This document shows positions 1 through 64,000 of a stretch of DNA of 64,000 bases, in pieces; position 1 is the first letter of the stretch; the number at the start of each line of letters is the position of its first letter. The stretch is from Trichoplax sp. H2. Taxonomy: Eukaryota. The DNA lies in contig NOWV01000175.1 in the NCBI GenBank assembly GCA_003344405.1, positions 1-64,000 on the forward strand, written 5' to 3'. A program made the translations under genes and the position numbers. The notes under the pieces were generated by a model, which was not told where the DNA came from, did not search any database, and saw only the letters and a program-made list of their open reading frames with translations.

Positions 1-337
1 ATTTATTGAATTACTATGCCTATCGACTGTAAGGGCGCAATATCGTCCGACCATTTCTCCTTTTATTTCTTTTCTGGACAACTGTACTACTGGAAAAGCA
101 AGAAGCTTTTGCCGAAAAGCATCTTACACTGCAATGGCCCAATACGGCAAAACTTGTATCTTTTACGCTATTGGTTTAATAGCTATATCATCAATGTGTA
201 TTCTACTGTGATGCATACTATTGCTCAGAAATGAAAATCATACCAATCCAATCATGAGCCTGATCAACTTTCATTGATCACGCTGATGACTTTCAATCAT
301 GATGATACCTTTCTGCTTGTATGTTGATGGATTTTAG

Positions 338-3092
338 AGATTTAGCAGCGATATTGACGGATCCACCTCCCGGAATGTTTATTGTACCGGATGACGACGA
401 TATTACGAAGGTAACCAACTGTCTTCTATTGCCTATCATTACCGCTAATAGTGTTAACTTTATCGTAATATCAATACAATATTCTATAAGCAATGATGCT
501 TGTCCAAGTGTAGTGCAGCCCAAATATAGCTTAAGATTATATACAGTATGTGTGAATATCGTGCATGACGTAATTACTAGGCTAATTAAGATAGATACCC
601 TTGTATAGGTGCTAGATCGTAGAGTGAGATTAAATATGTGAGGATTTGTATTAGTAATTGCAATACGGATTGTAAAAGTTATTAGTCATACTGCTTGGCA
701 CCTCCAGGTACGCTAGAGGTGTGATGTTAGCCTTATTAAGGTAGATAATGATTTATGTGGCACGAAAATACTCTGTACACAATTGTATATAAGCAGGAGA
801 TTTTATCGCCGAAGACAGAGTAGCCATAGATAATCTAGTCCTTGGTAGAAGACGTAATTATCGTAATAAAGTGATTTTCCTTCAAGTTGTGGAAGTCGTT
901 GCGTTTCGATAGACACTTTATTACACCAAGATATAAATAAAGGCTTTTATCATAGTGTATCATTTATCTGTAACATATCACTTTGTCTTGGCAATATAGT
1001 GTAACCAGTGTGAAAATAGGATACTTTCAATTTGATTCTTAGGATTAACTTACGCGTATGTTAATCCCATTATGATACGCAATGCACGCGAATAAATTAC
1101 TCTGAAAGCCTTCTACGTCCAAATGTTGACTAATTTCGATTCAATTTCACCGTATTTGTGTTTTGTGTTATGTCATGAATAAATATATTGTAGATAAAGA
1201 GAAGAAAATATGCTGAGTGTCCTTACTGCCGTGTAATTATGGCAAACGACTGTATACTACATATAAAACATTAATTTAGCTTACATTAAATTGTTTTTTA
1301 TATATATGTATATATACCATTTTCTATTTATGACTTAGATGCACGCTTTAATCCTTGGACCTTTCGATACACCTTATGAAGGCGGATTCTTTTATTTCTT
1401 CCTAAAATTTCCAGTGACTTATCCCATCGAACCACCAAAAGTAAAACTGATGACCACTGGTGAAGGCTTAGTACGATTTAATCCCAACTTTTACAAAAAT
1501 GGCAAAGTCTGCTTGAGTATTTTAGGGTAATTTAATGACACAGAGAAATTATTGATTCATAATGATATTAACATTAAACATGACATGACGTAAAAGTTCA
1601 AAGTGCTGGTTTATACCCGTTTACTAATTATATCATTAAAATAGAACATGGCTTGGACCGCAATGGAAGCCGACACAAACTTTATCCAGTGTTCTTATGT
1701 CAATACAATCACTAATGAATGCAAGACCATATCATAACGAACCAGGATACGAAAATGTGAGTAGCGCGATACCATATACAAGTGAATTTAGTATTTAATG
1801 TGACGAGCTTAGATTTAAAATTATTGCGAGAAAAAATAACTTCACTTTTAATGAAGATACAAATCGTACTAAAGAGAATACGCGTTGATTGAAATGCCTG
1901 CATAGATTGCTGTATATTGATTAGCCATCGTTTACTTATTGATAGGAACGTCGTCAAGGAGATAGTCATCGATACAACGAATGTATTCGACATGAAACAC
2001 TACGAGTAGCGGTTTGCGATATGATGGAAGAAAAAGTTGATTGCCCCAATCAACTAAGGTTAATTGAAAATACCTTTTCGATAACTTACATAGTAAAGAT
2101 CTAACGTATTTTCACTATTTATACCTACAGTATTGATCTTGTCATCTTCATATTGAAAAGATAGCATTTTTAAATACAATCCAATTTCTGCTTAGTTTCT
2201 ACTACTGCTCTCTTCAATGCAAATAGTATGTATAACATTGGCAGTTTTAAATTTTTAGCGTAGTCTCAGGCGGTTAAATTTATAATGAGCCACAAGGAAT
2301 TAAAGTGTGCAATACCGCCTGGACGTTATCGTAACAGAAAGAGCATTAAAAATAGAATTAAAACTGCTACTATGTCGTCAATTTTATTCGCTTTAAAGAA
2401 AATCGTAGGTTCTCAAGGAGTTAGACTGTAAAGATGTCCATCGCTATCTAATCAACTACTTTCATAACAGGCATTAAGCCATAAAATTTCATCATCATAC
2501 GTCATAATACGCGGCGTTGTCATTGATTTCACTCTTTTAGTAACAATTTGCGTATTTGAAATTACTCAATCTTCTAATAATCACCAAAGTCTTCTGTTGT
2601 ATAGACAGTGTTGTTGGTGTAACAGCAATCACATTTTCAAAATCTTTTCAGATCATATTCGAAAGCCTAAGCTATTGAATTTAATTTCTTATAGAAATGT
2701 TATGATAGAAAATTTTAAGCTATTCTACCCGCAATATAACTCTTTGGCAAGCGATCGTATATGTTTAGATGGCTCTCAAATGCAGGTAAATTTTAAATGA
2801 ACTAGAGTAATCTTATTGTTGCAAAATATTGCTTAACCTCTGGAATAATTTCAGACTACTATCGTAAGCATATTATAGCTACTTATTTAACTTTTGATAG
2901 TCTGTATCCATTTATCATCAATTAAGAATTTTCCTATTCTGTATGCCGCGTATTACCATTCATCTATTAATGGATTTTCTATGAACCTAATTTACAATTT
3001 GATTTTAGGACCCATTTATGCAAAATACTGGAACTTTCAATTATCAAAAAATTTTGTCTCGCCTTACAAATTTAAACGCAACGTACCAGTGA
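338..3092 (+). CDS. UBE2Z: Ubiquitin-conjugating enzyme E2 Z (USE1), 5'-partial; exons 338-410, 1339-1526, 1645-1756, 1946-2058, 2695-2785, 3009-3092
   Basis: Spliced translation [121 protein letters not shown] closely follows UBE2Z, including the catalytic Cys in GKVCLS. All introns are GT-AG with consistent phases. The first exon is presumably upstream of the window. Confidence 0.95.
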
Positions 3093-5165
3093 CCAACAAA
3101 CTCCGATATGATTGTAATGATACTGTAACTGCACGATTAGGATTGCGAGATTAATTTATTAGCCATACATGTCGTTATTGTTTACATTAAAAAGCCTTAT
3201 TCAAAGATATTTTAATTACAACTGTTTATATTCCTTATTTGTGACTAACGTCAGGAAATCTACCCGTCTCAGCCTTTCATGAAAGTGCTCATCGGTGAAC
3301 ATGTTATATCGAATATTAATCATTAGATTTCAATACATCGGTTTTACCGATTTTCGTATTTGAAATTGCAACTCCTCTTGTATATATATGTATGTGCATT
3401 ATATGAATCGATGTTACTTGCTGACTTCTTATCTATGCTATATCATTTAGAAATAGTCTCGATAATGATGAAAATATCTTTACATATATTTATTTGCAAA
3501 TATCGAAAATTTCTCCAGTTTAGCAATTATATCTTCATCACTATCATTAGGGTATTTAACCCCAATAATAACGTAAGCAATCTATGATCATTTTAGCACT
3601 ATATACATGTGACGTATATGACTAGATTACTGATTTATCGTTGAATGGAAATAAAGTACAAGATTTCAAATGATGAAATAGTAAGGATGGTAAGGATATA
3701 ACACTACGGGTTGATTTCACACTCAGAAATTTTAATCTGAAATTGGCTTATAAAATTATTATAATCAGATCAATCGATCAAAGACAAATTGCTTCTTTCC
3801 GTCAACTTCCTGAAAAACTTGAGTTCTTACTAAATAGGCACAAAATTCTCAGTCATTAGTCTGTTTTGCTATGCCTGCGTAACCTTGTAAAACTACAAAT
3901 TCACATTTCGAGCGTTTCAACGCCCATGAGCTTTAAAACTTGGGAAAAATTTTTAACAATTTCAATTTATAGTCATCAAACAAGTGAAACTGCATTTAGC
4001 CGTAAACGAAATAAGTCTGCTAAAGTTTAGTAAAGCTACAGATCGATTTGTATAAATACAATTTTAGTGATTGCAACAAGCTAATATCATATTTCAAATA
4101 ATAGCACCGTATGCACTATACTTTGCTTGAACTTTGCTGTATTTTAACTATGCTCGTATAAAGAAACAGCGAATACAGCAATCCGATACATTAATGATCA
4201 CTGTATTGATTTGACTATTTGAATCAGGTATAATATGCTGTAATACGTAAATGGATTCCGGTAGTAAAAGGAATTCTAAAAAGTCGCATTTATGTGTTCA
4301 TGCTAATCAAGATAAATTCATGCAATTGGACCACAACGCTTAAGAAGTAGATCAGGAAACGGGTAATGAAAGGCAATTTCCACGCGTAATGTGATTTGTA
4401 GTGACGTATTTTGTTGATGATGATTGATGAATAAAGTAAAAATTAAAAGCAATTGCTTCTACATCGGTAATAAATGCAAAATTATATGTGGTGTATTATG
4501 CGAATATTATTTTTCAGCAGCTGCACAATACTAGGAACAATTATACCGTACTGTATATATAAACCGCGTTAAGGTATTCATAATATAATAGCAATACAGT
4601 ACTTTCAATTAACGAGTATAACGTGTCAGTGTCTTGCGTACTCTACTTCAGCAGTAATCAATAGTTCTGTTGTAATAAATAATAAAAATGGCCGCGCGGA
4701 TACGTATCACAATTAATTACTGTTTCCCTAAACTTTGCGTGGTACTGCAGTTTTGTATTATTTAGCTGCCTATGAACTGAGGTACAGTATCTCTGTCAGC
4801 AAAGTGGCAGGACATTAAGCTAGTATTTACCTAATCGCATTAACATATTGGGCAAATTTAGTAAAATTGTAGGATTAACACTTTTAATTTTTAAACAATC
4901 ACGATTAAAAAGCATTACATATAAATGAAAGACAGGAATGTCAACAATTTATGTTAAGAAATGACTACCAATTATCCAGAACGTTACTTTTACTGGTTAC
5001 CTGTAGGAATTTAAATTTATGATTACGAATAAAATTTATACCAACATACGTTGACAGCAATGCACGCCATTATAAATTCAATGGAACAGCGAATCCAAAG
5101 CTTGCGCAACTACTGCCCCTAGGAGGCAATCATAGTACTGTACGTGTATAAATAAGCATATTCTC

Positions 5166-8100
5166 TTAAAGCTTTGCATGAGTACTTGCTTCACGCATCG
5201 CATCTATAATAGTTTTAACGGGCCTATTGTGGTAACAGATTTCGTAAACAGCTGTAAAGATCGGAAAGCTAAAATAGCACCAAAAAAATACAGCCATATG
5301 AATATAACCATAGAAAATAAAATAATGATAGCTTTAGAATATTCTACGAATAGAAAGGATACTTACTCCTTTTCTAGGTTTTTTTCTTGTAAGAATTTAT
5401 TCGCCTCCATTGCTGTTAATGGACCTTGTAAATACTGTCCTTTGAGCATTTCCTTTTCTAGTTCAGCAAGTGTCTATTATACAATATAGAATGATAGCGT
5501 GTTTTAAAGCCACTACTTTCAACTGCTTATATTCACAGTACTACACATTTAACCAATAAGTATCATGGGATACCTTGCCACTTGACACAAACGCTTCTGC
5601 AACTCTTTGATTTCTGCCCATACTGCAAGTGGTGATTAAATCAGCAATTCCACAACTTTCAAAGTAAGTCTCTAACCGAGCTTCGCCATAGAATTCGGTT
5701 ATAAATCTTATCATTTCAATCAGTCCAAGGCGAATCATTGCAGCTCTGGTGTTGTCACTGTGGCTGCAATGAGGCAAGTAAATACTGTTTGTGTATTCAA
5801 ATTTTGCACGAGCTTTTCATCAAATATTACAATTACATACCATAGACCCATCACGAATCCGGAAGCTACTGCAATAATATTCTATGATAGGAAGAAGAGT
5901 CGGCAATGTTAGATGGAAGTTAGTATGTGATTAATTTATTCTTAAGTAAAAAGAATATCACAAATCCTAACTTTAAGAGCGCCACACAATTCAACCGTTT
6001 GGGGATCAAGAACAATACTTGTGCGAAAGTAACTTGCAGTAAATAGTTCTTTCCAAACAGTTCCTATTTTGCGGTCTTTACAACCTACATGTAAGATAAT
6101 GTGGGTGTGCATGCAGTTAAGACCAGTATTGGTATCAAGTTCCAATGCCATAATGAATTCGCAACAATACTAAATAGTAGATGCAATGAATTTAATGAAT
6201 TATAAACAAGCTAAGATAGAACTAACCAATAGTTGCTTCACAAAAGCTTTCATCAGCAACTTCCATTGCAATATTAGCACCCATAAGAACGCTCATCTCA
6301 ATGTTTAATAGACGTGAGATGGCAGATGAGATAAGTTCAATCCCTCTTCCACGACAGTCAAAACCCTGTATGAACATCACGAAGAATAGAGTTCAATCGC
6401 TTGAAATAGCCTCAGTAATCCTCAATTATACATTCGCTAATGCGATAGAAACGAACTAATTAAAGTCTTATTCTATCTACATTTCATGATTTTCTAATAT
6501 GAACGAAATGGCATTAATAGGTTACTCGCAAAAACTGCATTATCTGTTCTTAGAATAAAGTATCCACGTGTAAATAAATATTAATGGTAAGTTTTCATCA
6601 TCAAGTGGCCAACCTTAATGAGCGAGATACCGCAAACATCCGACCTAAGGCTCCCTTTGATTTGGTTGCAAATTCCATCAACAAACTGTAATAGAATATA
6701 GAAAATGTGTTTAAACGATGTAACTGTAGCTTGCAGAATATTTTAAGCTACTAATTCATGTTGTTTTGCGGACAATCGCATTGAATAACAGCATCGCTAC
6801 GTAAAAACAATCCATCTACACCTAATTTATTTAGTTCCGTACTATGTCAATAAAACTGCTGTAATTGCCAAGTGCTAAGCATGAAATGCACAAAGAATAC
6901 TAACACATTATACAACAAAAGCCATGACCGCACTTCAACTGGAATGGTATATTCATATTTAATATACATAAGTTTAACTTAGACTAGTATTGATACCTGA
7001 TGAGGAACTACAAATATCAGAAGGTTAGAATTCCTTACGGCTTCCTTGATATCTGGTACAGCAACCTAATTCATTTAAGATATAGAATCAAATAGAAAGT
7101 TCATCACTTTTTCCAAGTTGAAGCACTCTTTTTAGTCTTAAATCGTATGTCGAGCTCCTAAATATATCTAACTACGTCCAATGCGATCTATATGGAGTTA
7201 GTGAAACAGTAACCTCGATAAAAATTGAACGGATCATTCGATCTATTTTCAGCAAGAAACGTGCATCAATTTCTTATTACAAATGCATTGTTGCATAATG
7301 CTAATTCAGTAGGTCTACTTATTCATATATTGCATAACATTAAAATAAGATAAATAGTGATACATCAATTCTTACTATATATAATCAATGGAGTTACTAA
7401 GGCTAGTCGACAACATTAGGTCATCATGACACTACTGTTCCTAATTTGTAACTAATCCATGGGTAATTAATGAGAATCAACATCATCGTAACGTCGATTA
7501 GTGCAATACGATGAAAGAAGAAAACAAACAATTGTGTTACAGAAATTGGATACATCTTCAAGATTAAGTACTAACGACAAGAAAACAGTTACTGAATTAT
7601 CAAGAATGCATCCATTCTAAGGCAAAGAAACAAAGTTGAATGGAGAAAAGAAATAAGGTATCCTTACGATATTCTCTGGTAATTTGCGACCAGGTAGATA
7701 TTTAACATTTTCATGTTCGGTATTGATAATTTCAGATAGTTTGCGTCCATCAACCATCTCTTCATAAACATACATATTGACGGAATTGTCAAATTTGTCA
7801 AATTTTGTGACTGTACTGCCGACAATGCGGGCTATAGCGGAACCCCTATATAGGAAGGAAGAAGTTTCACCAGTCAATACACGGTCACCATTTAACTGCA
7901 GCATTTGCAATTTTCTCTCTTGTAAATACAATATAGAGATCACCTTGGGCCTGACTCAGATCATTGGATAATCAATGACTTAAAATTACCCTACTCATCA
8001 TTGTACAACGTTCAAAAAGTAAGGGAAATTATTACCCTATCTACTTATCAAGGTGGAAGCAGTATACAGTGTTTATTTATTGACCGGATTCCGCTTCGAA

Positions 8101-9915
8101 TGTAATTAAGCGAGCCTGTAATTCTATCAACGCAATCTAATTATAGAATATATTGAGTGGATTATTGTAACAATTCAAGTGCATCATAATGATGTAGCTT
8201 GTATTATTCTTATCTTAACATTGTCTAAAAGTCATTGAAATAAAAGCACACCGGGTATGCCGGGTACACAATATTTTTTTGCCGGTTGATAGTATTAATA
8301 AGCAAATTATAGTCTATCTATGATCATTCCGTCCTGTACAAACTTGCTGAACTTTAACTATAGCGATTCTGCCGCATATCAACTCTGATTAACGCATCTT
8401 ATATAGGGATGCAACATCGTGAGACTACCGAAAAGGACATGGAAATCATTATCTGATTAGCCGCGATGCCGATTTAATCTGATGCAAAAAATCGACATCA
8501 TCAGGCCAAATATAATCCATCATTGCACGAAATGATTAGGCTCGATTGATGTACTGTACGCCTAGAGATACGAGTTGCGTGCGTTGCAACGATAATCAAG
8601 TAGGAAAAATGATGAGATAACTGTAGCAGATCCTATTTAAAAAGCAAAAGAAAGTCGGAGAAAAAGAATGGCTCTGTTACAATGGACAATATTGATTATT
8701 TCATCTAGGAATCATCATCAGTGTCCTACAAGTACTGATGCATTGGTGATAACTATTTTATACCGTTGCTCGTTTTTCTCCCTTTCACAAAGTAGCCTGA
8801 TTGAGAAATGTCTATCTCAACAAATACCGCAGATAATAATTCAAAGTTGATATCCAATTGAATTTTATACTGTACAGTAGACAAGGGTTATCATTGGTGT
8901 ATAGAGAGGAAAAGAAATTATTCTTTTTCAATTAACAATATCATTGAACAAGAAATGATGACCAATATAGTACAATACTACTGTATGGATGATTATTCAT
9001 GCTACGGCCATCCAGTTTGTCTCCATTGGGCAAAAGGTCTGACAAACGGACGTACAAATGAATACGGAAGATAATAATAAGAGCCGATGCCCAACTGAAC
9101 TCATCATCATCATCAGTCTGTAAAGTAGTCAAAGAATTGTTGTCATTTTTTAATCGATAACCTTTGAAGAAGGAATTCAAGCCGACATGCTACAAGTATA
9201 GATCGTTGACAAGTTACTGAAGCTATAGCAACTACTTATTTCTCTCCCATGAAGATGTACGAGTCCAATAGAATGAGCCGTTGCTCACGGGCATTGAATC
9301 CAAATTGTCAATCAGGTTTTGCAAAAGTAAAGTACAATCTAGTTTAATCACCCTATCCAACTGAACATTTCTCTATTCTAGCCCGTCTTATACAAGTACT
9401 GTACTGATGCACGCATGATTTTATAGAGGCAATTGGAAATTTCTCACTCTTAGACAACGGATATCACCATTGGATATACAAGTGCATCCAGCTGTTGAGC
9501 TATCGAATGCAAATGGTCAATCCAATTCAAGTAGACAACAATCCAGTTGGATCGTTACGTCCAACTGGATTGTTGTCTTTTGTGATCAGTCTTGTAGAAG
9601 TCATGATCTACGAATCATTCTATTCAAGTTATGGGACGTTTCTCTTGCTTCTAACACGATGGAAGAATCCTACAAGCGCATCCTACCCCTCTCCATCATT
9701 GCCAATATCCATGCCAACGTCGCGCTTAGAATAGCAAATTGCAGTACGCCCTAGCACCTACTGTAACTTATCTCGCTTGATTTATCGCTCCTTGCAAGCG
9801 AATTTTCCTCTACCCTAAACAAGTATGACATCATCGTTGATTGAAAAGTGTAGACGATTAGCTCGACTTACCAATTGCCAGAACCCACAATACAAACTTT
9901 ATATAAATTAGCCAT
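5166..9915 (-). CDS. GPD1: Glycerol-3-phosphate dehydrogenase [NAD+], cytosolic; exons 9915-9872, 7845-7668, ~7064-6997, ~6686-6614, ~6366-6228, ~6085-5972, 5881-5841, 5763-5574, 5473-5367, 5268-5166
   Basis: Exon 1 [15 protein letters not shown] joins [17 protein letters not shown] (Rossmann GxGxxG). Later exons give [48 protein letters not shown] and [11 protein letters not shown]. Splice sites are canonical. GPD1 versus GPD1L cannot be resolved. Confidence 0.95.
9533..9578. repeat. Perfect 19-bp inverted repeat (hairpin) with 8-nt loop in GPD1 intron 1
   Basis: agacaacaatccagttgga (9533-9551), loop tcgttacg, then tccaactggattgttgtct (9560-9578), its exact reverse complement. Confidence 0.9.
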
Positions 9916-9949
9916 AATAATGCAATGATATTGACTGATTCTTGATGGA

Positions 9950-10620
9950 TGTGGATGGAATATGGATAGGAGAGCTTGTTGTTGTTTTCGTCGGTGCTGT
10001 GGTTCCCTCGGTAGGCCAGCAGCTGCAAGGTCCAGTAGGTGACACTTGGGGATGCGCTTGGCCCTTTAAGTACTGCCAGGGTACCGCTTGATAGCCCACA
10101 GGGGCAGATAAACAATGCGGTCGTGTGCCGTAGCCCTTGACCAAGGAAGGGGTCTCATGGTCTTGTTTAACGCCTATACTGTATCAGTATAAGAGGGTGA
10201 ACCAGGGGGCTAGGGGTGGTTATGCTGACCGGTGTCTCTCACCACCGGTGTTACCATGCTTTAGCGTGATGACGGTGGAAGCCCTGGATGAGGGTCACAG
10301 GTCAAAGTAGACTGGTCCATGTTGTACGATACTGTAGCATGGACGAAGCCTGAGTGGGTAGCAACTCACTGTTGACTAATTGGGGTATGGTACAGTCTAC
10401 TGTCGGTGGGCTGATAGGGGGTGAGTCAGGGGTTAGACAGGGTTAGTCAGGGACTTGTGGGTAATGACAGTATAGTGGTACAGTACCAGCCGATTCCATA
10501 GTGTACTGTACTGTAGAGTATTAGTTTAAAAGACCCTCACGACATGGTCATGGCCGCGGGATCGCCTTTGCTAAGCCCTGTTTTGCAATGACCGCTACCT
10601 TTTACAGCGGTCCAAGGTCT
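9950..10620. promoter_or_regulatory. GC-rich island upstream of the GPD1 start, containing a G-quadruplex-like G-tract array (10408-10461)
   Basis: Visibly higher GC than the AT-rich flanks, directly 5' of the GPD1 ATG. Contains GGG-ctgata-GGGGG-tgagtca-GGGG-ttagaca-GGG-ttagtca-GGG-acttgt-GGG. Confidence 0.5.
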
Positions 10621-13600
10621 CATCGACTCGTTGTACAACTAGGTCTGTCGATTCTATGTCAGCAACGATTCCACTCGAGATTTGAAAATAAACTACACAA
10701 ACCTTGAGAGGTGTATCGAGTAGCCCATCATTGGACTTGGTATCTATGGAAACTGCCAATGAATGCATTCATTCCCGCAGGTGGACAACAACTTTTTTGC
10801 TAACGATAACCTTGCATCAGCAAAGACGGATATCAGATAGCTGATGAGGATGATGATACAGCTTCAATTTGCAATTTTAGCCATATCTTCAAAATAACGA
10901 TCATAGATCAACAGTAATAGCCGACTCCTGCAATACACATTGGATTTTTACAGTATTCTAATATCGCTCTGATGTAGTATATTGCTCTATTCAAAGCGTT
11001 TTAGTATAAAGTTCATGCATTTTCCATATGGATCGCAAGTAGAAAGAGATCAATACCCACAAGATACAATATTGAATCAGTTACTACGCACAACACATAG
11101 TAACAAGTCAAACAATAACTCTTCAGCATTATTCCATACTTTACCCGTCAAATCGGCTATTTTCAGTTCCGTTTGGATCACGCTATCTGCAAAAACAACC
11201 TCAAATAAATTAATAACGAATTACTACAGTATTGCATATCTAAATAAAGTAACGCAGACATCCACATGAAAAATTAATTTTGTACGATATTAATGGACTT
11301 GATCGCAGCAACAATAGAGCAATAATGAACAAAAAATGAGACATCCTTTTTTTAGTCAGCGGATGAAATAATAAATTACTTTATACGATACAAGATATCA
11401 TATTAAATGATTAATTCATTATTTTAGTCCAAGGAAGTTGTAAATTAAAGCTCAAAATTTCACTATTGTAGCCTTTTTCCATATGGGTTGTTGCACTTTG
11501 GTTGAATTGACAGAGATGAATACAGGAAAGGATTCAAGACTTGTGTATGTCGCAATTTTGGACACATGTCATATTTACTGTGGATGATAACGCGATCAAT
11601 ATATTTACCATGAGTAAGGATAAATAAATGGAAATTGGTATAGAGGTGTAAACAGTATAAACATTTTCAAGAAGTGTTTTTGCATATTACAAGTAGCTCG
11701 ATATTTTTATGGCCTCAATTTCCAACAAAGGACACTTTTCTAATTTTTCATTCACAAAATAATTTATAGATGGACAATCCCTTAACAAATATGTAAATCT
11801 AAAGTGAAAAGAATTCATAATAAGTTAGTTAATAAGGTAAATACTGTTGTAGCCTATTGAAACTCTTGACAATGACTATCCTTAGGTAATATAATGCTAT
11901 AGTGCTTATGTAGAGAAATAAGATCATCACTAAAATAATTAGGTGTAGGAGAATATTATTTAACAAATTCAATTAATTATTATACTATTAATTCTTTTCA
12001 TTCATTTACTATCGGTCACAAACCAGCTTCGTGATAAAGATAACGTAAAATAAATCTCTAAATTACGATAGTCTCCGGTAGTCAGTATCCCTTAGCTATC
12101 TCACAAGAATTTAGACGCCTTTGCTTCTACGTTTAACAACTATAGAACTCTTATTTTATTCAACTATCTGCCGAGCTTAAATACCCTTCGGTAGCTGCTA
12201 TCATGTATGAGCCGTAACAGTTCATCAAATTCAGTTCATATTGGATAGCTAAATTAATACAGAAATTATTCATAATCTTAGACATGTACAGAACGATTCT
12301 AGATGATTAGATTACAGTATGGTCATACACAGAATTATTTATACTATCATCTATAATTGAATATCTTTAGGATATTCATCACAAGTGTTACAAGACATAA
12401 TACTATAATCAATTAACATTAGTTACCGTATAAGAACTTTTACTACAGCACAGCATAATTTACTGTATCAAAATAATAACTACTGTAGTTCTTACTGTAA
12501 GCCATTATTAGTTATCTCCATATATAAATGTTAACCACTAAATTTAGTCATTTACTCTTCACGGCGGTTCGTACCGCGACATTATCATCTCATTGCCTTT
12601 TTTTATTATCATGCACTTAGACTAGGTTTCAAGTATATTGCCACATACTGTAGATATCTCCAGAGAATGAATAAACAAATAAAATTACGGAACATTGTTT
12701 GAATAAGTTATTCCACGCAAAATGAGGCTTATTCATATTTATTCATACTCGATCATTATGTCGCAACCAATCTTATGCCTGCTCCATCTCAAAACACACC
12801 CAGGAAGGTTGGTTATAAATTGTTAGCTTCTAATAAGACTTTACATCTCAAAGAATTATACATTGCCTTATCCTAATAAATACTGTAGGTAACAGTCCGC
12901 ATAGATGACTTAAGATTAAATGTTGTACGAATATTTTCAGGGTATCTTAATAACATTAAGGTTCTAAAGGGTACTTTATCGTATTGTCCTTTACAAGAAA
13001 AAACATGTGACACCAGCATCAAGCAATATACACATCTTCCATTATCAATCGATACGTCCGCAAAATTCTTTTTCCCACGCTGCTAATATAGCTTAAAAGC
13101 ACCTACTCCAAGTGCGAAATCGGATTACATTTGCTGTTGTCACTCTATTAGAATAGTACTGATACCATAAAAATTATTCCTGTGATATCAAATACTTCTT
13201 TTTGGGAGGAATAGTGTATCTCTCAAAGGTTGTAGTCGGTAATATAACATCATGAGTTAAAATCTGACAAATTGTTTTTGAATATAGGTTCGATATGAAT
13301 AGAATCGATTATATTATAGAAGGGTAAAAATATTAGAATAATCAAGTATTTTTTTATCAATAATTCATTATCAAGAGTAACATTATATCGCAATTAATTA
13401 ATGAATTAATAATTTAAACGAGTCGTCCGATCGAATTCTCTATTGACGAAGGGTGTGACCACTATTTTGGGATCTTCTATTTCTTGCTGATGCGGAAAGC
13501 GCTATGTATTTGTGATACAGCATATTCATTTGGTTATAGGGCTAGAAGGAATTTAAAGAAACATCTTTTACACTAATGCAAAGCAGTATAAGAATAGAAG

Positions 13601-13861
13601 CTTTATTTTATTATATATATATTTATATATTACATACCTCTAAAAACGTTTGAATTTGATAAATGAATAATACAAGTATAGCTAAAATCATATAACAGGT
13701 CCGGTTGTATTGTGGTTCAATTTCTACTATAGAATTAAAAAAGAACCAACAATCAGATATAATAGGTTATATTGATCTGTTCTGTTAATGAATATATAAC
13801 AGTGATAATCGTTGACAATAGCTATTCATAACAACTATTCAATTCCGTTTAATCAGCTTAC

Positions 13862-15528
13862 CATCAGGCTTAGGATATAATGAAGGATTTTCGCTTGATG
13901 ATTTGTTTGAAAATATACGAAAAAATTCATAACCCAGTTTACTAGTGATTCTATCAATATTTAACCGAACAGTATCGGTTAACTTTCCAGCAGTATCTGG
14001 TAACCCTTTCTTTAATAGCAATTTTAAGGATTCCTGCATTGCAATGAACTGACTGCGCAATGGTGATGGTTGTAACTTGGTAATTAAATCAGATATATGG
14101 CTACCCAACCTATAACAACCGGAAACCATGTAATTATAAATAGAACTATATTTAGACCGTACAATCCTCTATTTATAACTAGTATTATAATATTGCCGTA
14201 TGATAGAAAGCTGTTAATATATATCTAAATTAATTAACACTAATCTAAATTTATCTCCATACATTCATGAAAGTTCATTGTCAAGACTACAAGATAGTGT
14301 TGATGAAAGCATTATCAATGAAACAGTTCATAGTATTTTTACATCATAAAGAATTTATCTTCATCCTAATAATAAGTTCATACCTCCCCGCCAATCCTAC
14401 ATTTAGCCTTTGATCCTTACTATTATGAAATCCCTGAACTAAAATTCTTACTACGATCTTATCCTGCCTATAATAGAAAAAAAATTGAATACATTAGCAA
14501 CCGCGTCATTTAGAATTTATACTTTAAATGATAAAGTTATTGCAATATTAGAATTGTAAAGTCGCAACTAGCCGATCAAGGTTATTATCGTCTGCATTAC
14601 TGTTATTACAAAGCTGAGTTTGTTGCCATTAATAGAGTAATGTGAATCGCAGTTGCATTGTAAGTACTTTATTTTTGCATCTATGTTGATCAGTTACGCA
14701 GGTAGTAAATGAATATTCCACTTTTAATTGAGAAATTTTCAAGACATTCTAATTTCTTGATATAGATATAGGATAAATTTCCCGTTAGGTTAAGGATCGA
14801 TCGTAAATCAGGAACGAGTATAAATAACAATGTAACTAAAATACAGACGTATATGAAATATGGCCATTTTGCATACAATTGAGATCATTTTGAATCGTTT
14901 CTCACACTTACCTAAAAATGTAAATGACATGACGAGAAATGGCTTTAATTTCGTCAGTTAATAGAGATTGTCGATGTTCATCTGAATCATTTTTTGCGAC
15001 CAAATAATCCCACGAAAATGCCTTGTGTTCATCACCAACTTTCGGGGCATTTGATGTTTCATTGTTATACAATAGCATGGGCAATAATTCGTAACTATAA
15101 TTCCCCCAGCAACTTGCATAATACTGTTTTGCGGCACTGGCGTTAACAAAGGACTTGTATACCGAATCAATTTTACTAACGTAGCGATTTTCTTTTTCTG
15201 TCTCAGCATTACTTTCCCATGCTGCTTGTGCACATTGCTGGCCGTCCAATTTTGCAAATAGATCATCCTTTTCCATGCCATAATTTTCACATGAAACTGG
15301 ATTTAATCTGGTACGACGTCTAAGTTTAGGTCGTAGTCCTTGACCAGGAGGAAAATACTTTTGAGTTAAAAACATTTCCGATAATGGTGTTACCTCCACG
15401 TCTATATATATAATCATGGCTACCAATACTGAGCATACAGCAATAGCTATTCCTACAATGATCCATCGTAGGCCAGGTATAGGTAGCTTCGTGGAAGCTG
15501 TAGACGTTGCAGGTCTCCTTTTCGCCAT
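13862..15528 (-). CDS. Uncharacterised type II membrane (signal-anchor) protein; exon 1 15528-14912, exon 2 14467-14384, exon 3 from ~14166; 3' structure uncertain, possibly extending to ~13440
   Basis: A 206-codon ORF starts MAKRRP (basic), then has a hydrophobic helix WIIVGIAIAVCSVLVAMIIYI and a lumenal part with Cys and N-glycosylation sequons (NAS, NYS, NET, NDS). It ends at an AG|gtaag donor, with phase-compatible downstream exons. No family recognised. Confidence 0.6.
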
Positions 15529-17088
15529 GTAAATTTCTAGAAATTTTCTATTTAATCAATACGTCGATGGTGGTTATTTCAGTGCAGTACGTATACTTGG
15601 GAACCTTAACACGTCAAAAATTGCAATATTAGAGTTTATAGGTTGCTATCGTATTATTGAAAATGTTACCATTCGACTCTGGAATGCCTACTTGTGTATA
15701 ATTATTAGCAATATATTTTTTATGTCTGTGGATATAACAAATAATGAGATTACTAGTTACTCTTCATAACCTTCGATTGTCAATTCACGGCATGAATGTG
15801 AAATTGATACTCATATATGAATGCACGTAATCATAATGTAGACTTTTATTATAGAACCTTTTCTCTAAACTCGTACCGCAAACGCTGCCTAGCGTATGCA
15901 ACAATGTGAGAAGGGTATGAATTAAGTTTCAAAAATGCGTATACACTGTACTGGGATCAGGTGCATTAGACGGACCTAGAATATTCAAAACTATATCATG
16001 TACTGCTGATGGGAACATTGTCGAATTGACAGTTAGTCGACTTTAGGCTATCCTAGTATCTAATATGTATAAACTTTGACAAAATAATTACTTTTAAATG
16101 CGTTTGAGATCAACGGTTTCATGTATGGTTACAATGAATGAATACACTGCAATCTTACAGTAACCTATCATAATAAACAAACGTTTACTGCAGTAAGACT
16201 TCACTTGCATTCTACAAGCATAGGTAGTAATTTTTTATAAGCAATACACGCAAGAAAGACCTCGCTGCAATGTTGAAAATAGATGATTGATCTATAATGC
16301 TCTATGACATTCATTCATCCTGCTGCAATCGTGCAGTATGAGTTAATGGATTATTTTAACGTTGTCGCCAGTATGGTAGTATATCACATAATGTAGCCTA
16401 TATATAGCCTATGGTATTGGTCAACAGGAATATATCTAGACCTGACATATATCCCTTCCATTTGAAAGATACCTTGTCACTATTTTTGAAATTAACTTTA
16501 TTCACATTGAACTTGGGCCTCATCACTTACTTGGAAGCTCTTTTTTTATTGCAATTTTGTAGAAAGCAAGAGGCAAAATACAGTAGGTAGTATTCTAGAA
16601 AAGGACGATCCAACCGTTGTTCATTAATATGATATCATTTACTTCTCCATTACAAAGTGGAAATGGACATATTGGATGGATGTAAGGTTGGAATTCAAAT
16701 CTTGTTCAACTCTTTTCAATCCCTTAAGCCTGGTATGAATGATGGCAACGAAAAGATGAAAATGGACAGTAGACAAGGTGATTCTTTGTTCCAAGGCAAC
16801 GGTAACAAAAGTTACGATTTGAGGTGCATCATCTTTTAATCATTGGTAGTGTCTTGCCTGTCGTAATTAGTTATTCTTTCAACCTATAAAGTCATATTGA
16901 ACGCTTGTATGGCAATCTATTATGGCTAATATCGATTCTGTATTTATTCGAATTCAGTTACACGATCATTTTCAGAAGCTTGTTGGAAAATTTCCAGTTG
17001 GTTTTAGCCTGAAAGTTGGAGAATTTCTTTCACCACTGGAATCAACTTAACACTTACAGTATAGTAACTGGACGATACTTCCCATTTC

Positions 17089-17686
17089 AGTACTGTATAG
17101 TACTGTACTGTACCATCCCAGCCAACTCCGGTACGGTACAGTACCGTACAATGTACAGTGAATCGTTTGCAGTATATAGTATTGTGAAGTATGTACTGTA
17201 TACTGTAGTACAGCGTGGAGTGTACAGTGAATCGCTTGCAGTATACTGTACTGTACAGTATAATACTGTACTGTACAGTACAGTATTGTGAAGCATGCAC
17301 TGTACTGTAGTACAGTGCAGCGTGGAGAGTACCGTACAGTGAATCGTTTACAGTATAGTACTGTATTATAAAATATGTACTGTATTGTAGCCAACAGCGC
17401 ACAGTGTACTGTACAGTGAATCGCTTGCAGTACTGTACTGTATATAGTATTGTGAAGTATGTACTGTATACTGTAGTACAGCGTGGAGTGTAGTGAATCA
17501 TTTACAGTATATAGTATTGTAAAATATGTATTGTAGCCAACGGCGTACAGTGTACAGTGAATCGCTTGCAGTATACAGTATTGTAAAGCATGCACTGTAC
17601 AGTACTGTACACATGTATGTCTTTCTGAGTGTACAGTACTACAGTACAGCGTCGAGTGTACTGTACAGTGTACAGTGTACAGTACT
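17089..17686. repeat. Degenerate minisatellite built from TACAG/TACTG words; six units of 64-112 bp
   Basis: The anchor GTGAATC recurs at 17158, 17227, 17339, 17416, 17493 and 17557 amid tacagta/tactgta runs. This explains the stack of Y/S/T/V-rich spurious ORFs on both strands. Confidence 0.9.
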
Positions 17687-18760
17687 TCATCGTTTTACAA
17701 TGGTAATACCCAGGGCTTGTGAGAGAGAAGTCCTTAGCAGCCAAGTGTCAGGTCTAGACTCAGCCAACTCAGTCAAGAGAAAGAAATCCCTCGACACTCG
17801 GTATCCACTATACTATACTGTACAGTGTATAGTATCCGTTCACCATGAGTCAGTAAGTATCCAGTACAGTATACAGCATCAGCTTGGAGAGTGGATTGCA
17901 AAATAATAATAATAACATCATGGAGGAGATTTGTTGCAGGTAGTTCATCAGCGCATGATTTGTGCAGCAGTAGATCGATTTTTGCTAAGACTAAGGACTA
18001 CTAGAAGAATCTATTTCTCGTGGTCCATGGACGTAAGACCTACGTCGAATCTTCAATTGTTAAGTTGCTGAACAACACAGTCTACGATGCATATTGTACG
18101 CTCCAAAGTATTGGCATAATCGATGAGTTACGGGAGATTGGTAGCACTTGTTCATCTCTATCTTGTGATAGACGTACAAGCGAAAAAAAAAAAGTGCTAC
18201 CTATGCCATATAATGTCTTTACCGTATTAGTACAACAACGAGTATTTCTTGTATAATTTCACCTTATTGCATAAACTTGGATCTTCTAATAATACCATAA
18301 ACTATCTATCTTGAATCGACCATGAACTAACGGATGACTGCATAATCGATCCATTTATTATTCTGTACGAGGTTGACAACTAGTCGTGATACTTGACGTT
18401 GCATACTTGACGTTGTATACTTGACTTTCCACAGCAATTTAAAAATTTTCAGTTCCGTTAGCCTCCAATGTACATTTGGGGAAACCAACACAACTTTTCA
18501 ACGAACTCCCTGCATTATTATAATATATTGTATCTGTTTTCGTGCTATCTTATCATTACAATCATGAGCTAACTTATGGCTGCACTACAGGAAGGATTGC
18601 CGGTGGATAGCGTCATAGATAAATTCATATTATTGACCCATTCCTAGATAAGCAAACCTTCTAAAGGAAACTATGTTACGACAGCATGCAACAGTTACTC
18701 TTTAACAATTCCATCTACGGTTATGCTAATAATATTGAATGATTATTATGATTATTATAA

Positions 18761-19028
18761 TTAATTGTTCTCCTTAGTTGTCGTATGCAAAGCATTCAGC
18801 GTAGAGGTAAGGGGAAATACCTTTATCTGGATGGTATCTGTATACTCTACTGGTAAAAATATTGGTGCAGTTTACTCGAGCACAGTATCACAAATGGAAC
18901 TTACCAATTGTTCTTCTTAGCTGTCGTATTCAAAGTATCCTGCATTGCGATGAGGGAAAATACCTTACCTCTATGGTGCCTAGATACTCTACTAGCGAGT
19001 ACACTGGTACAGAATACTCAAGTACAAC
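18761..19028. repeat. Diverged tandem duplication, period ~143 bp
   Basis: aattgttctccttagttgtcgtatgcaaagcatt..gggaaatacctt..atggt..atactctact is repeated as aattgttcttcttagctgtcgtattcaaagtatc..ggaaaatacctt..atggt..atactctact. Confidence 0.7.
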
Positions 19029-20003
19029 GCTACACCAGCAACTAATGAAAGAAGCAACATGCAAAAATAATAATTGCCTTCTTTCTTTGTGTCCCTTTAA
19101 TTTCTACAGAAAATGATCTATCTGTACATTCCATACAGCTATAGCGATGGTAAAATAGTTTGGATAATGATAGAGGAGGAATAGAATTTTAATTGATGAA
19201 TTGTTGCCTATGTAGGTCGATAAAATCGAAATAAATTAAAGTAAGCCAAAAGACTTTTCTTATGCACAACAGAATACTGTATGCAGTACATGGCCGTTTT
19301 ATGTATCCTATGTACAATTATTGTACAGTTGTTTTGCCAAAGTATTGCACCCCCCCCCCCAACCAAAAAATGGAGTAAAACTGGTTAGAAGGTAAGACGT
19401 AGTCGTCCTTTCCTAATTTAGACACTGTAAACTAGACCTAAGTTGGCTTATGCTGTAAATTAGATCCAATAGATACGGCTTACGTAAGATCTGTTCTAGT
19501 CTTCCTTTCTAGAAAATTTCAAATAGTCCGTGTGGACTAGATCCTCTTTCCAAATTTATCTGTGTACCTGTCACTATCACGGGCTACTTATGAGCAATTA
19601 TTTACTCTCCTCCCCCCCCCCTGCTGCAGTCATATACTGAAAGTATTGACTGCTTAATAATTAATTTTTGTAGTCCCTATGGTAGTGGTAGTATACCGTA
19701 TGCCGCGTTTGTAGTTAGTGCCCAGCATCTGCAGATGGACTTAAAAACTTCATCTACGAATAAATAAATAAACTATAAAGTGCTTATAATGATTCACACC
19801 TACGTCAAAATTTCATCGTTCTATATTGACGGCAGGTTTAGGCTATATTTACTTACATTATTTGCAGTTTACTGTCATTAACTATAGGAGAAATAGTGTC
19901 GCAGTTGTTCGTCATTTCCGACAAATGATCGATTCGACCATGTACGCATAAATTCAATTATCAATGCAACTGCAGTCTGATTCAGTTGTAGGGATACTCT
20001 CTG

Positions 20004-21430
20004 AAAAATGATCTAATTCATCAATGTTTACTAACAGGAAGTACCATTACATGAAGAAGAAGGTATTAATGCATGGAAGTTGTTTAGTGTAACCGTGCGC
20101 CAGCAAAACACTAGAAAGATATATAAAGGGCCACAGCCCAAACACATACAGAGTTTTTTACAGTTGATCTAGTTTGATATGTCTTACAGTATTTCTATAT
20201 ATGTATTTTGTAATGCTACGCTTAAGATGGATGGATGATAACTGCGTTATTATCTACAGTCCATATTGATAGTTAACTTACGCTGTATAATTATAGAATC
20301 AATTATCGTGACTAATTTACAATTTACAAGTCTGCCTAATTCTAGATATGGATATCATAAACTATGTATTGTACAACGTTACACTGTAAGTGTTGACGGC
20401 GCACATATAAAAGCCGTTGTAATTATCAATAAACGAATGAGTGGTAGTAAGTACTTAGCTTTGTCAGTATTCGAAAACTAGTCATAGTGATCCGAACTTT
20501 ACATACGGTTGGAGTATCAACTCTAGTTAGTTCATACACAATATAGTTAGTGATCTGAGCTGATAAATAATAAAGTAACTCTAAACGCTATCAAATAGTC
20601 TGTCACTGTGATTAAGAAAGTTAGTCTTAGTCTGTACTATTCATCAAGAGTTAGTTTGAAGAATAGTCGGTGACAGTAAGTAGGTTAGTAGTTGCTAGCC
20701 TTGATAGTACAAGTGTCACAGAGGAGATTTGTGACAATGGTATTTCCAATCAATTTCCTAAAACGATATTTATAGTTCTTCCATACTAAATAAATAAACT
20801 AACAATCCAAATTCTATATTGTTGTTGCGAGCCAGCGTTTTACGTACTGTATTAATACCGGAGCAGTCTTATCAGGATATAATTTAAATTGCANNNNNNN
20901 NNNNNNNNNNNNNAAAAATGATCTAATTCATCAATGTTTACTAACAGAAAGTACCATTACATGAAGAAGAAGGTATTAATGCATGGAAGTTGTTTAGTGT
21001 AACCGTGCGCCAGCAAAACACTGGAAAGATATATAAAGGGTCACGGCCCAAACACATACAGAGTTTTTTTACAGTTGATCTAGTTAGTGATCTGAGCTGA
21101 TAAATAATAAAGTAACTCTAAACGCTATCAAATAGTCTGTCACTGTGATTAAGAAAGTTAGTCTTAGTCTGTACTATTCATCAAGAGTTAGTTTGAAGAA
21201 TAGTCGGTGACAGTAAGTAGGTTAGTAGTTGCTAGCCTTGATAGTACAAGTGTCGCAGAGGAGATTTGTGACAATGGTATTTCCAATCAATTTCCTAAAA
21301 CGATGTTTATAGTTCTTCCATACTAAATAAATAAACTAACAATCCAAATTCTATATTGTTGTTGCGAGCCAACGTTTTACGTACCGTATAAATACTGGAG
21401 CAGTCTTATCAGGATATAATTTAAATTGCA
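20004..21430. repeat. Near-identical direct duplication flanking the gap (20004-20893 vs 20914-21430), differing by a 374-bp indel
   Basis: Both copies start aaaaatgatctaattcatc and end ggatataatttaaattgca. The second copy lacks 20175-20548. Confidence 0.9.
20894..20913. other. Assembly gap (20 N)
   Basis: Run of n characters. Confidence 1.
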
Positions 21431-24108
21431 ATTGGTACACGAGCTGGTCCTAAGCGAACAATTTATCAGTAAGCCAAATTTGTTAATAATCAAGAATTAA
21501 ACAAAGTCAAATGAAGATAGAATTACGCCAATTCTTTTTAATAAACCGTCCTAAATTGCCAACCTATATCGAAACTGAATACGATGGCGGATTAACGGAT
21601 GAAATATCGGATGACATCTCTAACTAGATGAAAGTTACTTCATGTAGCAGAATCCAGGCAAACAATGTTTTAGCTTAAATGTTTCAAGTTTAAATTATTG
21701 AGACTTACCTATGCCGGGTATCTTGTAGCATTATCTAAAAAGTACTGCAGTCACTAAGCAGGATAGATATTATTAAGGTAATTCCACGTTTATTTCATTA
21801 TTATACATTAATAGCAAAATGGCTGCAACCTCTGTCTAATATATTCTTATGCGTAATTGAAGACCAGCAGGTCCAAAATTTCAAACTGTTTGTCATCCTT
21901 AACTCATTTCTTTAAAATGCTTATGCCGGATAAAATATCTAAAGTGAACAAGTTTCACTTTTATTTATCCATTTAGACTGTATTAATAGTTTGTTAATAA
22001 ACATCTTGCATACCCATCTTGATTATACTTTACTTTCATCACTAATTGAGAGAGCTCATGAATTAGTTATTCCTGTATTGCTTTTATTTTAAACCATCAT
22101 CAAGTATTTAATGAGATAAAAGTATCCGGAAATTACTATTTCACATAGAATATCAACATATACTAATATCATTACTTTACATATTAAATAAAAGCATCAG
22201 AACAAAATTATTGACTAACAAATGATGTAAATTTATTTCACGTGATCTTAACGATAATTCATTTTTTTCTCCTATTTCTAAATCTCTATCTAGCATAATT
22301 TTCAATAAAGCAGACCTAAAATTGCGTAATATTCCACTTCTTAGATTTCTATCTTACTCATATTAATAGGCCATTGTTACATTTATTAATTATTTTAGTA
22401 AAGAAACACTATATAGATTGAGCTTGACAGTGATAATAATACTTTAGAAAATTATGTGTTTTTACACATATTTGATAAAAGCTACCACTATGTACTTTAA
22501 GAAAATGAATGTGGCAGAAAACTAGCTGATTGTATAACAGTATTTCTTAATATACTGAGATTATATGCAAAAAAGGTATAAGTGAATTCAAGATAGTAAC
22601 CTACTTAACTAAGCGCGCCACATTATCTTGTACGAAATTAAAATCGTTACTTTACTAGTATTAAGCTGACATTTTTATTTTAGTTGGTGGTGAAATAGTT
22701 AATATTCTACAGAATTTTGCAGAAAAATTTCTACAAAGTAATAAATTATAGTTTTCAAGTTATCTTGGCATCCTTATGTCAACCGGCATTGCTCTATGGT
22801 ACAGCCGCATGAACCATGTACAATTCGAATGATTAAAGTTACTTCCAGCAACAACAATTTGTATACTATGACACTTAGGTGCTATATTCATCAATTTATC
22901 GATAAGCGGAATATCCATAACTGACCTCTTTATCAACTGTAACAATTCTATTTCCTAGTACAAGGTAACACCGATTACGAAATTATTTTTATTTAGGAAC
23001 TCGAAGTAGTAAAGGTGTTTACAGCATTACCTCGTTCGATTACTATTTCAAATGAGATTAAAATAATAAATAATAGCTTGACACTTGTGAATTTTGTTAG
23101 CAAAATCAATATCCCTATCAGAAAAAATATTTTAGCAATATACCAATTTGTGAAGATAACAAACTGCAGTTGTTAATCTATTGGGCAGGCCAATTTGAGT
23201 TCATGCGTATAATTTACCTGTGGATTGAAAACTTTTTGTCGGTTCATAATGTGTCGCATTCACAGCATTACCGAATCTATTTCGCTAAGCAGAAGAACTA
23301 TAAGTATGTGCCACGTGACTTCTAGGAAATACAAAAATTACGTAATTTTAATTATGCTTACTTGACGAAAAAATTGGTAAATAAATTATAGCAAATTAAA
23401 GAATTAGCAAAGTAAGAGTTTAAAAGTTCTATAATGTACTGCAATCATGAATAATTTTAGATTTTAAAGGATAAAGAATTATGGCATTTTAGGCGCAGAT
23501 ATAGGTTTACTGAGAAATTTTTTTTTTAATTTTAATGATATAAAATGCGAAAGACTATTTTTGGCATGATCTTAATTAATCTTGTAACATCAAAGCAGAT
23601 ATTTTTCCTGAAAATAGACAGCATGATCTGTCGTAGCCATATCATGTGATTTGTCAGCAATAAGCTTTTGCGAAATTTACTCTAATTAGTTATGCTACCT
23701 TCAATTTAGTAAATTAAAGATTAAGTGAAGTGATGGCTATCATACAATGTTATATTATGTTAAAATTTGTAGGATAATCTTTAAACTACAAATACTCAAT
23801 CTTGAATATTGCTCGTAAGCATCAGACAAGCATACAGGCTTTCGAATAATGGCTTCTTGTTAGGCCATATTAAATCGATTAAAGATTGCAATTTCAAAGT
23901 AATCTACTGTATAGAATTCTAAACGACCATTTTAGATCTAAATAAAATTTTAATCGCCTGCTGTATGTCAATCTACCGATGATATTTAAAACATTTTGAG
24001 ATATTGCCGATGTGATAACTTATAGAAATTCGATACTATTACAAACTGAAATGCTGACTATGTCTTATCGACATTTACTAATACAAATCGCTGGCTTCAT
24101 TTTGACAG

Positions 24109-24791
24109 TTGGCCCGTAGACCAAGAAGCTGTAACAAAGTACAAGTTTAAGGTAAACGTAACCGTGAAAATGGTATTTACATTATTTATGACCGGTCAAA
24201 TACTCCCCATCGGATATATTGTGATTTTACATCAGAGCCTGGCTACGCTTATACTTCAGTGACTTTTTGGCAATTTCGAAATCGCTATTTCAAATCATTT
24301 TATACCCTTGGATATAATATCAACTGTCTAGTTGATGAATGTAATCCCAATTGGATAAGCTATCGAATGTCTTATTATCATATGCGACTATTGAGTCAAC
24401 AGCAGGAAATAATCCATTGGAGAATGATTTATAATTTGGATAAAATGAATATGACGGTAGACTATTACGATTATCCTCGATCTCGATTCTCTCTATTTAA
24501 TTTCTTACGGGAACGAAGTATTAGCATTGCATGTAAACGGGTCGACTATGCCAACATTCACGAATCTGGTTGCTCTAAGTGCAGTATGGCATTTGCACAA
24601 AATAATGGTTACAATCTTGTGGCCGAACCATACGTCCGTTTAAAATGTGGGGTAAGATGCAAAGACTCAACTGCAGGTTCCCCGGCTATAGAGAAGACAG
24701 TTTTGGGCACTATTATATTATTAATCCATCATTTTGGTGCGTCCATAGCCCGACATCTACTACAAGTATTTGGTTTGGTGGGCAAGTTTGA
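24109..24791 (+). pseudogene. Disrupted paralogue of the secreted fibrinogen-C-like Cys-rich protein
   Basis: After the acceptor ttttgacag| it reads LARRPRSCNKVQV*(TAA 24148-24150)GKRNRENGIYIIYD..IYCDFTSEPGYAYT..NWISYRMS..ACKRVDYANIH..C..C. A frameshift near 24650-24685 is then needed to reach EDSFGHY..NPSFWC..TSTTSIWFGGQV*, which matches the C-terminus of the 44.9-45.8 kb gene. Confidence 0.8.
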
Positions 24792-26228
24792 GTCTAATAT
24801 GTAAACTATTTAATTTTTGATATCAGGCAGAAAAATACTTCTTGAATAATCTAAGCTAATAAAAGATAGCATAATATATACTTACTACAGCACCAGGCAT
24901 TATTATTATTCACTCTTCACATTAGATTTAGTGTTGGTATACAAGTAGGAAATACAACGCTTTCTTAATTGATAATGCACTATGTGTTAACCACCGCTAA
25001 GGAATTTCATTTTCCACCTTTTTTATGTTGAAATAGCCATCATAAATTTTTGCTGATATCGTTTGGGTCTATGATTCGAAATTGTAGATCCGTTGTCTTA
25101 ATAAATGAGAATTTATAGGAATTCTATTGGCCCTATCTATGTGATAGAAGCTTAGTTATACTGAGTTAAATTACTCGAGTTAATAGTCTGAACGCTAAGC
25201 TAACCCTAAAAGCTTTTGTTATGATCTTAAATACTTGTAATCTACTACATCCCAAGTAAATAAGGAAATTGGACGGAGTTAAGATTGTCGTCAGTTGTTA
25301 GCCTTTAACTAGAGCTCCGCCTTTATCGTTGTGATAGATCCAAAATTGCAGCGAAGAAAATAAATTTAATACATAAATTATAATACTTTTCCAACGACAA
25401 GCTTAATGTCAGATCTATCCTCTCGACATCTACTTGCAAGGCCAACCTGATCACTGACGGTTTCTCCATCATCAGGATTTTGCAGTGACTACAAGTCTCT
25501 CTTAGACAAAAATTGACCCAAATTTTATTGAAAAATTAATAAAGTTTCAGTAAATTTATGCAACTTCAATTATAGAAATGGAAAATTTAACCGTTAGATT
25601 GCTATAATATCCCACCTACGAGCAGCGCGGGTCGTATTTATACTACTGATAGATGACTTTGATTATCGGTTCATTTCAATAAGTCAGGATAAGATTCTTA
25701 CAGTACTTTTTACCTCAAGATTTCTTCATGTAAAACGAATAGCTCTAAAGTAGTCATTTCTGCAGAGTATTGATTATTAAAATAGTATTCGTTATAGCGC
25801 TAAGGGTGGCCACTGGGCCTTTCAATTTTGATTTGATGTAATATTCTGATGAAAATTGAATAAACATAGAATTTTTATAGAGTTTTCTACACAGCCATTT
25901 TGATTTTTATATTTTCTTATAATGGTTGTTATCGACAAAGCAAGCTTTGCTTGCATACGCAAGCGATCCTTAGACACATTATAATGATTGGTCTAGAATT
26001 GACCACAGTACTAAGGACATTGTACAGCACAGTATATATCTTACAGTACCTGCTAATCTTAACTTGGTATGTCCATCACCGTCCATTAGTTATCATAATG
26101 TGCTTTGGATGATTAACTAATCTTAATATAGCATTTCATCCGTCAATGCATTATTGAAAAGTAATATTCTACAAGCATAGCTATGAATATAGTAGTGCCT
26201 GGCTATTACTGGGATATAAATAATGTCG

Positions 26229-26310
26229 AATGGTAATACTATCTGTTAATTATGAACAAATAAGTACATTATCGTAAACTGTCAGCAAAGCGACGTGAGT
26301 TTGTACTAGT
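26229..26310 (+). mobile_element. Helitron-like 3' terminus (copy 1)
   Basis: About 80 bp shared with 44313-44386. Similarity stops at CTAG-T(A), preceded by a degenerate hairpin (actgtc-a-gcaaagc-gacgt). Confidence 0.55.
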
Positions 26311-27113
26311 AGCATCCAATCGCTAGAAATCCTATTTAGGCAAATATTAATTCTTGGTAAGTGTAAAGCGTAGACTTTTTGAGGCAAATGCAATCAATTA
26401 ATACTACATCATCCAAGGCATATCTTTTTTTTCTAAAATAATAGCTTGATATCTTCAAATGCACGATTTCAAAACAAATTTGTACTACTGTTAACTTCGA
26501 GATTAATTTTATCACAGGTCGGCACAGATCATGATATGCAACACGGGATATAAGACACCTTTACCTCGACAAGAGAGCATTTTTATCTTCGAAATTCAAC
26601 CATAAAATTTGGAGTATATGATGAGCTTTCTACCTTGCTGTATCTATACCAGAGGACCTTCAACGTACCACATGTAAAAAATTGTATCCAAAGCTATCAG
26701 CTAAGGATTCTTCACGAACTAATACCTACATCCACCAACTTTTGCTATGAAGCTACTTAGTATTACAAGTAGACTTACATATCGCATAAGTTCATTTTAT
26801 GAAGTTACTTAAATATAACAATTTCAACTTATTTATAATCCATACATTCACTTGATTCTGGGGATGGCATAAATCGAATAGACTATTAATAATTATTTTA
26901 TATACGGTACTGTAAATCAAAGTATAGAATTTATTTGAAAACTTGCTATGCAAGTACCATAGCGAAAGATCATAAGAGTTTGAAAATTATTGCCTTTATT
27001 GTAAAATTTTACTTGAACACATTCTCTTTATCCAGAAGAATTACTTAAGCAAGACTACTATCTAAAAATTGTACAAAGTGGAATTATAATGGGATAATGA
27101 TAGAATATACCTG

Positions 27114-28439
27114 TTATTGAGTAAAATATGCCGGAACGATATCAAATATCAGTTTATACAAGTTTTTACTGAACAACATACAGTTTTCGGATCTAAGCAA
27201 CTGATGTAATTTTATTCCTATATTGATTTCTTTCTTCTTGTGAACTTCTCTAAATTTTCCTGTCTCGCATTCAAGATCGTGATATTCGAGAATGTCAACG
27301 ACGTTAATTATTGCTGCCTCTCGTAAATCACTCCATAACTCTTCATGGCTGGCAATTCTGTAGCTGTTAATTCGCTTATGTCTGACGCTACTAATCAGGC
27401 TAACATAGCTTTTTTCCGCGATTACAGCACCGGTCACATTATCTCGTCTAATAAAAGGACCTTTATCCAACAAGGAATCTTGAAACTTTGAATTACCTTC
27501 TATTTTCTGCATATCGCCGCTACATAAACTAATCCTAACGTCACCCAATCCAGATTCATTTTTATAATCAATTTTAGCAAACAATGTATCCTCTTTATTT
27601 GTCATCAGTTGCATGTCAGTATCATAATCGGCATAACGATGAATATTAAAATCAGTAGGTTTAAATGTAATTCTAAAAACTTCTTTCTTACTTAGAAATG
27701 GTAAGGATAAATTATGGAAAGTATCCTTTTGATTATAATTAAGTTTGCAACAGACTGGATAGAATGAAGTTTTGATGGTACTATATTTCTTTGAAGGTGT
27801 CGTTGTAGGCTAAAATCCGTTAACAAAAGTTTTAAACTTATGGATGGGCATTCTCTTTTGACGCAAATCTAAACCGGTTACTAAAATATAACCGTATCGG
27901 ATAGTTGCAAATAAGTTTTCCATAGCTACAGAATCAATCTGCTTATTCATAACATCATTTATCCAGTGCTGCAATATAAGTGTTAAATCGTTAATGTCAA
28001 CTTGGCTAGTATCCACAGTGTGTTTTAGATAAGGTGTATAAAATTGCTTATGGGTATCACACTCATAACGATGGATGAAATTGTTGTCTTCCTTAATTTG
28101 CACCAATTGGTCGTCATCAATTGAACCTCTTATTAATAAGAACTTCCAAATTTGTAAATGATTAACTTGATCACCGTCTTTCGGTAAAGGCTGATGTTTG
28201 TTGTTGCTTTTTACATTCAGAGCTTCAAGATCACTAGTTCGCTTATTAAGTCTACTTTGGTAATTATCAACATAATTTGTTCTATAGCTATTCCAATTGT
28301 AGGCATGAGGATGAGAAGAACTTTTGTCATGTTTAGCCCTCCAACTTAATTGCTTTTCTGCACAATTTAAACTTTTCTTTCCAACTGAGTCTAAACCTAT
28401 TTTCTTCAAATTGTTATCATCAACATCTTTAGACGCCAT
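27114..28439 (-). pseudogene. Cluster member 1 (CYTH/Cet1-like repeat family): single reading frame interrupted by one in-frame TAG at 27812-27810
   Basis: ORFs 27810-28505 and 27114-27614 are in the same frame. The 65 codons between them are open and homologous (PTTTPSKKYSTIKTSFYPV..KEVFRITF..YADYD). The likely start is MASKD at 28439, as in the MASS/MASK starts of the paralogues. Confidence 0.8.
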
Positions 28440-29774
28440 TTTCTTTACGTGAGTTTTAACTATCAAGACTTCTTGAACCAATAACAATCCAGTACGTAGA
28501 AGCATATCGTTCCAAGGGATATTTAGAAAGCTTTTTGTTATTGTTTCTGGCCAGTGCTAACACAATAAGTTGCTGCAGTCGAATAAAATCTTGTATCAAG
28601 AGTGCAAACATCCTTATTAACTACTATTGTCACATTATTATAATCGTTAGACCGCTTTTGTCTAAATTAAGAAAAAAAATTCTCACTTGTGTTCTCATCT
28701 GTTCTCCTGATTATAGCATGTCAATTTTGCTATATTAGCTCAACTTGTGAACTTTTACGTATACCATCATTCAATGAATTCATAGCTAGGATACATCTAA
28801 TTATATAAGCCAAGAAATGGTTACTTAGTCTTACTACGATAATATATGGATTTATAATACATACAGTAAGTACCGCTACGATCGGAATCTACTGTAAAAA
28901 AAGCACTATAGCAATTTCACAGCAACACTCGCTCTTTTCACGAATTACCCATAGTAACAATAGGGAAGATAATTTTGCATTGCGATAATTAAGCCAACTG
29001 AAGCAAATTTCGAATATTTTATATTGCTGTCTTAAAACAAATATAATTATTTGGATTCAAAAAACGTAAAAGTGTCCAGAGAGTTCCATCTTAAAACTGG
29101 GTTTATTTTCTCAAGAAAATTCCCATGATATAGAATATAGCCTGCTTGTAAACAAATTTTTACTCATTATACAAACATTAATTTAGGCTTGGTCAAATTG
29201 ATAAACATATCATCGTAAGCTCTTATATAATTATAATTTCGTATTCTTCTTGTCTAAATCAACTAATCATGCCTGTGCTATCGAACATATGTTTCCATCT
29301 ATCGCAACAAAACAACTAATAACAGTTCATAGTAAACTTTATATCGTTAATTAAACAACATTAGTCATACATATCCTCTCTAAACACATCCAGATCTAAC
29401 TAGCGTACAATAATCAAGAAAGGTAGTGTTTACCATAAGTTATCTTATAAAATACGACTATTGTTATGCTATGTTTTTTGGCTTTCCAAAGAAAAATACA
29501 ATAGAGTGCTTAGTTCTTATTATGACTCCTTTTAACATTTCATTCTAGCATTATCAGGCTGCGTTAAACTAGTAACGATTTTAGTTCATCTAAACTAGCA
29601 CAAAATTTCCAACCCATGATAACGGCAGTATTCATAATAATACGTAAAACTTGCGATATTCTATAATCATGGTATCAATACGTGGAATAAATACTTATTT
29701 GAAGTACATCAGCTAGTTTTCAATATTTCTATGAGCTCCACTAAATGTAGTACATAGCTAAACAGCTTTATATT

Positions 29775-30165
29775 GAGTTATTAGCCGACTCATACCGTAC
29801 TAAGAGCTTATTATTTACTTTTTAATTAGCACACTCATCATAAGCGCATTAGTAATTTCATATCTTAATCATTTTGCAAATGACTTTACGTTTATTAAAA
29901 GCGTTACAAAATAGTAGCGAGGTATACAGCAAATAAAAGATCGATCTACACAATCTACTTTACTGTATCTGCTATTAAAAGATCTATGCAGTAGCAAAGG
30001 GTAGCTTACGCCAATTGCTCGCAGCGAACAACTGGTGGCTCACGCATAGTAGTAAATTGGAAGTGATTGTTGTATAATTATAATTATAATTAACAGTTTC
30101 CTTATACAATTTCAAAAGTTCCCATATATTCTGATTTTACTAAAGATAATCTTAGGTGCAGAATG
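29775..30165. repeat. Duplicate of 33088-33480 (downstream flank of the 465-aa gene)
   Basis: Collinear similarity: gagttattagcc..actaagagctta..cactcatcataagcgc..tttgcaaatga..atacagcaaata..acaactggt..ccttatacaatt..ggtgcagaa. Confidence 0.8.
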
Positions 30166-30721
30166 ATTTCAAAACGATTTAACGTGCCAATAAATTGTAC
30201 TATACTAAAAGTATCTAAAGGATTATATCGCCATTTACAGAACATTACCCTTGGGTATTAGCGGAACTTTTATAATCTATTCTGTTTCAAATTTTTAGAT
30301 TATTAAAGCTGTTTAAACTTATCTTCATCAAATATACAGTAAACACAATATTCAGCAGTATATACTGCTCGTATTAAAGAATAATCTTATATTTCTTTCC
30401 AAATATTGAATAGCATATCGCATTAGCTATCTCGAAATAAATAGATCTGTCATCGATGAAGCTCTTTATCTATAACTACTTCTAAGCTATGAAGAAAATG
30501 ATTTTAAATAGATTTTAACAATACTTTCTCCGTTACAAATAGCTTAATTCACATTCGAAGCCTACCTAAGCTCGCTAATAGAGCCAGCTCAGTATCGGAT
30601 TGATTGTTTTCATATATCCTTGAGGAAGAAAAGAATTAAAGAATTAAAGCGAAGAATACATACGACAAATAAAATGGGATCTCGATTTATAGAAATTTAT
30701 CCCATTTTATTTTCCTATTTA

Positions 30722-30885
30722 TCCTATTTAGGCAAATACTAATTATTGGTTATAATTTAAGTGTAAAGCGTAGACTTTTTGAGGTAAATGTAATCAATCA
30801 GTACTACATCATCCAAGGCATATCTCCATTTTTTCTAAAATAATAGCCTGATATCTTCAAATTCAGGATTTCAACACAAATTCGA
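30722..30885. repeat. Duplicate of 26330-26480 (also related to 32153-32280)
   Basis: tcctatttaggcaaata..aagtgtaaagcgtagactttttgagg..tactacatcatccaaggcatatct..ctaaaataatagc.tgatatcttcaaat is shared. Confidence 0.85.
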
Positions 30886-31400
30886 ATACAGTTGTAATAA
30901 AATTCAAATGCAAAGAAGACGTTAGTGTGGATAGCAATAGCTTAATTACAATATATTGAAAGTTTAATGTTAAACGGAGGATAAAAGTAACTATTAACAG
31001 GAAGACTTCACTTCATATACAACGGGCAAACATCATTTGCCATCTTATAAGGTATAATAGCTTCCTAAGTAATTCAGTCGGAGCTTCTACTAATACCAAA
31101 GTTTCTCATATTATAATTATCGTCTATCTTTCCAAATGCGGCATAGATAACAACTGACTACATTATTCATATAATTTTAGTCGATAACACTATTATCCTT
31201 CGTTATATAATAGAAGTAAAGCTTACAGTAGTTCTTAGCATTCTTAGATACAGAAACAATATGGGAAACTCCATAGTGATTCTTTCAACTTGCTGTTGTG
31301 CATTCACATTGTAAGATAAAGGAACAGCATAAGAAATGGTACTGTACTTGCGCCTCTACATACTTCTACGATTTTACTGTCTATTACTGATCATCTATTA

Positions 31401-32027
31401 ATGGCTAGCTTGATTGGAGATGAGAGAACAGGTTCGATTTTGCCAATTCCAAGAATGAATTTATCATCATCGGGTTTTGATGTGCCTGTTCGACTAATTA
31501 GGCATCAATTTCCCGTTCGGCTAGCATTTACATCGACTATTAATAAAAGTCAAGAGGAAATATTTCATCGACGCGATGTAATGTTAAGCGGAGATTTATT
31601 TACACATGGACAGCTATATGTTGCAATAAAGAGAGTCGGGAATCCAAGAGATTTACTAATATACACAAGTCAGGCAGAACAGTTTATAAATCGAGATAGG
31701 CAAACAATTTACGATTCCTCAAGCGATTGTTTTTGAGCACGTAATGCCGTCTATCAAGAAGTTCAATGAAGTTCTGAAATTTGTGTAATTGAATGTAATA
31801 AAAATGCAATTGTACAATTATTAGGCATTATATTTGCATGATAATTTGTTATCTTTTTTGTCTATTACAGTACAGTATTAAATTAGTGCAAACGGCAACC
31901 CGGGGTAAAATTTAGTCACGATTAGAAATAGCATACTGAGATTATTCAATTATTAGAGTAATGTTTAAATAATAGTTAACGTGTTAACAGTACAACCGGG
32001 AGCAAGGTGGGGGGGGGATGAGCTAGT
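31401..32027 (+). mobile_element. Decayed Helitron: C-terminal Pif1-family helicase fragment (31401-31769) and putative 3' end CTAG at 32023-32026
   Basis: IPRMNL..RHQFPVRLAFTSTINKSQ..LFTHGQLYVAIKRV matches the Helitron RepHel consensus RQFP.RLAFAMTINKSQG..FSHGQLYVA.SRV, but key residues are altered. A frameshifted ARNAVYQEVQ* matches the typical T.N.VY.EV tail. A GC-rich stretch followed by CTAGT lies downstream. Confidence 0.85.
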
Positions 32028-32149
32028 AATCATAATAGATAATTTATTGCTACTAATATAGGATCTCCTATATCAACGTCAACAGCTATTTAAGTTAGTT
32101 AATCTCGCTAACCTTACAACTGTTAACCTCGAAGTTAATTTCATCACAT

Positions 32150-33087
32150 TCCAGCATAGACTTTTTCGAGGCAAATGCAATCAATCAATGCTATACCATC
32201 TAAAGCAGATATCCTTTTTTTTAAAGTAATGGCTTGATATTTTCAAATACATGATTTATTCACAAATTCAGCATACTGTATAATTAACTTCAAAGTCAAT
32301 TTTTTCCCTTGCCGAAATAGATTCTGATATTCAATACTAGAAATAAGACACCTTTACTTCGACAAGAGTGAATTTTTATCTTCGAAATTCAACCATAAAG
32401 TTAAAGTCTAAGATAAATTGTCTGCCTTGTTGTATCTATATCTAAGGGCCTCAGCGTACTACATGTAAAAACTGTATCCAAAGTTTTCAGCTAAAGATTC
32501 TTCATGAACTTATACCTTCATCTATGAATTTTTATTATAAAGCTACGTAGCATTTCAAGCAGACTTACATATCGCAAAACCACATTTATGAAATTACTTA
32601 GATATAACTTTCATATTATTTATAATCCATACATTCACATGATTCTAAGGATAACCTCAATCGAATAGACAATTGATAATCATTTTTACATACGTTATTG
32701 TCAACTAAATAGCTACCTTCTACATTCTAAAGATAGAATTCATTAGAAAACTTGTAATGCGAGTGCCAAAGTAAATGATCATAAAATTTGTAAATTATTG
32801 TTTTAATTACAAAATTTCGCTTGAGCATATTCTCTTCATCAAGAAGATTTACTTAAGCAAGACTACTATCCAAAACTTGTACAAAGTGGAAACATTACTG
32901 ATAAAATGTTAAGTAAAATATGCTGGAACGATATCAAATATCAGTTTATACAAATTTTTACTAAACAAGAAAGAGTTTTTGTGACTAAGTAATTGATGTA
33001 ATTTTATTCCTATATTGATTTCTTTCTTCTTGTGAACTTCTCTAAATTCGCCAGTCTCATAATCAAGATCGTGATATTCGAGAATGT
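32150..33087. repeat. Segmental duplicate of ~26365-27295
   Basis: Long collinear similarity (e.g. taagacacctttac.tcgacaagag, tgtatccaaag, agacttacatatcgca, ttacttaagcaagactacta) running into the gene 3' end. Confidence 0.85.
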
Positions 33088-33088
33088 T
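32909..33088 (-). pseudogene. Cluster member 2: isolated 3' fragment, close copy of the member 1 C-terminus
   Basis: NILEYHDLDYETGEFREVHKKKEINIGIKLHQLLSHKNSFLFSKNLYKLIFDIVPAYFT* versus DILEYHDLECETGKFREVHKKKEINIGIKLHQLLRSENCMLFSKNLYKLIFDIVPAYFTQ*. Confidence 0.85.
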
Positions 33089-33716
33089 GAGTTATTAGCC
33101 AACACATGCCTTACTAAGAGCTTACTATTTACTCCATAATTAGTGCGCACTCATCATAAGCGCTTTGCTTATATCATATTATCATCACTTTGCAAATGAT
33201 TTTACGTTTATTTAAAGCATTGCAAAATAATAGCAAGGCATACAGCAAATACATTGTCGATTCCTACACAATCTACTCTACCGTATCTACCATTGAAAGT
33301 TCTTGAGCAATAGTAAAGAGCAACTTACGCCTATCTTTCGTGGCTGACAACTGGTAGTTTACGCATGATAGTAAATTCGAACTGATTGCAGTATAATTAT
33401 GATTAACAGTTTCTTTTCTCCTTATACAATTTTGAAATTCCCTTATACTCTTATTTTACAGGAAATAATCTATGGTGCAGAAATAGCGGGAAAATAGAAG
33501 TGTCTCTAATAATTATTTAGTAATGCTTCAGTTGATTGATTGATTATTATAAACTAATTATACACATTTAAAATCGCATCAACTTGATGAATATTATTTA
33601 GATAGCACTCTCTACTTTATTTACTAACTATATTGCAAGACAGAATAACAATCAAAGGCATACAGTAAGTCATCAATTATTAGAAAGCTTTACCTTTATT
33701 TTTAATTTGCATTACG

Positions 33717-35114
33717 TTAATTATCACGCAGGTAAGCCGGTAAAACTGTGGCTCGCAACTCACAGTATTCACGTCTGAATATTGAGCTTAGTTGGATTCC
33801 CAAATTAACTTCTAATTTTTCATGAATTTCGTTAAATTTACCTGTTTTGCGATCTAATTGCAGGTATTCCGCAATTTTCGAAACATTGATGACTGTGGCC
33901 ATTCGCAACTCATCCCATAGCTCCGCATTAGCGGCAAACTTTAAGGTCTTTATTTTCTTATGCCTAACATTGCTTATTCTCTTAGTACAGGCTTTCTCTA
34001 CTATTACAGCACCACTTGTTTCTTCTAGTTTTATAAGTGGAGATTCATCAGTTATAGTATTTAGCCTTTGGGCAAGAAGTGCTTCCGTGCATTCAGAATT
34101 ATTTTTCGCGATCGAAATTCGAACATCATTTCCTCCAGTAGGATCTTTGATATCCAGTTTTAAATAAGCTATGTCTTCCTTGCTACTTATTAGATTCATT
34201 TGGCTATCATAGTCTATATAACTACGAATTTTGCTGTCTTGAGTGACAAACGAGATTCTAAATGTTTCCCATTCTTCATCTAAAACCAAGGATGAGCTTT
34301 TATCTAGGCTGTCATATTTACATGGATACTTATTGTAGATGGGAAAGAAAGCAGTTTTAATACGACATATTCGCTTTCTTTTAGGATTACTACTGTTAGC
34401 TGAAGGTGACATCCAATTCAGATGCTGTTTCAATTGTTGATGTGACATTCGATCAACATATGGTTCTAGATTTGTTATATAGAAACAACCGTAACAAACT
34501 TTGATGAACATTTGGTCCATATCTGAAGGATCGATGCACTCAGTCATAACATTATCAATCCATTGCTGGAATATAGCGGAAAATTCTCGGATTTCTTTCC
34601 TGTCATCATTTTGAAATTGCGAAATATAAGGAGTATAATATATTATTTCATCACCGTCAGTACCATAACAAGCATCTAAATGCTTTCTAAATTCTACTAT
34701 TTGGTCATCTGAGCAGGAACCACGCAATCTAAACAATTTCCACGCTTTTACTTTTTCATTATGTGATCTTCGGTTACTTAAGCATTTGTTGCCACGATTT
34801 TGCCTAGATCCATTATTGAAAGCATTTGAATTGAAATTTTGATTGCGACTAAAGTTTTGTTCGCCACGATGGCTTCGACTTGAAGAATCATTATTTCGGT
34901 AACTACTATGATGATAGTTTTTACTATCTTGTGAATTAAAATTTCGGCTGTAATTAGGTGTTCTCCTGGTGTTGTTAGTTTGTCGTTGATTGCTATGTGG
35001 AGGGGCACTGTTACTAGCAGATTTTGGTAGTTTGATATTCTTTATTCCATCAATGCATTCATCGAAAGATTTTTCGTAACCATTGCCATCATTCTGATGT
35101 GAGCTGGAAGCCAT
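33717..35114 (-). CDS. Cluster member 3: 465-aa protein with N/S/R-rich low-complexity N-terminus and one repeat unit (putative degenerate CYTH/Cet1-like domain)
   Basis: Uninterrupted 465-codon ORF in AT-rich DNA. Shares YTPYI, QQWI, VCYG, KTAFFP, LVLDEEWETFRI, YLKLDIK..DVRISI, NVRHKK, ELW..LR, EY..LD..TGKF and KLEVN with its neighbours. The fold assignment is inference. Confidence 0.85.
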   Translation of the reverse strand: MASSSHQNDGNGYEKSFDECIDGIKNIKLPKSASNSAPPHSNQRQTNNTRRTPNYSRNFNSQDSKNYHHSSYRNNDSSSRSHRGEQNFSRNQNFNSNAFNNGSRQNRGNKCLSNRRSHNEKVKAWKLFRLRGSCSDDQIVEFRKHLDACYGTDGDEIIYYTPYISQFQNDDRKEIREFSAIFQQWIDNVMTECIDPSDMDQMFIKVCYGCFYITNLEPYVDRMSHQQLKQHLNWMSPSANSSNPKRKRICRIKTAFFPIYNKYPCKYDSLDKSSSLVLDEEWETFRISFVTQDSKIRSYIDYDSQMNLISSKEDIAYLKLDIKDPTGGNDVRISIAKNNSECTEALLAQRLNTITDESPLIKLEETSGAVIVEKACTKRISNVRHKKIKTLKFAANAELWDELRMATVINVSKIAEYLQLDRKTGKFNEIHEKLEVNLGIQLSSIFRREYCELRATVLPAYLRDN

Positions 35115-37438
35115 TTCTGGGTGTAAGATAGTTTTTATAGTAGATAGTAGCCAATATGGAAATTCTTTGGCAATTATAGCCTAAGCCTAACCGCGGATTT
35201 ACATATGCCTGTTAGAAAAAATGATGACATTGGTATGATCGATTTTCCGTGATTATAGTCTGTATTTATTCAACACAGCTGGGGTGCACTAATTTATTCA
35301 TTCAACTATTATACATTCTATCCATGAAAGAATTGGTTATTGTTATAATTGATGTAATAATAACGCAGACTAAATTTATTTCCTAGTTACTAGTATGTCA
35401 GCAGCTATACTTCTACAGATTATAATACCAACTAATCAAACTTACTGATGTCTCATGGTTCAATTTCTCAACACGACCAGTAAAGTTTATGAATAGTGTT
35501 TCCTATAGGAAAGTATCATAACACTATATTACTTTTTATCTCTAACTCATATAGAATTGCTCTCATTAATTTATATCCAAACTGACGACGAAATCACATG
35601 AATAGGTTAGACGTAGGCATCCAATCGGAGATGATAAGCTACGCAAAGATTCACGAAATGCAAAATTGATTTAAAATGATTGTGGCCGAAAAATTCTATT
35701 TACTTAATTGATATAAGAAATCATTAAGAATCACAATTAACGCTTTTAGTATAAACATAGCAGTAAATCTTTCTAATAATAAAACAAATATTTTTTCTTC
35801 GTGCATTAACTAAACAGTTGTTACTTAATATGTCCGACAGAATTTCTATCTATAACCACTTATTAAAGCAACACACCCAATATCGCAAAACTACAAATGT
35901 TACCCTCTAGGCTACTACAGAAATACTATATTCTACCGTACTACTATCGGAATATTAGTAAGGATAAAGACCATTGCGTTACAGTCACTTCATAACATAT
36001 GGGTTACAAATCGAAATTTATAACAAGAAAAAGTTAAACTACTACAGAAAACTAGTACTATAAGTCTATTGTCAGATTTGTCTTCCACGACTTCTACCAG
36101 CAGTACAACTCTAAATAATAACAATCTCCTATCGTCATGAGAAATAGTAACTCTATCAGTCTCTTTTAGACAAAATTGAAACCAAACTTTATTGAAAAGT
36201 CAAGCAACAGATAGTAAATCGACGTAAACATTTAATGTTTGTAGATAATATTCTACAGCAATGTAGATATCTATTAAAACGTCATAGATAATTTATTACT
36301 AATACATTCCTAGATAAGTTATCTTATGGAAATTATGTTACGACAGTGATACAAAAGTTACTACTTAACAATAAGAAGGAAACAATATATGTGTTTGCTT
36401 AATCTGCTTTATATCGGAAATTAATGCAAATTATGTTTACTCTTGCATAGTTTCAGTTATGACATCATGCAAATGCGGAAGTAAAATCTTACTACTTATT
36501 GAGAAAGCACGTAGCACCTACGTTGGGTACTACTATCGAAGCATTAACAATCTGTAGTAATTTCAGCTAATTACAGTAATTTTGTGTAGGCAATACAGCG
36601 ATAGTATGTACACAATTATAATTTAATCACATATTTCAAAGCAAAGTCGGTTTTGGATTCTAATTAGTTAAGCTGCCTTCTTAGTTTAAAAATAGTTTCC
36701 GCAAGTAATGACTTTGAACCAATTACTGAGGAAATTGAGTCAAATACTAACAGTATTAGAGTTTATTTGCAATATGTTGAGTGTTTACCACTAGATATTA
36801 AATAGAAGCAAAAATTCCAGTTGTAGTAACTAATAGGCAAGAAAGCAGCCAAGATTAAACTTCAGCATAAACGAAAAATAGATTTGCTCAAAAATAAGAA
36901 TTGAAGTTTATTTCATAAGAATAGAGTTTAAGTACAAACCAGAACGTTAACTGTTAATTTACGATATTTAACTTTACGTACAATGTTCACCGCATGAATT
37001 TGCCATCGTGTTTCAGCTAGCGTTGAGCTATTAAATTATCATTTAAGACAATATCAACTAATACATTTCGTAGCAATTAATTCTGATACGTTTTGTTATT
37101 TCGTATAGAACTGTATTATGCATGATCAGACTTTGTAGATATTTGGGACAAGTTATAATCTATATTTACTCTATATAAAAGTGAGGAATTTGTTGTTGGC
37201 ATCACTTTTTACGTATCATGTTCTAACTTGACTATCTTAGCCTTTCAAGGATTGATAGTAAAGGCTTAAATTGCTTATTTATTTTTCTGTTAAGTAATGG
37301 ATAAATAGCTGTCAGATGAAATTATGATTGGATTATGTAAATACATATACCCGTACCTTTAATTTATGATAACTATAAATTATATGTGATTCATGACAAT
37401 CCATTAAAGGATAGTGTTTCATGGCCTATTATTGACCA

Positions 37439-40400
37439 TTATTGACTACTTAAATATCTCGGTAAAATTATAAACATTAATTTATGTAAATTTTCTGCTA
37501 ATAACCGACAGTTTTCTTGACGTATCATCGAATCCAATTGAAATCTGATGTTGACTTCTACTTTTTCATGCCTTTCATGAAATCGACCACTAGATCGATC
37601 TAACATGAAATATTCTACAACATCAGCAATTCTGACGGTAATTGCTTGTCGTAATTTATCCCACAACGGGACATTATCCGATAACTTGAAATGTCTTGCT
37701 TTTTTGTGTCTAACGTTATATACAAAGTCTGTATATACCTTTCCTACCATGACGTGATCAGTATATCGATCTCTAGTTAAAATGGCAGGCTCATCTGCTT
37801 CCATTTTGAACATCTTTGAGGAAAGTTTCTCATTTTCAAATTCATTATTATGAATAGAAATTCGCACATCTCGTCCTTTACCGGAATTTTTGATATCTAG
37901 TTTTAAATACGTTTTATCTTCGTAATTAGCTATCAATTCCATCTGATCGTTGAAATCGGCGTAATCTAAAATTTTGCTATCACCAGAGTTAAAGGCAATT
38001 CTATATGTTTCACCGACATGATCCAAAACTAACGCTCCACTTTTAGCTATATCATCGTCATAATTTTCGTAGGCAGGGTAAAAGCCCGTTCTTATCGTAC
38101 GATGGAATTCATAGGAATTCTTCTTCTTCCTACGAGGTGGGAGCATAATCTTAAGTAGGTCTTCTTTAAATTCTTCAACTGTCATTCTATACGTGTATGG
38201 CTTTAGTTCGGTTAGGTAAACGTGACCATAGCGAAGTTTCATATAAAATTTGGGTAGTTTTGAAGCAATAGCATAATTTCTCTCCGCTGTACTAATCCAT
38301 TTCTGGAGCTTGTTCGATAACTCGTTAATTTCTTCATAATCAGTATTATAATTATACGTGATATGTGGTGCGTAAAACGGATTACTATTATTCGCTAAAG
38401 CTCTATAATATCTATCCATTCGATAACAGGCATCCTTATCATATTTATGAAATTCTACCATTTGATAGTCCATGTAAGAATGACGCAATAAAAGGAACTT
38501 AATCTTTGTATTATTACGTCTGCGATTAGAAGGGCCTCTATTCCCGAAAAGTTTTCGAAATTTGTTCTTGAAGACACTTCGATAATACTGATTGCTACGT
38601 AGAGTTCGTTTTACCAAATATTCTGGCAATATTGTAAACATTATCTTGTGTAAATTTTGTGCTAACATGTGGCAATCCCCACTTTGCAGGATTGAATTTA
38701 ATGGCATCTTAACGTTCAGTTCTTTACTTGTAAATGATTTCTTAAATCGGCCAGTACTTTTATCTAATTGAGAATAGTTTGTAGTATCTGTAACCTGTAT
38801 AATAATTAGCTGTCTTAGATCCTCTGATAAATCTACTTGTGCTGAGAACTTGAAATATTTTGTTCGGTTGCGCCTAACATTTCGAATATACTCCGTATAT
38901 GCCTTTCCCACAATGATGTCGTCAGTAGTTTTATCTCGTGTTATGATTGGACACTTATCTATAGCTATATCTTGCCATTTAGATGGAATATCTTGTGTAT
39001 TCTGATAGTCATTTCCAATGAAAGAAATTCGAAAATCTTTTCCATAGCCAGAATTTTTAACATCAAGCTTTAAGTATGTTCTATCTTCGTTATAAGATAT
39101 TAACTCTATCTCGTCGTTAGCGAATTTACAATCGGCATAAGCACAAATTCTATAGTCATCGATATCGAAGGCAATTCTGAATATTTCCTCTTCATGATCC
39201 AAAACCAATGATGGCTTCTCTTGCAAATCAGCGTAGTCGAGTAGATCTTTATGACAGTTAGAAGTAAAACCGGTTAAGATGCGATTATCAGGATTTACTT
39301 GACGACTGTTTAGACGTTCTTTAAATTGAGTAATTGGCATTTCTGTAACGAACGGTTGTAGTTTTGCTAAGTACATACGACCACATCGAATGCTAGCGTT
39401 TAAGTTGTCAAATACTGAAGGATCACTGCATTCTGCCACAACTTTACCTATCCATAGCTGGAACATTGTCGATAATTCCTCGATTTCATCATTGCAAGTA
39501 TCAGGTGTAGGTAAAATCTGAGAATATGGTAAAGGCCTGCTGCTACTATTTAATGGCTTATAATTTATTTTGAAATTGCAGCCAAAACCTTCACGCTCAT
39601 AAAATTTTGCTTTCTGACTATGCCCAGAAGAGTGACGTAGTAATACTAATTTCCATGTTTTGAATTGCTCGTGAGGTAGCCTACCGTTTAATAATTTCAT
39701 TTTCCCATCATCCTGTCGATAACCGTGTTTAGACATTTTAGGGTTCCAATTTCGACTCCATTTCACTATTTGATGGCCATATTGATTTAGCTTTACAAAG
39801 TATTTAGGCAAAGTGATGAAAATTAACTTGTGCAAATTTTCCGCAAATAGCGTCAAGTTTTCAAGCCGTAGTATTGAGTTTAATTTAATTCTAATATTTA
39901 TCTCTGCCTTATCAAGTCGTCGATTAAATCGACCGATCTTTCGATCTAAGTAAGAATATTCGATGATATCTGAAGCTTCAATGACGATATTCTGTCGTAG
40001 AGCTTCCCATATTTCGACATCTTTGGATAATTTAAAAAATTTCGTCTTCTTACAACGAACATGACGAACGTCGCCATATTCTTTTGCTACAACGATATCA
40101 TCAGTATCTCTATTATATTGTAGAATAGGAGTAGATTTTTTTATCGTAGTATTTTTTCTATACCCTGCGACAGTTTCCGTCCCATTTTGACAATTATTAC
40201 CAGTAATGGAAATCTGGACATCGGGAGAACATGGAGAATTTCGGATGTCAAATTGTAAATAAGTCATGCTATTATCTTTACGTATCAATTCCATTCGATT
40301 ATTATAGTCAGCCTGCTGGTATATTTTGTTTTTATCATAACCTGAAACGACTGTAAATGTTTGTTCTTCGTTATCCAAAATTAATGGTGGATTTCTTTCT

Positions 40401-41311
40401 AATTGATCGTACTTAGGCAAATAATTATCATTAATAGGAGAAAAGCCAGTTGAGATGCAAATTCTCCGTTTCATTAAAGGATTATTGCCGTGAGCTGATG
40501 GCGAAATCTGATTGAGATGTTTCTTAAAATCCGGAGCTGGCATTTGATCGACAAACGGTCTTGGAACATTTACATAGACCAAACCATATCGAATATTGGC
40601 GTTTAAATGATTAAATGTGGAATCAGTAATCTTCCCCTTGATTTCAGTTAGCGATGACTGGAGCATTACTGATAAATCATTTATTTCATCTTGATTACTA
40701 GGACAGATAGGAGAAAGATGTGGAATATAAAATGGTTCGCTACCACCTGATGATTTACTGATGGTATCCATACCATAACCAGAATCATTGTAAGTTCGAA
40801 GTTCTACCGTCTGCTTATCCCCATATGAATGGCGCAAAAAAAATAATGATTTGGGAGACTGGATTTCATCTCGAGATCGACCAACTTTTGTGTTGTAATT
40901 TTGTCTGGAATCATTATTAGAAGAATCGGAATTAAAACTTGGATTCCGATGAAAAGTCCGACCGCCACTTTTTTTCCAGCTTGATCGATCGTTACTCGGA
41001 GCACGATCTCGCTGTTCATGATAAGTCGAACTTGTTTTCAAATTTGTATTCCCATCAAGTAGCGGATTTCTACGTTGTCTCCAGTTCGAAGAATCGGACC
41101 GACTGGGGTTGGCATTATCGTAGAAATTGGTGGTAGCCCCTGGACGCTTACCAGAGCCTCGTTCACTATTTTGCTTGCTTCGTTCATAAGTCGGAGCAAA
41201 GCGATGTCGACTAGTCGGTTGAGAAAATGTTGAATCCGGTTTGTTATTAGCTCTATGATTTAAAGACCTTTCAGAGGAACTTTCCTCCCCGTGAGGTATC
41301 TTGGAGGCCAT
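37439..41311 (-). CDS. Cluster member 4: 1290-aa protein with ~150-aa low-complexity N-terminus and three tandem repeat units (~40850-39795, ~39655-38615, ~38505-37442)
   Basis: Uninterrupted 1290-codon ORF. LRHS, IRYG/IRCG/LRYG, TGF, L(I/V)LD, YL(Q/K)(F/L)D(I/V)(R/K)N..D(V/F)(Q/R)IS, VR(C/R/H)(K/N), EY..LD..GRF and NLHK..F..LP.Y each occur three times. Confidence 0.9.
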   Translation of the reverse strand: MASKIPHGEESSSERSLNHRANNKPDSTFSQPTSRHRFAPTYERSKQNSERGSGKRPGATTNFYDNANPSRSDSSNWRQRRNPLLDGNTNLKTSSTYHEQRDRAPSNDRSSWKKSGGRTFHRNPSFNSDSSNNDSRQNYNTKVGRSRDEIQSPKSLFFLRHSYGDKQTVELRTYNDSGYGMDTISKSSGGSEPFYIPHLSPICPSNQDEINDLSVMLQSSLTEIKGKITDSTFNHLNANIRYGLVYVNVPRPFVDQMPAPDFKKHLNQISPSAHGNNPLMKRRICISTGFSPINDNYLPKYDQLERNPPLILDNEEQTFTVVSGYDKNKIYQQADYNNRMELIRKDNSMTYLQFDIRNSPCSPDVQISITGNNCQNGTETVAGYRKNTTIKKSTPILQYNRDTDDIVVAKEYGDVRHVRCKKTKFFKLSKDVEIWEALRQNIVIEASDIIEYSYLDRKIGRFNRRLDKAEINIRIKLNSILRLENLTLFAENLHKLIFITLPKYFVKLNQYGHQIVKWSRNWNPKMSKHGYRQDDGKMKLLNGRLPHEQFKTWKLVLLRHSSGHSQKAKFYEREGFGCNFKINYKPLNSSSRPLPYSQILPTPDTCNDEIEELSTMFQLWIGKVVAECSDPSVFDNLNASIRCGRMYLAKLQPFVTEMPITQFKERLNSRQVNPDNRILTGFTSNCHKDLLDYADLQEKPSLVLDHEEEIFRIAFDIDDYRICAYADCKFANDEIELISYNEDRTYLKLDVKNSGYGKDFRISFIGNDYQNTQDIPSKWQDIAIDKCPIITRDKTTDDIIVGKAYTEYIRNVRRNRTKYFKFSAQVDLSEDLRQLIIIQVTDTTNYSQLDKSTGRFKKSFTSKELNVKMPLNSILQSGDCHMLAQNLHKIMFTILPEYLVKRTLRSNQYYRSVFKNKFRKLFGNRGPSNRRRNNTKIKFLLLRHSYMDYQMVEFHKYDKDACYRMDRYYRALANNSNPFYAPHITYNYNTDYEEINELSNKLQKWISTAERNYAIASKLPKFYMKLRYGHVYLTELKPYTYRMTVEEFKEDLLKIMLPPRRKKKNSYEFHRTIRTGFYPAYENYDDDIAKSGALVLDHVGETYRIAFNSGDSKILDYADFNDQMELIANYEDKTYLKLDIKNSGKGRDVRISIHNNEFENEKLSSKMFKMEADEPAILTRDRYTDHVMVGKVYTDFVYNVRHKKARHFKLSDNVPLWDKLRQAITVRIADVVEYFMLDRSSGRFHERHEKVEVNIRFQLDSMIRQENCRLLAENLHKLMFIILPRYLSSQ

Positions 41312-41401
41312 TTTCTAGGAATAGAATAATCTTTTAATCAAACTGTGATGTTTCAGAAAGTTGAGAGTTCGGCATTAGTCGCAATAAAGTACACGTATGA
41401 G

Positions 41402-41745
41402 TAACGACGTAACCAGTCGAATAACTATAGTAGTATAGAATAACACTACCAGGACTAACGAATGAGATAGATGAAAGAAGATAGCTTTTGTAATGTTAAG
41501 ACACAGCAGGAAGAAATTACTTCTAGGCACGGATGATTCATAATAATATGTTACTTTTATGGAAGGGTAATGCTAACGACATAACTAGTCGAATAACTAT
41601 AGTAGAATAGAATAATACTACCATGACTAACTAATGAGATAGATGAAAGAAGATAGCTTTTGTAATGTTAAGACACAGTAGGAGGAAATTACTTCTAGAT
41701 ACGGATGATTCATAATAATATGTTACTTTTATGGAAGGGTAATGC
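41402..41745. repeat. Tandem direct repeat, 2 x 172 bp, directly upstream of the 1290-aa ORF
   Basis: taacgac.taac.agtcgaataactatagtag...ggaagggtaatgc starts at 41402 and again at 41574, with scattered substitutions. Confidence 0.95.
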
Positions 41746-44312
41746 TACGGCATAATCTAGCTAGAGTCTAAGACATTTCCACCGTGTAAATTGCTAAATA
41801 GAAGTATCGCAATCGAGATTCCAACATAAAAATTAACGAGATTCTTTCCTCTAAAGTAGTCTTAACTATCTAAGAAACTAACTCTAAGTACTCTTTAATC
41901 TACCAAACTTAGATTCGAGTCTCAGAAGATAGAATACTCACGCTAAGAATCAAAACTTTATTCTAAAAGCTATGGATTAAAAATGTCCGATTGAACTCAC
42001 AACTTACAATCTACTGCTAACCACCGATAACCATCCGTTATCAACTAACTTATTAACTCCCTCAATTAAGAACTTTGAGGCTTTTCTATAGCCTCACAAA
42101 CTTTGTCGATGCAATACGATAATAAATTTATAGCCAAATCTGCATGCTAAATATACCAAGAATCACAACACACTTTCTATGACATTTAATATTAGTTAAT
42201 TAATGGCTAGGTGTTAGCGTATGATTCATTACTCAACAAAATTATATCATTGATGACGAAATTATTAATTAATTATCACAATAAGTTAAGCATATTTAGA
42301 GTTATATTACCTTCTAGTGGATATTCCGTTTCTCTAAAAATGGACTATACCGTGTTTAGAAATAAACACTACACAAACGATTGCTGAAGATCCTGCCTAT
42401 TCTGATATTTCAGTGTACAATATTGCTTGTTTTATTCTAGTCCTTGCAAAATTATTTTAGAGCTGCAAAACTGCTGACTCAGCAAAAATTTACTTTCAAT
42501 GTCACGATTCATTCCTTCCGTTCTATTGATATAATTATATTGGGAAAACAATCTTATTAGACTGATGAATAGAATAACTATTGGTAAACTACCCTATCTA
42601 AATAATTTGCTTCCAAGAACAATTTTAAATGTAAAGGAAGCGTTTTCAATCTTACAATCCGCTCATGAGATGGGATGAAAGTCGGAATGACTATCCCAGA
42701 GTAAATACTATGGTTTAACTTTGTACTATGATCTATTCATTATGAAATTGTTCGTAATGAATGGAGTGTAGTATAAGAGTTAGCCGATTGCGGAAGTAAT
42801 ATTGCAGAATCAATAGCTGAACTTTGGACTATGATTTATTTATAATAGAAGTGATCACGGTTAATGGACGATTAGAATTAGCTGATGGGTGTTGTTGCGA
42901 AAGGATATTGGCCAAAATGAAATCGTTGAAGGCTTTGATAAAAGAAGCGCTTAACGACATAAGATCCAGCATACTTGATGCTCCATGTAGACGTGTTATT
43001 AATCCAAACAAAAACTATATTAACATGCACGATATTACATCAAGTCAATGTATATATGTTACATATTCTTCAATGATATTTTACAATTTGTAATACTCTA
43101 CAAAATTTTCATCATCCGACAACAACAATTTAAAATTCTCCGCAAGTATTAATTACGAAAGATTCGGAATAGAACATAGTTTATTACGAGTTTTCGTTAC
43201 TTAATTTCTACAACTACAGATTACAACTTTCATGATTAGGACAATTCTGACTGCATTGATGTGCTTATTATTGCGTTAATACTTAGCCTGTTACGACTTC
43301 AAAAATCATAAACTAGAATTGCAGCATCATATCAACTTGCTTGCAAGGCACGATATACAAATGTATTTCAATAATAAATATAGCTTCCAACGATACTAGA
43401 ATTAGTAGATTCTTTGCCTTAACAGAGCTATACTTTTATTTGTTACTGCTAACTTTAAATAACTCAAAGCTATTAATAACGGCTGGTAGAATAACCTCCA
43501 CATTACAACATTATTTATGCTATCATTGCTTCTACAATACTGTCATGAAAGTAATCTTCGTGACGTATGCTTTATTTCTATATTACGTGTCACAACCCTC
43601 ACTTGTAGCAAAGGAAAGTAAAGAACTCTAGTGTAGTTACTTAAAACTTGGGCTATTTCTCCCAGTACTTTCAGTTTCTATGAGAGAAGTATTTGAGAAC
43701 TCGATTTCTCGGCTGATCTCCACAGACAACTGACTAATTATTACACTATTCTTCACGATATGAGTCTTGCCGTTTCTTGAGCAATTACTAACTTTATTCT
43801 ACAAACACACGCGCTTAAATAGGTTTCTACAGTGAATTCCAATATTAACGAGTAAGAATTCATGCTTTACAAGTTACATTAATTAGTATAATACCATTAC
43901 TAAATATACATGTCGATATTCTCAGACTTAGATAGCTACAAGCTATCAGGTGTTAAGACGCTTAATCTTCGTCCATATACAGCTCAATTTTTAGAGATTA
44001 ACACACCTTATAAACCTACAGTAAATTAACTGCTAACAACTTCTATTTTTATCTCATTTCTACCATCCTATTATCAGCTACAAGTGCATTAAAACATAGC
44101 ACATAACCTTATCTTATCTATTCATAAGCTTTCATTAATTTACAGTTACTTAATTAGTAACGGCGTACCGTGACATACGTTCTATATGTGTTTATATCTC
44201 AGAAATGTTTTTACGGTCTCCTTAATTGTTATTCTAGTGGTTAACAGTTGATATCCTTGATTTAAGATTGTATACGGTATAAAGCTACTGAACCTCTGAC
44301 AGGTCTACGACA

Positions 44313-44386
44313 AATGGTAATATACTATCTGTTAAATGAGCACATTATCGTAAACCTTCAGCAAAGCGACGGGAGTTTGCACTAGT
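44313..44386 (+). mobile_element. Helitron-like 3' terminus (copy 2)
   Basis: aatggtaata..ctatctgttaa..acattatcgtaaaccttcagcaaagcgacgggagtttgcaCTAGt is homologous to 26229-26310. Confidence 0.55.
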
Positions 44387-44882
44387 AATCCTTAAGTTTA
44401 GAGGAAATGTTTTTAAGAGGATAGCTTTATACGTATCTGTTAAACTATTAATAAGCATTGATTATTTTAATACTATTACAGTAAATTAATAGGATTAGAC
44501 TGTATCTAATCCGTACAGATGGAATCTCTTTAGGGTATTAATTTGGTTAATTTCTAATAGACGAAGTGACTTGCGTAGCAAAACCGGTTTTAGGTCCGAA
44601 ACCTATATAAACCGTGAGTTCGCCGACAATAAATTAGATTGTGGTTTTCTAGTGAGTCTTGAAGGTCTCCCTACGTTAAACCCTATCTGTCTGGAATACC
44701 AATTGTCTGGTATTACACATAACAGTTGTAAAGGGTAGAAATTACTCTCAATGCTTGTTGCAAGTTAGGGCTATTCCTAGCTCGTAACAAATACAAAATC
44801 TAAAAAGGACAATTCTAAATTTAACTTTTACCAGACCGTTTTTCATTTCAAGGATTAATTCATTAATACATTAATTTGCATG

Positions 44883-45756
44883 TTATGCTATATATGAACC
44901 TCCTATCCACCAATTCGTTGTAGAAGTAGATGACTTCGAACATGAAAAATTCGGATTCTTAAATAAATAATCACCAAATGCATATTCATGTCCATTTAAG
45001 CCTGGAACTACCCATTTATCACATTTACCTGCTGCGTAATTAACGTGTATCAATAGATGAAAACTATTTCCACCATCCCATATCGGTATACTACACTGTC
45101 TACAGGTATGACCACGAATGTTAACGTAATCCACTTTAGTGCAATGGTAAGCTTTTGAACTTTTGAAGAACCATTGATAGTTGCAAGATGAAACTCGAAG
45201 ATAGTCTCGATGATTATGGATTCCTTTAATATCATCTGGATTAAAATTACAAGTCGCTCGATAATGAGTCGATCCTCGAGCATTTTTAATCGATTTCATT
45301 GTTGCAGTACTTAATCGATATTCTTGCCAATTTATACGAGTACAACTTGGCGTCGGAGCATTATAATCGAAGCTTTTACGATATTTAGCCTTTCTAGAAT
45401 TAGTTAATGAAAGTGACTCAACAAGTGTCCAAACAAATCCAGGATCAGAATGAAAATCGCAAAATGTGGTATAGGGCTGATTATTTTTATCATATAAGAT
45501 AAAGTAACCATTTTGCAGAGTTCCCGATACTAATTTCTCTTGTAAACAGGATTTTGGCTTGATAGCCTAATTAAAGCATAATAGCAATTTCCTCAATGAA
45601 TTAGCGTTTGTACACTTTGAACTATTCACAATAATTTCAATCCACTAAATATATCAAAATAAATAAAGTTTAAAATACAATCTTCTGTGTACTTACCGCT
45701 GGCATTGCAAACGCCAGCATACTAATCATGATGACCATGGAGAGCTGTGTAGCCAT
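44883..45756 (-). CDS. Secreted Cys-rich protein with fibrinogen-C-like N-terminal motifs, 247 aa; exons 45756-45697 and 45566-44883
   Basis: Exon 1 encodes the signal peptide MATQLSMVIMISMLAFAMPA|gtaagt. After a phase-0 intron, exon 2 (228 codons) reads AIKPKSCLQEK..NGYFILYD..TFCDFHSDPGFVWTLV (cf. FReD SC..GxYxI..CD...WT) then STHYRATCNF..KVDYVNIRG..C..C..STTNWWIGG. Confidence 0.85.
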
Positions 45757-47650
45757 GATTTTTTATTTAAGTGAAAGTCTCTTGCACTAACCAGATACTT
45801 GATGAACAGAAGATAATCATATACAGCTAGTGCCACCAAGTAACGAATCTTGTCGTATCGAATAGAGAAGACTGTACTTAGCAAAAATAATGATTTTAAG
45901 GCTTTATTTATAGATTACAACGATATTACTTTCATATTAAGAACATTCATTTGAAATCTTACCCTTTCACAACTTTATTGCAATGAATAAAGTACGTGTA
46001 TTAGAAAATTTCAATGCATTGTTCAATATCACTGCAGGCTCTATAAACTGTGTATTCTCCAGAATCTGTTTGAATATACATATTCCGTATATTACTTTCG
46101 TAATTTTGAGCTTTCTTCTGATGGTCTAGTTCAGCAAGAGTAATTTACTTTACTTGCACAATCCTATTCTAAGCCAATATACATATAACATATGAAAGTA
46201 CACAAGCATATACAGTTTATATTATGCTAGTACTTAAATTAATATCAGGAATACTAATAGGGTAGGTTAAATACGAGTAGGTTTATATCATCAACTAACC
46301 CTAAAAAATGCCCATTTCATTCTTATCACTAATTACAGGCTTTATTGATAATTACCTTTATGAACTAATATATACCTCTACCCATAAACTGCGAAATAAA
46401 ATAATTTCATTTGTTCTCATAATCGTACAATAAGGACGAAAATAGAACCTAAATGAGTCTTAGAATTGCATCTGTTAAATAAGAAGCATGACTGAAAGTA
46501 CAATAGCATTATAGAGGCTATTGATCAGATCATCGTAAATCTATAAATAGGGCATTTATTCGTATTTTAGCAATTACAATATAACCTACTTAAATAGCGT
46601 ATATATGCATTTGCTATCAGTTATTTGCTCTTAAAATATAACAAATAATCTACCATAAAATAAATGTCACAAATATTAAATTTATAACAAATATAATTTG
46701 TTATCAGCGCTTAATAACCCGATCATTGGCAGTGGAATCTGTCTATTTATAATTTGATTATTCTTTTGCGTAAGAGTTGACAGAGACTAAGCAACTATAG
46801 AACTCAAATGTTATCTAACATACCGTTTTATAGAAATGAAAATAATTTCTGATGAGCATGCAGTCGTGACTGTAAGACTATTTGGTTTGATAATTAATTG
46901 TTTGAGTATTAATATTTTCAGACACTTATAACTCAACTCTAATATTTATTAGTGATGGTGTATGTTAGCATACTATGCATAGACTTCTATAATGTTGAAA
47001 TGCTATACTTGTAAGTTATATGGGAATGTTACAGTAAATTGTTCGATAATTTTAACACAAGATAAAAGATTAGAATCTCTAGACACTCATAGCTCAACTC
47101 TAAGTAATCATCTGTTTTGATGTAACTTACCATGCATGGATTTTCATAATATTAAAATGTTATAAGTGTTACAGGAATGTTATGGTAAATGGCACGATAA
47201 TGTTAATGCATGACAGAATTGCGCTTGGGTATCAAAGGAATAGGAAATAGAAAAAAATGGCCGCCGCTTGAGTTTGTAGCGTTTGCTCTTCAATTTAACG
47301 CTGGGAAAGTTAATTTAATGATTGATTTCCTTACAAAACAAAAAAGTGAAAAAGAAATTATTTGTGTGCATACTTCCGTCAAAGTACATCCCGAGTTACA
47401 TAATATATTATTCAATCTCTTCTTCCACGTAGCTAAGATACTATAATTTTAGTTTAGGAAACTTTACGGAGTAAATTTATTGCATTTCTCCTACGCATTG
47501 CCAAAAATGATTATCAGTAACGTCGAATATTACCCAATAGTCATTAAATAAAGAATATATAAGATAAATGCTATTGTGTACAGTATACTCATAAAATGAA
47601 AGTTGTCTTCCAGTCAATAGCAGCTTTGCTAATTTGGAGTTATTTAACAC

Positions 47651-48097
47651 GGAGTATGATACCATATCTGTAACATAGTTGAAATATTTAATCTTACAGA
47701 GACATGCCATAAAACAATTTAAACCATCGCGTCGATTAGGAGATTTTTAGCGATGTTATTGAGCTGTTGTTGTTACAGAAATGTTAATCTATTCATTCAT
47801 TAATTTACGATAATCTTTATATTAGGAATTATTCATCAATAAAACCAAGTCAAGTAATGAACTATTGCAGTGATATTAAATAAAGCTATAACAATAAGTT
47901 AAATTGTTTAAAGTGAAGGGGAAATTGTCTGTAAGATAAAAGGCAGATTAGTACCAATAAATCAGTGCAGAAACAATCATTAGAAGGAAACTCTAATTCA
48001 TAGCAAGCTATATTGTAGGTTTGCTAGATCAACGAAATAGAAGGATAATTATAATTACCTTATGTCACAATCTAGGTCGTGAAATTTATATCTATAG
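47651..48097. repeat. ~450-bp duplicate of 51828-52276
   Basis: Collinear: ggagtatgata.catatctgta..agacatgccataaaa..catcgcgtcgattaggagat..tcattagaaggaaactctaattc..ctaggtcgtga.atttatatctatag. Confidence 0.9.
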
Positions 48098-49560
48098 ATG
48101 GTGAGATAGCTTAAAATTAAGAATTGGTCAAATAAAGAAAGCGAACTTACAGCTAAAGGAAACATTTTTTTTAATCCCTGGGAATAGGTGTTGTTTCAGT
48201 TATCAACTTAATTCAAAGTTTTCTTCTTGTTATACTAATACATCAGGTTTTTATTTTTATTATATTATTACTTACGATTAAATACTTAACTCATTTTCTT
48301 TAAAAACAGAAGGATAGTGACAATGAAGATAGATCTATCTCGTTACATAGAAAGCCCATTCAAAATTTGTCTAGACTTGCCTATAAATTGATGTATTAGA
48401 CATGCAATATTTCTCAGGAAATGCGATAATGGAAATGCAGTATAACAATATAGTACCATCAACAAAATCTGTATTACAAAGCAGAGTTATTGATAATTGA
48501 AGTTACCTAATTTTAGAAGAAAAGTTCGAAAAATAAAACCAGATTTTTATACATCAGATTGCTTGTACACGCTACATCTGCATAGTTTACTTGTTTACTT
48601 TCAAATTCTGTAGAATCAGTTATCGTAAGGCAATTAACAACTAAAAGGTTAAGCTACGACTTTGACTTTATAAGTAGACAGTTAATGATTAACCGGTATT
48701 AAAAGTTACAGAATAATAGTAGTACAGTTAAGCAAAATATCACGAACTAGACATTTTATTAGTAAAATGAAAATTTGCCGCATCTATCTGCACTTCGCAT
48801 CAGCTATTTAGTAATTAATGCCAAAGTAGCCCAAGTAATAACAAATAAATACTGTATTTCAAATTGGAACCTAATTCATATATCTCAATACTTCGCTCCA
48901 GCTTACTATTTGTTACAGCATATAATTATAAATTATTCTATATTTCTGATTTATTCTAGAGATAAAATACCGTGATCTAATTTCGATTTCGATAAATAGT
49001 AAATAAATTGTGTTATAGCGTGGTTAACGTAGAAGCAACATTGTATTACACATTATAGATTGTTGAATCTGTAAATCATGGCTGGGCATCAATCATGCTT
49101 AAGTCTTATTCTCTTTAACGAACAATAATATCCAATTTGAAGGCGTTTACGCGAAACTGTACAAAGTCAAATAACAAGCATTCAGAAAAGAGAGAGAATT
49201 CAACATTCTCGGTGGATGCCGCTTGGAAGAAGTCACTGCTAATTTAGCTTATAAATTTAAGTTTCTGATACAATCATTTCATGGAACGAAAAGCAATCAA
49301 ACAAACGATTTAAAGTGCTTGGGAATGGTTAGATATTGATTTTAATTAAAATATGCGAATTTTGGCTTGGATAAATCATAAGTAAAATTTATTCTGAAAG
49401 GAATCAAAAAGAAAGCAAACGACCTTTAAAAGATTTAAGCATAATACATTACGACATTCATTTTCTTACAATTATAGTAAACCGAAGCTGAGAATACTTC
49501 AGGTGGTGATATTTTTAAGGAACTGAATAATTAAATAAAAGTGTATCGCACGAGTAAGTA

Positions 49561-50070
49561 GTACAAATTGACATATAGGTTTAAAGTGCCATCAAGGAAT
49601 AAAGGCGTAACACTTTAACCTCTAATATATTAATATGTCGTTAATCGTACTTGACAGAGAGTACATACAAACGATGGAGCTTTTTCAGGATATTTTATTG
49701 AATCCATTTGCTGCTAAAATTGTCGATAAACTCAATTTCTGACCTTATTGAATCAAATTGGCCCTTAAACTCTAATTTAAATAAGAGTGTTAAAAATCAC
49801 TTTTCCTAGTACGTAACTATGTATTACAGGTCATAGATTTTTAGCTATTTGCCTGATGCTACCTCGTCTCTTAAATCAGCTAGCTACAGTTTTATCTAAA
49901 ATTTGAATAAGATTTTAATCTGTTCCGGGCATTAATGCAAAAATATGTGTAAGCTCTTTCCTAGATTACTGATAGGCATTGATGTTAATATTCAGATAGA
50001 AAGAGTATGATAGAATACTTAGAAAAAAGTACATGCTAAACAAATCTTGTAAAGGATCTACAATCATCAA
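49561..50070. repeat. Duplicate of the 3' flank of the MAM/kringle gene (62029-62075 plus 62738-63205)
   Basis: acaaattgacatatag..aaagtgc.atcaaggaataaag, ttttcaggatat.ttattgaat, gaatcaaattggcccttaaactctaa and cagatagaaagagtatgatag.atacttagaaaa are shared. Confidence 0.85.
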
Positions 50071-51336
50071 ATAATTGCTTCAATGTCTAAATAGGATAAT
50101 ATCTTGATGATTTCACGTAGAATTAAATTCAGTACCGGTATTCCATATAGAAATTTATTCTTCACTCTCAATTATCCCAATAGTGGATATTATTTAGTAG
50201 TAGGAATCAGTTAAATTACATATCTTAAAATTAGTGAGAATAATCTGAGAATTCTAGGCGAATATAGATAATTTTGTTAAATGAATAAGAATTTCGCAGA
50301 AGATTCTTTAGTCCTATTATTATTCTCATCAATAATTTTTTTCTATGGCAAGGTTATTGATCAATTCACCGATTCCTCTTCTAGTACTTTTAATCGATTG
50401 CTGACCCTATGCATAAAACTGATACACAAGAAGAAATTGAAAATCAATTTAATTTACAGGAGTATTCCATCCGATCGCAAGCTAGTTAGAATTTATTCAA
50501 TATACGCGTTAATCTAAGGACCGAATCGGCCTTAGATTAGGCCGTAACATAAATATAAATATATATCCATACAGTTATGGTCAATAAGAAATGTACAGTT
50601 ACTAATATATTTTCTTTGTAATATTATTACAATTCGCTGCTAAGTAACTTATCAACAACTTACCCATGGTAACCAGAGCATACATATCATAATAGATTAA
50701 AAATCTTGAATTTTAATTGAATTGATAAATTTAGAAATTCATTAGATTACATAACTGTAAACAAGTTGTCATATAAACCAATAGTAATGATCTAATTGAG
50801 TACATGAGCCAAATAGTTATGCTAATGGAGTAATTTTATATTCCCTGTTGTCTGCTATTCTTAAGTCAAATCATAATATATACTCTTCTAAATAATTTAT
50901 ATTATTATCATAATGTATCAGCAAAGACCACGTAATAGTAACTCAAATAAATAGTATTTCTATGCAAACTAATTTCCACCCGTATGCCAAAGAGATATAT
51001 ATGATACCTTATACTCAAATTTTTATATTCATCCTATTCAAGTGGCAGGCTATAAACGCCCTATCACTAAGGACAGTTTCACGTGCAAGAATTACGTACT
51101 CTTGGCTACTGTAGGCAATGACTATTCCTCTTCCATGGTATGCAGTAGACTATTGTATACCAAGCCTCGAAATTTTGATATTGAATAAATTAAGTATAAA
51201 AATACTACTATCTGAAAAAGAGTTTGATATGTCTTTCCTTGGTATAAATTAAGTTCGTTATTACTTTAGGAAGGCCTAAAAATAAATGTTTAGAGCTTTT
51301 AATAACTGAATACAATTAAAAAACTTTAAATCTGGG

Positions 51337-51480
51337 TGCCTAACGTCTGCTCATTTACCAGCAGTTTCTATGGACAAAAATCGTACAATAATGTATGATG
51401 GATTTGTCGTCAAAACGATAGTGTTCCATTTAAGCTAACTCAATCAGGTCAATTGCAATTCACTTCTTGTTCATCCTCAT
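51337..51480 (+). pseudogene. Decayed copy of a MAM-domain exon (60460-60582) and its donor region
   Basis: tacaataatgtatgatggatttgtcgtcaaaacgatagtgttccatttaagctaactcaatcaggtcaatt versus tacaataatgtaggatggatttggcgtcaaaacgatagtgttccatttaagccaactcaatcaggtcaatt. GGA has become a TGA stop. Confidence 0.75.
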
Positions 51481-52807
51481 CGAATATTGTTGTAGATAGT
51501 GTTAGATATTAGCTACGATATCAGTTACATTAGCCATTAGATAAAGTTAGGTATATGATCATAATATCATCTATAAAGTATGGTAAAAGATTATAATTTT
51601 AATATCAATTTTTATTTCTTACAACAGTAAACTTGGACACAAGTGCCAATTAAATAACCTACTGACTGACTTCCACAACAACAGCTGTGTAGTAGCTTGT
51701 ATACTATGATAAAGATTATACAACGACTGTGATATGATTAATTAACAATCAGGTTGTGGTTCTGGAAGTTAATACAGTTCATCTATTATAATTCGTTCCG
51801 AGATTGAAATGCCTTTCTGCCTAATAAGGAGTATGATAACATATCTGTAGTGTAGTTGAAATATTTTAGTTTTACATAGACATGCCATAAAATAATTTTA
51901 AATCATCGCGTCGATTAGGAGATTGTTAGCGATGTTATTGAGCTGTTCCTGTTACGAAAAAGTTAATCTATTCATTCATTAATTTAAAATAATCTTTTTA
52001 ATAGGGATTATTTATCAATAAAAAGGACTTGAGTGATTAACTATTGCAGTGATGTTGAATAAAGCTATACAGTAAGTTAAATTATTTAAAGCGAAGAGGA
52101 AATTGTCGGTAACATAAAAGGCAGAGTCATACCGATAATATCAGCGCAAAAAAAATCATTAGAAGGAAACTCTAATTCTTAGCAAGCGATATTGTAAGTT
52201 TGCTAGATCAATGAAAAAGAGGGATAATTATTATTACCTTTTGTCACAACCTAGGTCGTGACATTTATATCTATAGCATATCAAATTATGCGATATTACA
52301 TTCACTAAATAGAAGCGTTTTGTACTCTGTAAGTAATTGTAATAAAGGGCGTCGGTCTCCAAATACTTTTTACTTACACAAAAGTATTAACACAATAACA
52401 GGAGCTTAGGATAAGCCTTTATTACAAATTCAATTATGGTAATACTGATTATAATCTCATAGTCTAGCATGGCAATTTGTTAGACGACAGGAGAGTGCCA
52501 AAGAATCTAAAGAGAGTTAATTCCCTTTCACTTATATAATATCCGACATCTATCGATCATAACAATAACATAAAAAATCTACATCACGTTACGCTAAATC
52601 TTATCTATGAGTGATAGCATCAATGTGAAGGCTACTTTACTACAGTAATACGTTCCAAAACGAAAGACTCTACATAATTTCCGACTATCCGATAATGACG
52701 ATCGGTATAGTAACTAAATTAGTTAATGCAGCAACTATTTATACTGCAATACTTATTATAACATCTATGTAATTATATCACATCAGTATTACACCATTTA
52801 TTACGCA

Positions 52808-53048
52808 GATTTACTGCATTTACTTGAAAATGAGGATGATAATGACTTCCATCATTCCATATCGGTATACTGCACGGTCTATATGTATGACCACGAATAT
52901 TAACGTAGTCTACTGTAGTGTAATAGTTAGCACTATTAAAGAACCTTGGATAGTTACAAAATGAAACTCAAAGATAATCTCGATGATTACAGATTCCTTT
53001 ATTATCGTTTGGATTGAAGTTACCAGTTGCTCGAAAATGAGTCGATCT
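52808..53048 (-). pseudogene. Internal fragment of the fibrinogen-C-like gene family (homologous to ~45020-45275)
   Basis: STHFRATGNFNPNDNKGICNHRDYL*VSFCNY..VDYVNIRGHTYRPCSIPIWNDGS. There is a CGA>TGA stop, several Cys are lost, and both ends are truncated. Confidence 0.85.
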
Positions 53049-54759
53049 TTATATTTTTTTTAAATATATTAGTATAAAACTTTGTAGAAAGGTTCGTTTT
53101 ACCTTCTAGTTTGTAAATAAGTTAGCGTTCTGCTAGCTTTACTTAGTATTTCTAAACTTGCTGATTGCCTCCAGCTGAGCAGATGAGATCTATTAATTTG
53201 ACCTGTCGCCTAGATTCTCATAGTAATCACTGCTTACTGCTAATCTTAATATACTTTTAGACGTTGATATCACACCATCCAAGGACAATTCATAATCAAC
53301 AAATTTCCCCTACATCGTACACTAATATTGACGGGTACTATCTGGGCACCTTTCTACTGTATTCGATGGCAAAGTAACTATTACAACTTCCAAATTTTGT
53401 AACAAGTACTAGATCTGCACTCAGCAAGGAGACCCAGTAATTAAGTTGAAGAACTAACTTTATTGTTAAAATAATGAGTTCATATACTTTCTTTATTGAG
53501 ACCTTTGATCTACTGGCGTAGATCACAAGATTATTACTAAGAAAAAGGTTTCCCTAGTTTAGACATTACAAATAGAATATCATACCGAGTATGGCAACAT
53601 GAGACTACATATATAGATAACCTTAATATAGTACCATAACTACATCTATATACGCATGACGTGATAACATCGTGATATTTAACCATATATAGAAAGAAGG
53701 TAACATACTTATTATGTAACTATCACAGAACGTGACAGTAACATAACTTTTACTGCTTTTATAGTTAAAAATAATATCAGATTTATCACCACTGAAGCTT
53801 AAATGTTCTTCTAATTAACTAACTAGATCATTTAAATTACAATCTTACTTGATATAATTCTTGAAAAAATTATGCTGTCAGATATTATTCAATTCCAACC
53901 CGAATAATGTAAACGGGCACACAACATACTAAGATACCAAGTAAAATGTACAGCAATCCAATAAAACGAGCTATTTTTACAAGCTACGATACTAATTACA
54001 ATATAAAATATTGAAGTAGAATTCTAAATAATAACCTTTATTACCTCTAACTAATGCTAGCTAAAAATAGCATAGTAGACTTCGCAGAATTGAAAAGGAT
54101 ATTACTAGGGTATTATCAAATAATTAATTAAGACACATGATATTAATTAGCAGGAACTTTTAAGATATCCCTATAATTAGTACTGTATATTGCATAATTA
54201 TAACGTATTTAAGTCGGATTATATTGTTCTCTGTTCTTCACTTGAAACAAAAGTATAGCAGCTACTGGCATCCTTAAAATTCTTTAAGTATAATAGTGCA
54301 ACAGATTAACCAATAGGATTTATAAGATGTATCAATATCACCACCCAAAGTGCTATCTTTAGCCACCGATTTGATTACATACCAAGCTTAATTGAGAGCT
54401 ATTTTTCCAAAGCTATTTACATTACAATGCATGAGGTTAAATCACAGCACCATTTAGGAATTTAATTGCTTTATTATTCAAATAGATGTGAATAAATTCC
54501 TTTACTACCTCACAATTCAATATTCTTCAAAATCATTATCACGTGATTGTATTCGTTAGCTAAATAAATAATACATACTTAGGTATACGCAAGTAAATAA
54601 ATTATGAAAGTTGAAATAGATAAAAAGGATAAGAATAACTAATTTATAGGCAGAAAAAAGCTAATCACGACTTACTGTAATAAGATATATTGATTATTTC
54701 GGATTACATCTTAAACTAACTTATCTGTAATTTAATCGAGAGAAATTATCTACAATTCT

Positions 54760-57700
54760 ATGGATTCACGTATAATCTATTTAGTCGTTTACTTAATATT
54801 GCCTTGCCTGTTCAGTTCAATTGGTTGTAATACTGCCCTTCATGATTTTAATTGGGCTTCACGATGTCTTGATCATTGCCATTGCCAAGATGAAAATATT
54901 CGATGTAAAGCTATACCTGCTTCGATTTCAGCTATACCAGAGGGCATAAAACAACTGTAAGTTCTAATAGAATCATCAATAATGACCCACGATATTAATT
55001 TTCTATCACTACGAGTACTTTAGGTAACACTGCCTACTTCTAGTCTATTACGATTCTTTAAATTATTATTTCTTCTTCTTCTTCTTTTTCCTGAGAAATT
55101 TGATCCTACGATACTGGAAATTATTTCTATTTGTTTCTTAAAGCCTTACATTTCTAAATTTACTACAATTAGCATACAGTATTCGTGCAGTTAAAACTAT
55201 TAAAGAAAGGGTACAATTATTTTATAACTAATTAATGTAATTAATAGTCTAATAGCTTGCTGCTATTCTTTGTCGATTATATTGTTAAATTTTACCTTAG
55301 ATTTTGTAAAATTACTGTACCATAGTCAAAAAAGGCAGCTAAAGGTGTTATATTTGCAGTCTGTAGTTATACTCAATCTTGTTTTTATTATTAAAATCTT
55401 AAAATTCTCATACAGGCACAAAGCGATATAGAAAATATGTAGCAGTCGGAGTAACTTGTCTTGTTATAAGCTAGTCTCTATGTGGTTTCGAGCAAATCAG
55501 TGATGCTAACTCTTTACGGACATTTTTGTAATAATCGTTGCGGGATCTTAACACTAATGTCCGTATTCATAGATTTGTCGAAGAAGAGCCGATTTGTGAT
55601 GAAAAAGACGTCAAAAACTTAATAGAACTTGCTCTAAATGCCAACATAAAACTAGTAGGCTACTGCAAATCTGCAAATTTGCGCCGTAAACGCTCCTTTA
55701 ATGAGCTGCTAGTTAAAAAATTAGCAGATTCTCAAGGTAAATGAGCACAATTATACAGTTTCACTAAAGTAAGAAAATATAATCTTTGTTACTTGATAGC
55801 CTTAGTTCATGCGTTATAACCAAATTATTTGAAATTGAGTTATTTCATCATCTTGCTTTGAAATAACTCTGAAATCACTTTCACTACCACATTATTGGCT
55901 TGGATTCTTGCTGAGCAGACATTTGAGCTAAATATTTTTGGGCAAAGTGTATACTCTTACACTCGTAATTTTAGCTATCTGATTACTGTAATATCCGGTT
56001 AATCATTATTAGTTCAACATTTAAAATACAAGCAATGTCTTCTGAGCCTAGACTAAGGTATAGAAATAGATAAAAATAAAATTTTTTACTTGTTTCAGAC
56101 ATATATGATGAAACAAGTCATCAACGCGTCAAGAAAGCAGGATTTAATATTCAATCTATCTATGGCTTTAACGGTAAGATAGAGTTTAACGTTATTAAAT
56201 TACGTTGATGAGCTATTGCATTTAAAGACACATTGTTTTGTTAGCCAACAACCATTTAAATCTGTTTCGAGACTGTAAAGTAATTAGAAATTAAATTGGT
56301 GATACAGCTTTAATCGTATCATTCATTTCCGGTTCACTGGAAGAACGCAGCTTATCTTCCAGCTTTGTTTTGAGCTATCGCACCACACCTGTATTTGTAA
56401 TTTATGTTCAAACTATCCTTTCATTAAAGTCTAATCCAAATTATACCATTACGCCAACCATTAGTAAATCTTGTCAGGCTATAGCTCAATTTCTCGAATT
56501 CTCCACTAAAAAAGCTATCATGAATAATGTCCACCTACAATTAATAAAAACGACTTATTTCCCTTATTTCTGAACGAAATTAACCCACAATTTCATCTTT
56601 TTATAATTTATTATAGCTATTTGTGTATCCGATTTCAGCTGCTCATTATACTATTTATTATTTAAAATTAAGCTCCCCTATTCGTCTGCAAGTAAACTTG
56701 ATACTCTGTTTGTGATTTAAGCAAACTTATGACATCATCTGTTTGTAATTTAAAATCATGCTCTCCAGTTTTTCTTTAACTAATCTTGGTTTTCCACTAT
56801 ATTTTCCAATTCCAATTTGTTTACTAATTAAAAGTTTTTATCCTCTTATTATGACTTAAGCAAACTTTTGGCATCATCTATTTATAGTTTTAAATCGCGC
56901 TCTTATTTTACTTTTCTGAAAGTAATATAACCTGTCCCTATCATAGTATCCAAGTTACGATTTGTTTTAATCAATATTTTGATCCCAATCCAAGCACATC
57001 TTCGTACTATTTACTTACAGAAAAATTCATATAAGTTTAATTTTATTGTTAGTCATTACTATTTTATTTTACAATCTATTCATAGTTTATGTTCTAGCTA
57101 TGCGCAACATGTTATATAATTCAACCTTTCTAAGATTTCAACCAAACTATCTCACCATGCCTCTCCTTCATAATTCATATACAGATTATAATCCTATTCT
57201 TTTAATTTCTAATCAAAGCCATCTCCTTGTAATTCATATGCTAGCTATACTGCAATTTTTCTAATAAGAATCAAATTCTCTTCCATGACAGAAAATACCT
57301 CATACGCAACAAAGTGCGATTTTACTAAATCGGCATGTGGATGGAAGCAAGCCAAAGCGATTGATTTTCTAGATTGGAAGCAAGGTTAGTACAAGACAGT
57401 GGCAAATGCAAATTTCCTAAGATACTATTTTAACAGTAATTTTGATAATCTAGAGATAAACTCCCTTCAGTAAGATACGATACCATAACTTTGCATAAGC
57501 ATTGCTGATCTATTATAACTATATTATTTTAGTATACGGTACCTGCTGTATATTCAAAAGTAAACCAAATAATATTAATGCAATGATTACAAATCCTTTA
57601 ATATCGATGAATACAGATAGCACATTTGGCTTTTTCCTCAATACTACTAAAACATATGATGATGGACAATTCGCCGAGTTGATTAGCCCACCAATGAAAA

Positions 57701-60700
57701 TGCCACCAGGCACCATGATTATCTCGGTAAGTAATTATATATTCCTACTAAATTAAAAAGAAGAATAATATGCCAACAAGACATCACAGCACTTTATTTT
57801 GACCTAAAATATACGATTATGCGATGAGACTAGATCTCATTGTATAAAAATTGTAACATTTAATGTTGCTGTTTAAGCCATTGTAGCTAGCATTCGTCTG
57901 TTGGCTAAATAATGAATTAAGTTAAGCTTTGAGTTTCTATCTTTCAGATTAGATATATTACCCAACTCCTTGAGCTTTCTAAATCTACCATCAAGATCTA
58001 TATCATGTACCCAAAGTATAGCATGAAAAGGCATCTTGTTGAGACTGCTACATTTTTTGACCATTCAAGCAAAGAACATCAACAAAGCTATGGAGCACTT
58101 CTACCTAATCAAGATCTTTACCATGTAAATTGCTATTAAAAAATGATTATAATGATTGGCTGTAAAATAATCCACGTTGAACCTTCTGAGTATTATTATC
58201 TTTTTACTAATAGATTATCATCCGAGGGAAACTTGGTGCTCTAGTCCCTGGTAAATCCAAGGGCAAATTTGGCCTGCTCTACTTTCATGCCTCGCCTGAT
58301 GGTAATAGCTTACAGTAAAATATTTCGAGAATTTTTTACTTTTAGTAACGATACAAATATCAATGGTATAATGTCAGTCTATTTGGAGATTTATTCCTTT
58401 GCGACTACCGAGTATCTATTGCATCTAATCCATATTTCCATTTGAAAATAGAAGTATAAGTAATTCTGCTCTAAGATTAGTCCTTGGCAAAAAGCCTTTT
58501 GCACCACCAATAAGTCCATTTTAATCTTGTATTTTATTAGAAATGACATGCTATACAGGCACCGGAGAATATTTTCGCGGATCCGTCGCTACTGGTGAAA
58601 GCGGCAAAGCTTGTGTGAAATGGGATAGTGTTTCGTCACCCTATAACACTCGCAACTACCCACACTCCCAGCTAAATTCCAATCAATGCCGAAACCCTGG
58701 TGCAAATCGAAATAGACCATGGTGCTACACATCATCAAAGACTGCAGTTTGGGAATATTGTAGTATTTCAGCTTGTGGTAGCAATAATCCTGCTATCCCT
58801 GCTAATCCACCTTATCCATTAGGATGTAAGTTGCATCTAGATACCTTATTTTTGAGCATTGCTAGCTACCTTGAGTAGTTTTCCATTTTTCATCATATCT
58901 TAAAAATGATTCCTTTCGACAAGAGTGGCAATAAATTTAAATTGACCTTTAAAGTAATAATCATAGAAAGTCTTCTAACAATAAATATATACTCATTCAT
59001 ATCTTAGTTCAAAATCCTGTCGCCATCACTTCCTTGGATAACATTGAAAGCAAAACGATTGGTCAAGCCGCTGTTTATGTTAATGGCTATTGGTACAGGA
59101 TATGTTATGTATACGGGTATAGTCCAATGACAGTACCAGGACTAGCTCGAGCAATCAATTTAATGTGCAAGCAAACTGGCTTAGGCGAAGTGGGAAGTAC
59201 TTGGAGTACCCGTAAGTCTTATACTAATATTCAATTCTGCTGACATAGCTACCTTTAGAAATCTTACCATCAAATTAAAAGCAAATTCATTTTCTCTTCT
59301 AAGGTTCGTCGTTTGGTCGATATAACGATACTTGCATTAAACTAACTGACATTAAATGTCCATCAACAGCAACTTCCTTTTCTCAATGTTCAGTTCCTGC
59401 TAATGCTAATCCTAAAATTTATACAGCAAATCAATGGCTAGCATGTTATTCGGCTTCTCCAAAATCTCCTTTGAGTAAGAAACGCTTGTGCCAAATAATT
59501 TCATTTTCGTATATATCATAGGATAATGACAGCATTGCACTGTACTTATTATCATCAATCCTAGTACTTGCTGAATTAAATTAGGTAGATTTTATTCTTT
59601 TACTCCTGAGATGAGTTAATTACACTTAATATGCCGTATGTAAGATTGATTTTGCCAAATAGTTTAATTTCTGTAGCCTGTTCTCAAGGATATTGACAAT
59701 ATTGTACTTAGTAACGTCAATCCTAACGCTTGCGGCAATCTATTCGATAGATCCAATTTTATACTTTTACTCCTGGATGACTTTAAAATACAAATCTTCA
59801 AATGTAGCCCGGCAACATTTTTAGCTACTCATACAACATTGATGCTAATGAACTTACTGATCAAACTATTTCCTTATATTGCTTAATAGCATCGAATAAG
59901 TACCTATTATCTATTCAACATCCTAATCAGAACAAATCTAATGCTGGTATTCCTAATATCAACATTAACTCTAAAGAATCTGGCGGATTCTGTAATCGAG
60001 ATTGGGGGCTAAAAGAGGCCGATGTTTTCTGTCGCCAAGCTGGCTACCTTGGCGCTTCTAGCTCATCTAGTAAAGCATTAAGCTAATTCTATTTCGTTAT
60101 AATTGAAATAATTAGAATGCAATGATCAACCACACTGAATGAAGATATTTTCTATATAAAATAAAACTCATTTATTCAACACTTTTTCCAGTTAACCCAC
60201 CATCATCCACGATTTATCCCTTATCCATCGTAAGATCGATCAACTGTTCTGGATATGAGATCAAACTTTCACAATGTGCAGCGAATGTTGCAACTAGGCC
60301 AGAGCCATGCCTAAATGGCAAAGGTCAAACTGCAACAGTTGCTTGCATCCCTAAACAGAGCTATTACTGTACGTGTCTTGTTGATTACAGAAATAATATT
60401 TCAAGATTGACGATATAGTAGCTATTGCTTATTCTAATTCTTAATCAACAACATTTTAGATACCAATAATGAACCAACCAATTGCCAATTTACCAGCGGT
60501 TTATGTGGATGGGAAGTATACAATAATGTAGGATGGATTTGGCGTCAAAACGATAGTGTTCCATTTAAGCCAACTCAATCAGGTCAATTACAATTTACTT
60601 CCTGATCATCCTCTTAGAGTATCAAATGACCTTGTTATTCGTATAACAAGAAAACAGTAATCCATTTCCATTTCTAATTTGTATTCCCTTCTTATCAATA

Positions 60701-61719
60701 TGGTAATTAGTCTTGAGCAATGGAGGCTACATGTATGTATTCAGATCCCCTTATGGTGTATCTCAAGGAAGAATTATTTTGACTAGCCCTTTATTAACCC
60801 CTAATCCATCTGCGGGTTCTGTTAAAGTATGTTCCTTCGCGTTAATTTCGATGTTGTACTACTTTCCAATTACTAGCCGATTAGAGAATTGAGCTTAGAG
60901 ATTTTAAAAGTAGCGCGTTACATCTTAGGCTAAATTACTGGTTTCTATTTCAATTATTTCACTTCTAGACAACTTTAGATCGATATGCTGCGGGGGTCTT
61001 AACCAATGTCACTTTACTCATAGCCTATGAAAATCTTCCAGGCTCTTCAGAAGGTGGTTCAAGCTATTCCTATTATCCAATTTATGCTACTAATGGATGG
61101 CAAAAATTTAAGGAGGCCGATGCAAGCAATGGATTTTATACCTACGAAAAATTTACAGTAAGTTTATATGCACGACTTCGCATTGCAAAGGAGATTGATA
61201 AGTTGAGTCATTTATTTTTAGTTAATAGAGGAAATAACTCCTAGTAATTGATAGTGATTTATAACTTAACTCATATCACAGTAGCTCTTATAACAATGCT
61301 TTAACGGAAAGCTCTTCAAGATTCAATTTCTATTCCATCCTTTCTAGATGCTGATTGGAATTACATGGGATTATTATGGACCTCCAGCATCGTTTGTTTT
61401 TGCTATAGATAACCTCGTTATTCACAACACCCATGGCTTTCATGGTAATACTAATTGAGTTAGACAAATTGTATCCATTCCTATTAATGCGCAATACGGT
61501 CATATTAGCATGTCAATAATCTCGTTTCGTTCTTTAACAATCTATTAACTTTCTATTATTGCTATTACAGTTAATGGAACAGCTACAGCAACTATTAATC
61601 ACGGAACAGAACAGACAACAGTTCCTAACAATAACGCAGCATTGGGATATTATCAATCGAAGCATATTCTCTTGAGCTTAATCCTAAGCTTATTAACTTA
61701 CCTATCTGGCATGATGTAA
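54760..61719 (+). CDS. Multi-exon mosaic cell-surface protein: signal peptide, LRRNT/LRRCT-like caps, RRKR site, MAM, kringle, two SRCR-like domains, MAM, GPI-type C-terminal signal
   Basis: Exon 1 MDSRIIYLVVYLILPCLFS..CLDHCHC..IRC..ISAIP; exon 2 FVEEEPICD..YC..RRKRS. MAM1 (~57290-58300) KCDF..CGWKQ..DW..AELISP. Kringle (58543-58775) CY.G.G..FRG..C.KW..CRNP..PWCYT..WEYC. SRCR-like (59010-60350) VYVNGYWYRIC..MCKQTGLG and FCNRDWGLKEADVFCRQAGY..INCSGYE..LSQC. MAM2 (60460-61444) CQF..GLCGW..W.W..GGYMY..LTSP..FAIDNL. The last exon ends NAA-LGYYQSKH-ILLSLILSLLTYLSGMM* (TAA 61717-61719). Introns are GT-AG. Confidence 0.85.
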
Positions 61720-63750
61720 AGTTAGTAGCATAAATGACAATAAAACTAAGTCTTTGATTGATGCTTACTTCGATAGCTATAAAGCTGCAGCAGTTGTTTA
61801 CAGTACCCATGCGTTGGTAAGTGATGAAATAGCGATGTGCTTAAATTGATGTATATCACGGTTAATACTTCAATTTGAAACCGTCTGAAATTAATTTAAA
61901 CATTTAGAATTTGAAATTAAACCGTCTTTCTTATATTAAGCTTTATAACGAAATTTGAAATGATGTAGGTTTAATCAGTATCAATTTTGAACAAAATTGA
62001 TGAAAAACGTTGTTTTCGTATGCCTCATACAAATTGACATATAGATATAAAGTGCTATCAAGGAATAAAGTCGTAATTAAAACTAATGTGATGAGTCCAT
62101 TAAAACCTTCTAGCCGTTAATCATAATTTGTATAGTTTTATTTTAAGTCTCATGCTTGGCTTATACTCGTGCACTCGTATATTCATCTCATCTGTAACTA
62201 TTTAGGTAGTGTAATGAGTCCATTAAACTCTTCCTGGCCTCATTTTAAAAATAATAACAGTAGTAGCTTTAATTCAAAACAAAGACTGATACTACCATTT
62301 AACTAGAACTAGAAATAATACTGGCGCTATTATGCGGTTTCATAAAGGCATTAGCTTATTAATCAAGTACAGTATCTATTTTTAAATGCAAATACGAATA
62401 AACCAGAGTCAATATCAATATTGAAAATCATCAGTAAAATGTGGCTGATCTAACCAATTACAAATGTTAACCAATATTAATATATTGCCTCATCGCTATG
62501 AATAGATGTGAATTGATTACATATTTAACTAAATATCAACCCTAAACCAATAAGAAATTTCCGATCTATTACATGGGCAAAAAGCTGTGCCACGAATACA
62601 ATTAGTCTAATGTATTTGCTTAGAAATTAATAAAAGATGTCCAATTATCTCATTTCTAAAATTGCTATTAAAATAAGCTAGCAATCACATGACAGTATTC
62701 TGACGTGATCATAATGTGCTTCACAAAGGCTTAGCAACAGAGAGTACAAAAAAAGGATGAAGTTTTTTCAGGATATCTTATTGAATTCATTTACTGCTAA
62801 AATTGTCAGTAAGTTCATTTTCTTACCTTACTGAATCAAATTGGCCCTTAAACTCTAAATAAGAGTGTTTTTAAAAATCACTTTTCCTAATACTTAACTA
62901 TACGTACTGGTCACATTTTGTAGCTATTTACCTTAGGCTACCATGCTTCTTAAATCTTACTAGCTACAGTTTTACGCTAAATTTGAATAAATTTTAATCT
63001 GTCCCAAGCCTTGCCAATATCAAAATAAACAAGTTTTATGTAAAACTATAACTGATCTAATTTTATACCAACCAATGCAAAATATGCGTAAGTTTTTTCC
63101 TATATTTCTGGTAGGCGTTAATTTTGATGTCAGATAGAAAGAGTATGATAGTATACTTAGAAAATAGCACATACTAGACAGGTTTTATAAACGATCTACA
63201 ATTGTCCATATCAGTTTCATAAATTGCTTAAACATATTTAGCTGGTATGAATCAGGTCTGTGTTTGGTCGATTTGTTTTCCAAAGTGAACTTCCTTGACA
63301 GTTCTCGCTACTCTTTCCAGCTAAGATCTACAATGTTAATCAGATGAATTAAACTATTCTGCATACTATAGCAGATTGCGTAAAGTAGAACGTAGCTGCT
63401 TTACTTTTCAATTCCTTATTTTAACCTTCAGGTTTTACGAGTTAATAAGTACCAGTAACTTGTCAAATAAGACGACAAAGTGAACTATAACTTCCTATTT
63501 ATAGCTCATCTATATGAATAGTATAGATCATACCTGGTCTTTTCGTAAATCTTTGTATTTTAAATCAGACTATATGGCAAAAATTAGCGTAGTAAACCTG
63601 CTTTTATTAGTTCTAGAAATAAAACTGCAAATTACAATTTTAAGATTTAAATTCTCTCCAGATGCATCAATTACAGTTAATTAGGTGGAGTGTAGAAATA
63701 AGATTCTACGATTACTGTTCGTGCAGTTATCTATTTAATATATATCAAAT

Positions 63751-63842
63751 GTCAAAGATAAATTGGTATCTGCACATTCCTGTATAAATTATCTTATGGA
63801 AATTATGCTACGACAGCTATGCAAAAGTTACTCCGCAACAAC
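63751..63842 (+). repeat. Short dispersed repeat (~90 bp); other copies at ~18612-18710 and ~36281-36372
   Basis: gtca(t/a)agataa...cattcct..ataa...ggaaa.tatg.tacgacag...ca..agttact...aacaa is present in all three. Confidence 0.7.
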
Positions 63843-64000
63843 TAGATATCGCAAATTTACTAAAATATAATCTCTTTGACTGCTCTTAAATATTATACTA
63901 TCATTCTTTCTTGAATGAAATTATTCTCTTATCCAGAAATTTAGCACTAATTAATTATTAAAAGGCCTAGTTCATAAATATATGGAGATTGGACAATCAA

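What the first reader, a model, noticed from the sequence alone, without database searches (positions are those of the whole stretch)
27114..41311. Tandem cluster of a ~350-aa repeat family that looks like a catalytically altered Cet1/CYTH triphosphate-tunnel fold fused to low-complexity N-termini
Seen: four co-oriented loci carry five full units and one fragment of a conserved domain with motif order (I/L)RYG ... TGF ... E.FRI.F ... YLKLDIKNxxxxxDVRISI ... VRHKKxK ... (I/V)xxxD(I/V)xEY ... KxE(I/V)N(I/L). Established: fungal/protozoan Cet1-type RNA triphosphatases show ExExK/RxG ... DLxIxxPxxxxDxRIS ... RxKxR ... IDxT ... ExExE in the same order, whereas animals cap mRNA with a cysteine-phosphatase-type enzyme. 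Inference: the fold and basic tunnel residues appear retained, but motif A acids are replaced (NANIRYG, NASIRCG, YMKLRYG, FIKVCYG, FATIRYG) and the last motif keeps one Glu (ExN). That would suggest a phosphate/5'-triphosphate-RNA binder or pseudoenzyme rather than a canonical enzyme. Together with R/G/N/S-rich tails, copy-number turnover and strong divergence, this could be an undescribed RNA-sensing or RNA-granule system in an early-branching animal. The function is speculative.
Basis: partly seen in the sequence, partly recalled or inferred. Interest (0 to 1): 0.85.

Follow-up and report, generated by a model that had tools for sequence, protein, structure and literature searches.

The report
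Placozoan gene cluster of inactive-looking triphosphate tunnels
A small, transcribed gene cluster in the simple animal Trichoplax encodes repeated copies of an orphan domain whose predicted shape is the phosphate-binding "tunnel" of yeast-type RNA-capping enzymes, but without the usual metal-binding residues, so it probably binds rather than cuts a triphosphate-bearing molecule such as uncapped RNA.

Summary
Three minus-strand genes and one relic in a Trichoplax sp. H2 contig carry five ~350-aa units that are 28-40% identical.

HMMER finds no Pfam or PDB relative. A scan of 1.84 billion representative proteins found only eight hits; the only named sources are Trichoplax.

An AlphaFold2 model of unit U2c (pLDDT 77, pTM 0.79) matches only triphosphate-tunnel folds. 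The best are trypanosome RESC1/RESC2 (E 5e-11, TM 0.53-0.56), then yeast Cet1 and S. pombe Pct1 (E ~5e-7), then giant-virus capping triphosphatases. A second unit's model and an independent Atlas model of a paralogue agree.

The strand I take as tunnel strand 1 has no acidic residue at its two polar positions in 0 of 9 units. Nine to ten basic positions on polar strand faces are conserved.

N-terminal tails are N/S/R/Q/K-rich and net positive. Spliced contigs show transcription.

Function is inferred: most likely a non-canonical, probably non-catalytic binder of a terminal triphosphate, perhaps 5'-ppp RNA as in RESC2. An active enzyme with a relocated metal site is not excluded.

The parts
37439..41311 (-). 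Coding exon of the three-unit gene (1290 aa; orthologue of T. adhaerens TRIADDRAFT_60638). ATG at 41309-41311, TAA at 37439-37441. The N/S/R-rich tail is at 40850-41311. The units are U2a 39785-40849, U2b 38606-39679 and U2c 37442-38539, joined by basic linkers.
41315..42310 (-). 5'UTR intron of the three-unit gene (996 nt, GT..AG on the minus strand). It is spliced out in contigs of runs X1, X3 and X6, which come from three studies.
   Evidence: table 5 (joint 41314->42311, ends CT..AC); (GTAATATA ... TTCCTAG)
42311..42500 (-). Upstream non-coding exon of the three-unit gene. Its extent beyond 42500 was not examined, because that was the limit of the stretch laid.
   Evidence: table 8 (X3 record 21 continues at 42311-42500)
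33717..35114 (-). Coding exon of the single-unit gene U1 (465 aa; orthologue of TRIADDRAFT_60637). ATG at 35112-35114, TAA at 33717-33719, domain at 33720-34760. Near 33744-33750 it lacks 24 nt (8 aa of the C-terminal helix) relative to the T. adhaerens orthologue and to contigs of X1, X3 and X6.
   Evidence: (table 4)
35209..35445 (-). 5'UTR intron of U1 (237 nt, GT..AG on the minus strand), seen in one contig of run X3 only.
   Evidence: table 5 (35207->35445, cut +1)
27114..28439 (-). Single-unit gene U3 (TRIADDRAFT_60636 / TrispH2_009657). ATG at 28437-28439 and final TAA at 27114-27116, interrupted in the window by an in-frame TAG at 27810-27812. Contigs of X1 and X16 read TGG (Trp) there; those of X3 and X6 read TAG. 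The 72-nt 'intron' in the H2 annotation (P0014) is not spliced out in any contig laid.
32912..33139 (-). Relic of a U3-like copy: its last ~60-76 codons plus the stop (72% identical to the U3 C-terminus), preceded by stop codons. It lies just downstream of U1.

Best explanation
These are transcribed, lineage-restricted Trichoplax genes. Their ~350-aa unit is a highly diverged Cet1-like triphosphate-tunnel (TTM) domain, closest in shape to the catalytically dead tunnels RESC1 and RESC2 of trypanosomes.

What is shown:
- The fold assignment, by prediction plus structure search.
- The lack of the two first-strand glutamates that bind the catalytic metal in Cet1 and CYTH enzymes.
- Conservation of many Arg/Lys on the polar faces of the predicted tunnel strands.
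- Cationic, disordered N/S/R/Q/K-rich tails.
- Transcription.

What is inferred:
- The tunnel no longer works as a canonical metal-dependent triphosphatase.
- Instead it clamps a terminal tri- or polyphosphate group, most likely the 5'-triphosphate end of an uncapped RNA, as RESC2 does.
- The basic tails and linkers add non-specific RNA affinity or multivalency.

In the three-unit protein, U2c keeps all ten conserved basic positions and U2a has lost four. This echoes the RESC2 (binding) versus RESC1 (non-binding) division of labour.

Tandem duplication, a relic copy, a strain-variable stop codon, an in-frame deletion and many amino-acid-changing differences point to fast turnover. That would fit a defence or RNA-surveillance role, but this last step is speculative.
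For: Fold:
- AF2 model of U2c: mean pLDDT 77.0, pTM 0.79.
- Foldseek against PDB gives 19 hits at E <= 1e-3. All 13 displayed are RESC1/2 (8fn6_1 at 5.2e-11, TMq 0.53 / TMt 0.55; 8cdp_A at 4.3e-10; 8cdp_B at 9.9e-10) or Cet1/Pct1 (1d8h_A at 5.2e-7; 4pn0_D at 6.5e-7 with TMt 0.58; 6l7x at 7.4e-6).
- Weaker hits are vaccinia D1, mimivirus triphosphatase, CYTH proteins and thiamine triphosphatase.
- The low-confidence U1 model (pLDDT 52.9) returns the same families: 16 hits at E <= 1e-3.
- BFVD gives 25 hits at E <= 1e-3. Of these, 15 are named mRNA 5'-phosphatase or capping enzyme, 1 CYTH, 2 'DNA ligase', and 7 are unnamed.
- Independent predictor: the Atlas model of paralogue P0008 aligns to DUF7903 (TM 0.48/0.49) and to fungal mRNA-capping beta subunit (TM 0.42/0.60). 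By language-model features it scores 0.90 to DUF7903 and PF02940 clusters.

Active site (U2c numbering, 9 units):
- Positions 99 and 101 are acidic in 0/9 units; R103 is present in 8/9.
- Conserved basics: R180 6/9, K213 7/9, K/R217 9/9, R226 8/9, R256 7/9, R277 9/9, K279 8/9, K/R285 9/9, K326 8/9.

Precedent (PMC10201420, passages read):
- Cet1 binds its metal through E305, E307 and E496, and any single mutation inactivates it.
- RESC1/2 lack two of the three.
- RESC2 still binds 5'-ppp RNA through K311, R359, R402 and R424.

Tails: N/S/R/Q/K-rich, 14-25% aliphatic/aromatic (A, V, I, L, M, F, W, C) residues, net charge +3 to +19.

Transcription: GT..AG joints on the gene strand in contigs of three studies, and contigs in one library on record as RNA.

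Turnover: of 23 listed differences inside the ORFs, 17 change the residue. There is also a TAG/TGG difference, a 24-nt deletion and a relic copy.
Against: - No experiment, and no coordinates. Which residues really line the tunnel is inferred from strand periodicity, not seen.
- The alignment behind the models is shallow (10-11 rows, about 9 independent units).
- TM-scores are moderate (0.42-0.58) with large global rmsd (8-15 A).
- Sequence methods see nothing: Pfam in 0 of 8 domain sequences for PF02940, PF01928 or PF25475 at E <= 10; PDB profile searches 0 relevant hits; HHalign against 30 prokaryotic CYTH domains gives probability 0.04.
- The predicted tunnel strands keep many acidic residues: D215, D224, D/E314 and E328 in 9/9; D173, E177 and E309 in 8/9; D195 in 7/9. 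They include a D-x-E-x-E run on the strand next to strand 1, so a relocated metal site and residual catalysis are possible.
- The ligand could be something other than RNA.
- The syn/non-syn tally rests on a partial table (135 further differences not shown) pooled over four runs of unknown strains.
Confidence: 0.5

Rival explanations
1. The domain is still an active tunnel metalloenzyme (a phosphohydrolase or cyclase acting on NTP, polyphosphate, ppp-RNA or a small triphosphate). Its metal ligands have moved from strand 1 to neighbouring strands.
For: Acidic residues on polar strand faces are invariant or nearly so: D215, D224 and E328 in 9/9, D173, E177 and E309 in 8/9. A D173-x-E175-x-E177 run sits on the strand that should pair with strand 1. 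TTM enzymes use varied substrates and a two-metal mechanism (PMC4641920 and PMC8233210, seen as search listing and abstract only).
Against: The ExExK-type pair on strand 1 is absent in 9/9 units. It is described as needed for metal binding in CYTH proteins and in Cet1 (passages; passages). The best structural relatives are the inactive RESC1/2. No sequence profile of an active family matches.
Confidence: 0.22
2. The domain is a pseudoenzyme used purely as a protein-protein scaffold, as Jhc1 (a thiamine-triphosphatase-derived ciliary protein) or the Mediator Med18/Med20 barrels are. It has no phosphate ligand.
For: Animal precedent: Jhc1 lacks the ExExK motif and acts by protein interaction (bioRxiv 10.64898/2026.02.04.703868, passages read). 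Med18/20 chains appear among the weaker fold hits (E 8e-3 to 4e-2).
Against: Nine to ten conserved basic positions plus invariant acids lie on polar strand faces. That is more than fold maintenance needs and fits an anionic ligand. RESC and Cet1 hits are 4-8 orders of magnitude better than Mediator hits.
Confidence: 0.13
3. The domain binds a non-RNA polyanion, such as inorganic polyphosphate, inositol pyrophosphate or a free nucleotide, and acts in phosphate or nucleotide signalling rather than in RNA biology.
For: The TTM superfamily includes polyphosphate and triphosphate enzymes. VTC4, CHAD-CYTH and SPX-domain proteins appear among the weak hits. The basic tunnel pattern does not discriminate between ligands.
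Against: The strongest structural matches are all RNA-end-handling proteins: RESC1/2, Cet1, Pct1 and viral capping enzymes. Long cationic disordered tails are more typical of nucleic-acid binders.
Confidence: 0.1
4. The genes are decaying remnants of a captured viral or mobile-element capping-enzyme gene. They are transcribed but have no host function.
For: The coding exons have no introns. There is a relic copy, an in-frame stop in U3 and a deletion in U1. Giant-virus triphosphatases share the fold. Amino-acid-changing differences are frequent.
Against: Open frames of 1291 and 487 codons occur where stops come at 0.074 per codon. Units only 28-40% identical still keep the same invariant charged residues. 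Paralogues with the same architecture exist elsewhere. Viral matches are weaker than RESC and Cet1 matches. The genes have spliced 5'UTRs.
Confidence: 0.05

Closest known systems
RESC1/RESC2 (GRBC1/2) of the Trypanosoma brucei RNA-editing substrate-binding complex
   Same: - Best structural match (E 5e-11 to 1e-9, TM 0.48-0.56).
- Similar domain size, about 310-430 residues in the matched chains.
- A Cet1-like tunnel that has lost first-strand metal ligands but keeps Arg/Lys.
- Paralogous tunnels work together. RESC2 binds the 5'-triphosphate of guide RNA and RESC1 does not (PMC10201420). Here the units of one chain differ in how many basic positions they keep.
   Different: - No detectable sequence similarity.
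- Different lineage: an animal rather than a kinetoplastid.
- No sign here of a mitochondrial role.
- Units are fused in tandem or stand alone, rather than forming a two-gene heterodimer.
- Long N/S/R-rich tails.
- Dimerisation and RNA binding are untested here.
Cet1/Pct1-type metal-dependent RNA triphosphatases (Pfam PF02940) of fungi, protozoa and large DNA viruses
   Same: Same predicted fold (E 5e-7 to 7e-6, TMt 0.52-0.58; viral homologues). Alternating charged residues on the tunnel strands. One invariant Glu on the last strand.
   Different: - The two strand-1 glutamates are absent in 9/9 units.
- No PF02940 match in 0 of 8 domain sequences.
- About 90-100 residues longer, with an extra N-terminal hairpin and helices.
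- Not linked to a guanylyltransferase.
- Found in an animal, a group that by established knowledge caps mRNA with a cysteine-phosphatase-type enzyme. That was not tested for Trichoplax here.
DUF7903 (Pfam PF25475), uncharacterised ~400-aa plant proteins
   Same: Nearest named cluster to paralogue P0008 in the ESM Atlas, both by features (0.90, 172-183 shared features) and by structure (TM 0.48/0.49 over 280 aligned residues). One neighbouring cluster carries both PF02940 and PF25475. Similar length.
   Different: This is a lead only. No unit matched PF25475 by hmmscan at E <= 10. No DUF7903 sequences could be fetched for a profile comparison. No paper in the library mentions the family.
CYTH proteins, thiamine triphosphatase and the vertebrate ciliary pseudoenzyme Jhc1
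   Same: Same superfamily fold (weak Foldseek hits at E 3e-3 to 3e-2). Jhc1 shows that animals have turned a tunnel enzyme into a pseudoenzyme by losing ExExK.
   Different: The CYTH domain is about 180 aa. HHalign of the placozoan profile against 30 prokaryotic CYTH domains gives probability 0.04. Jhc1 is predicted to be an open sheet that acts through protein contacts.

Membership tests
Triphosphate tunnel (TTM) superfamily, Cet1-like branch | Antiparallel beta-barrel 'tunnel' fold | tested here: met
   AF2 model of U2c (pLDDT 77, pTM 0.79). Foldseek top hits are exclusively TTM proteins. The U1 model and the Atlas model of P0008 give the same result. All of this is predicted, not experimental, structure.
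Triphosphate tunnel (TTM) superfamily, Cet1-like branch | Sequence-profile match to PF02940 (mRNA_triPase) or PF01928 (CYTH) | tested here: not met
   hmmscan found no such hit for P0001 and P0002, and none in 0 of 8 domain sequences at E <= 10. PDB profile searches gave no TTM chain. HHalign against 30 CYTH domains gave probability 0.04.
Triphosphate tunnel (TTM) superfamily, Cet1-like branch | Two metal-binding glutamates on tunnel strand 1 (ExExK / motif A; Cet1 E305 and E307) | tested here: not met
   In the strand ending (I/L)R(Y/F/C)G, the two polar positions before the conserved Arg are acidic in 0 of 9 units. Caveat: the strand identity rests on the predicted secondary structure and strand order, not on a superposition.
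Triphosphate tunnel (TTM) superfamily, Cet1-like branch | Acidic motif on the last tunnel strand (motif C, includes Cet1 E496) | tested here: inconclusive
   The last long strand has K326 (8/9), E328 (9/9) and N330 (5/9) on its polar face. One Glu is invariant, but which Cet1 residue it matches could not be determined.
Triphosphate tunnel (TTM) superfamily, Cet1-like branch | Basic residues lining the tunnel that hold the triphosphate | tested here: inconclusive
   Nine to ten conserved Arg/Lys lie on the polar faces of predicted tunnel strands. That they point inward is inferred from the alternation pattern, since no coordinates were available.
Triphosphate tunnel (TTM) superfamily, Cet1-like branch | Divalent-cation-dependent hydrolysis of a triphosphate substrate | not testable with these tools
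   Needs a biochemical assay.
RESC1/RESC2-like inactive tunnels | Closest structural similarity, with loss of metal ligands and retention of basic tunnel residues | tested here: met
   Top five Foldseek rows are RESC1/2 chains. Acidic pair absent, basics kept. Description of RESC from PMC10201420.
RESC1/RESC2-like inactive tunnels | Detectable sequence homology to RESC1/RESC2 | tested here: not met
   phmmer and hmmsearch against all PDB chain sequences, which include 8cdp and 8fn6, gave no RESC hit at E <= 10.
RESC1/RESC2-like inactive tunnels | Binding of 5'-triphosphate RNA; dimer through a swapped beta-hairpin | not testable with these tools
   RNA binding needs experiments. An N-terminal hairpin (strands 13-18 and 27-32) is predicted, but its role is unknown.
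DUF7903 (PF25475) | Match to the Pfam model | tested here: not met
   No PF25475 hit in 0 of 8 domain sequences at E <= 10. I did not verify that the local Pfam copy holds this model. The only links are Atlas feature and structure similarity, which is a lead.

The most novel reading that the evidence does not exclude
Placozoans carry a lineage-specific, fast-evolving system that recognises uncapped 5'-triphosphate RNA (viral, transposon-derived or small-RNA precursors). It uses disarmed capping-enzyme tunnels, arrayed singly or three per chain and tethered to cationic, condensate-prone tails. This would be a way of reading RNA 5' ends in an animal that is unrelated to RIG-I-like helicases or IFIT proteins, and convergent with (or anciently related to) the guide-RNA clamp RESC2 of trypanosomes and the uncharacterised plant DUF7903 family.
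Probability: 0.2. Interest if true: 0.85.

Novelty: new variant of a known kind. Interest (0 to 1): 0.62.

Why it matters
Cet1-type tunnel RNA triphosphatases are described as confined to viruses, fungi and protozoa (PMC10201420).

Here an early-branching animal has a whole orphan gene family with the Cet1/RESC-like fold. It is stripped of the canonical metal site but keeps a conserved charged interior.

This has three consequences:
- It gives 'hypothetical proteins' of Trichoplax a concrete hypothesis that can be tested at the bench, namely binding of a triphosphate end.
- It adds a second case, independent at the sequence level, of a capping-enzyme tunnel turned into a probable reader domain.
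- It hints, through the DUF7903 lead, that such non-capping tunnels may be more widespread in eukaryotes than sequence searches show.

No paper in the searched library mentions these genes or such a fold in placozoans. Supplementary tables of placozoan expression atlases could not be seen and may list them.

Tried and rejected
**Homologue searches that added nothing**
- The word-index search with U1 found only its own protein.
- With alignment A1 it found 3 proteins, all from the window or its T. adhaerens and H2 orthologues.
- With the domain-only alignment A2 it found only P0006.
- The search for related loci on viral contigs with A2 failed because no stretch was conserved enough.
- The Atlas search with U1 gave no usable hit.

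**Weak matches dismissed**
- P0010 (E 6e-4, a 437-aa repeat protein, 24% identity) looks spurious. It was not followed up.
- Weak Pfam and PDB hits were treated as chance: zf-HC2, SPO24, NuMA hook, OpaR 8zf3_A at E 0.022 and GH95 at E 0.34.

**Own genome**
- None is held. Copy number elsewhere in the genome and the animal's own capping enzyme could therefore not be checked.

**Profile-profile test**
- I fetched 30 prokaryotic CYTH domains through genome handles. HHalign against the placozoan profile gave probability 0.04.
- There is therefore no sequence-level link to CYTH. No Cet1, RESC or DUF7903 sequences could be obtained for the same test.

**Complex prediction**
- Two copies of U2c gave the verdict 'no answer' (score 0.00; the alignment was not used; the partner's fold was uncertain). 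This says nothing either way about dimerisation.

**Coverage gaps in read laying**
- The bins 28755-30407 had no contig cover in any of the four runs. This is only a weak hint that the runs are transcriptomes and was not used as evidence.

**U3 annotated intron**
- The 72-nt GT..AG stretch that the H2 annotation removes to skip the stop (P0014) is retained in every contig laid across it: X1, X3 and X6.
- It also encodes conserved residues, so I treat it as an annotation device rather than a real intron.

**RNA editing as the cause of TAG>TGG**
- Not excluded. However, the same X1 contig carries G>A and A>T differences, so a strain allele is the simpler reading.

**ORF 31320-31736**
- From memory it resembles a Helitron/Pif1 helicase C-terminus, but Pfam gave nothing at E <= 5.

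**Earlier scan notes**
- Nothing on this genome. One unrelated red-alga Cet1 note did not bear on this finding.

Full report
**What is there**

The window is eukaryotic, AT-rich DNA (GC 0.29-0.39) with no tRNA genes. Between 27.1 and 41.3 kb the minus strand carries three long open frames:
- 37439-41314 (1291 codons)
- 33717-35180 (487 codons)
- 27114-28556, broken by one TAG

Stops occur at 0.0737 per codon in all six frames of the window. A 1291-codon open frame therefore has a chance probability near 1e-43.

I split the frames at the recurring W-K-L-x-L-L-R start and P-x-Y-(L/F) end. This gives five units of 347-366 aa that are 27.9-40.2% identical pairwise.

tblastn of the five units back on the window finds exactly those five copies plus one fragment at 32912-33139. 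The fragment is 72% identical to the C-terminus of unit U3. It reads as about 60 residues and a stop, preceded by stops, so it is a relic.

**Whose genes they are**

An exact look-up of the encoded proteins names the sources as Trichoplax adhaerens (TRIADDRAFT_60636, 60637 and 60638, all 'uncharacterized protein') and Trichoplax sp. H2. The window's own versions sit on a 164,653-bp contig.

The window's proteins compare with the T. adhaerens versions as follows:
- The three-unit protein is 1278/1290 identical.
- The single-unit protein is 462/473 identical, with an 8-aa gap in its C-terminal helix.

**How restricted the family is**

A full HMMER scan of 1.84 billion cluster representatives with unit U1 returned eight proteins at E <= 1e-3:
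- the two window genes
- the N-terminal half of U3
- four further proteins of 399-685 aa: P0005-P0007 from unnamed records, and P0008 = T. adhaerens B3S9C5 on another scaffold
- one weak repeat protein (E 6e-4) that looks spurious

All real members begin with M-A-S. Each has a low-complexity tail followed by one domain, or three domains in the fused gene.

Three word-index searches added nothing new.

Sequence-based family searches also found nothing relevant:
- Pfam gives no relevant match, and 0 of 8 domain sequences match at E <= 10.
- PDB sequence and profile searches give none.

**Transcription and gene structure**

Eighteen coded public runs hold all or part of U1. I laid the contigs of four runs from four studies on 26000-42500. 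One of these runs is on record as RNA; three are RNA by guess.

- Contigs of three studies (X1, X3, X6) join 41314 to 42311, skipping 996 nt. The ends of the skipped stretch are GT..AG on the gene's strand.
- One X3 contig skips 237 nt (35209-35445) upstream of U1, also GT..AG.
- The genomic window contains these stretches, so the contigs are spliced transcripts.

Each gene therefore has a non-coding 5' exon, a 5'UTR intron, and one uninterrupted coding exon that starts 2-3 nt before the ATG (three-unit gene) or about 90 nt before it (U1).

The RNA-labelled run X16 holds a 3218-nt contig over the three-unit gene and shorter pieces over U1 and U3.

Contigs run straight through the U3 stop region without a joint. 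The 72-nt 'intron' used in the H2 annotation (P0014) to skip the stop is thus not supported.

At 27811, the middle base of that TAG, contigs of X1 and X16 read the complement of G, giving TGG (Trp). X3 and X6 keep TAG. U3 is therefore intact in some strains or transcripts and truncated in the window and in the T. adhaerens reference (P0009). An allele is the simpler reading, but editing is not excluded.

Contigs of X1, X3 and X6 also contain the 24 nt that U1 lacks in the window (table 4).

**The fold**

With a 10-row alignment, AlphaFold2 modelled U1 poorly (mean pLDDT 52.9; only residues ~150-325 reach 70-89). Even so, Foldseek against PDB gave 16 hits at E <= 1e-3. Every displayed one was a RESC1/RESC2 or Cet1/Pct1 chain.

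Unit U2c, with an 11-row alignment, gave a much better model:
- mean pLDDT 77.0 and pTM 0.79
- an N-terminal beta-hairpin
- two helices
- a series of long antiparallel strands: 98-113, 148-154, 170-183, 190-196, 202-217, 224-236, 273-286, 301-314 and 319-334
- a closing C-terminal helix

Foldseek against PDB with this model gave 19 hits at E <= 1e-3:
- RESC1/RESC2 chains lead (5.2e-11 to 3.6e-8; TM 0.43-0.56).
- Next come yeast Cet1 (5.2e-7, TMt 0.52), S. pombe Pct1 (6.5e-7, TMt 0.58) and T. cruzi Cet1 (7.4e-6).
- Below 1e-3 follow vaccinia D1, archaeal and bacterial CYTH proteins, mimivirus triphosphatase, thiamine triphosphatase and Mediator Med18/20.

Against predicted viral structures there are 25 hits at E <= 1e-3 (best 2.5e-6):
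- 15 named mRNA 5'-phosphatase or capping enzyme of giant viruses
- 1 CYTH
- 2 labelled DNA ligase
- 7 unnamed

A third, independent line comes from the ESM Atlas, which holds its own model of paralogue P0008.
- By structure it aligns best to the plant family DUF7903 (TM 0.48/0.49 over 280 residues) and to fungal mRNA-capping beta subunits (TM 0.42/0.60).
- By language-model features it scores 0.90 to DUF7903 and PF02940 clusters, with 172-183 shared features.

Three units, two predictors and two kinds of comparison thus converge on the triphosphate-tunnel fold.

Sequence profiles do not see this relationship. HHalign of the placozoan profile against 30 prokaryotic CYTH domains that I fetched gives probability 0.04.

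**The interior**

No coordinates are returned by the tools, so I used the strand boundaries of the U2c model and the strict polar/hydrophobic alternation across nine units.

The first long strand ends in the near-invariant (I/L)-R-(Y/F/C)-G.
- Its polar positions 99 and 101 are Y/F/N/W and K/N/S/T. They are acidic in 0 of 9 units.
- Position 103 is Arg in 8 of 9 units.

In Cet1 and CYTH enzymes the corresponding strand carries the two glutamates that, with one from the last strand, hold the catalytic metal. Any single substitution inactivates Cet1, and RESC1/2 lack two of the three (PMC10201420, passages; ExExK in CYTH).

Other polar faces carry conserved residues.
- Basic: R180 (6/9), K213 (7/9), K/R217 (9/9), R226 (8/9), R256 (7/9), R277 (9/9), K279 (8/9), K/R285 (9/9), K326 (8/9).
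- Acidic: D173 and E177 (8/9), D195 (7/9), D215, D224 and D/E314 (9/9), E309 (8/9), E328 (9/9).

The units differ in how many of the ten conserved basic positions they keep:
- U2c, U3 and P0007 keep all ten.
- U2a lacks four (T180, Q213, Q226, Y256).
- U1 and U2b lack two each.

The canonical strand-1 metal site is therefore gone, while a rich charged interior is under selection. Whether the D-x-E-x-E run at 173-177 on the neighbouring strand substitutes for it cannot be decided here. That is the main reason I keep an 'active enzyme' rival at about 0.2.

**Tails and linkers**

The N-terminal tails (46-334 aa) and the two inter-unit linkers are rich in N, S, R, Q and K. They contain 14-28% aliphatic/aromatic (A, V, I, L, M, F, W, C) residues and have net charge +3 to +19. 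This is consistent with disordered, nucleic-acid-friendly segments.

**Turnover**

The cluster shows several signs of rapid change:
- tandem duplication and a triple fusion
- a relic copy
- a stop that differs between runs
- an in-frame deletion

Of the 23 listed nucleotide differences to run contigs that fall inside the ORFs, 17 change the residue and 6 do not. That table is partial (135 further differences were not shown) and is pooled over runs, so it is only a hint of relaxed or diversifying selection.

**Most likely mechanism**

The family is a new, placozoan-restricted branch of the Cet1-like tunnel fold. It has lost the canonical metal site and most likely acts as a clamp for a terminal triphosphate or polyphosphate. 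By analogy with its best structural match, RESC2, the best guess for the ligand is the 5'-ppp end of RNA. The cationic tails would add avidity.

My confidence at each step:

| Step | Confidence |
|---|---|
| Fold | about 0.9 |
| Loss of canonical catalysis | about 0.65 |
| The whole chain down to 'phosphate-end binder, probably RNA' | about 0.5 |

Rivals are an enzyme with a relocated site, a pure protein scaffold (as in Jhc1), a non-RNA polyanion binder, and decaying captured genes.

**Novelty**

No paper in the searched library mentions:
- these locus tags
- Trichoplax together with 'triphosphate tunnel'
- Placozoa together with 'RNA triphosphatase'
- DUF7903

Supplements could not be read. 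I rate this a new variant of a known kind: a known fold and a known 'dead tunnel' idea, but in a new family, a new lineage and a new architecture.

Noticed in passing
window 24151-24804 (+) and 44883-45566 (-): Two single-exon ORFs (217 and 227 aa, Cys-rich, 'Y-x-I-Y-D ... C-D-F ... P-G' start) flank the cluster in opposite orientations. They are paralogues (29% identity over 166 aa, E 5e-21) and neither has a Pfam match.
   Followed up: partly
window 27811 (middle base of the TAG at 27810-27812): The in-frame stop of U3 reads TGG (Trp) in contigs of runs X1 and X16, but TAG in X3, X6, the window and the T. adhaerens reference protein. This is either a strain polymorphism or an A-to-I-type change. 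DNA and RNA from one strain would decide.
   Followed up: partly
window 33744-33750: The window's U1 gene lacks 24 nt (8 residues of the C-terminal helix) that are present in the T. adhaerens orthologue and in contigs of three runs. The AF2 model of this unit was much poorer than that of U2c, which has the full helix.
   Followed up: partly
window 31320-31736 (+): A 138-codon open frame sits between U3 and the relic. From memory it resembles the C-terminal end of a Pif1/Helitron-type helicase, but no Pfam match appeared at E <= 5. Several odd contig joints fall in 30927-32050.
   Followed up: partly
window 26000-26550 and 41428-42500: Very high summed contig depth (100-555) with many diverged contigs in all four runs suggests copies of an expressed repeat or mobile element on both sides of the cluster. 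One side overlaps the 5'UTR intron and exon region of the three-unit gene.
   Followed up: no
window 17004-17906 (both strands): Overlapping 127-215-codon open frames on both strands are rich in Y, T, V, Q and C. They are caused by short imperfect tandem repeats of a GTACAG-type unit (periods 19-24, TRF scores 59-76) and are probably not coding.
   Followed up: partly
window 14908-15555 (-): A 215-codon ORF with one predicted hydrophobic span (WIIVGIAIAVCSVLVAMIIYI) and no Pfam match. It may be an exon of a single-pass membrane protein.
   Followed up: no
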